The notes under the pieces are model-generated. The model saw only the letters and a list, made by a program, of their open reading frames with translations, had not been told where the DNA came from and made no database searches. DNA of 64,000 nucleotides, from contig NC_047027.1 of the NCBI RefSeq assembly GCF_902652985.1, positions 34,038,001-34,102,000 of the forward strand, given 5' to 3'. The translations under genes and the position numbers were made by a program. This DNA comes from Pecten maximus (lineage: Eukaryota). Of this stretch, positions 1 through 64,000 are shown one piece after another. Each line of letters opens with the position of its first letter. Within the stretch, counting starts at the first letter, position 1.

Positions 1-1397
1 CATGTATATTCTGCTAAATAAAACATCAAAGGAGGTAGACGGATTACGTACGTGGACTCCAACGTCAACTACTGCTGAAATGACTGATATCTAATTGTTA
101 TATATATGTGTTGTATAAACTTTGACAAGGCATAGTTATTACAAAAATAAGTCGCTTACGTAAATGTGTGCTTAAACGTAAAAGGGTTTTCCCTGTTTTA
201 ACAATTTGATGTATGATGTTTCTACTATTAGAAATCAAAAACGGCTACATTTACATTGAGAGTCAATTACATGTGACATGCAGCTAGCCTGCATATATTA
301 GTGGGTGGAGTATAGCATCAATGACGTTCTTATATCCATCATTGCATTTAACATAACCACATTTAACGAAATATGCTAATCAATTGTAAATGATGACACA
401 GTAAACCCACATGTCGTGATAATATATTAACAAATTCTCACGATAGCACTTTTCCTTGATATAACTAATATTTCATTCCAATACATTTTCATGATGATCT
501 AAAGGTTGAGTCATAACAAAACTGAGACAATTAGATTGAAACGACAACCTAAACGCAATTAGGTTCAATGTCCCGGTCACCTTGGTCAGATTAGAAATAA
601 GTATGTATAACAAGCGTCTTGGAATTAATAAAAATGTCATTTTGACGGCGATGACATCAATGTATACTTCTCTGGGGGTAAACAGCTTTTTGTTAAAGCT
701 CGCACGTATATACATATCAATATGTTTTATTTTTTCATTATCTTATTGCATAAAGATAATAAATAACAAAGTAATTAAATATATACTTGACAACCATGTA
801 ATTTATCAACTTACACTTGGACGTGATTAACGTTCGAAATACATTTTTGTTGTGGCATCAGGTAGTTAATTTGTTTTTAAGGATCTGTGATATATTTTGT
901 TAACATGTTTATATATATATATATATATATATTTCCAGTATTAGTAACATTTAAATAACATTATATCTGGAAAAAAAACCCATTTTTATGTTCATGAAAT
1001 AGTTTATCACACCAACCATAAATTTTCTAAATAGGTTACACTTGCATGACATTATTTCAATCCATTAAATGATTGATAAGACTACTTAACAGAGGTTTGA
1101 AATTCTAATGAGGAAAATGAACCATCACTTCATCATCATTTTGGATAATATATCAGGGTGTCCATTACTTACACTAGCACACACCATGACATGATACGTC
1201 AAAAAACTATTGTAATGCGCGCTTAGAATATTATTCTACGAATGTTTGTGTGTGTGTGTTTAAGAATGATATCGCAGACAAGGATGTTTATCAAATTGTG
1301 AATATTTATAAGGTCGACGTCAAAGATGTGGACGTTTCGACAGCTGGCACAGACGTCGCGATTTTTAATGAGATCATGCTTTCGGCATCGCATACAG

Positions 1398-1404
1398 TAT
1401 AAAT
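1398..1404 (+). promoter_or_regulatory. Putative TATA box of the secreted Met/basic-rich protein gene
   Basis: TATAAAT ~120 nt upstream of the signal-peptide ATG at 1519. Confidence 0.4.
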
Positions 1405-1518
1405 TGTGGTAATCCTGAGCAGTACGCCATCGACGGGAACTATTGTTTAATGCTGTTTCATACTATATAGAGCAGCAAGTGTTTAGCTTAATCTATTATC
1501 GTTCATTTTTTCACGAAA

Positions 1519-4500
1519 ATGGATGTGCCATTTCTGTTTTCAATTTTGGTAACACTCCATATATCTGGTAAGTTTTTAAACCTTGTTATTCTAATGTAAA
1601 CAGTGAAATATTGAAAATAATATATTCTATAAAAGTGATATTTTTCTAATGAAAAATATTTCTTTTCCTTATATTTGTCACTTGTGAAATATATCATTTT
1701 TTCCTGATTAGACCAATCAAATCACTGTTGGCAAACGACAATGAAAGAAAAAAATCTGACCCGGTATTTTTTTTCTATAAAAAATGTGATAGATAGAATG
1801 TCTAACAATATCTTCCGTAATACCAAAAAGAGATTTCATTCGTTTTGCTAATTATATCATATATTGCTATTTTCCCATTCGTGCTGCGCATCAAAATATC
1901 AAAATATTAGCCTCACTCGAGAAATACATTTAGTATTACTGAAGAGAGTGTTAGATATCCTGTATATATTGCATTATATAAGCTACAGCACATGACGATC
2001 ATAACTGATGTTTTCTGACATTTCTTGTATTGTTGTCAAGGTTATGTTATTTCATGCCATGTAATGTCATGTCGTGTCATGTAATGTCAGTTTCTCCTCA
2101 TTTTATCAGTATTTAGATAGATTTGCGATTTTGTTTGCATGTCAGTATTTTTGGTGATTAGTTAGCTTTCTCAAATACTGTAAAATGAAAATATATACAA
2201 TATACATTTATGCAGTTTAACTCCTATATCTCGTTATTACAACTACAACCCATGCTTGCATGAAAATGAAGATTGCATCATACAAAGTTAGCATACAATA
2301 GCAATACTAATTTCCTTGATATTTAGAAAGTTTCTACTTGAGGCATTGCTACTTAGTACAATATGTATGAACTACTGCATAATTATAGCATTCAATTGTA
2401 TTTATTGTTGATAAAATTGAATAATTTCCATACTTTTAAGATACTGTTATTATAATCATGGTTAGTAAACAATAATATCATTTTCATTGATCGCTAGTTA
2501 AAATTAATTAATGTTGTTTTATTTCCAGGTGTCATGTCCATGACACCAATGATGCAAGGTATGAACGCTGATATTATGAAGGACATCATGAATCTTCGAC
2601 GAAAGATAAAGAACCACCAGAAGACACTCTCTAATAAAGGAACAGCCAAAGAGAGCAACAGCATACTGCCTGCAGCAGAGATTGCTATGCGAGAATTTTT
2701 CACGAATGATGGCAAAACTCCAGCGAGTACAAAGACGTCTGATAAGAAAAAATCATCAAAAAAAGATACAACAAGGAAAAATGTCAAAATACCAGATGTA
2801 CCTGCAACACTTAAAAATGTCGAAGCTTCACACACGAATACGGTTCCAGTTGAGAAGAAAGCAAATAATGCAATGAAATCGAAAAAGCTGTCAAAAAAGA
2901 CGAGTGAAACAAAAACCAAAGACCAAACTCCTCAGGAAAAAATTACAGGTCCATCTGATCAACAATCAAGTAGTAAAAGTGATACAACAGGTGCCACCGT
3001 TGCCAAGACGACAGCTAAGTCTACATCAACATCAACCAGGCGATCACGCAGGAGATCGTCAAGACGAAGGAAGTCTTCCAGAAAATCAAAACAAAATACC
3101 ACGCCATCGCCGAGAACAACAACACAAGCTAATCCTGCTGCAGCTGCGCCTACAGTTCCCAAGGCAACCGCCATTGATACGACTCCACCTGCTGCTGCAG
3201 CACAAGCGCCAGGACAATCAATGCGGACGACAATGACCCACTTATTTAGTGAAGGTCCAATGCTAATGGCATCAATGCTAGCGCAGGTATACCCGCAGTT
3301 AGTACGGCTGCTGGGTGGCGCCCGAAGTCAAAGGCCGATGATGGACCCTAATATGGCAGTAATGATGCACGAAGAACCATATTTCAATCAACCAACTATT
3401 CAAGGAGATGGGTTCGGCCAAGTTCATACAGCTAACCCGTCTAGACCTGGTCAACAAAGATCAACGAAGAAGTCATCATCGACTTCAAAAACTGTACAAG
3501 CTGGAACAAATCCTATGCAGATTTACATGCAAAGGGAACTGTGTTCCGAGACTCCCTCTAGATTTATTAGGATGTGCAAGACGACAATGGATTGTAAACA
3601 TAAGATGAAGTGCTACTCGGGATACTGCTGTGCTAGGAGCCATAGGCATGCTGAGATGCTCGGTAAGTGTCTTTCGTTTATTTGTCTCACCATTCCCGAT
3701 CATGTAGGTTTTGTTTCCTCCCACAGTAATACTCCTTGCGCGCTTCCATCCGAGGAAACAAGAGTGATTATAACTCTGATACTGTATGATACTTATGACA
3801 TTTTTTTATATTCAACGGAAAAACATTCAGAATCGTATGAATATCAATTATCTACAGCAGTTGCTAGGTATGCATAGCTCACAAACGGTATCAAAAGCGC
3901 ATCTGATTAAGAACACTACTGTATGTAGTAAAAAGGCAGAAAAAAACTTATTCCAACATAACCCTTATTCTAACTTATTATCGAAAGAAAGAGCGGAAAT
4001 TAACCAAATAATGTATAGATCTGCATAAAGACTCTTGAAATGTAAACGGAGAATAGAACCAGATGTACGGGAAGAGTAAGCGTCATCGGCTTCAACGGAG
4101 ACACCCGCGATACAAAGGTCGAGTTTGGGTTAAGCAGATCCTAAAATTGCTGTTGTGACATAGAGACTAGTGACTACTAGGCTGAATAGTTAGCATCATC
4201 GAATACGTCACGAACAATTTATCTTATATCGCTGTAGGACTAAGACATTATCAAACACATCTCGAACAATTTCATATCGTTTTAGGACTAATACATTGTC
4301 AAACAGGCTTCGAAAATTTATATACATCGCTCTAAGACAGGGAATATTTCAAAATCATTATATAAACCAGGAAAATGTGCTATTGTCCTCACAAATCTTC
4401 GTCCCCCCCCCCCCCCCCCGAAATCAAAATCTGCCTCGTTTGAATCCTTACCTGATTCCTATTCATTAATAGAAAGATCCGTTCGGATTGGTCGATATAA

Positions 4501-5094
4501 AATATTACTTATCTCTATAAATTGGTCATCACTAGTGATTTTGCCACATTGATGATAAATGTATTATCAAAAGTAGGTGATTTGTTATATGTGAAAGCCA
4601 GAATAGATATTTGTTCTCCTATATGCACGAATCGATTTACTTATTTGATAACGTTGATAATTTGCGATATTTCACCAGTCAAAATGTAAGAGGAGGTTGT
4701 GTATTGCGTCACATATACACTATATATTATATATATGTGACACGATACGGACGGGATGTAATGACTTGGTGTCCTTTACATCATGCTTACCAGTACTAAA
4801 AATCGATTTTTTTTCTTTTGCTGTCACACTAATGTCTTCAATCACAGTCCTTGTAAGAAGACCACACCCCTTGCATATCACTACACGTTCGCTAGTCGAA
4901 ACATATGATATAGAATCTGCTTTGATATTATCAATATTAAATTAAATTAAGATGTTCACACTATTATCGTAAGAAGTGTTTGAATATAAGAATAATTGTG
5001 TTATATCAGTGATTTGTTTACATTTTCAGACAACTTGCCTGAATACATCGACATGCCACGCCCACAGAGATCATGGAGAAGCTTTTTTAAATGA
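1519..5094 (+). CDS. Secreted low-complexity (Met/Lys/Ser/Thr/Arg/Ala-rich) protein with C-terminal 6-Cys module, ~415 aa; candidate matrix/structural protein
   Basis: Exons 1519-1567, 2529-3662 and 5030-5094 are joined by phase-1 GT-AG introns into 1248 nt in frame. N-terminus MDVPFLFSILVTLHISGVMS is signal-peptide-like. C-terminal module CSETPSRFIRMCKTTMDCKHKMKCYSGYCC; the protein ends ...RSWRSFFK*. AATAAA at 5356. Confidence 0.8.
1598..1965. mobile_element. Non-autonomous interspersed repeat with internal inverted repeat (diverged copy; same family as 8855-9146)
   Basis: Shares CAGTGAAATAT..TTCTATAAAAGTGATATTTTTC..GACCAATCAAA..GTATTACTGAAGA..GTTAGATATCCT with the 8855 copy. Confidence 0.6.
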
Positions 5095-8000
5095 GTCTAT
5101 CATTAAACTTGTTAATCGTCTCATCATAAACAGCAGTATCATTCACTATTTAATTCCATATAACCCGTGCTATTTTATATTGTGCGGCATAAACTATGCA
5201 GATGCTCTTATTTTATATTATGATAGTGCATATCTGCATACCTATTAGCATAATCGTGCTGAACAATTCCGAAGGACAAATTTGAACATAAATATGACTC
5301 ATACAGGCTTATACAGGCTTTTGCCTGTTGCCCCTATACCAATTGAATTTAATTCAATAAAGTCTTTGTGAAATTAAATTAACAAAACTGCAAGTATGCA
5401 CATATCATACTCGTATTCTATATGTACAGAAATTTAGCTTAGAATTAGCATTTACTTGTTTACATTTTGAGATGTCATGGGATCTCGGAGCTTGCAAGTG
5501 CCTTTTTATGTATAAATATTATAACTTAACAGTGTTGTCACTTTCTTCATCTTTCACATTATCTTATGTTTTCACATATCTGTCAATACATGTGATATCA
5601 TGCATCTGACCTCTTATAGCTATAATGTATATATGTAATGTTTGAAATCAACGCTGGTGATGTTTTAAATCATCTTAAAATAAATAATGATATCACTTGA
5701 TATATTCATATTATATATATATATATTAAGTCCGAATGTTAAATATCCAGGTCGCGACATTCTTGAAGAGTCAAACCTATTAAGAGCTGATGAGGTTTGA
5801 ATGTTTATGGCGATGAATTATGACAATTTTCCCAGTATTTAAATAGTTGCAAACATGAGGTTGAGTTACTATGTATATTTACACCAGTTACCTACGGAAG
5901 GACAAAAAGAAAATGATATTTGGAAGAGGAACGTGTTCAGCATAAAGCTCATGGTATAACTTGCCAGGGGAGGCCTACGGGAGATAAAGCAGTACTTGAA
6001 CACGACATAAAAAGAGAGAAGGAAAATGGGCGATTAGCACAGAATCCGCTAACGAGCATTTGGCCAGTAAACAAATACATATGGTCGGCCATTTCAACGA
6101 AATAATTTTATAGAATCTTCGTTTTGATTATATACATACTAGAGAATTTTCTACCAATATTCATATACAATATTCTTATATTCATATTCATACCTATACA
6201 TGTTTTATAAGCGTAATACATATTTTTTAATGTTTAAACATGAAGAAATGATATTTTGACGTCCCCGACAATATCTTTATCCAATGAATTATGTATTGTC
6301 CGTTCATTTTTTCTTGTCTCTTTATTGCGTCGCCTTTCACTGACTTCAACATCTTTCTTTTCGTATTTCCTATATACATTTATACATATATGTGGAATAC
6401 TAGCAAACATGACGTCATCAATGATAAAATTTTGAGCCAATTTCACGGTATAACTGTCATGCAGTATATGATTCCTGGAAAGGGTACACGATTATAACTA
6501 TTCAGATATAGAATGCATTTAACACACATCCAACCAATAAGATTTTGTATTTACCTGAGTATGTAAATTTCAGATAGAATTACTTATGATCATTGGCCAA
6601 TCCTAAGGAAGTCAAAAATAACATTTCCTGTTTTCGTATATAGTTTCTACCAATCAGTGACGTGTCCTGTATAATTTATTTTTGACCTATATTCAACGAT
6701 TCCTGGTATCAACTCCTTTATCTACATACATATACAAGGGGGTAACTGACAATTCCAGTAATGGGACAGTAAATGTACCTTTCTCCTCGTACTTTGGCGT
6801 AAGAACAGTAGGACAGTTGTAGCGTACGTCTGTCATTTCGGGATGTCCACCTGTCAATCATCTCGTGATAAATCACCCACTCATAGTCCACTTAACGCGG
6901 TAGTTGTCAGAAGATATTAACATAACACACTTGTCGTCAACTGACGAGTGACCAATCGTGAAATTGTTAATACTGACTGTACATAATGATAAATTGCCAA
7001 CACACAGCAGTACATACAAACATGAGATAACTATTTACATTTAATTTATTCTATGTTATATAATAATAGCTTATTGATAAGTTCCATACATGTTTTGTTA
7101 ACTTGTAATAAATATTAACGCCAGACTTCGTCATCGGTCGATATTTTTGAAGGTTAATAAACATTTTATCGACCTTATCAAAAGGCTATAATAGTTTTAA
7201 CATAGACTGTTTTATTCTCTAACAATCACGCAATGAATACAATCAGCACTTGTACATGTAATGATAGAGACTGATCTATGAAGCATTTATTAATATGTCA
7301 TTTTATATTTTAAACTCTACCCAATCATAAGAAAACTAATAGTACATTAAAATATATCTAATACACTAATTCTTATAATGTTTTGATATTCTAACAATCA
7401 AAGTTAATGCTGTCATGTCTTCAGATGCGTGCAAATTATCTTTTTCAATATAGAAACACAGTCAACTAGCGTTTTTACCAGCTTTTTTCACAGCCGGCCA
7501 ATACCACGTCTTAGCATGCATCACGTGACAAAATTTTAGCCAATCAGAAAGTGTGAAAATTATGATTTAATAATAAGTAGGATTAAACTAGAACGTCATT
7601 ATAGTAGGTCATACGTTATAATAGGAACTAAGGATATGATTACTTTTCGTTTTCATTTACTACTAGCAGAATAACAGTGATGTTTCATATATTTATTTAT
7701 CTACCTGTTAATTTATTTACTTTTATTAGTATTCAATATCAGTGTACATAGTAATTAGTTGATTCTCTGGTCGTCCTATTACAGCTGAGTGTACATAGCT
7801 CTACTAATCAACCTCTGATGTAGGTGAACGTTCTAGTGTCCGAAATGTCGGACACTAAATATAGACTAGTTTTGATATACATTATAAAGATACATAAATA
7901 GATAAAACATTGCGTAAGTCTAAAACAGACATTACATGGATCATATAGGAAGGTTTTTATAACTAATGATTGATGTTCACTTAGCTATAAAAAATCTACA

Positions 8001-8854
8001 CAGAGTAAGCTGTTTTCTGTTCCTTTTGATAGCGTTAGGGTCAAATGAGGACGGGCGTCAAACACAAGAGCGTACACATAGAAAACAGACAGATAAAACC
8101 GAGGAAGTTATCGATTTTTTTCTTTTGTCTTACAATGGACAGCAGATCAGTTTTGTTCTGAAAGCTGTCTGTAAGATTTTAATGCATTTGAATAGTGTGG
8201 CACAGATCAGGATATACCAGTATTAAAAATTCGTTACTGAAAATATTGAAATTTGTCTATTTATTGTTACTGAAAATATTAAAATGTATCTATTTATTGT
8301 AACTGAAAATATTGAAATTTATCTATTTATTGGTTTATTGCTCCTCTCTGTTCATATTTGCATATTTCGATTGATCTATTTATTGTTTATTATTTATTGT
8401 TCCCTCCGTTGAATTAACTCCTAGTTACACTATCTTCACTGTAAACCTTTAGCATTTATGACGTAATCTATCAGGACAAAACAGCTATATGATGCAGTTT
8501 GATTAATGTTTCGTTCCACTGTATCTAAAACTGATTTTTTTTATTATATATTGTAATAGGTTATAACCCATCATCCTCGATCTCCTTTAGGACCTTACAA
8601 TTAAAATCGTTCTTACGAAAACCTATAAAATTAATATAAACGACTTAATATGTAAAATGGCGACCATGATACATTTTAAAATCAACTGACAATGTTTCAC
8701 GTTTCTTAAACATTATTTTGCAATGCGTTTTATTTAACCAATTTCATTCTATCTATCAAGATTATTCATCGCTACCTCTTAATACGGAAAGTTGTTGATA
8801 GATTAACAACGCGCCTGCAATTGAACAAAAAATATTGTTATTTATTACATTTTT

Positions 8855-9146
8855 ACCAGTGAAATATCAAAAATTATTCATTCTATAAAAGTGATATTTT
8901 TCACTAGCATATTTTTCACTAGTGAAATTAAAAGTGAAAAATATCACTTTTGCTGATTTGACCAATCAAATTAATTATTAGAAAATACCAAAATAATTGA
9001 CCAATCAGAAAGCCCGACATAGCAGTGTCTTCAGTAATACCAAATATATTTCACTGTGCTGCGCACTCGTGAAAAACATCAAAATATTAGCCCCACTCGT
9101 GAAATATATTTGGTATTACTGAAGACACTGTTAGATATCCTCTATA
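8855..9146. mobile_element. Non-autonomous repeat with perfect 32-bp internal inverted repeat
   Basis: 9023-9054 CAGTGTCTTCAGTAATACCAAATATATTTCAC is the exact reverse complement of 9099-9130; second copy at 1598-1965. Confidence 0.65.
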
Positions 9147-9514
9147 TAATCAGAAATAACGTTTGACAGTTCCCATTGTGAAATTTACGGAACGCTGAAT
9201 ATAATCAAAGGTCCTAATTATCAATGTATGTAATTGTGTATCTGACATCTCTTTAAAAAAAATACAATCAGGCAGTTACATGTATAATTAATAACATCTA
9301 TCACAGTGACGTATTATGAAACTGACTTACAAACAACGTCATTATTAAACCCCATTGACAATACAGCTGTGTTCTACCAACACGTTAAAGGTTAATTTAA
9401 TCTATCCCGTACTGCTTGATTAAAAGTACAACCTTTAACACAGGTTCGTCACGGTCACAGGTCACATCGTTAACTACAAATCAACAACACAAGACGTTTT
9501 GATTGTAAATCATA

Positions 9515-9520
9515 TTTATT
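9515..9520 (-). terminator. Putative polyadenylation signal of gene A
   Basis: AATAAA on the minus strand ~680 nt past the stop codon. Confidence 0.35.
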
Positions 9521-10191
9521 ATATTACTTATATTTACATATATGCAATGATCCAACAACAAAGCCGTTGTTTGAATGTCCTTAAGACTGAAAGCTATAAC
9601 ATAATCATACCTTGTTATTATCAACACACGTATTAGCTGTAGTTATGCCTAACATACATTGCTGGATCATATGACATATGAACGCCACGCCCTTTAAACC
9701 TATCAACAACCAATGGCACAAACGATATCAAATTAAGAGTATCAATAGAAACAATATAAAGCGTCAATATAAACGACAAGAAATCTCGCGATTTGCTTTG
9801 GGTATATGTTTGATATCAACCGAAGAAGTTTTTAATGGGATTTGTTTTGCGTGTATTGTTTGATATTAGTAGATTCTATCATACCGTCCACTATAATGAG
9901 AAACAGAACATTTAAGTTTCATGCTTCCACTTATTATTGCTGAAAATAAAAAAAAAAAAAAATGAATATCAAATTATTGAAAATGCTGCGGTTTGAACAT
10001 TTTGTTTCGATTTTCAATATATTTTGAGGGAAAAGTGTATTTTATCATATGGTCATGAATGCACAAAAATGATGTTGTATTTACACTTAGGTGTTTTTAC
10101 TGAGACATAATCCTTGTTCACTTATCATCTGATGATTATCAGAGTATAATGCTTAGCAAACTAACACCAGCTGGCATCAACATTGTGAGCA

Positions 10192-13100
10192 TCATTTCTT
10201 CCCGATTACCGGAAGTCCAATGGCGTCTGTGCATGTATTAGATCGATACTGACAGCTCCCGACGACGGCGTCGAACACGAGATTATCCGGACATGGCCGA
10301 ATGTAGGTGTAGCCCTCCGAACAGCTGGCGAAGTAATGGCAGTTATCACAGGTATGGTAGTCACCGTTAGATCTGTGGTGACAGTCGTCTGCACTGCCGA
10401 TACAATCATCTAATGACAACAAAATGTATGGCTATAGTAAATATATCATGTGTATCTGACCTCGACATGAATTAGGATAATATGGCAAGATGTCGTCGCC
10501 AGCACGTCTGTATAGACCTTAAAATGGCATCATTTAGTTCTATATTTATCGAACAAGTTATATTGAAGAAAGGGCAAAACATACTGATGTCACTATATAA
10601 TTAAAGTAAAAGCCAGGTTTCGGAGGAGGTAGAAAGCCGGAGTACCCGAAGAAAAACAACCGGCCTACGGTCTGTACCTGGCAACTGCCTAATGTTTACC
10701 AGGGAGGTAATAAAACTTTTAAAATGCAAATAGCACAAGTAAAAGCAATACAAGTTTGGGCAGTACACAAAATCAAAAACACCCACAAAAGCCAATACAC
10801 TTCATTTGAATTTTTTATCTTTACTCTCTAAAAATTGATTGGCAACGAAACAGACCATGAAAAAGGTCAGGTACAAGCAGAATTCTTTCACACATATTTT
10901 GTTATGAACGATCACGATCTTACACAAATTTATATAAAAAAGACGTGGATTCAATAATACGCTCCAAATAAATCCAGAAGCCATGAGAAATTGAAAAATA
11001 AAATCCAAATTTCGAGATCTGAAGGACTGGATAATATCCATCCTATGGTTCCAAAGGAGACTTCCGATATACATGTAATATGCAGACCGTTATAAATATA
11101 TTAAACATATATTATATTGATACTGAGAAATTGGCCCAAGAAGTCTGAAATATGATTATGGTTAAAAAAGAATAAGAACCCCCCTTTTTGGCAGGAAATG
11201 GGTCATTAGTAAATTCCCAATGGAGCTCCATATCATGTACATTGTATCATGCATACAAAACATAAAAAGTGACGTCATTATATGTAACGACGATTTTGAT
11301 TGGGCACAATTCATCCAATGAAAGTTTCCGTCCAAGATTTCAAAATATTCATAATTTGTTACCAACTAAATTGCTTACTTCAAAAATATTTAACACATAC
11401 CAAAGTGTATTCACATTTTTCTTCGTAACATAAATTATCATTCACGTTGATATTTTGTCAATACACATTTTTCATGTTGGTACAAGATAAAGCATACTTA
11501 CGTGTAAGGGGCTTGTAGCTGGATGTTGTTGCAACATATGGCAGTCCTAAACATAGAACATCAGTGTTTGTTTACATTAAATATAAGTAACATATATTAA
11601 GATGATATTGACGTTATACCAAATCAGAAAACTATCTATAAAGACAGTTCCTAGCTTCAAAAGGAAATTGTTCAAGAAATATAACAAATTTCCCAATAAT
11701 TTTATTACACTTTATTTCTGAAGACAGTTCCAAGTTTCATTGGGAAATATTACAAGAAACATGGCAGACCTCATAACAATGTAATTGCGTTATATTTATA
11801 AAAACATATCCTAGTCCAACAGTTATATATCTCGAGAAACATGAACATCTTACTTGTTTGTATTTGCGCATTGACTATTTTTGTGATTATGCTAAATTTC
11901 ATATTCATGTACATTGATATGTTTTCATCTTCAAATATTACCTTTCATGTTGCGTTCGATTTTGGCCGATACATATCATATCTAGATATACTAACATATT
12001 TGATGGAATTTTTTATACATTTGAGATATACGAGCAGAAAATGTGTCAAATAAAAATAATGATAATTCAAGACATAAAAAATCAATAATAAATATAATCA
12101 ATATCCAACTTTTTTTTCTTTGTATATATACATATATTTTTTTTTCTTATTTTATTTTTAATTTCATATATTTTTTTTTGTCATTTTGTTGTCATTTTTC
12201 ATTTTTCTTTTTTTTTTTTTTTTAAGTTTTGACTTCATCGATATAAATGTGAAATGGTGTAATCAACTTGTACTTAAACTGTGTAAATGTTTTCGATACT
12301 AACTGTAACATTCCGGGAATGCCTTGTCGTCAGTCCACGTGTGAGTTGTAAGGTCACATCTTTTGTTGACCAGGAAGTCTCCAGTAGTAAAAGCCCACCC
12401 GTCCTTACATAAAGCCGTACACACCCTGGGATGATAGATACATACATATTACGACAGGGGATATAAATAGCTGAGAGGTTATCAACACAGTTATCTCCCT
12501 TCCAAGTTAACTTCCATAACATTAGATTATACAGCCAAACTTTGTTTTATCGAATTCTAATCATTCAGATATTTTCTCTAACTCCCAGAAAAAAACCAGT
12601 TTCGACAGTAGAAATGTTACATAAAGAAACTCGGTTATCTCGAATGCTCGGGATATCTCGATATTATTATTACCCCTACACTGACTTCGCGATAACAAAG
12701 GCCAACAATTACACATTCGAGTAAAGTTCTAATGATGCAAACGAAATGTATGTAAGGATAGCATATTTTTAAGATGCTGAAAGAGGAACGAGATATCTCC
12801 TTCGAGAAAGCAATATATAAATAATTATAAAGCGCATTTTTTTTTAAGTTAAAAAATATAACTATACCTTCAACTTTAATGTGCAGACCGATATATTAAC
12901 ATGATGAAGGTTATAATCAATTGGACTTTTACTTTTTAATTTTGATAAGAATGATTCCTTGAACATTTCGGAAAAGATCACACATTCAATAAGGTAACCC
13001 TGAGGAGGTCACCATTTTGATTTACCTACAGCGATGTGCCCCTGTCCTCACAGCTTATCACGCCATTTCTCGGAGGCAGCAGTGAGGAACACGTTGGTGA

Positions 13101-16100
13101 AGGTCTTGTCCCTGTAACAAAAGTTATCTCAATTAGATTTTAACGACAATAAACAAACATCAGGCGTATCCCTGATCGTTTCCCATTGCCTGAGTTGCGG
13201 CTTTAGAACATATGAGATTTGTGTCAGAGGAGGACTTATGCCATTCACTCTTCTATTTCGAATATGACCATCCCATTCTAATCATAATTAAACCTATATT
13301 CGTATGTTTGATTTGAAGATGTGCCCGAGACATTCATACTTACCAGATGTGACAGATGTTGGAGTTGTGTTACTGATGAAGCTCGTAGTCAATACAGATT
13401 CTGTAAACAAAGCATTATAAACAATGGTATGGTAGTATAAACAATGCATTATAAACAATGGGATGGTAGTATAAACAATGCATTATAAACAATGGGATGG
13501 TAGTATAAACAAAGCATTATAAACAATGGGATGGTAGTATAAACAATGCATTATAAACAATGGGATGGTAGTATAAACAATGCATTATAAACAATGGGAT
13601 GGTAGTATAAACAATGCATTATAAACAATGGGATGTTAGTATAAACAATGCATTCCTGATTCATCTTCTCAATACAAGGGAGATAACTAAGACAAAACAA
13701 AACTCAAAAATGACATTCTTTTGTACCACACTACTGTTCAATTATGTGATTACATCACTGTCAGCGATCACAAAAGGTGGGTGTGCAGTTTAAGCTAAAA
13801 ATAACTATTTATAAGTACACTCTGAATGAGAAATGTTTTACTCAAAAATAGATAAAAACACATATATTACAATATGTATCTGCTGCTGTCAAATAAACAA
13901 CTGTGAATCTTGTTAAATTCGGCATCAAAGCGAAATTTGTAATGTGTTTTTGCTCATATTGAATTATCAAAACAACTTGATGTTATTTTAGACCAATAAG
14001 TATCCAAAATGCTCACTTTTTGGAACAAATCCGAAATATATTCTGCTAACCTTTTAACAACTTCTTGAAGACCAATCCCTATCACAAACAAAATTGCTTT
14101 CCTTTGTTTTTTGTAAATATAATAGGATTATTTAGCGTAAACATAATATTGCTTAAAAGCAGATGTCACCGGGGAGTCTTTCTGACAATAGAGGTAATCG
14201 ACATGCTGTCTCGGTCAAAGGGTACTTACAAAAAAGTGATATTGTAGCTTATAATGTACACCTGCTTTTTATGACCGTCTTGGTCCGCCATCTTGAAAAG
14301 ACCATTCCCAATTACGGGTACTCGACAGAGTTTATGTTCAGCTAGAACGTATCTCACCCATTTCTTACATCTGTTAATTGTTCTATATTAACTAAAATTT
14401 TAGAGATGCCAATATCTTAGAAGAAAAAAAAATTGAAAATGTTGAAACTTTGAATTGGTTACATAAAAATAAGAAAGTTGGGTGTTAATTGATTCGAATA
14501 ATCTTAGACGTCTTAAGACTTTATATGTATACAAACCTTCGCTGGCAGGACATCCTAGTAGTTCAAACCTAAGTCCAATATGGTCCTTCCACGCTATAGG
14601 GTTAATACGAACATAACGGGCAGCGAAAGGACAAGAAAACCAGTTGACCTCCTCATTACACGTGTCTGTATTTCCACTGAAAAACTTAACACAGGTCAAC
14701 TTGTTTATTTATCATAAGAATATATTACATTGGATAAGCATACTACAATGTCGACATAACAAGAAAAGGCAAGTACAAGCAACATTTTTTGGACAACGGG
14801 TAAAGATAAATCCATGTTCGAACCGTTACCCGCACTGGACAATTCTTGATGTAAGTCGTTTTGAGCACTGGTTAAAATTATTTTATAATAACTGTATAGA
14901 GTATATAAGTAATATGATCCCGTATCAAAACATATAAGGACTTTTCCTGCTATTTAAGTTACGTCAATATCTATTTTGAACGGTCAAGCATGAGAATATT
15001 TGATCAGATTTTTTAAAGATCCGGTACCTTGTCAGCCACCGACTCGTCCCCGTATGGTACAAACGACCGTCCGTCGGTGCTGTAGAGAACTCGGAACCTA
15101 GTAACCACGTCCTGGGCGGTGTCACCGGAAATTACGCCCCTGCCTTTTGTAATGATGCCTGTTATTCGGCTGACCTTGTCCAGCTTCACCTGAAAAATGT
15201 TCCCATTTGTCTTCACAAACACATACACGTCTATTTTAGATATATGAGTATGTTATCGGGTTGCCATATCCATAAACAAAATCAATTTTAACGACATATC
15301 TAAGTACAGGTTATATTTATTGTTAACATCTTTTGTTTATTTGGGAGACCAAGATTCATAAAAATGATGTTTGCAAAAGATATATGTTATATGTATACAC
15401 TTTTGTTACTTGTGTGAGCTGCAAGAAAAATAGATTATGCCTTAATATAACTTTTCTTATTGTCCAGTGGCATATTCAGTTTATATTGCAAAAGACAATA
15501 TGTCCGCCCTGTGGTTATTGTAGGATTAAATTCAAGTTGTATTTCTTTGAATCTCGCGGATTTCAATCCTAAAGATTTATATAAATATTAAGCATTCCAA
15601 ATTGTCCAAGAGTTTGGACATGAAATTAAAATTTTATAATTGAAAAAAAAATGCATTGCGGCATTTTCACAAGTTCTTTCTTTAAGGAATGTCCGTCATT
15701 TACCCTCGAACAAATATTTCAACGCAAATTTAACATAACAATACATATGCTTGTGGTTGTGGTTGATTTCGTGTAAAATTTGTCCCAATTTACTGACCTG
15801 AATAAACTGGCCGAGGTCATCGTTTGCTGGTCGCCACCCTCCACTCATAAACTGACCGTTGATATATTCGGGGTCAGAGGTTATCCTTGCCCTGTCTGGA
15901 CCAAAATATACACCGGCTAGCCCTGTCCAGGAACTGGACGCTGTGAAACTGCCATTATCAATGTCGTCACTTCCGGAAATAAGTCGTTCTTCACATGTCG
16001 CTGTCGAATTAGACGTGAACTTCATTTAAATGACAATATCTTTATCTTCTCTATCCCTTATCACTACTGCAGTCGAATAAGAATTCACATGTGTGAAAGA

Positions 16101-19100
16101 ATCATTTAATTCTTCATCAATACCTACTAAGGATTCCTCAGACTTGTGAGAGGTCTAGAAGAAGGTTTTAAAGGATCTTATCTTTAATCTTGAAATTTAA
16201 TAAAAGATACGCAAATATCACTCCAAAATATTCTCGGCAATGCTTTTGTTTAAAGACGTTATATTGTGTAACTACCAAGACGGACTATATAATGGAAGTT
16301 ATATGAAGGCAAATTAATTATCATTCGAAGTCAACATCAAAGACAGTTGGGCGCTTAAAGAGTGAATTAAATGTAGTATAACTTACAAACACAACGGGGC
16401 ACGGAATTACCAGTATACCACGTGCCTGTCAGGCGGTCACAGATTCGCCGGACCGTGACGTCATGAGTCTCGAATGTAAATCCGTTAGTGCATTCGACGT
16501 CACAAACTCTGAATATGACAATGTATGTGTTCAGTATTGATAGAAACGCTCAGAAAGAAACAGAGATACCAAGACAATCTGATTGGCTAACCGATTGGTC
16601 AGTTATTCTTATCAAAACAGTGATGCAACGGATGTGAATTAGAAAAAATAGTAATATCAATAAGATTCACATAAAAGCCGATAAAACGAACAATTTGAAA
16701 ATGTTGATTTGTAAAGCCTACTAAAGATGAATATTGGTGCAAGGTCTACGATAATTTTGGGAATTTCCAACAAAAGGTTTCTACGATGGAACTTCATTGA
16801 TTATTCTTCCTCAGGGAAAGGGATCTGATCAAATTAATGTACATGTTTGTATATAGTCTGAAGTGTTAAATGTTTCGATAGTATAGACACCAAACCAGAG
16901 GCCGTTAAATTATCGCATTATCAAACTATTTCTAGACATTTATACTCACAAGTCCGCCCCGTGCTGGCGACACGTGACAGCTGCCATGTCACGTGATACA
17001 TTTATAGATCCACAGTGGTCTGTCGTGTTTAGTGCTGCCAAATAGATATATACAATATTTCATACTAATCACATTTTAGACAACATGTTTTACAAATATG
17101 AGGGCTGAAAGATATGCTGTGAGCCTCATATAGAAGGATTTGAATTTTGCCGGACATATTGTATCGTTTTTCCACATAGTCTCCTTCAGTATCTATACAC
17201 TTTTACCAGCGGCGTTTAAGGGTCTGAATGCCACTTTTATAGAACTCCTTTTCTTGGCCGTTCAGAAAGTCAGCCACTGCATGTATGACGTCATCATCAG
17301 ACTGAAAGTGGGTGCCTGAAATAGCTGTTTTCAGTTTTGGAAATAGACGAATGTCTAATGGAGCGACATTCAAATGAGACCAGTCCTTGGGTACACGGTC
17401 ATATACAGTCAGAGAATAGTAGGACTTAAAAAGAACATCCGTGAGTACCTCCTTCAATGCGAGGCGCACAACATATCAAATTTCCGTCGTATGTTATTGG
17501 CTAATTAAAGAAGTTGGCCATATGTTATGACTCAATCAAAGGCTGCATAGTACGACTGATGTTGGTACATTAATTCAAGAACATAGAGCAGGAAACGGTA
17601 GCGAAAAATGGCTTCATCTCCAGCACCATGACTGATTCAGAGGGAGCTTTCTTTAAAACAGATAAACGGCAAACTTGAAATACATTTTTTGGCACCAATG
17701 AAGCTTCTGCAGAGCGGAATGCCAATGGTGCGACTTGCCATAGATATAACAGGACCATTGCCAAGGACTGAAAGTGGCAATCAATATATTTTAGTTATAG
17801 CGGAGTACTTTACGAAGTGGACGGAGGCATTTGCTAATCAGGAAACGGTTCCAATCGCCACTATTTTGGTTGAAGAAATTGTCACCAGATTCGCCACTCC
17901 GTTGTCTATTCATTCAGATCAGGGACGACAATTCGAAAGTACTAATGCCTTTTAGCATAGATAATAAATACTTTTGAATCAGGATTATAATTGTATTGAT
18001 GTGTCATCTGAAAAGGTACATCCACCTATTCAGCATGCATTCAATCTTAACTTCGTTTCGTTTTTAACTGCATATCTGCATTTTGCATTTACCGCTACAT
18101 TGACCAATCACATACTTCATCTTGACCAGTAACGCCACCTGTTGCGTCATATCCGGGACCAAAATAATATTATACGGCTATGCCGAAAAAAGGAAAAAAA
18201 ACATAATGCAACACAGAAGACGCGTGTACAATGTATCGTTCTGCAGACGTGGTAAGTGAGACCAGGGCCACTCCAGAACACGCTCTCAACGAAGATAAGA
18301 GTAAGCTCTTACTGGGTATTTACGTTAAAATACCACCACAGAGACAGTTTTCATAGCATTATTAAATTTCTACAGAAATCGCTTAGTAAGATATATTTTA
18401 CTGTCACGAAATTCATCAAATTAGGATAATCCATGAATGTCCGAATAAACATATCTGCGACCTACCGTGGCAGGGTTGGAACGAAAACATCCCGTCATAC
18501 CAAACCCCACCGCTGATGGTACAGACGCGCTTGGCGTTGTCTATGGCAACCTGCATAGCGTATCCATGGTTACAGACGGCGGTACACACTCTGCAATACC
18601 AAATACAAGTCAGAATAAATGTATTATTGTATTTCTGTCTTTACTAACATCAGGATACAGGTCCAGGTTGTTAACTGGCGGGAAATATTTAGAGAATGAT
18701 ATGTCCGTATTTAAAACATTTGATAATGCTGATTTGATAGCTAAAATAAAGGATCTTAAACTTTAACGGATCTTTAAGACAAAAAAGTATAATAATTAAA
18801 CTCGACAGGGGTTTGTTATTCTCTCATTTCCTTTAATAGTTTCGGTACATATGTCCTTAAATGGTTTGACACTAGAAAAAATATTTTTGATAATTTAATT
18901 AAGTAACCATTTAAATTATTGACAAATTGGTTAGCCATATTTATAAAAAGAATTAATCAACATGGCGATTATCATTTAAAATAAGGCTCCATTACCAAAC
19001 AATTCTACAATACAAGGACACAATGGGAAATGATAATATAACAACAGTTCTGAAGCCTCCTTACACACTCACAGTTCTGTACCGTCCTGTATACACTTGC

Positions 19101-22100
19101 TCATTCCGTTTGTGGGTGGGCTTGGTAGCGTGCAGTTCCCAACGACAGCGACTAAAACATTTCACAAATATTTACTATTGATAAACAAATATAGGTTTCT
19201 ATATCATCTGATCTTAATATTATAATAAATTTCCAGTTTAAAATGAATGCCATTACGTCAATCAGTATTAACGCCAATAAAACGAATCCCGAGGATGATA
19301 AAATATCATGGTTGTTAATTTCACAAACATGATAAGCATCTCGTTTTAACTACCCATTTATTTATTTATTCATCTGCTTATCACAGTTAAACATTGAGAT
19401 TACAAGTCAGGATGTGCCCATATGTAAGTCGAAATTTAGAAAAGCTACAAAGACATTCCTGTACCTTTACATGCAGGGAGGACATTTCCGGAATCCCACT
19501 CTCCACTGGTGACGTCACACGTCCTCGTGACCGTGGTCTCATGGCTGACGAATGTGTAACCATCGTTACAAGTCCCGGTACAGATCCTTACAATAAATAC
19601 ATATATTGCCAGTTTTTGTTTAAAACTGTAACTGGCCTAGCCTAAATACTATCTGAATTACTTTTGAAGATTTTTATTTATTTATTCCATTTGCTTATTT
19701 ATTCATTCATTCATTTGTTTATTATTCATGCTTTTATTTATTCTGCATTGTGTTGTGTTTTACTTTCGAAATTATGAAGAATACTTACTTTATGTATAAA
19801 TACACTTAAACTTATATTGATAGTCAAGGGGAGGTAACTCACAGTTTCGTTCCCTTGTGTTCACATCGAACAATGCCGTTTCTCAGGTGGAAGTGCCGGT
19901 CGACAATTCTCACTACTTAGAGATTCTGTATAATAAAAATATTGGTATGGATATATATCTGTTTTCTCGATTACAGTTCTGATAAGAAGATATTGCTATG
20001 TATGAGCATACCTATAAGCGGACCTACATATATACAGTTGTATGTAAATTGCATTCAGGCACAAGGGGTTTTAATATATATGTAGAATGTATAAAATGAG
20101 TTTAATATGTTTTCTTTGAGAACGCTTTTGGCAACCGAAAAAAAGAGAATGATGACGAACGAATTGAAAATGCATTGAAGAATTTTTTTTCTTTACATGT
20201 TAGTTTTTTTTTTTTTTTTTTTTTTGTTTTGTTTTTGTTTTTGTTTTTGTTTGTTGTTGTTGGTAAAAGTTGCAGCATATCCTCATTTCCTTGGGGTCAT
20301 CTTTGCTGCTATTATTTAAGCATTGTAATCATTACAAAGTAAGCCATGTATTCGTTGAATAACACAGACATCACACGATATGTTATTGACGCCTGGTATC
20401 CTTGTTCCATATGCTTGATATCTACCCGTGCACTGCGCATGCGTATTTACCTACTGACAAACACTGGGGAAGTGAATTTCCGCCATTAAACCAATGACCA
20501 TCAATGACGTCACATACTCTTCTTTCCAACACATTCATAGACCGGAACCGGAAACCGTCTTTGCAAGTAGCCACGCATGACCTGTAAACCAGAACAGTTA
20601 GTCAGGGATAATACGAAATCTTGTAATCAGCATCTTATCGAAACGGAACAGTTTAGATACTTTAGATGAGGGGTGTGGTGGGATGGGGTAGGGTTGGGGG
20701 TGCTGGACGGGGAGGTGGGGTGGAGGGTGGGGTTAGGATTTGTATAATATGGAGTGAAGATGGGCATATTCTATATATAATCTTCTTTAACACTTTTCGC
20801 GCTGAAAACATTCCGCTAATTAATTTGAATGTATTACCAAATTTAGTTCACATTTTTATTACAGAAATCAGTTAAAACTGAATGTGTACTACGTTTCATG
20901 ATATAAGCTTCACATCCTAACATGGTTTGGGTCCTTTATGATATATCTATTATAACGTTAGCCTGAAACGTTTATACATGTGCTAACATTAGCATATAAC
21001 ATTTATACCTATATGAAATATATGTGATAACATTAGCATATAACATTTATACCTATATGAAATATATGTGATAACATTAGCATATAACATGTATACCTAT
21101 ATGAAATATATGTGATAACATTAGCATATACCATTTATACCTATATGATATATCAGTGATAACATTAGCATATAACATGTATACCTATATGATATATCAG
21201 TGATAACATTAGCATATAACATTTATACCTATATGAAATATATGTGATAACATTAGCATATAACATGTATACCTATATGAAATATATGTGATAACATTAG
21301 CATATAACATGTATACCTATATGAAATATATGTGATAACATTAGCATATAACATTTATACCTATATGATATATCAGTGATAACATTAGCATATAACATTT
21401 ATACCTATATGAAATATATGTGATAACATTAGCCTGTAATATTTATCCCTAAGTGATGTTTATCTGAGTCTACTTACAGGAAGTTTCCACTTTCCACACA
21501 AGACACTTTGCCATTTTCAGGGGGAGATAACTTCTCGCAGACAATCTTTGTTGAAACTGTTGTCAACGCCCCTTGGGTAACTGAAATTGATAAAATAAAT
21601 AAATAAATAAATAACAAATATGTGTTTTCTTGTACCTGGAATATGGTATTATGAGTGGATGACCCACTTGTGTTTCACTTAGGTAAATCTTCGCTTTGTA
21701 TAGGTTGGATAAAACTTGAGTCGTCACCCCTCGATGTTGTGAATATTGTGACGTCATCAATATGTGACGTCATGTTTTTGGCGATGTAGTGAATATATTT
21801 AAGGATTAACATCAAATATTTTTTCTGTTATACAGTCATAACAGAAAAAACTGGAGTGTACTCTAAATAAACCGCGAAGCGGTTTATGAAGAGAGTACAC
21901 TCCAGTTTTTTTATGTTATGACTGTTTAACAGAAAAAATAATTAATGTTAATTCTTATAATTTAATTTCGTCTTATACACACCAAGATATTTCACTTTCT
22001 TTGACGAACTCTTTTCTGTGATAAATTATTACGCAACGTCATCAGCCAATCAAAAAAGACGTTACATTTCGCAACGTCAAAAATTTTGTTATGGAGGTAT

Positions 22101-24424
22101 AACAAAATTATTTCAGCCAATGAAAATGCGTGTTTCATACAAAATCAAATTATACAGTAATGACGTCATGCTATTGATTCTGCAGTGAAACATGTGTATT
22201 ACAGTGTGGCAAGTCTACAATTCTAATCAAAGTTAGACTTATAATTTCATCTTCTCAACGATACACTGCAATAGAAGATCTAACAACATCCCGCTGAAGG
22301 TCATCTCAGATGTCATTATGCAAGTCACCCACGAAACATCGCATTGCCATGGCGGTCGAAATCAACATCGTACCAATAGCTTTTACCAATGCACATTATG
22401 CACTTACGTAGTATTTTATAAAAACAATATGACTGGGCAATAAAAAGTACAGTTTGTTCCCTCAAATGATAAAATATGTGAAGGTGCAAATCAAATTATA
22501 TGTAAAATTTAAAAACTCATTTCTTCGTTGTTTTTTCAAGGTATTGTTGATAGAACTTCTTTTTCTCGGATGATGACAATTTGATCACGGCTACGTCAAC
22601 AGTCGGTCAAGTTACGGCAATTTTCATCGGCGAGTTATTCATTCGTTTGCCAAAACTGGGTATGATCTTTCAGAATATCATACTTATTTTTAGTAAAATT
22701 GTCAAACAAAGAAATTGAAAAAATGAAGCAAATTGATGGTTGAGGGACACTTTTGCCAGAAATTTGGTAGTGATATGAGAGAAAACGTTATGTGTGAATG
22801 TAGCCGGGGGTATCCTACCCCCGGGATCACAAAATGTAGTTAAACCCTCGGCTTTCACCACATTTTGTGATCCCTCGGGTGGAATATCTCAATCCTAAAT
22901 GCACACATATGAAAGAGTCTTGTAATCTTACATAGCTATCTTACATGTGCAATCTCTACCAAGCATGGCGAGATATGAGAGAAATGTTTGTTTCTCGAAT
23001 TGTATTACAGATATTGAATTTATAAAACTAATTAATTAATTTCAAATGCGTTTTAACGCTGATTCCAATGCGAACTGCATATTAAATTTTCCGAAAGCAT
23101 ATACATGTAATTATATATTCACAACAAGAATATCCTGTAATGTACTTATCTTAATCATATGTATATGTATGTAATACATTCATATACGTGGACGCTGGGA
23201 TTGTACTAAGTCCCTGTGGTACTGAATATAACGTAATCTTTCAGTTTTATTTACTTTCCTTATCACAGCTGTTGAGCTGTCAACATATCAGTAAACAACG
23301 TAAATATTTATCTTACGTGTACCAACAGTCATCACCTCATTATCACTTATCAGAGTTTCCTCCCCTTGTTATCGTTACGTTTTATGACGTAGTCAGAATG
23401 AGAGTACCCGGATATTTTATCTTATTGACATTTCAGGGAAGAATGATAAGTCGACATACAATTTGTTTTCAAAGCAGGTGTTTATTTACTATATCGCTAA
23501 TGTCAATAAATAGATAATATTATGCCTGTATCATTCTTATTCAGAGTCCATCCCTCCTTCAATTTTAGTATACACTTAAGGGTATATGCTACATCATTTA
23601 ATTGTGTTTTAGGAGAAAAACCGGCGATATGCCTTTCGTCAGAGAAGTTTTATCTGCATCTTGGGCAATTTATGATCAGCTAGTGTTGAACTCAATTCGA
23701 TATGTAAAAGGTTAATTTGACTTAGTCTAATATAAATCATCTTTAAAAAGAAAAGAAAATATATTCAACTTCATTAGTGGTTTCAAGCTATCTTATCAAA
23801 TGTAGAAACAAACATGCTTTGTAGGAACTATGTCGCTTTTTTCTTTCGCTTCAAGATACATCAATAAGAAACAGTTAGAAATTAGATAACTATCACATTT
23901 GGAATGACTTAGGCATTAGTGAAAATAAATTGAAAATATTGAAATTATAAAAGGAAAAATTAAACTGCATTTTTTTCAGAAATTAAGTTTTATAATGGAA
24001 CGGCAGAATGAAATCGTACACCAAAAGATAAATTCGTGACTTTAAATTTTCAGCAGAATTCTTAAATTTGTAGCTGAAATGCAACGACTTCAATTCCAGC
24101 AAAAATAGTCCATTATGATATACCTGTAAATTCTACAAGTGAAATATATAAAATATTACACGCAGATTTATACTAAAATACAATGTAGGAAAAAGTAACA
24201 AAAACCATGTTATAAGTATTTGTAGGAAAACATGCACATGTATTTAAAATACAGAAATATATAGATAGATGTTGAATTTATTACAAATACACAATATTGA
24301 GGTAAAAGTACACCATGTGAGTACATCAATGTTACGATTGTGTAGAAGTTTTCTTACCTGTGATTTTCTCAATGAAACCGAGGACTACAAATGTAATGGT
24401 GAACAAGTGGACAATGATCGCCAT
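10192..24424 (-). CDS. Gene A: secreted multidomain protein, signal peptide - 4x sushi/CCP - discoidin (F5/8 type C) - Ser/Thr linker - CCP - chitin-binding peritrophin-A domain (~650 aa if the frameshift is corrected)
   Basis: 17 phase-compatible exons (plus-strand coordinates, transcript order): 24358-24424 (MAIIVHLFTITFVVLGF.. signal); CCP1 21478-21580 + 20451-20581; CCP2 19843-19925 + 19465-19586; CCP3 19073-19151 + 18466-18590; CCP4 16950-17034 + 16387-16508; F5/8C 15798-16000, 15028-15189, 14537-14684 (GGWRPANDDLGQFIQV..ITGIITKGR..ARYVRINPIAW..GLRFELLGC); linker 13344-13400; CCP5 13030-13111 + 12304-12425; linker 11502-11546; ChtBD2 10192-10409. CCP motif C..PP.NG...C..C...C..G[FYW]..C..W..P.C. 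Exon 19843-19925 has one extra base. Confidence 0.85.
10613..10689 (-). mobile_element. SINE fragment (same family as 49676-49876)
   Basis: Reverse complement matches GGCAGTTGCCAGGTA..GACCGTAGGCCGG..GGGTACTCCGGCTTTC..AAACCTGG. Confidence 0.65.
13404..13654. repeat. 34-bp minisatellite, ~7 copies
   Basis: Unit ATAAACAATGCATTATAAACAATGGGATGGTAGT. Confidence 0.9.
17097..17370 (-). mobile_element. Tc1/mariner transposon 3' fragment (degenerate transposase C-terminus plus terminus)
   Basis: Minus strand reads APLDIRLFPKLK..SGTHFQSDDDVIHAVADFL..FYKSGIQTLKRRW*KCIDTEGDYVEK, typical of a mariner C-terminus; TA-TGAGGGC end at 17097; in-frame stop. Confidence 0.8.
17400..17945 (+). mobile_element. Gypsy/Ty3 LTR retrotransposon integrase fragment
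   Basis: RLAIDITGPLPRTESGNQYILVIAEYFTKWTEAF..EEIVTRFATPLSIHSDQGRQFES (rve core, both Asp motifs); upstream degenerate zinc-binding remnant VGLKKNIREYLLQCEA. Confidence 0.85.
20984..21433. repeat. 44-bp minisatellite, ~10 copies
   Basis: Unit TAACATTAGCATATAACATTTATACCTATATGAAATATATGTGA. Confidence 0.9.
21801..21956. repeat. Long imperfect palindrome (hairpin-type non-autonomous element)
   Basis: Arms ..CAGTCATAACAGAAAAAACTGGAGTGTACTCT / AGAGTACACTCCAGTTTTTTTATGTTATGACTG..; apex TAAACCGC-GAA-GCGGTTTA. Confidence 0.75.
22789..22909. repeat. Imperfect palindromic element
   Basis: GGGATCACAAAATGT / ACATTTTGTGATCCC arms with outer TATGTGTG / CACACATA. Confidence 0.55.
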
Positions 24425-25131
24425 TCTGGACAGTTTTTTAGGGCTTGGTCAGTTGGAAGTCGTTAGTAAACTGACCATCAGGGTTGGGTCATTCCCATCC
24501 TAGGGCATGGTAGTGGACAATTTGTTTTATCCGTGACCATATCGTCTTTATCACAAAGTTTTCGCCAATAAAGTTGGCCACATATTGTAAATATGGTTAG
24601 TTTGTACGCACAGGCCAAACAAGTTTAAATATTGGGTGTTGATGTCAGAGGTAATAACATTCTTCATTAAATGGGAGAATTATCATTACCTACACAATAT
24701 CCAGTAGCTTACATTGACATCATATAAACATCCATAACGAAAAATCGGGTATGATAATTAAAAATGTTTGAATTCGACAAATAGAAAAATGATTTATTTA
24801 ATAGTTTAACTAAAATAGATAAAAACAAATACACAGATTTAAATAAAACCCACAAACAAAGCGAAACAAATATCAAACAGAAACAAAAATGGAAGTGCAT
24901 TTGAATTTTTTTGTTTGATTTCATTTCAGTAAATACCTTTTTTTTAACAAATATACATACATTGTATAATGAGTAATATATTTAAAGCGCCACATGACAT
25001 ATACATACTGTTAGCTTATTTTTTTCTCTTTCGTTACCTATACATCTATGTATCTCATTCAACAGACTACTTAGATTTCGGGGAACAAAACGGAAACGAA
25101 AATTACCCCTGACATTCCACTCTTTATGCCT

Positions 25132-25272
25132 CAATAACAGCGACCCGTTACGATACAAGTTTGTTATTTCTCAATAACAGCGACACATTACGATAAATGT
25201 TTGTTCGTTATTCCTTAATAACAGCGACACATTACGATAAATGTTTGTTCGTTATTCCTCAATAACAGCGAC
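25132..25272. repeat. Short tandem repeat (~40-45 bp, 3-4 copies)
   Basis: Repeated AATAACAGCGAC..TTACGAT..TTTGTT. Confidence 0.7.
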
Positions 25273-28200
25273 GCTGTACAAGTTTATTCTTCCATAAATA
25301 TTCCCCTTCTGTGTTTTTGTTTATTCCTTCCTTCTCACATCACATCCATGAACTTTTGTTTTCAGTCGTCAGACAAAGAACTACCTTTCCTTGGCCTAGC
25401 CCCCCACAAACCAACAGGAGTCACAGAAAGAGTGTCGGACTTGCATTACAATGGTCGAGTTCCGTAACTCGTCTCCGGAACCCCGAGGAATTCAGGTCGT
25501 GATCACCTCAACGACCGGAACTGCTCGTGCTATTTCTGTCTAAAGTTAAATTAATACTGATTCAAGACTGTAAACAACAGTCCTCTTTACCAAACTCAAT
25601 ATCATACAATATTTATGATACAGTAACTTCCGGTATACAGTAGTTCAGGGTGTGATACTGGTGGTTTTGTAATCTAAGAATAGTTAATATTTCCGCCAAT
25701 GTCTGTCTCGTTCATTTTCAAACATGTTAACATTAGATGCTGAGACAATACGTTCTGGAAACTTATTCCAGCTTAATTCTTAATAATCTCAAATTTCATA
25801 GATTTGTTTTCTGTTTTTTTTTTTCTCTCTCTTTTTTTCTTTGTTTTTTTTTTATTATTTATATTTTAAGTTTTGCAGTCGAAATTTGGTTCATATTATT
25901 ATTTAAAGAGTATTGCCGCATGCAGTGTTTCATCCATTTTTTTTTATTTCATGTGAAATGTTCACTTCTCCATTACCTATATGTTTAAAGTTCAATTTAG
26001 CCTGATTTATTCCACAGGAAATAATAGGATTTATCTTTAAGAATATAACTTTTAAGTAAAAAATCATGGTAATTAATTTTGTTTTACTTCTTTTACTAAT
26101 TCGTTTTTTTTTATGTATTACTAGTTGTTTTTGTTTTTGCTTTTTTTTGTTTTTGTTTTTTAGTGGGGATCTTTATTTGTTTTTCTGTTACAGGCTAAAT
26201 GATATTGTTCACAGCATATCAATGTTCACTAATTACTTCAGCAATTACTTGACATGTAAGTAAAAAGCGCATGTACATGTATGGTTTTTTTTCTGCTCAA
26301 AGCAATAGACCAGTTGTTTTCATCTCAAACTTAAATATTTGTTGTAAATTCAGATCAATAAATTGAAGCGTTTTGCTGACAAGATGTCAAAGAAATTTTA
26401 ACATATTTACTTTCTTAATGGACTTTTTTCATGGTGACATCGTACTTACATTTAAATAATGTTTTACACTAAAATCAATATTTCTTATCACAGAAAGCCA
26501 AACTACCCAACACAGTCATCGGAGGCGTAAACCTTTCTGCGTTTTCTGACCAGCGAGGGGTGGCGAAAGGCTGATTAGGATTCCTGGTGACCGTGGTATC
26601 TGTATAGGGATTTCTAATGTAAATATTTCCCTATCAGAGATAGGTAAGTGTAAGATTATCCCGAACTGGCTACTTACTGACCGTCATACACACTACCCAA
26701 CCGGATTACTCCGGGTTAGAGTCGGCCCACTAATCCCATACTAGCAATATGTCCATCTCAACTCTCAATATTTAATATATTTATTTATTTAATTTACTGA
26801 CAAGAATTTAACATAAATATTCGTTTCATGTACATAATTGTGTATCTGCATATTATTGACACCTGTATACACGTGACTCTGTATATGTGACAAATAAAAT
26901 ATATTGTATGCTTTCTAATTTTGAAATCTACATTGTACGTACATAATATTTGACTAAATACAGGTTACATGTAACATTATGATACCGAAAAATATTTATA
27001 ATTTGCATTGTATAAAAAATCTTTAAAAATGTATATGTAGTATTTTGAACATTAGACATCACAATATCATAATACCATTTCATTTGTTAATTAATCAAGT
27101 TCAAATTTGAAATGAAAAAAAAATGTATTCTGTATTTATTCATTTATTTTCTCACATTCCTCCACATTTATATTCATATGATTGGTCAATATATAAGGGA
27201 CGTACAAACATATGTATGTCCCTAATATACATTTTGTTTCCCAGTTAACAGTGGTTAATATCAAATACGAAGCTGTCTTGCGAATTCTGTTTTGATATAT
27301 TATTTGGTTGTGAACATTGAACACGAGTTATCTCCCTTCCACTTGATGTTATCAGAAAACACTTGTCCATGCATTTTCCCTCTGATTAAATAACAATTGA
27401 AGTCACACGTGACTCTCGTTTGGACGAGAAAACGAGGTAATGATCATCTTGTGTCAAGTTTTGGACCGACTCGAATAATTGTTCTAAAAAAATGGAACAG
27501 GTAAGTGCCGTCAAAACTGGTAACAGCTTCTAATCATGTACTGTCCGTCAAATAGAAGTCCTCACGATTGTCGGAGTGTCCTGACGGCCGGTATCGTTTC
27601 AGTATTGTCCGAAATAATTCAGACATTGTCACCATGCCACCACGACATATATGAAGAAAGCATATTGGTACGTATACTTGTACATGAAGATTAGTCGACC
27701 ATTCATTTGTTCCAATATAATATGATATATTTAACAGTCGCTTCGTCAATTCCAGTGAATAACTTTAGATGTTGATTTTTTCAGATTCAGCGGACATGCC
27801 TTCGCCGTACGACGCAATAAACAATTATGTCATTTATGATAACGACAATAATTACTCCCAGGTGGTTTTGCATCACTTTAAGGATCATCTATATACCAGA
27901 AATATAATTAATTTCAAACACAAATAAATATTTCTAAAAAATGCACATAGGTTGTAATGTAATATCCTAAAATGTAGTTTCTTACAATCGCCAATAATTT
28001 GCTGTACATGCTATCAGTTTCTTCTTTAGAGTTACTTTGTGGTTATATGTAGCATGGACTATTTGTAAGTTGCACAATTAACCAAACCTGAAGAAAAAAG
28101 CCAAGCTGTTATGCCCACAAGTGTCTATATCACACGGTAGGAGCATTTGCTTTAACGGATTTTACTTAATGTAAGTATAAATAATTAGTTTTTGATCAAA

Positions 28201-29113
28201 TACAAAATGTATGCGAAACAAATGAGCTAATTATGTCTCCATGAAACATGCATTTTTTGTATGTTTTGTTGACATTTACAAACAGCTTAACACATTACAT
28301 GTCAAAAGCAAGACGGTTTGCAACGATACATACTTAAAATTCATCAAGTTAGTTCTGTTAAAGTGCACCATAGTAGGAATTTATAGGCTTGTAAAATATC
28401 ACTGTTTTGACTGGATTCCGCATTAGACAAGAACAATACAAAACAAATAAATAACTAAAAATATATAATTATTTGAAAAAGGATTAACACGATTAATGAT
28501 GAAATACTTCTGATGAGAGCTATTTTCAGCGGAATCGCTTTCAAAGTCGTTCCAGGAGAAAGCGCATAAAAATTGTCCTTCGCGGGAAAGGGACCACGCG
28601 TTATGGGCTGTTAAGTCAATTCAACATTTCAGAAGTTCCTGGAGATACCAAATGTATATTTCTTTTCATTTTCCTTCGTAAATAATCCTGTCCTATAATG
28701 CAATAGATGGAAATGTAAACAATAACAATAATAATAATAATAAAAAAAAAAGATAAAATAAAAACGATTCGTTTCATTAAACATCATTAAAATGGAAAAC
28801 TCAATTAAGATGTTTTAAGAACCATTCCGTTGTGCCATTTCCAATTCATAATATCACGTTGTTGTCTTAACTATGATGTTACAAGCGACTTTTGATTGGT
28901 ACAGAAAAAAAAAAAAAAAAACCCGAGGGAATATTGTACCTGTGTCATCCACTGGATAACAGGCAGGTAGTGCGATACATGTAAGTGTTAAACTAAATTC
29001 TGATTCGAGTTAAAGGCTATTTACAGATATATTTGTATGTGAAGATATCTTAAGCAAGCCAGGTAAGCATTTAACAAGTTGATGACATGACTAGCATGTA
29101 AACCACGCGCGAT

Positions 29114-29260
29114 NNNNNNNNNNNNNNNNNNNNNNNNNNNNNNNNNNNNNNNNNNNNNNNNNNNNNNNNNNNNNNNNNNNNNNNNNNNNNNNNNNNNNNN
29201 NNNNNNNNNNNNNNNNNNNNNNNNNNNNNNNNNNNNNNNNNNNNNNNNNNNNNNNNNNNN
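29114..29260. other. Assembly gap (147 N)
   Basis: Run of N. Confidence 1.
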
Positions 29261-29942
29261 TTTGCTTACCCCATTGTTCACACAAAAGGTTTTTATGTTT
29301 TTTTTATCAAAGATATGACGTAGTGAAAACATATTGACGGTTAGAGGCGATACCTGATTTGTGAGGTACCCAAGTATATTATAGAAAGCGGCCGAGGGTC
29401 TGTTGACGCACCATTGGTATGTAAAGCAACTGTTCTAAATGAATTCCTTGCATAGTTACAATATTTGTCTTTCTTTGTAAGTAAAACATTAAAAACTCCT
29501 TCAACGTTAAAGAATGTTTGATTAGTTTGTTTCTGACACATTTTTGTAAGTTTACATAAAAAACACTGCAATACTGTATGGAATCCGGATTAATGTTGTC
29601 AAATAAATCAGACATATTCTGATAAATTAGCAGAAAATACATTTATCTAGGGTAAGATTTAGTCTAGCGACTAACTGTGGCACCGCTTTGTTTGTTCTTC
29701 ATGTGATGTGCCAAACACATTACACTATTTACACGTAAACTCAGATATACTGAAAGTTATACCGGTTTGGGTGCAAGTTTGTTATGCAATATTGTGGAAA
29801 TTCTCCCCCAATACCGGAGTTACCGTGGGAATCAAAGCTCTGATATGTCCCACCTCACTGTCGATTTTTGACATTTGTCTACCTCCCTGTGGTAACAGAT
29901 GCTATAAAGCCGGGTATCATTGTACAATTAGAAAAATCACAC

Positions 29943-29944
<2 letters not shown>

Positions 29945-30017
<73 letters not shown>
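29945..30017. repeat. (GA)n microsatellite
   Basis: Direct reading. Confidence 0.95.
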
Positions 30018-30020
<3 letters not shown>

Positions 30021-30495
30021 GTCATGTAGTCTGTTCATGTTCATGAGGATAAATGAAATACATAATGTACAAAAGTGTTCATTCTTTTGTGACAAATGAC
30101 GTCATCCTTCTCTAGTCTTTAATATAATGTCGTGGGCTGTTCAGAAGTCGTCTAAATTCAAGCGTAACCCCGAAATGAATGTTGATAAAATGTTTGTTCC
30201 GGTAGCCATCAAGAATCGGGAATTGAAAGTCAACAAGCTTACCGGTTTCCTACAATGTCTAGGTTGTTAAAGTCGGTTTATTAACACACCAAACGTCTAA
30301 GCTACTAAAGTAATTACCTTTAACGAGAGCGTACATAAACAGAGGCTCGATTTTTACAGAAAAGTGTATAATGATTTTCCCAGTAAAGAAACACATCACG
30401 GTTTATTTTTTTTCATTATATTATGCCCCTTTTAACTTTTAAAAATTTTTATTTTGGGAAATGATAATGATATGCGATTTCATGATTTTATATAA

Positions 30496-30496
<1 letters not shown>

Positions 30497-30537
<41 letters not shown>
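30497..30537. repeat. (CAT)n microsatellite
   Basis: Direct reading. Confidence 0.9.
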
Positions 30538-32002
30538 AATCACAAGGGGGGGGGGGGTTACCAATATGAATGCCTCATCAATCAATTAGTTAGACAGTAG
30601 GTTAAAATCAATTGTCTTTAATTTATATACAATTCCATAGCTGATATAAAGAGGTCACACAACTTGTGGTGGTGTATATGGTTTTTTTTTTCACGAGAAG
30701 TTACACAGTTACATAAACGCAAGTTTTAGTGAGTGTTTTCTGAAATTATTGAAAAAATTAACTGAAGAGAGTGAAAGAAATACCATCTACATCAATAACG
30801 ACTTGTGTGACATGTTTCCTACGCAACGAAAATATTCCGAGGATGAATTGACTTGTTCTGCGTTAACATGCGTAATGATATGACTTGTCATGAAATGCCG
30901 CTAATTAATATGCAAACTGACGATTTCAGAAATCCATGGAAATAGCATAATTTATTGCAAAACAAAATGAGTAATTAAACAAAATGATTATCTTCTTCAA
31001 AGCAACAGTTTGATATCATTTCCATGAGCGCCCTTCATGCACCAGACATTAAAACGCATTGGGTCACGTGATCAAAATATACTGCTGGTTAATCTTCAAC
31101 AAATCAGCCAATCAAAATGCATTTACAGTTCATACAGACCACATTTGGTATAAACATTGTTATTCATCAATTATAATGACTGATGCCTTAATAGTTGAAT
31201 AACACCCACTTATTGTGGCAGAGATTGTAGTAACTCATGGTAAAGTCAGTATTAATAGTTTACACACATCGAGGAAAACTACATCATCACATCCGCAATT
31301 TCAGTTTTCTGATTTAGCAATGAAGGAATATTTCACCCGTTAAAACTACAGTACATCTCATATTTATTCAGATTTTGGATTTTACACAGTTCACATCATT
31401 ATAAGCTATCTGACTTGCAGAGATGTATCAATAGTTCATTCCTTTTAATCATTCCATACATCGACCCATACTTCAGTGCCCTTTTTGCATGTATTGGAAA
31501 CTGAATATCTTTACCATATAAATGACAGCTGTTGTAATTTAAATACACTTAGATTCTTAGATATCTATATATAGTTTGGTGTTGGATGTAAGGTCAGTTT
31601 GGTACAGAATGACCAACATCAGGAGGGGGATTAAAGAAAACTTGGTCAAGTCTGAAAAACGTTCCAGAGATTCGTTGTGTGGGACGGTTATCCGGGATAC
31701 CGCCTAATATCAAAATATGTAAACATTTGATGTCTTCCTTACCGTACACAGACTTCTGAGGAATTGTTTGGTTTTTATTGAGAAATACATTGACTTTACT
31801 TGGGTGTGTGTTACATATGGTGTTTGTTTATTTGCTGTAAAAGAAGTGTATAATTCATAGATAAATCCACGTGTTTGCCTACATGAGTGAGGAATATTTT
31901 GTTCTTTATGTGCGTGCACTTATAAGATTGATAAAGAGAAGTGCTTTATATATAGAAATATCCTTATGTTTAAAACAAGAAATGTTAAATGTGATATTTT
32001 TT

Positions 32003-32482
32003 ATACATTTGCGTGTGAAGAATAAAAAGTGATATATTTGATACATTTGCTTGTGAAGTATAAAAAGTGATATATTTGATACATTTCCTTGTGAAGTATA
32101 AAAAGTGATATATTTGATACATTTGCTTGTGAAGTATAAAAAGTGATATATTTAATATATTTGCCTGTGAAGTATAAAAAGTGATATATTTTATACATTT
32201 GATTGTGAAGCATAAAAGTGATATATTTTATACATTTGGTTGTGAAGTATAAAAAGTGATATATTTGAGACATTTGCTTGTGAAGTATAAGAAGTGATAT
32301 ATTTGAGACATTTGCTTGTGAAGTATAAGAAGTGATATATTTGATACATTTGTGTGTGAGGTATAAACAGTGATATATTTCATACATTTGGGTGAACAGT
32401 ATAAGGGTAATATATTTCATACATTTGCGGGTGAAGTATAAAAAGTAATATATATCACACATTTCCGTTTGAGGTATAAAAG
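32003..32482. repeat. 38-bp minisatellite, ~12 copies
   Basis: Unit ATACATTTGCTTGTGAAGTATAAAAAGTGATATATTTG. Confidence 0.9.
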
Positions 32483-33452
32483 GAGAGATTTTCATGTGAA
32501 GTGGAATTACATCTGTTTGTGAAATAAGTATAAAGAAGGAATATAAGTGTCATGTTTGTATAGCTATAGTTTAGTATAAATTTTGGAAATGAAATTTTCT
32601 ACCCGGTATAAAGTATATGAATCAATAAGGACAGTCTTGAAGAACAATGTATCAAAATGTTTGCTGAGCCATAGAATAGTTAACCTTTTTACCAATATAT
32701 CCAGGTAATGGTGAATTATCGGAGTGTGTGCAATTCAAGTGCCGTTCTGTATATGTACAGGACTGTTTTTACTGTAAACAAGTTGATATGATAATGTACA
32801 TTTCATACAACAAGGATTCAACAAAAAAAAAAAAAAAAAAAAATGTTTGCAAATATCTCTCCTTTAAGAATTGAGCACGCAACAACTGCCCTGTTATAGA
32901 ATAAAACAAAGAAGAAGGGTGTTATTTAAAGTCATTTAATCATCCAAGAACGTTGAAAAATAGTTATGAGTGACATTAAATATATAACGTGGTGATTTGC
33001 AGCATTATAACTTCGGTATCATGTTTGACTTGGCGACCGGTGGAAGTGACGGCTGCTACTTAATATAATGAAGTAGTGATGTTATCAGGTAGTCGTCGGT
33101 GAAAGTTTAGAATGTTTTCTATTGAATATCAAGGAAAAAACAAATCACATAAGAATATCAAATTAAATTAAATTGAAATCAGAATGACTTCTGAATCTTC
33201 GTTCTAAAAATGTATGAAGTGAAAATTGCATCAGTACTACTCTAGCCACATTTTGTTAAAACATATTTTATTCACATAAAATGAGGGATAAGTCAGTAAA
33301 TTTTACCAATTTATAAATCACTTCTACCGTAATAATGACATAATGATACAGTAATCACGTGATGGCAATATACACATTTATAAAGTATGATAAGGTAAAG
33401 AAAAGTAAAAACAATGTAATAAGTAATAATCGACTTATCAGAAACATTTTTT

Positions 33453-33457
<5 letters not shown>

Positions 33458-33518
<61 letters not shown>

Positions 33519-33562
33519 AAGATAGACAGACAGAAAGATAAAGACAGACACAGACAGAGAGA
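33458..33562. repeat. Compound (GA)n/(GACA)n microsatellite
   Basis: Direct reading. Confidence 0.9.
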
Positions 33563-34904
33563 GGTTCAAAGCATCCACATGATTTGGGGGTGGGGGCAGA
33601 ATGATAGCCACATTTCATGTCTTAGCATGGAAAATATCCAAAAATGACGTCAAACTACTTATAATACTGATTATATTCATACCATAATGTGGTGTCCTTA
33701 AACACGCAAAAAGGCGACAGATGTTGTCCAAGTTTATACAAACATTCTAGCCAAACCATAATAATGGTGATTATATACACAGTGCCGTCTAGGCTTAGCG
33801 CTGCGTTAGTGTAACAAATAGATAGATAAGTGCAGCAAATTAAAACACATCCCTCTGTGTCAACATCAATAATCCAAGCCTGTTGCTCTTCCTCTCTTTT
33901 ATAGTAGGGGGAATCCTTTCATAAAGAAAAAAAAATCATTATCTTCCCTCCGGAACAGATCTAAACAGACACATACAAATACGATGATTGCGTGAACAGT
34001 TTTGTGTTTCTAAATCATTATATAAACATGCACCTTTCTTATTATGCCATTTATAATGTAGATGACTTCATTCCACTTTATATACTGTTGAATGGCATAT
34101 ATGTTTTTTCTTCTTTTCTTCAGTTTTTTTACTTATTTGTTTCTTTATTTGTATTTTTGTATGTTTGCTTGTCTGTTTTTATGTGTGTTATTACATATAT
34201 AAACGTAATATCCTTATGCTTTCAAATATACAGAAATTGCCGACAATTTTTTTTGTAAATGTGTACACTTGTATTTGCATGCGACAAAGATAATAATATT
34301 ACCTACATGACGGTGTCAGAGGTTGACAAGCATTATCTATATTGTATTAAAAGTTCGGTAGTGAAACAAAATGATGTACAATTTATAACATGACATTTAA
34401 AGTGATGCTGATATTTCAAACACTCTACTGATTCCAAACTAATCTTTCAACCAACTCTGATAGAGTTGCCAAGATATTCTCATTTATGTTAATCATTACT
34501 TGTCAATTCTAATGCAGTAAGATGACACAAGACATGGTAAAGGAAAGAATAGGAATATTGAATAAAACAAATTACATGTAATTGTCATTTTTGTTAATCT
34601 AATGTTCTATACTCGAGTAACCTGCCCGTGTGGGTTAACCGGAATACTAATTTATAAAATGCTAATGTTTAACAAAGTTCTACACTTTGCTTCGCGTGGG
34701 CCTTACTCCAGAGTGGGTAATATCGGGTTAAAAGCGTTCATTTTGTTTACGATCCTACGATTGCAACAATGCGCCATATGAAGAGCGATAATGTACCATG
34801 TGACAAATGAACGCGCCATGCGACAAAATTACGGGATTGTGCGATATTAAAATTTTGTCGCTCCGTCACATTAACAAGGTACTTTTGGCGTTTTTGTGGT
34901 ACTT

Positions 34905-35104
34905 TTTTCGCATGGTGCGTTTTTGCTCTTCGAATGGCGAATCGTCGCTCTTTTAATGGCGAACTGTTGCAATTTGCATGGTACATGGCTCATTGTCGCT
35001 GTTTTCGCATGGTGCGTTTTTGCTCTTCGAATGGCGAATCGTCGCTCTTTTAATGGCGAACTGTTGCAATTTGCATGGTACATGGCTCATTGTCGCTGTT
35101 TTCG
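34905..35104. repeat. Exact 97-bp tandem duplication inside a GC-richer, probably transposon-derived segment (~34750-35240)
   Basis: TTTTCGCATGGTGCGTTTTTGCTCTTCGAATGGCG..GTCGCTG repeated at 97-nt spacing. Confidence 0.8.
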
Positions 35105-36575
35105 TGAGCCATGCGACCCCGCAAGTACCCCGCCAATACGACAGGGTGATATAATTCGCACTTTTCATGGTGCACTGTCGTTCCTGGCGGGGTGCCAATG
35201 CAACAGTGCGAAATGGCCGAAATTAACCACCTTACGACCAATTATATCAATGTTCTGATATTTTTTTTATGAACTAATAAAGGAATTACATTCTCACAAC
35301 ATCAATGACGATATGGTAATCTTTGATACAATGGCTTGATGCAGCATAAAATTATCTGAAAATATGCTTCAATAATATAGTATAATATATCTTGATAGGT
35401 AGATAGCTATAACAAAACAAAATCTATAACGATCTCTTTTAATTGTGTTTGATTTATATTTAACCATTTTATATTCATTCGGATTCATCACACGAACCTT
35501 ATCAGTGCAACATTCATTTTGAATAATCTTTCATATTTGGCTTCTCGTCTACATGTGTTGTGATGAAAGACTAACAAACGTATCATAATAACCGATCTGT
35601 TGGATTTAACTTGATTTACATAACGAGTGTCGTCATCAAGACAGAAGACGCCCATTCTTTCTGAACACCTGGTCTTTGTTCCTTTTACTTTTCACGAAAT
35701 CTCCATGCAAGTCTATATTGCAAATGTTTTGCTCTTTTTATCGAAAGAGACTTAGAATCAGGGTTTCGTTTGCGTTCAGGTATTCTCTGTTGGTGATGAC
35801 ATGATACACATAACAACATATACATCTATGTTTTATTAATTGTACATTATCTTGTTATATAAGTTATTTTGAAAACAGAAATATTGATAATCTTTACAAA
35901 ACCCGCCTAGACTGTACAATTACGTGACATTAAGGATCAGTTTTGAACTGCGATGTCCCTTCTCCATAAGATGTATGTTCTCGGCTAAAGTCAAGAAAAT
36001 AAGGTAAATATCTATGTTGACCGGAATGTCGCAATCCGCCACCATTGGTTAAATTCCTCATTCCTGAGAAATCCTCGGAATACAAAAACAGTCCATCTTC
36101 TATAAGACATTTCTGTGAAGCATCCTGAATTTGTCCAAACCGTCATTAAGTCCACAATGAAGATAAACCATTTACGTTAAATAAATTGAGATAGCATCCA
36201 TCCGGAGCTTTAGACAGTGTATCTCAACGTAAAAAGTTTTGATAATCCAACAACGATTCACAATGCTGAGTTGTTACAAGCAAGTTCCATCTTCTCCGGA
36301 ACAAAGTCTTCCCGTCTTCTAGTCCGGATATTACACACTAAACTGTCTATTGACAACCGAAGTCGGCCCTTTATTGAAATCTAATTTGTCACTGCCTTCA
36401 CGCCCCTCGATACTCGATATGGACCCTTCGTCCTGGTAACGGACCTATGTGAGAACGGCCCCTCCTAAGCTCGACTGTCCAGGATAAGGGGCTGACTCGG
36501 TGATGTTTGTATAGGGGTATACTTATATAGGTCAAAATTAATCCAGCACTACAATCTCCTCAGTTTTGACAAGTG

Positions 36576-39500
36576 ATGTTCATGATGAAGGTAATACAAA
36601 GTAGCGTCGTATTCCTAGGTAAGTTATCGACAGTTATATTTCTTAAATATTTTATCTAACGAATGTAATTTCAACTAGACTTTAAGTTCAGGTAATAATG
36701 ATATTCATGTTCGTATTGTTATCCGCAATTATCTATAAACAGTTGTTCTAGTATTGTTAAAATCCTACTGTATTTGATATTCCTAAGCAAATTTTTGTTC
36801 AAATGTTACTCATATTACTAACTATCTAGTGAAGAAAGAACATAATGAAAACATTGTTTTCGTCTGTGTAAAGATTTATTATTTTGGCATTCCTAAACGT
36901 CTTTACATTTGTTCTATACGTTTCGATGGATTTCATGTTTATCTTGTTAATATATACGCAGGATTTAACCGATTTTGAGTTAGAATTTTGATATCGACTA
37001 CTCTTTCTTATGTCTGTGCGTTTAAAAATTCACAACCAGGTATACAGTAACAGAGTATGATTTCAACTTCATTAAAAAAATGATATCTTTGAATTAATTT
37101 ACATTGCCTTTTCACTGGGATCATTTTATTCACAACATTTTACCGATGTTATTAGCTATTTTGTAGAGGTAATGGAGATTGACATTCCTGACCAAATGTT
37201 TTTCTTTCCATCAATGGGATATATAAAATATTATTTTGGTATTCAGAAAAGACGAATATGTTTCATGAATTGTAATATATGATGACAGGTTATCACAACA
37301 GTTCTTCGTTACAGTATTTATATAGATGTATCAACTATAGATTAATAGTAGATATTATAGATATATGAACAAATACTGATATCTTAAATATGTTTCTGGA
37401 CATGGTCCCCACAACCGCTCACGTCATAAGTAACCGGGTGTACGGTTGACGGAGCAAATAAAGGGATTGTTTTAAAGTGCCGTGACGCTTATACACCGTA
37501 ACCCGGACATGGTAGCATCACAACCTTCCATGTCACATTATACTGACCATACAAGTCACTACAATCACCAATAAAAAGCTTAAAGTCTGGCGTAAGAACA
37601 CATTTACCAAAGTTATGGTTCAATTTAGAACCCAAAATTGGTATTTAAGGCAGTAAGAGAAAGCCAGGGGAAAATTTTTAACTGGCACAGGTCAGATCAG
37701 TTGCCGTTTTCTTTTCCTGAAGAATTGGCATAGAAGAAAACTTCGCAATTTCAACAATAAGTCGCCACTTACATAATGAAGTATGTACTTACCATCAATC
37801 CCTTGACTGCAGGATATATTTAGTTTACTGACAGTAATATTCCTATAGTAATAATCTGTTCAATATTATTTTCATGGCCAGTGCTATGTACTATATAATG
37901 TTTGGTTTTAGGTTGTAGGGTCAACTTTAAGAAAAAAAAAGATATATTTGCAGTTATATCTAGCATTTTTTTTACAGTGTTCTTTTTTTTCAAAATGCTT
38001 CAAAAATAAAACAAATGTTTTCCTGACACGTTGTAAACTAACCATGCTTTGGATCGATACTGTCAGGAAAGTAATGTTTGAATTGTGGGTGACATGTTAT
38101 CACTGACATCACACCCAGAATGTAAGTAACTAGGAATAGTTTTAAGATATACCACAAACTCGGATAAACGTTTAGCATGTAGTCTAAACACTGACATTAA
38201 TTCACAGTATAATACACAAAGATACACTATGTTTCTAGAGATTTAGGATGGCTCCAAGCTTTCCACATTTTTTGTTTAAATATTTTTTACATACTTTTTG
38301 CATTTAGAAACCCTAAAATATCGGTATGTTAAACGTCGCCACGGCATAGCTGTCTCTAGATAATCACTGTTTCATGTCTTAAAGGGTAGATACTGAAACA
38401 ACCCTGATGATAATTTAATAAATACAGTCTGGTAAGTGATAACATCAGAGCAAATTTTACTGCACATTTCAAGGGACATTGATGATAGAGTGATTAACAA
38501 GTTTTTGCAATAATTCACAATTTCTTAATCTGTTTCCTTAAGTATTTGAGAAGAGAATAATTATCAAACATTGGCAGGGATATCTTAATCCACGTGGAAG
38601 AGTTAGCATTAAACTATCCAGCCAAACTTTTACACGCGGTCAGCGATATCCCTGTCAACGGTACAGACCCATGCAAGAGTCTATTATTCTCAAAGGTTTC
38701 TACAAGATATTCAAAAAGCAAAAAAAAAAAAAAAAAAAGTCAAAAAGCTAAAATTACTAATGCGTTTATTTGTATGTCATGTATCTTTTCCTATGTGTTT
38801 AATGGTCTAAAGATGGTATCTCTTGTATAGATATAGAGAGTTAACAAGGAGATGCTACTGCATATTGTATTTTTACGCGAAAAAAAGAAACCCGAAGAAT
38901 TCTATGTATTACGTAACTTTCGGTCTTATAGGCGATCGTTTTGTGGATATGTAATTATTTGTTTGCGTTAATTAAATTTGATCCTTACCAATGGATGGTA
39001 TTTTATGCATTTTTGGGAAAAAAATAAACATATCAAATGTCGGTGAAACATATTTAATCCTTACTGTCCAAAATAACATGTTTTCGCTGTCGTGTTATCA
39101 CAAACATCGAACCCAAAGTACAGTTACCACGGAAAGTTGAAAGAAAATAGCCGTAAAAATGCATTGTATCTAGATTCCTTTCACAACCTATGAAGTAGCA
39201 TTGTTAAGCTGCAGAAAATGGAAGTGCACGTTGTCGGAAAAGGATAGCATATTGGCCCCGCCCACTTCCCACCAGATAAGGGAATCTAACTCCTCGCGAT
39301 AAGAATCCGTCCATATCCTTTATTTAAAAACATGCCTGAAGGAAATTAAAGGGCACAAAAGTATTTTTTATGTATTTTAACTCTTTTCTCTCTCTTATCT
39401 TTTACTACTTTGTTTGTGTCTATATAAAATGTGTGTGTTGTTGGGCAGAAAATATTAATCAATGAATCATTCCTCTTTTCAGCTGCCTTTGCTTTAGCTG

Positions 39501-50804: not shown

Positions 50805-52429
50805 TCGTTAATTATTTCTTAATTAAAGAAATTTCGGAAAATTAATAAAATTCAACAGACCTGTGAAAACTGAGAGTGAGTACATTTTGGAGAATGTTCG
50901 TGAATGTCCGTCCTGGAGAGTCCGAGTGTCGAAGGGTACTGGTCGAGATGTGCCGGGTCAGAGATCTATACTAGTGCTCGACCTTATCTTAGTGAGTGCC
51001 AGCCGGGCTAATCGGACGAAATGTCCCAATGACCATATCATCCTATCTCTCTCAATAAAGCCAGGTGCCCGAAGATAAGGCACGCGTTCACGAAATGTTA
51101 CGGGTTTTCTGACCCTCAATATCCCTAACCTGACTCTATAAGTTTAGCATGGCGCCGGTTTAGTTTGGTCTACTGACTTATTTTGTAATATTTCTCTGAT
51201 ACCGATATATATATATCTTATCGAGATAAGATTACAGTTTGTAAAACAATGGCGGGAGTCTTACCAATAAAATTTGATGAAATTGCCAAAATTCAAATCT
51301 GTGTGAACTTTCTCCTTTTAACACGAGGTTTAAGCATACGATCAGGGTTTTAGACAAATGGAAATATTTTATACCAGAAAATATTTCTTTCATATTGTTC
51401 TCAATATCAGGATATTTATAGTCTAATAGGATTGATAATATTAGGTTATTAGTGGAGGCAGACGCCCGTGTCTCTATACCAACATCCATAATCTGAAGAT
51501 CACGTGCCTTGACCGAATTAAAGGTTTAGATGTAAATATGGAACGGAGACAACATAAGACAAAAAACAATGTTTTTTTTTATTATTTCATTTGGAATTAG
51601 GTTCAGTTGAAGTGGCCCGAATTGAGTATTAAATAATGCTTGTTTATGACCGAAACAGTCATATAAGGCTACAATCTCTCTTTTTTGCGGTCACAACAAA
51701 AGGCATATCTGCTGTGACATTTTTATTACATATCTTAATTAGGGACGTATCCCTGCACATATACGTGTACATTCAACACTCTCATGAGATGTACTGCTAC
51801 CATTTCTGTTTTGGGTCACCACATCAAAAGAATTTAAGCTATGACATCTTTTTTATCAAAACATGTTCAAATATCAGTACACTCGTGACTTCCAGATAGT
51901 CTTCATTAGCTCATGAAGCTACATATAACGACTTTATTCTCATCCACATTCGACAGAAGAGGCATATTTGGGGAATAGATAGAAAATATGGCATAACCGG
52001 AATTGTCATGCAACAATTTTGCTAATCTGGTAATGACAAATAATTAAAAGGTGCACGGGTGGATAGGGTCATAACAGTGTGATCCAAACGATTTCCCTTA
52101 AAATCTATCCATAATTTCTGATTTAGTACAATTAAATAGTCTATTTATTGATGTCAGTGAATGAACTATGGAAATCAATAATTTTCACTGGCTAAATTTT
52201 TTTTTGTAATTGCAATTTACAGGTTTTGCATGCCCTTCCCCCACTACACAAATATATTTCGTATGTGATGTTTTATAGTGTGTGGTCGCCGGTGGTGCGT
52301 TTCCGGAAATACAGACCGGCATGTCGTTTAAAATTGTACAGCTACTTCGGTACATCCGGTGACATTTCGCTCACATAAGACATATTTTGTAAATAAGATT
52401 TGTTGATTCGGTGGTGTATTCATTACATC

Positions 52430-55400
52430 ATGTCATCATGTCTGCCGCTAGATAAGCTTCACGTTAAAGTAGAAGTTGGTAAAAGTAAGACTGAAGATGT
52501 CCCAGCTTTGGTAAGTGACACAATAACTCAAAAAAAAATTTACTCTATGAGACTATGGTATCATATCTGGCAATATCTGTCCATCGTTACTTTACGTTAT
52601 CATAAGGTGTTTATAGTGGGGACATTCTGAACTATACAATAGTGTATTCTCGTGTTAAAGATGACTACTTTGACATAATGCGAGTACTGGATAATGTAGC
52701 CCGATTTTCCTCTGGTCCTGACACCATGCATATGTCTGTACGTATACCAGACGTACAGCTGATACAGTTAGCTATGCTCAGGCATTTTTATTTTTTATCA
52801 ATATACTTGCAAGCTGTACGTTTATGCATGAAGCATCTCTTAGGCATGCCAATAAAAAACAGAATGAAGATGTGTGGATTTTTGGATTTTTAATGATTTT
52901 TTTTGAATTTCGGAAATTTGGTAATTCTTGTCAGCTTTAATTTGTCAACCATTTTTCAAAAAATGCGTCAGTATGAAAAACAAATAATTTCAAAGTGATT
53001 TCGGCAATATTTACATAAACCACAATATGAAACTATGTATTTTATCATATGAAAGCAATTTTGGCATCTAAAACATAAACAAAATTTTTATCTCTGTGCA
53101 AAGATGCCACAATTTAAAAAAAAACAAGCAAATTATCTCCCTTTGCAATTATCTACAATTTTGCTTTCTTCGGCAAAGAAAATACACACACCTGTCTAAA
53201 ACATTTTTTGTGACATGTATGTATAGATAGAACATGTGTTAAACTAAATAAGAGTATTTTTGACATGTAATCGGCGTTTAAAGAAAAATACACAGATTTA
53301 CAGATTTCAATTTTGGACCGTCATCTTACCGCCATTGATTTTCTCTAAGATTTTTCTCATTAACATAGCCTCAATATCATATCTGCATCATCGGTCAATC
53401 GAATGTTTGAAAGGTATACGCTTTCATGTGCTAATTTAACGCTATAAAAAGGCGCTTGAGAATGACTCTTTAGGTATAAGGTAAGGTGACAAAAAAAGTT
53501 ACCTCCCCTTTGCCTGAGCATAGCTAATACAGTATGCATGGTGTCAGGGCCAGAGGAAAATCGGGCTATGGATATTGATGTGTAGCGGGACTGGATTGGG
53601 TCGATCATCGGTGACCAGATAGCTCAATTGATAGAGCATCTGACTAGTGTTTCGGAGGTGCCGGGTTCGAACCTGGGTCTAGCCGTGTATTCTCCAACTC
53701 CTACTACAGTAATATAATTACCATGTGGCACTGTAACACTGGTCTGGCCGCTACATTTTCTCCTCTCATGTTACAAAGTTGGTGCCTAGCTAAAATACCC
53801 ACGGTGGGGGTATAAGGGTCTCGTGTGTCTTCGAGGGCGAAGACTTGGGGGGAAAAAAGGAGGGAGGTGTGTATAGCGGGGCTGGACTAGGTCGATCATC
53901 AGTGACCAAGTAGCTCAATTGGTAGAGCATCTGGCTATAGTGTTTGGAGGTCCCAGTTCGAATCCAAGTCTGGAGTAATTAAAAATACCCTGCCTGTGCT
54001 AGGCTTCAAACTAGCGACCTCTTGCTCTCAAGGAAAACGTAGGCTAAAGGGAAATCCCCACAAGCATGGGCTAGTATACATGTACTTCAGCTAGCTTAAT
54101 GTCTCTGGCTATATATTTTGGTTCTGTCCCCAATTGTGACATGGCGCCTGTCATAAGTTTCTTGCCATGTCAGGGCTTTTTTTCACTACTTTGGGATTGG
54201 GAAAAAATGCAAGGCAACAGGTAAATTGGGGAAAATGGACATAACGGTAAAAATAACAAGTAGACACAAATATGGATCTATGCTATATTTATTTAGACTT
54301 TAGAGCATTATCTCCCTTTATCAGGCCAGAATAACCAATAAAACATAGACGGGACAGCACCATCTGGATTTTTAAAGACAAAATTTTTGTATAGATCATT
54401 TCATTGGGAATTAAACTTGTCGGATTGGGAAAAAATATCCAATTTTGCTGTGGGGAATGGGGCCAAAATTCGACCCCAAATCGTCCCCAAAAAAACCCTG
54501 CATGTTATCCTCTAATATTGTTAGAGTAGAGCTAGTAAGGTGACCTTGTAATCTCCACTTTACACACATAATATACAGCAGCTAGAGTATGCATAAGGTA
54601 CGTGTTCTTAAGCATACTGTAGGAAGTAAACATAGGGCTTTGGTTGTACATTCCTAATCCACACTCCATACACTTAAGCGGTATATGTAAATTGTGTTAT
54701 ATTAATAATATATACAATAACTTTAGACCATAATTTTAAAATTTTGTGTAAAGACTGTGCTGTACATGTGGTTTTCAGATTTTAATCCAAATATTGAAAT
54801 TATGCTGACTTCAACTATATGTACACTATAATGTAACTCATTATACGTTATTTGTATGTACTGTCTAGCATCCTCGGTGGGTTCAGAAGATTCAGTTTCT
54901 GACATACCATGCTCCACCGCTGAACCTCAGTGACCGCGGTCAGTGTGAGGAGTGGGCTGACCGCCTCAAGTTTATCGAAGAAGATCTCCACTTGGCCCTC
55001 CAGCTGCCACATGATAAGTTTTGGTGCCAGGTACGTAATTAGTGATAATATTGGTCTTATTTGATCATTTGAATCAAGGATTTTTTTGTTTTACCTATGG
55101 TTGATCAATCATGATTTTCTTGTTCTATAATGATTTTCTTGATCAATCATGATTTTCTTGATCAATCGTGATTTTCTTGATCAATCGTGATTTTCTTGAT
55201 CAATCGTGACTTATCTTACATGAAAACTTAATGAGATTGATGTTAGACTTAATTGACAAGGGATCAAATGAAGAAAAAAAAATATTGACGAATTTACATA
55301 AAAACATTAAAAAAAGAGCAAAGCATATTTTGGTTAAGTTTTCTTGTAGATATTTACATTTCTGTCCATAATACATAAATACTTTTATCATGACTATTGT

Positions 55401-58400
55401 TGCAAAATTGTCAATTTAAAAGGATTTATCAGCACTACCTTTACACCTACAGCTGAGTGATAGAGTTGCTGGTCCACTTTTCAAATGTTTATAACTCTAT
55501 AGGCTAATGAAAACTTATGATTTAATGATACAAACTGGGAACCATGTTTCCATTCAATCATCAGAATTTTATAGTGATGTCACTTTTGTATCCATGGCAA
55601 CTTTTTATTGCTTAAGATATTAAATATAAACCTTGAGTAAATTTTACTGTTTCTTGTTCACGGAGGTTACCAAACTACCAGAATGAGGTCCGTTCAGAAT
55701 TAAGAACTTTTTTTATTTCAGATTGTATTTGACGAAACATTTGTAAGCCTGATAGACAGTTACTTGCGCTATGCTCCTAGAACTCATGATGCCTTGATAG
55801 AGCTTCCAGTAGACACAAAGTCTCGCCATGATGAGGTCCATCGCCTTGTGTTCATGACTTGTCTTCGAATGGCAACACACAAAGAATCCAAGGTAACAAT
55901 TTTAGTGTGAATTTGTAGATACATTAATGTACATAGTAGGTATTTATTGAGTTTGATAATTAATGAACATGCATGTTGAACAATTCTAAAAAAACATTGA
56001 TGACTGCACCAATTTGTTTTGTGTGAATCTGTTAAATGTCAGTATGTGATACAACGTATGCTGGCAACTGAAAGAGATCTGATTTAAGGAAAACTCTTTT
56101 TTAATCTTTTTTTTTTCTTTGATAAAAGAACTATTGTTATTTAGACAAAACATATTTTTATCATTGTTCTCTTGCAGGAGGGGCTTTGATTCTGTTGTCA
56201 TCTATCTTTCTCCACAGTATAAATGTACAATATACAATATAAACTAATGGTGAATGAAGGTAGCATAAATGTGGAAAAAACATCTTATGATACAATAGGT
56301 ATGGAAAATACCAATTCATAAAACAATATTATTAAAATAACTAGAAGAACGTCTTGTACACAATCTACTGCAGATATTTCAAAAATATAAGCTGATAGAT
56401 GAGATTGGGTTTGCAAGTCCCTGTGCTTTGTAATTCAACTAGCTTTTGTTAAACCGGCGAATCTCTGTGACGAAAAGACAGATTTTGCATGGACTGCTAA
56501 TCAAAATTTCTTCTTGCATTTTACAATTTAGTTGTCCCTCTAGTATTTGCTAAAAAATTGAAATGTCAATGAACTTTGATTCTGTAATTGAACCCTCAAA
56601 TTAAATAAACAAACAAACAAATAAATACATAAAGATAAATAAATGAATAGAAAAATAGATTGATAAATAAATGAATAAATAAATAAATGGATTGATAAAT
56701 AAATAATGTCAGAATTGGTTATACTGGGATGTTAATTTGTACAGGGTACGTAACGCATTATGTTATTTCAACAGAAAATATATTAAAAAGATCTCTATTA
56801 GCAAACAGCTTATTCAGTTATTGTTAAGACAAATGTGACAAATCAGAGTTAAATATATGGTATTGTATATTAAATAAAGTCTTGGAATTCGAACTATCTT
56901 AGATATTCCAGGAGTTGTGTTAAAGATGTGACATGCAGAGGAAATTAATTGTGAACGAAAATATACCTTTTCCTCCTTTATCTATGATTTTTCGTTTGAG
57001 TACAGACACCTCTGTGATGACACTAGTGATCATTTTTTGATTTTTCAATAATCTTTGTACTTTGTGGTGTTACAGGAACATCACATCACTCCGAGCGTGT
57101 TTGGTGAAATCCTGTACGAGAATTTTCTGTTTGACATACCCAAGCTGTTGGACCTCTGTGTGTTGTATGGACAGGGTAACAACCAGCTGCTACACAAGAT
57201 GATTGATAACATATTCACAACCCAGCCAAAATATAACGACGATCTCCAGGGCACCATCCCAACAATTCTACAAGTAGGTGGTAAAATGATTCAGTGTTTG
57301 GAATATTCCTGTTAAAATCTAACCAGCCCAAGGATTTCAAAATAAATATTTTTCTAAATATGATTTGATTTCTGGTATAACTGTTAGTTCAAGCCTATGT
57401 CTGGTACCCCGAAACCCAAAGAGTGATTGGGTGGCCTATTGACATAGTGGATAGTGACCCAGTCTGTCAAAAAGGCAGCTGGGGTTCTTCAAAATCCCTG
57501 ATTGTATATGAGAGGTTACAGACAGTCTTCTATCAGTACTCTGCTATGAGAAGTTACATGCAATCTGGATACTGCAACATTTCCATGGACTTTTGTGTTT
57601 GAACCTTCATCAGAATTTAAAGTTTAGCATTTCTTTTATTTGTTGACAGGTGTTTGACAATATCCGAGCCAAGTGTGGTTTGGCTGATGTTAGTGGACTG
57701 ACCCCCAAGAAACTGACCGATCAAAGTCAGGAGAGGTCCGAGCTGGTCAGTATGTCCAGTACAGATTTCCAGGATGTTGTGTTTTATCTGGCTGACACTG
57801 GCACTACTCTGGCGAGTTTTTTAGAAGTCTACCCTCCAGCCTGCGTGCTATTCTTTAAAGAAGACTTTGTACACCAGTAAGTTAACAGATGTTTTAAAAG
57901 GTCTTAAAATACACACATTTCTGATAACTGACCATCTTATTTTATCATTTCTGCATTGAAGTGTTTTGACCATTTTCAGGGAGGAATATCATAGTTAAGA
58001 CATATAACCAGCATCGGATACATGATTTTCAATTAGTGGGTTTGGGGGCATGCCAAGTTAGGGTGGTCCGGCGATATTCCCCTGGGAAAAACTTTAGCAG
58101 GTAAATGGAAAATCCTGCATTATAGTGTATTACTTTGACAATTTAGTAATCTTCCAGTGATAACACGTCAAGTAAAAATGTTAAAGGAGTAAAATAGGCT
58201 TCCTGACCAACTTACCTTATATGTGTCAGGCATGTTAATGGAAAAAAAAGCAATTTTCTATTTCACACCTGATTTGAATTTGATTTTGTTAGCCATTTCA
58301 CCTACTTTTTATTGAATATAAATTATTTTTTTGTTACAATTTTCCTCATTTCTGTGAATAATGCATCTGTCTGTATTTGGGTAAATTGAAAATGTTACTG

Positions 58401-61400
58401 ACTGACCCACAGACCACAGACTTTTGTTTACAGCATTTGTAATTCTTGGATTCTGTAATGGACTGGTCCAGCGACTTTTGATTACAGCATTTGTAATACT
58501 TGGATTTTGTTATAGCCTGGTTCAGCGACTTTTGATTACAGCATTTGTAATACTTGGATTTTGTTATAGCCTGGTCCATCGACTTTTGTTTACAGCATTT
58601 GCAATACATAGATTTTGTAATGGACTGGTCCATTTGTAATACTCAGATTTTGTAATAGACTGGTCCATCGACTTTTGTTAACAGCATTTGTAATACTTGG
58701 ATTTTGTAATGGACTAGTCCATTTGTAATACTCAGATTTTGTAATGGACTGGGCCCAGCGACTTTTGTTTATAGTACTTTCAGTACGTTGGTTTTATTTC
58801 AGATTGGCCCAGTTATATGAATCTGTTATTCCACAAGTCGTATCCTCTATAAAGAAACGGAAATTTGACAGCCACAGGTACGAGATTGATAGAAAAAATG
58901 TTGGAAATCCAAAGGAAAGTATCATTTCTTCAAAATCCTTTCCAGGAAATTTTATCCAGGAATTTTACATGATGTACAAGTTTTGATACATCAATTTCAA
59001 TTTTTATATATTTTTTTTAGATATTAAGTTGTTTTCTGAACTGAATCATCAACAATCTTTGTACGTAATAATTTAGAAATAATTCGACTACCTGGTAATT
59101 ATAATAAAACAGCATTTTTTTTTGTCACTTTAATTTGGATATATTTACACACTCCGCTGAATATATGGTATAAAACGTTCCTAAGATGAACAAGCTTGAT
59201 ACAATTAAACTTCTGCTTGTGTCATAGTCAGTTAAGATTTCCAAAGTTGGCTCATCCATATTTAGTCCATAAAGCCGGTAATGAGTTTAGGCTGTAACAA
59301 GATATTTCTTTGACCCCTTGTAACAAAAAAAAGAAATTGTATTATTTCAGTCACAAGACACTTTTGAGACAGAAGACACAGGAAGCGAAGAATTCGCTGT
59401 TGAAGGTTGTACACCTCATTATTAACACCTACTGTATACAGCCGATACTGGAAAATGTGTAAGTATAGTTTCTGTTTATATATTTCATCTAATGTCAACT
59501 GTGATGACCTCACAATTTTGATGTACATGAATGTATATTTTTTATAATAAATTATAATATAATAAATTGCTAGTGCTAATTGTATTAACAGCCGGGGGTT
59601 TTTCTCCGGGTACTCCAGCTTTCCTCCACCTCCAAAACCTGGCACGTCCTTAAATGACCCTGACTGTTAATAGGACGTTAAACAAAACAAACAAATCAAA
59701 AGCATAACCTTAAATCTAATACAATTTGAAAATAATTAACCCATGAGACATCTACCCAGTAAATAGGGGCCTTGTGGTTAAGGTGTCCCAACACTTTATC
59801 ACTAGCCCTCCACCTCTGGGTCGTGAGTTCTAAACCTACGTGGGTTAATTGCCAGGTAATGACCGTAGGCCGGGTTTTTCTTCTCTGGACACTCGAGGCT
59901 TTCCTCTACTTCCAAAACCTGGCACGTCCTTAAATGACCTTGGCTGTTTATAGGACGTTAAGTTAAATCAAACTAAACCCAGTTGATGAAGAAATGGGAT
60001 GCGGATATTAGTTGAAGTGTATACGTATGTTGTGTTTTTTAGTGAAAGGTGGTCATAAAGTTGAATATTGTTCTGTTCTCTTAATTAGTCTGTTAACTTT
60101 TATTTACAGTGGAGCTGAAGAAAGAGTAGAAGATTTTATACAGCTATTTACATCAATGCTGAATGAACGAAGGTGAGAACTGTCATAAACAGTAAATCAT
60201 GTATAGTCCATCTTCTTGCAGTTTTACGGAACATTGTAGGTAATTAAGAAACCACATATTTTAATGAAAATAATGAAAAGACAATAAATTTCTCAAATAA
60301 TCTGAAATTCCAGGAACCTTTGTAATTCTATCTTTCATAATACCAAAAATCCAAATCCTTTGAAAATACTTATCTGTAAAAGTAATCTTGATTTTAAAAA
60401 AAACATTCTGAATTTGATCTGTACCAATCTAGGATCGAACCTTTGAATCCCCTGTAGTCTCAGTTTATGAAATATTTTGCATGAAGCAATCTTTTAAAAA
60501 ATTAACAGAGGGGTACAGAATTAATCTTTTCCCCAAAAATGTTTTTTTTATATGTCCCACAATAAAATACGTCTCTTTAAGATCTTTGAATGCTCTCTCA
60601 CTGCAGAACTTGCTTTTAATAGAAACTATATAAGATAATTAAATCATTTATCAATATTTATAGTTATTTATTCTATTCTAACATTTTTGTTTGTTTCAGA
60701 TTCCTAGCTGACTTTGAGAGTCGTCACCGAATTGAAAACTACCAGGAGATACTTTTGCAGTCTCCCATTGAAATGTATCTTTTTTTCTCTCTCTTGATTC
60801 CAAACATATAAATATCATCATAACTATTTTATAATAGATCTTTGTCAATTTTGAAAATCTGCTAAAGACGATATCTTCTTTGTGAAGATTCCTTATATAG
60901 AGGAGGAAGTTCTGAAGAGTAAAACATTTTTATCTTATTTAATATCCATACCAAATATAGATGTTCTGCTAAATTCAAAGACATCTACCTCCATAGAAAA
61001 GGCACAAAGGGTTGTCTCCATTGGATAGATTTAGGAGGAATTACAAAGTTATACCAAAGATAGAAATACCTGCTTAACTCTAAGCTGTTTAGCTAAATAC
61101 TGCTCCAGAGTGGTTTCCCTTGGATATATTTCTAATATAGGAGAGAAATTACAGATTTATTTACATTTCTACCTTGTTTGAATCTCTCTATATTGAGTCA
61201 GACCTGTAGTATGTTCATGATATGACCAATATTATGTCACTTTGTTTACTGAACATAAACAAATCACAATGAAAAGAAAATGGGAATGAGACACAATTTC
61301 ATACTTTGAGAAAAAAAAATCTTTTCATTGCAACAGAAATAATAATGCATAATTGAATTAGATATTTAAATATATAATTAAATAATTTGTATGCAATGAG

Positions 61401-63247
61401 TTGACCCTTGACCTCTGCTAGTGATGAGATGAGGTTACAGTATATACAGGATGCTATCAATTCTGCCTTCACAACGCACGGTCGCCGCCGGAAACCAACC
61501 GGGGGCACGAACAGAGGCGGCAGGACCAGTCCTGATGGTTCTCCGGGACCCATGGAGGATGCTGGAGCTGTAGGGGGAGGAGCAATGGGCGGAGCTGTGG
61601 GCGGAGCAATGGGCGGGGCTTCAAGTGCAATAGATAGTGCTGTTCCAGTCAATGACTTCGATGTAGAAACTTATGTACGTTGATGTTTCATACTCATTCA
61701 ATATTAAACAGAAAGTTTGATTTCTCTGTACAAATGTTGATCATTTTGTCTGTACAAATATTGATAATTTTTTTATACAAATATTGATAATTTTCTCTGC
61801 AAATACTGATCATTTTCTTTGTACAAATATTGATCATTTTCTCTGCAAATACTGATCATTTTCTTTGTACAAATATTGATCATTTTCTCTGTACAAATAT
61901 TGATCATTTTCCATTTTTTTTTTTATATTTTCAATTCATGAAAATTATTCAATGTTTCCATTATGAAAATGTTTAAATGGTTGCCACTTTAAAGATACTG
62001 GACAAAAAAAAACCCAAAAAATGAATTTGAAATATTATTTTATGTTATTATGGTAATTCAGCAGTTTGTTTGATTAAAACTACCATATGATTTGATGGAT
62101 AATTCTTAATCAAAACACAATCACTGATGTGTAGATAATATAATACTACTTACAGGAGGCGGAAGGGGCCTGCGCAGCACGGAAAACTGGGGTAGAATTG
62201 GAGTCTCTCATCTCTTCTGTCAAAGATCTTCTCCCTGACCTCGGGGAAGGATTCATTGAGGTAAGTTTATAGGAACAATCCTAACTTTTAAGCCTTTTGC
62301 TGTTAAAGTATTTTCTTGTGCTTTTACCTGGTCTGATAAATCAGGACTGAATTTCTCCGTCTGATGAGAATGTGTCAGATAGAAAAATGATTAGTTTATT
62401 GAAACTTGTCGATAAAAGCTACAATGTAAAAATGCCATTTCATCATTTATGTATATATTGTACAAAAAATTATGGTGCTGTCAACATCTCTCTTATGATT
62501 TTTAGCAGCAAGGCATTTTACACTAATATTGTTCTCAGAAGAGAGATTAAACATGTACTGTATTAATTAATGATATTCATAATATGTAATCTATAATGAA
62601 AAGTTAAAAAAAAAATCATAATTTAGGCTGCAAGGGCTAAGTTATATCAATTTAAAGTGATCCTCACTAGAACATTCTGTGAGGGTCGATGGTATATAAA
62701 TCAAGTTTGAAGAGCTATTAAAATGGACCCAATTAATGCAAAATAAAATTCTCAAGGATCATGATGCATAGACTACTAGTCAAAAGAGAATCTTTTGAAG
62801 GTACTGAAATAAACAAGTAAGAGTCTTCAAAACATTGGAATATGAGCTCTACCTAGTCTCAACCTTCCTGAAACATTTTTAAAAAGAACTGAATATATAT
62901 TTTATATAAATATATTAAACCTTCATTATTAAGGACCAAAAATACTTTGCAGTTGGTGTCTTAGCCTTAAACACTACTTGAATTTGCTAATTAAGTCAAT
63001 TTTAAATAAATTAGAAAATATATTATATGCTAAATGGAAAAAATGAAAAATTTAAACTCCCAGCGTAAGTTTAGGAAAGATTCTTTATAGAGCTCGATGT
63101 ATATAAATTCTTTATAGAGCTCGATGTTTTGTCATGTTCACAGGTGTGTTTGGAAGAGATGGACTATAACTTAGAGCGTGTGATTAATGCAGTCTTGGAG
63201 GACAAACTTCCACCCTCCTTACAGGACTTGGACAGAACAATGCCTAA
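52430..63247 (+). CDS. ASCC2: Activating signal cointegrator 1 complex subunit 2 (CUE-domain ubiquitin-binding subunit); 5' part, continues beyond the window
   Basis: Exons 52430-52510, 54869-55030, 55722-55892, 57076-57273, 57650-57876, 58803-58877, 59351-59458, 60110-60172, 60700-60774, 61422-61674, 62156-62260, 63144-63247, all phase-compatible. Recognisable ASCC2 motifs: LPLD..PALHP, LPHDKFWCQIVFDE, RMATHKESK, FGEILYENFLFDIPKLLDLCVLYG, and CUE domain VELESLISSVKDLLPDLGEGFIEVCLEEMDYNLERVINAVLE. Confidence 0.95.
52697..53568. mobile_element. Outer MITE with 36-bp terminal inverted repeats, interrupted by a second element
   Basis: TAGCCCGATTTTCCTCTGG(T/C)CCTGACACCATGCATA at 52697-52732 and its reverse complement at 53533-53568. 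Confidence 0.75.
52769..53526. mobile_element. Non-autonomous DNA transposon, 16-bp TIR, 7-bp target-site duplication
   Basis: TIR TAGCTATGCTCAGGCA / TGCCTGAGCATAGCTA; flanking ATACAGT at 52762-52768 and 53527-53533. Confidence 0.8.
53613..53685 (+). pseudogene. tRNA-like sequence (degenerate, Thr-AGT-like), copy 1
   Basis: A-box TAGCTCAATTGATAGAGC, anticodon-arm-like TCTGA-CTAGTGT, B-box GGTTCGAACC; acceptor stem mismatched. Confidence 0.5.
53904..53973 (+). pseudogene. tRNA-like sequence, copy 2
   Basis: TAGCTCAATTGGTAGAGC..GTTCGAATCC; same ~30-nt leader as copy 1. Confidence 0.45.
54171..54500. mobile_element. hAT-like MITE (CAGGG..CCCTG termini, 5-bp TSD CATGT)
   Basis: CAGGGCTTTTTTT / AAAAAAACCCTG ends flanked by CATGT at 54166-54170 and 54501-54505. 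Confidence 0.65.
55102..55208. repeat. 19-bp tandem repeat
   Basis: Unit TTGATCAATC(A/G)TGATTTTC. Confidence 0.8.
58419..58772. repeat. ~54-bp minisatellite in an ASCC2 intron
   Basis: GACTTTTG.TTACAGCATTTGTAATACTTGGATTTTG..CTGGTCCA units at 58419, 58473, 58527, 58581. Confidence 0.85.
59591..59697 (+). mobile_element. 5'-truncated SINE copy
   Basis: TTTCTCCGGGTACTCCAGCTTTCCTCCACCTCCAAAACCTGGCACGTCCTTAAATGACCCTG..GGACGTTAAACAAAAC. Confidence 0.75.
59766..59975 (+). mobile_element. Near full-length SINE copy
   Basis: Colinear with 49676-49876 (TTTATCACTAGCCCTCCACCTCTGGGT..CACGTCCTTAAATGACC). Confidence 0.75.
60775..61421 (+). other. Probable U12-type (minor spliceosome) GT-AG intron in ASCC2
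   Basis: 5' site GTATCTTT; branch site CCTTGAC at 61406-61412, branch A 10 nt from the 3' end; no polypyrimidine tract. Confidence 0.7.
61726..61911. repeat. ~24-bp tandem repeat
   Basis: Unit TGATCATTTTCTCTGTACAAATAT, ~8 degenerate copies. Confidence 0.8.
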
Positions 63248-64000
63248 GTATGTAATATATACAGAGGTTGCACAACAAGTGGTTGTTGGTTATGGAATTC
63301 ATTTCACATGAGTAAGTTATTTTTTAAAAGTTACAACTTTTGAAAAATAGCTTACGAGTGTGAAATAAATTCCATATCCGGCAATCACGAGTCGTATGAC
63401 CTGTTTCTACCACAATAATATCGGCTTGAATCAAAGGGAAACATGACCAAGTATAATTTCGTGTATGCAAATAAAGTGCACAGAAGACGGCTGGGACTCG
63501 GTGATGTGATGTCATTCGATTATTGATGACGTCAATAACAATTGCAGCTTGAGTCAAAGTTAGAATTCTTGACAAGTGGTATATAACATATATTTATCCA
63601 ACAGTCGGCACATTTATACAATAGCTTGAGAGTGGAATGACACATCGTATTGTGGTAGAAATATCGTTATAGGTCTTGCCATTATAATCGCTCAATCATT
63701 TGTCAAGTCCTAGAAGGATGAAACAGCTGAATGCTGCTAGATTCATATTGGCTCTATTGTAGCAAAGTTAAAATGCTTTGAATTGCTAATATCTTGTGTG
63801 TCGTTTGTACAATAATTAGAGATTGCAGGTGGTTGGTTGACACTGTTGGTAGATGTTTCTGTCCCCGATGTGTATCGTAACCTGCTTGTCTCACATTTTA
63901 ATTCATTTGAATAATAACATGGCTAAGACTATATAGATGTACTTAATGTCCCTTTGAAATCAAATGTAAAAAATTCTGAAATTTATTGAATTATGGGTAT

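Follow-up and report, generated by a model that had tools for sequence, protein, structure and literature searches.

What does a scallop gene encode whose exons barely register in a list of open reading frames, and what might its product do? We addressed this question for gene A, which corresponds to Pecten maximus LOC117340785 and lies in the 64,000-nucleotide stretch of DNA analysed here (the window). Gene A is a genuine scallop gene. Its product, predicted to be secreted, combines five divergent sushi (complement control protein, CCP) modules with a single discoidin domain and ends in a chitin-binding tail.

Exon architecture and the frameshift in exon 4

Gene A comprises the 17 exons that a preliminary description had proposed; they lie on the minus strand, from an ATG at 24424 to a stop codon at 10192, and 16 of 16 introns are GT-AG (Table 1). 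The size range of 79-131 nt given there for half-sushi exons was confirmed by the ten exons measured (103, 131, 83, 122, 79, 125, 85, 122, 82 and 122 nt). The encoded order is signal peptide, four repeats, F5/8-type-C (discoidin) domain, Ser/Thr linker, fifth repeat and C-terminal CBM14. This order, previously written as four CCP modules, discoidin, CCP and chitin-binding domain, is borne out by Pfam, by the repeat fold and by the Argopecten orthologue P0002 (663 aa), which contains all of the repeats and domains in the same succession. In tblastn, P0002 matched 16/17 exons of gene A in order, exons 13 and 16 weakly and exon 1 not at all. Since chance segments are common (for each exon length the minus strand has 156-189 AG..GT segments, 21-144 of them open in at least one frame), AG..GT ends and an open frame are insufficient alone, and the proof of the exons rests on homology. 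The gene had been called almost invisible in the ORF track, and the stop-to-stop list at 80 aa indeed shows the coding frame for only 2/17 exons (E10 and E12); nine of the repeat exons fall within open stretches that span 30-74 aa, and E4 is without an open frame. Such near-invisibility is, however, usual in animal genes whose exons are short. Separate genes for the repeats and the chitin domain, an alternative named at the outset, were rejected, because individual proteins in the database contain every part; three of these proteins come from contigs that hardly exceed the coding sequence in length.

Table 1. Exons of gene A and neighbouring paralogues (positions within the window)
Feature	Position	Strand	Evidence and remarks
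Exon 1: ATG, signal-peptide-like hydrophobic segment	24358..24424	-	67 nt, phase-1 donor; least supported exon
Exon 2: repeat 1, first half (CCP-like)	21478..21580	-	tblastn, P0002
Exon 3: repeat 1, second half	20451..20581	-	Pfam Sushi E 0.014, below cut-off; tblastn
Exon 4: repeat 2, first half	19843..19925	-	83 nt, out of frame; tblastn in two frames
Exon 5: repeat 2, second half	19465..19586	-	Pfam Sushi E 0.0094, below cut-off; tblastn
Exon 6: repeat 3, first half; contains internal Met, start of P0001	19073..19151	-	tblastn
Exon 7: repeat 3, second half	18466..18590	-	tblastn, P0002
Exon 8: repeat 4, first half	16950..17034	-	tblastn, P0002
Exon 9: repeat 4, second half	16387..16508	-	tblastn, P0002
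Exon 10: F5/8 type C, part 1	15798..16000	-	203 nt; 100% identity to P0001
Exon 11: F5/8 type C, part 2	15028..15189	-	162 nt; Pfam E 7.4e-05
Exon 12: F5/8 type C, part 3	14537..14684	-	148 nt; Pfam E 6.6e-06
Exon 13: Ser/Thr/Pro-rich linker	13344..13400	-	61% S+T+P across linker
Exon 14: repeat 5, first half	13030..13111	-	tblastn, P0002
Exon 15: repeat 5, second half	12304..12425	-	tblastn, P0002
Exon 16: short Thr/Ser linker	11502..11546	-	45 nt; weak tblastn match
Exon 17: CBM14 (ChtBD2), eight cysteines, stop codon	10192..10409	-	Pfam CBM_14 E 3.4e-09, 37.1 bits
Gene B (paralogue): signal peptide, F5/8C, Thr/Gln linker, CBM14, without repeats	36576..44803	+	96-100% to P0106
Gene C (paralogue): one six-cysteine repeat, Pro/Thr linker, CBM14, without discoidin	46883..49967	-	profiles, Pfam

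That the exons rebuild one protein is upheld by their ordered homology, but the window holds no single reading frame for it. Exon 4 is one base out of frame relative to two orthologues, its halves match P0002 in two different frames (tblastn), and the surplus base sits in a three-base homopolymer run (19879-19881); as a consequence, the reading frame of the window terminates after 121 codons. This frameshift was absent from the preliminary description. The database model P0001 begins at an internal Met inside exon 6, and the truncated model is corrected here from 466 aa to about 650 for the intact protein. Other scallop models also are without the N-terminus: P0003 has the same internal Met start, and P0004 starts inside repeat 1.

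The frameshift is probably a residual assembly error rather than a recent null allele, because it is the single lesion in 1954 coding bases examined, 42/42 Argopecten cysteines are retained, and repeats 1 and 2 (49/64 and 54/62) are as conserved as repeats 3, 4 and 5 (54/65, 51/65 and 47/62). That the copy in the window is instead a real loss-of-function allele or a young pseudogene, or that splicing rescues it, seems rather unlikely. The frameshift is present in the window sequence, P0001 is uncorrected across exon 4, and the heterozygosity of 1.71% given for the species in the genome paper (PMC7191990) fits a null allele; the same paper, however, reports an assembly from long reads for which only homozygous edits were used in polishing, the surplus base falls within a homopolymer, and neither a second lesion nor relaxed divergence was found in the coding sequence. 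Splicing could preserve the frame by skipping E4 and E5 together or by using an acceptor at 19915, but the latter would cost repeat 2 its first cysteine.

Folds of the repeats, the discoidin domain and the chitin-binding tail

The gene A repeats are 61-63 aa long with six cysteines each, whereas the textbook sushi module has four. Trp, Gly and four Cys are invariant in 5/5 second-half exons, and each repeat carries two extra Cys. Selectin CCP modules likewise have six cysteines, and CCP exons split in two occur in vertebrate complement genes. Core CCP features are present, namely some 60 residues, an all-beta model and the core Cys pattern with a Trp before the last Cys. In sequence searches, Pfam Sushi (PF00084) matched 0/4 scallop proteins at E<=1, 2/9 half-repeat exons scanned (both below cut-off) and 1/14 further family members (E 0.018); with excised repeats of relatives 5/18 matched (best E 1.1e-08), none among the four scallop rows. 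Searched with a profile built from the five second-half exons, the PDB gave one unrelated sequence, and a 19-repeat relative used as query matched EGF proteins alone, via other parts. The leads of a feature-based atlas search (0.88-0.90) carried Sushi on 21-49% of members, and the whole clam protein scored <=0.80. Weak Pfam matches to Flg_new_2, PHD-1st_NSD and DUF11 were dismissed as chance.

As the full-length model returned discoidin folds only, the repeats were modelled separately. Folded alone, repeats of the Argopecten orthologue gave an all-beta model (pLDDT 89.1), with which Foldseek found 39 matches at E<=0.001, led by MASP-1 (E 6.1e-06) and E-selectin (E 1.4e-05), and VIA gave MAP44 as best match (Z 6.9, rmsd 3.0 A, 63 residues). 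Among the matches listed, 43/43 (Foldseek) and 48/50 (VIA) are CCP-module proteins. With VIA Z <8, the assignment leans on this agreement among matched structures, and the modelled fold suggests that the scallop repeats are CCP modules missed by Pfam. The five sushi domains first named thus stand as folds, but with six cysteines and with sub-cut-off Pfam scores in 4/4 scallop proteins. The earlier image of a rod is not supported: the inter-repeat linkers measure 10, 7 and 8 residues (5-10 overall), pTM values are 0.37 and 0.51, and two-module models deviate by an rmsd of 13-14 A from solved CCP pairs.

Four tandem N-terminal CCP modules and fold matches that include factor H, CD55 and CD46 could point to a regulator of complement comparable to factor H or CD55, whose target at chitin surfaces would be a molluscan C3-like protein. 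We consider this highly improbable: MASP and E-selectin modules are the best matches by fold, the repeat profile reaches factor H with a non-significant E of 0.12, the modules are of the six-cysteine type with linkers of 5-10 residues, most relatives have one or two N-terminal repeats only, and a common fold shows no function.

The discoidin domain scores above cut-off in Pfam (F5_F8_type_C, PF00754; 73.9 bits in P0001, cut-off 28.2), and its model superimposes on factor V C2 with Z 24.9 (rmsd 1.5 A, 158 residues). Coagulation-factor C domains score Z 24-25, fucolectins and CBM32 sugar binders Z 13-15, and likeness to F-type lectins (Z 13.0-13.9) is lower than to the coagulation type. Most family members have an extra cysteine ahead of the conserved Pro, and the tip loops are highly variable across the family. 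A lactadherin-like bridge, in which the discoidin domain would bind anionic phospholipid on vesicles or cells and tie them to chitin, is compatible with fold and sequence, which are nearest to the C2 domains of factor V, factor VIII and lactadherin, and with the clam relative P0036, whose alignment to factor VIII C2 places hydrophobic residues near the two spike positions. The spikes are hydrophobic in scallops and clams, but polar or shortened in other members (the first in P0005, P0025 and P0027; the third shortened in P0040, P0043 and P0061). We consider this bridge improbable. Two family members are named 'Lactadherin' in databases, but such names are best-hit labels. Lactadherin (MFG-E8) is defined by one or more RGD-bearing EGF domains together with a pair of C domains; gene A gave no EGF match and one F5/8C stretch in Pfam, P0001-P0004 lack RGD, and an orthologue of lactadherin was rejected.

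The CBM14 tail (CBM_14, PF01607) reaches 31.5 bits in P0001 and 37.1 in exon 17 alone, at a Pfam cut-off of 22.1. An aromatic residue follows the last-but-one Cys, as in CBM14 domains; in the chitin-binding domain of chitotriosidase, it is the terminal Trp that aligns with this Tyr (E 0.054). The CBM14 region of the full-length model is poor (pLDDT about 50), and a structure-sequence comparison gave a weak match (E 0.012) to the '25 kDa polyphenol-binding protein' 8in3, a protein of sea-hare digestive fluid. Hydropathy, by which alone the signal peptide was called, peaks at 2.56 at residue 1 in a single N-terminal hydrophobic segment. Beyond the N-terminus it revealed no hydrophobic window for a transmembrane or GPI-type segment, and the C-terminus is polar; for want of a membrane segment, the suggestion of a receptor lacks support, and a membrane receptor was rejected. 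With D+E at 10-11%, the protein is not strongly acidic.

A bivalve family and two paralogues

An architecture of one, two or four repeats followed by discoidin, repeat and CBM14 was found in 16 proteins, and the named members span four bivalve orders. The discoidin-repeat-CBM14 end is constant in all 16 and the N-terminal repeat number varies, as expected for a spacer or avidity array. Relatives in the comparison include P0005, P0025, P0040, P0043, P0061, P0062, P0114, P0163 and P0164. Because Pfam misses the CCP modules, searches for a Sushi, F5/8C and CBM14 architecture would overlook this family; our analysis names a conserved bivalve family now labelled 'uncharacterized' or 'Lactadherin' in databases.

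Two paralogues lie in the same window. The discoidin exons of gene B (203 and 162 nt) have the same sizes as those of gene A. Gene C is matched by the repeat profile (E 6.3e-12), the chitin-domain profile (E 4.3e-17) and Pfam CBM_14 (E 3.6e-09), and its repeat is split at the same point as the gene A repeats; a start exon of gene C was not found within the window.

Proposed function and comparison with known systems

Exon structure, domain identities, folds, conservation and the absence of a membrane anchor are established here. For the intact product we propose, at slightly less than an even chance, a soluble secreted adaptor that is anchored on chitin within an extracellular matrix of chitin and protein, most likely one produced by the mantle (periostracum or the organic matrix of the shell). 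The lone N-terminal hydrophobic segment, the CBM14 above cut-off and the fold matches support this adaptor. A secreted soluble glycoprotein of about 650 residues would dock on chitin by its C-terminal CBM14, the flexible Ser/Thr linker and fifth repeat could raise the discoidin domain off the chitin fibre, and the discoidin loops together with the N-terminal CCP string may hold a second partner, either a matrix protein or a glycan, within the matrix deposited by the mantle. The cross-linker suggested initially is unproven, as the protein has a single chitin-binding domain; to bridge two chitin fibres with one CBM14, it would have to oligomerise. Also counting against the adaptor are its low acidity, the poor CBM14 model and the N-terminus missing from P0003 and P0004, and the variable tip loops fit variable recognition as well as a structural role.

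Precedents come from shell proteins: an abalone shell protein that joins a signal peptide and four chitin-binding domains to Sushi, galectin and FA58C (PMC6003135); PifCCP with VWA, CCP repeats, CBM14 and LG, which the mantle edge expresses and whose CCP repeats are stated to be of unknown role (PMC11291548); a snail shell-proteome protein 'similar to lactadherin' that carries CBM_14 (PMC4023409); and CBM_14 among the shell proteins of 12/12 molluscs compared (PMC6368272). Their domain orders differ from gene A, and the likeness drawn here is one of domain content. Our literature searches found no expression, proteomics or binding work on the gene A family, nothing under five family locus tags and, for lactadherin with chitin and bivalve, nothing on this family.

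Gene A could alternatively encode a mucosal or immune tether like tunicate VCBP, with CBM14 on gut or gill, fungal or food chitin and with discoidin and CCP modules catching microbes or particles. This seems unlikely, although it shares with VCBP-C the logic of a signal peptide, N-terminal recognition domains and one C-terminal CBM14, and VCBP-C tethers bacteria on chitin beads according to PMC6109156 and PMC4757023. The variable tip loops, the weak CBM14 match to 8in3 and the reach of the repeat profile to the N-termini of two mucin- or hemocytin-like proteins (P0017 and P0024) point the same way, but Ig domains are absent (Pfam), the scallop orthologues are 74-80% identical with one copy of gene A in the window and no expanded variable array, and the discoidin fold is much nearer to coagulation-factor C domains than to fucolectins. 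Bolder, and as a joint claim rather unlikely, is an undescribed family of mollusc recognition proteins tethered to chitin, which would be the bivalve-mucosa counterpart of tunicate VCBP, independently built from CCP and discoidin modules; genes A, B and C would then preserve a series of exon-shuffling steps, and the extra discoidin Cys would join chains in a covalent net on chitin. Should gene A encode a shell or gut chitin adaptor, it would offer a small expressible model for how mollusc proteins attach to chitin.

Among known systems, PifCCP/Pif-BMSP resembles the gene A product as a secreted bivalve protein with Sushi/CCP upstream of CBM14, but as described in PMC11291548 it has VWA and laminin-G without F5/8C, and gene A has the reverse; in four scallop proteins, neither VWA nor laminin-G gave a Pfam match at E<=1, and membership of the Pif family was rejected. 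Haliotis laevigata CLC_3878 and idb_982, compared by their domains (PMC6003135), combine signal peptide, Sushi, FA58C/galactose-binding and chitin-binding type 2 in one chain as gene A does, but with four to six chitin-binding domains, a galectin and another order. Ciona VCBP-C (PMC4757023 and PMC6109156) is likewise secreted with N-terminal recognition modules and a single C-terminal CBM14, but carries two Ig-V domains in place of CCP and discoidin, and a function is demonstrated for VCBP only; the four scallop proteins gave no Ig match in Pfam, and their repeats fold as CCP. The C-type domains of lactadherin, factor V, factor VIII and neuropilin share the discoidin fold of gene A at about 32% identity, whereas gene A has a single such domain with non-conserved tip loops and an extra Cys, and no EGF, CUB or A domains. 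Selectin and MASP modules are the best fold matches of the repeat, but the scallop repeats stay below the Pfam Sushi cut-off, have long linkers and come without a lectin, protease or membrane part. The hemocytin-, SCO-spondin- or gel-forming-mucin-like P0017 and P0024 bear the same six-cysteine repeat at their N-termini and several F5/8C domains, but are 4,700-4,900 aa long with VWD, C8, TIL and WxxW; VWD-C8-TIL assemblies are absent from gene A and family members (Pfam), and the best F5/8C domains of P0017 and P0024 fall outside the chitin-anchored clade in a quick tree. Every module and the chitin-anchor logic are already known, and gene A is not a new kind of system; its architecture puts familiar components of the mollusc matrix into a new arrangement, common to bivalves.

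Structure of gene A and a break in exon 4

The window is AT-rich animal DNA, in which AG..GT segments of the exon lengths of gene A are commonly open by chance, and the model of this minus-strand gene, assembled manually after a scan for spliceable open segments, therefore rests on homology. The Argopecten protein P0002 (663 aa) matches 16 of its 17 exons in order, and GT-AG borders flank all 16 introns, which upholds the gene structure of the preliminary description. Exon 10 shows 100% identity to the Pecten maximus database model LOC117340785 (P0001, 466 aa), which is identical to the C-terminal 466 residues of the product encoded in the window, and 75-82% identity to the Argopecten, Ylistrum and Mizuhopecten proteins. 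For exon 1, the sole support is its ATG, hydrophobicity and phase. Ten exons (79-131 nt each) form five pairs; each pair has phase 1 at both outer borders, and its internal split, in phase 2, interrupts a leucine codon located two residues ahead of the third cysteine. The gene had been called almost invisible in the ORF track: only exons 10 and 12 are indeed in frame in the 80-aa stop-to-stop list, which is expected of any short exons and is no finding in itself.

Exon 4 (83 nt) contains no open frame. P0002 aligns with the 5' and 3' parts of this exon in different frames, and both P0002 and the Mizuhopecten protein P0004 are uninterrupted across the break, where the window has an extra base in a three-base run. 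Translation as given ends after 121 codons, and the database model thus begins at an internal methionine in exon 6, without a signal peptide. If the break is read as X, a product of 650 residues results, in which 42 of 42 Argopecten cysteines are kept and conservation is as high before the break as after it; the lesion is therefore either an error of the assembly or an allele of very recent origin. A published genome paper on P. maximus describes a long-read assembly polished with homozygous edits only, and a heterozygosity of 1.71%, which leaves room for both (PMC7191990). In-frame rescue could skip exons 4-5 or use a weak acceptor at 19915. Three of the four scallop database models lack a signal peptide; the Ylistrum model P0003 begins at the same internal methionine as P0001, and P0004 begins inside repeat 1.

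Features of gene A and its surroundings (window positions)
Feature	Position	Strand	Remarks
Open stretch	2498-3877	+	459 codons, Lys/Ser/Thr/Met-rich, cysteine cluster near end; Pfam gave no credible match; possibly encodes a secreted matrix protein of low complexity
Gene A	24424-10192	-	ATG to stop, 17 exons, 1954 coding bases (manual model)
Intronic minisatellite	13404-13654		34-base unit x7.4
Gene A exon 12	14537-14684	-	two extra cysteines, nine residues apart, in scallop discoidin domains
Open stretch, gene A intron 7	17203-17475	-	no Pfam match; presumably resembles end of mariner-type transposase
Retroelement integrase fragment, gene A intron 7	17632-17955	+	Pfam rve E 2e-05, below cut-off
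Exon 4 three-base run	19879-19881		extra base versus orthologues
Intronic minisatellite	20974-21451		44-base unit x10.9
Assembly gap	~29113-29260		147-N run, between genes A and B
Gene B	36576-44803	+	discoidin-Thr/Gln linker-CBM14; matches P0106; GC donor in intron after 40864
Gene C	49967-46883	-	repeat-Pro/Thr linker-CBM14; split point as in gene A repeats
Exon-like open stretch of another gene	57052-57315	+	no Pfam match; presumably resembles ASCC2
Exon-like open stretch of another gene	61405-61683	+	no Pfam match

Repeats and domains of the encoded protein

The family repeats share six cysteines and a conserved tryptophan. Pfam detects no Sushi domain in any of the four scallop proteins and, among 14 further relatives, one below cut-off only; excised repeats match Sushi in 5 of 18 cases (best E 1.1e-08), none of them scallop rows. 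Argopecten repeats 1-2 were modelled on their own (18 rows, pLDDT 89.1, pTM 0.51), and for this model Foldseek returned 39 matches at E<=0.001, with MASP-1 and E-selectin at the top; all 43 rows shown are CCP proteins. The best VIA match is modest (Z 6.9, rmsd 3.0 A over 63 residues), so that agreement among the rows, 48 of 50 of which are CCP proteins, carries the case; Sushi proteins also make up most rows for the atlas's own model. As modelled, the repeats are CCP modules of a divergent six-cysteine type, bearing out their initial identification. That the protein is a complement regulator appears very improbable. For the rod first envisaged, rigidity is not supported, with inter-repeat linkers of 10, 7 and 8 residues, a whole-protein pTM of 0.37 and a two-module rmsd of 13-14 A to solved CCP pairs. 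The six-cysteine repeat also occurs as a 19-copy array without a Sushi call in P0028 (2009 aa), and as a cap in the mucin- or hemocytin-like giants P0017 and P0024.

The discoidin and chitin-binding domains assigned earlier (F5_F8_type_C and CBM_14) exceed Pfam cut-offs in all four scallop proteins. Structural modelling places the discoidin domain with those of coagulation factors, lactadherin and neuropilin (Z 24-25) rather than with the CBM32 and fucolectin sugar binders (Z 13-15). Its tip loops differ among family members. A function as lipid bridge seems improbable. The CBM14 domain has eight cysteines and is poorly modelled. No membrane segment was found in the protein, which speaks against the suggested receptor.

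A bivalve family and its linked relatives

Among 162 collected proteins, 13 combine repeat, discoidin and chitin domain and nine only the latter two; a later search added three more three-part proteins. The named members belong to Pecten, Argopecten, Ylistrum, Mizuhopecten, Mactra, Mya, Dreissena and Sinanodonta, and Ruditapes contributes a partial protein. The order (repeat)n-discoidin-linker-repeat-CBM14 is constant; n is 4, 2 or 1 in proteins whose N-terminus is present. P0005 (623 aa) has all parts on a contig of 2,343 bases; this contig and those of P0163 and P0164 (1,504 and 1,747 bases) leave no room for introns and are thus probably spliced transcripts in which repeats and chitin domain are joined. 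A quick, midpoint-rooted discoidin tree without bootstrap covered 76 of 150 domains (all with repeat or chitin domain, eight named others and 40 more by id; the partial P0114 was dropped). It unites the 15 three-part proteins, with the partial P0036 among them (SH-aLRT 99), next to a looser group that contains the 10 two-part proteins (85); both together reach 99.

Neighbouring gene B shares with gene A discoidin exons of 203 and 162 nt. For gene C, no start exon was found, and its best match among the collected proteins is not close (31% identity). The same phase-1 modules are thus combined three ways in three linked genes, consistent with duplication and exon shuffling.

No paper on the family or its domain order was found in the main texts of mostly open-access articles; supplementary tables of shell proteomes could list a member. 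PMC8878817, PMC7333891 and PMC8696127 contributed nothing specific to it. Public databases already contain its proteins, with names that convey little.

Proposed role

Our analysis establishes the parts, folds and conservation of gene A. The protein would be soluble and hold onto chitin with its C-terminus, offering a second partner the discoidin domain and a flexible string of CCP modules. Of the matrix cross-linker proposed initially, chitin cross-linking is excluded by the single chitin domain unless the protein oligomerises, for which an extra discoidin cysteine is a candidate route. This cysteine occurs in 14 of 16 members; P0061 lacks it, and the off-pattern P0043 shows none. Most relatives have one extra cysteine, against two in scallops, and the cysteine total is odd in some, possibly leaving a free thiol.

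A mucosal tether would resemble the VCBPs, secreted tunicate proteins with Ig-V domains and a C-terminal CBM14, described in PMC4757023 and PMC6109156, and is a rather unlikely role. We tentatively favour action in a mantle-made chitin-protein matrix, because shell proteomes contain CBM14, Sushi and FA58C domains, either in combination or singly, according to PMC6003135, PMC11291548, PMC4023409 and PMC6368272.
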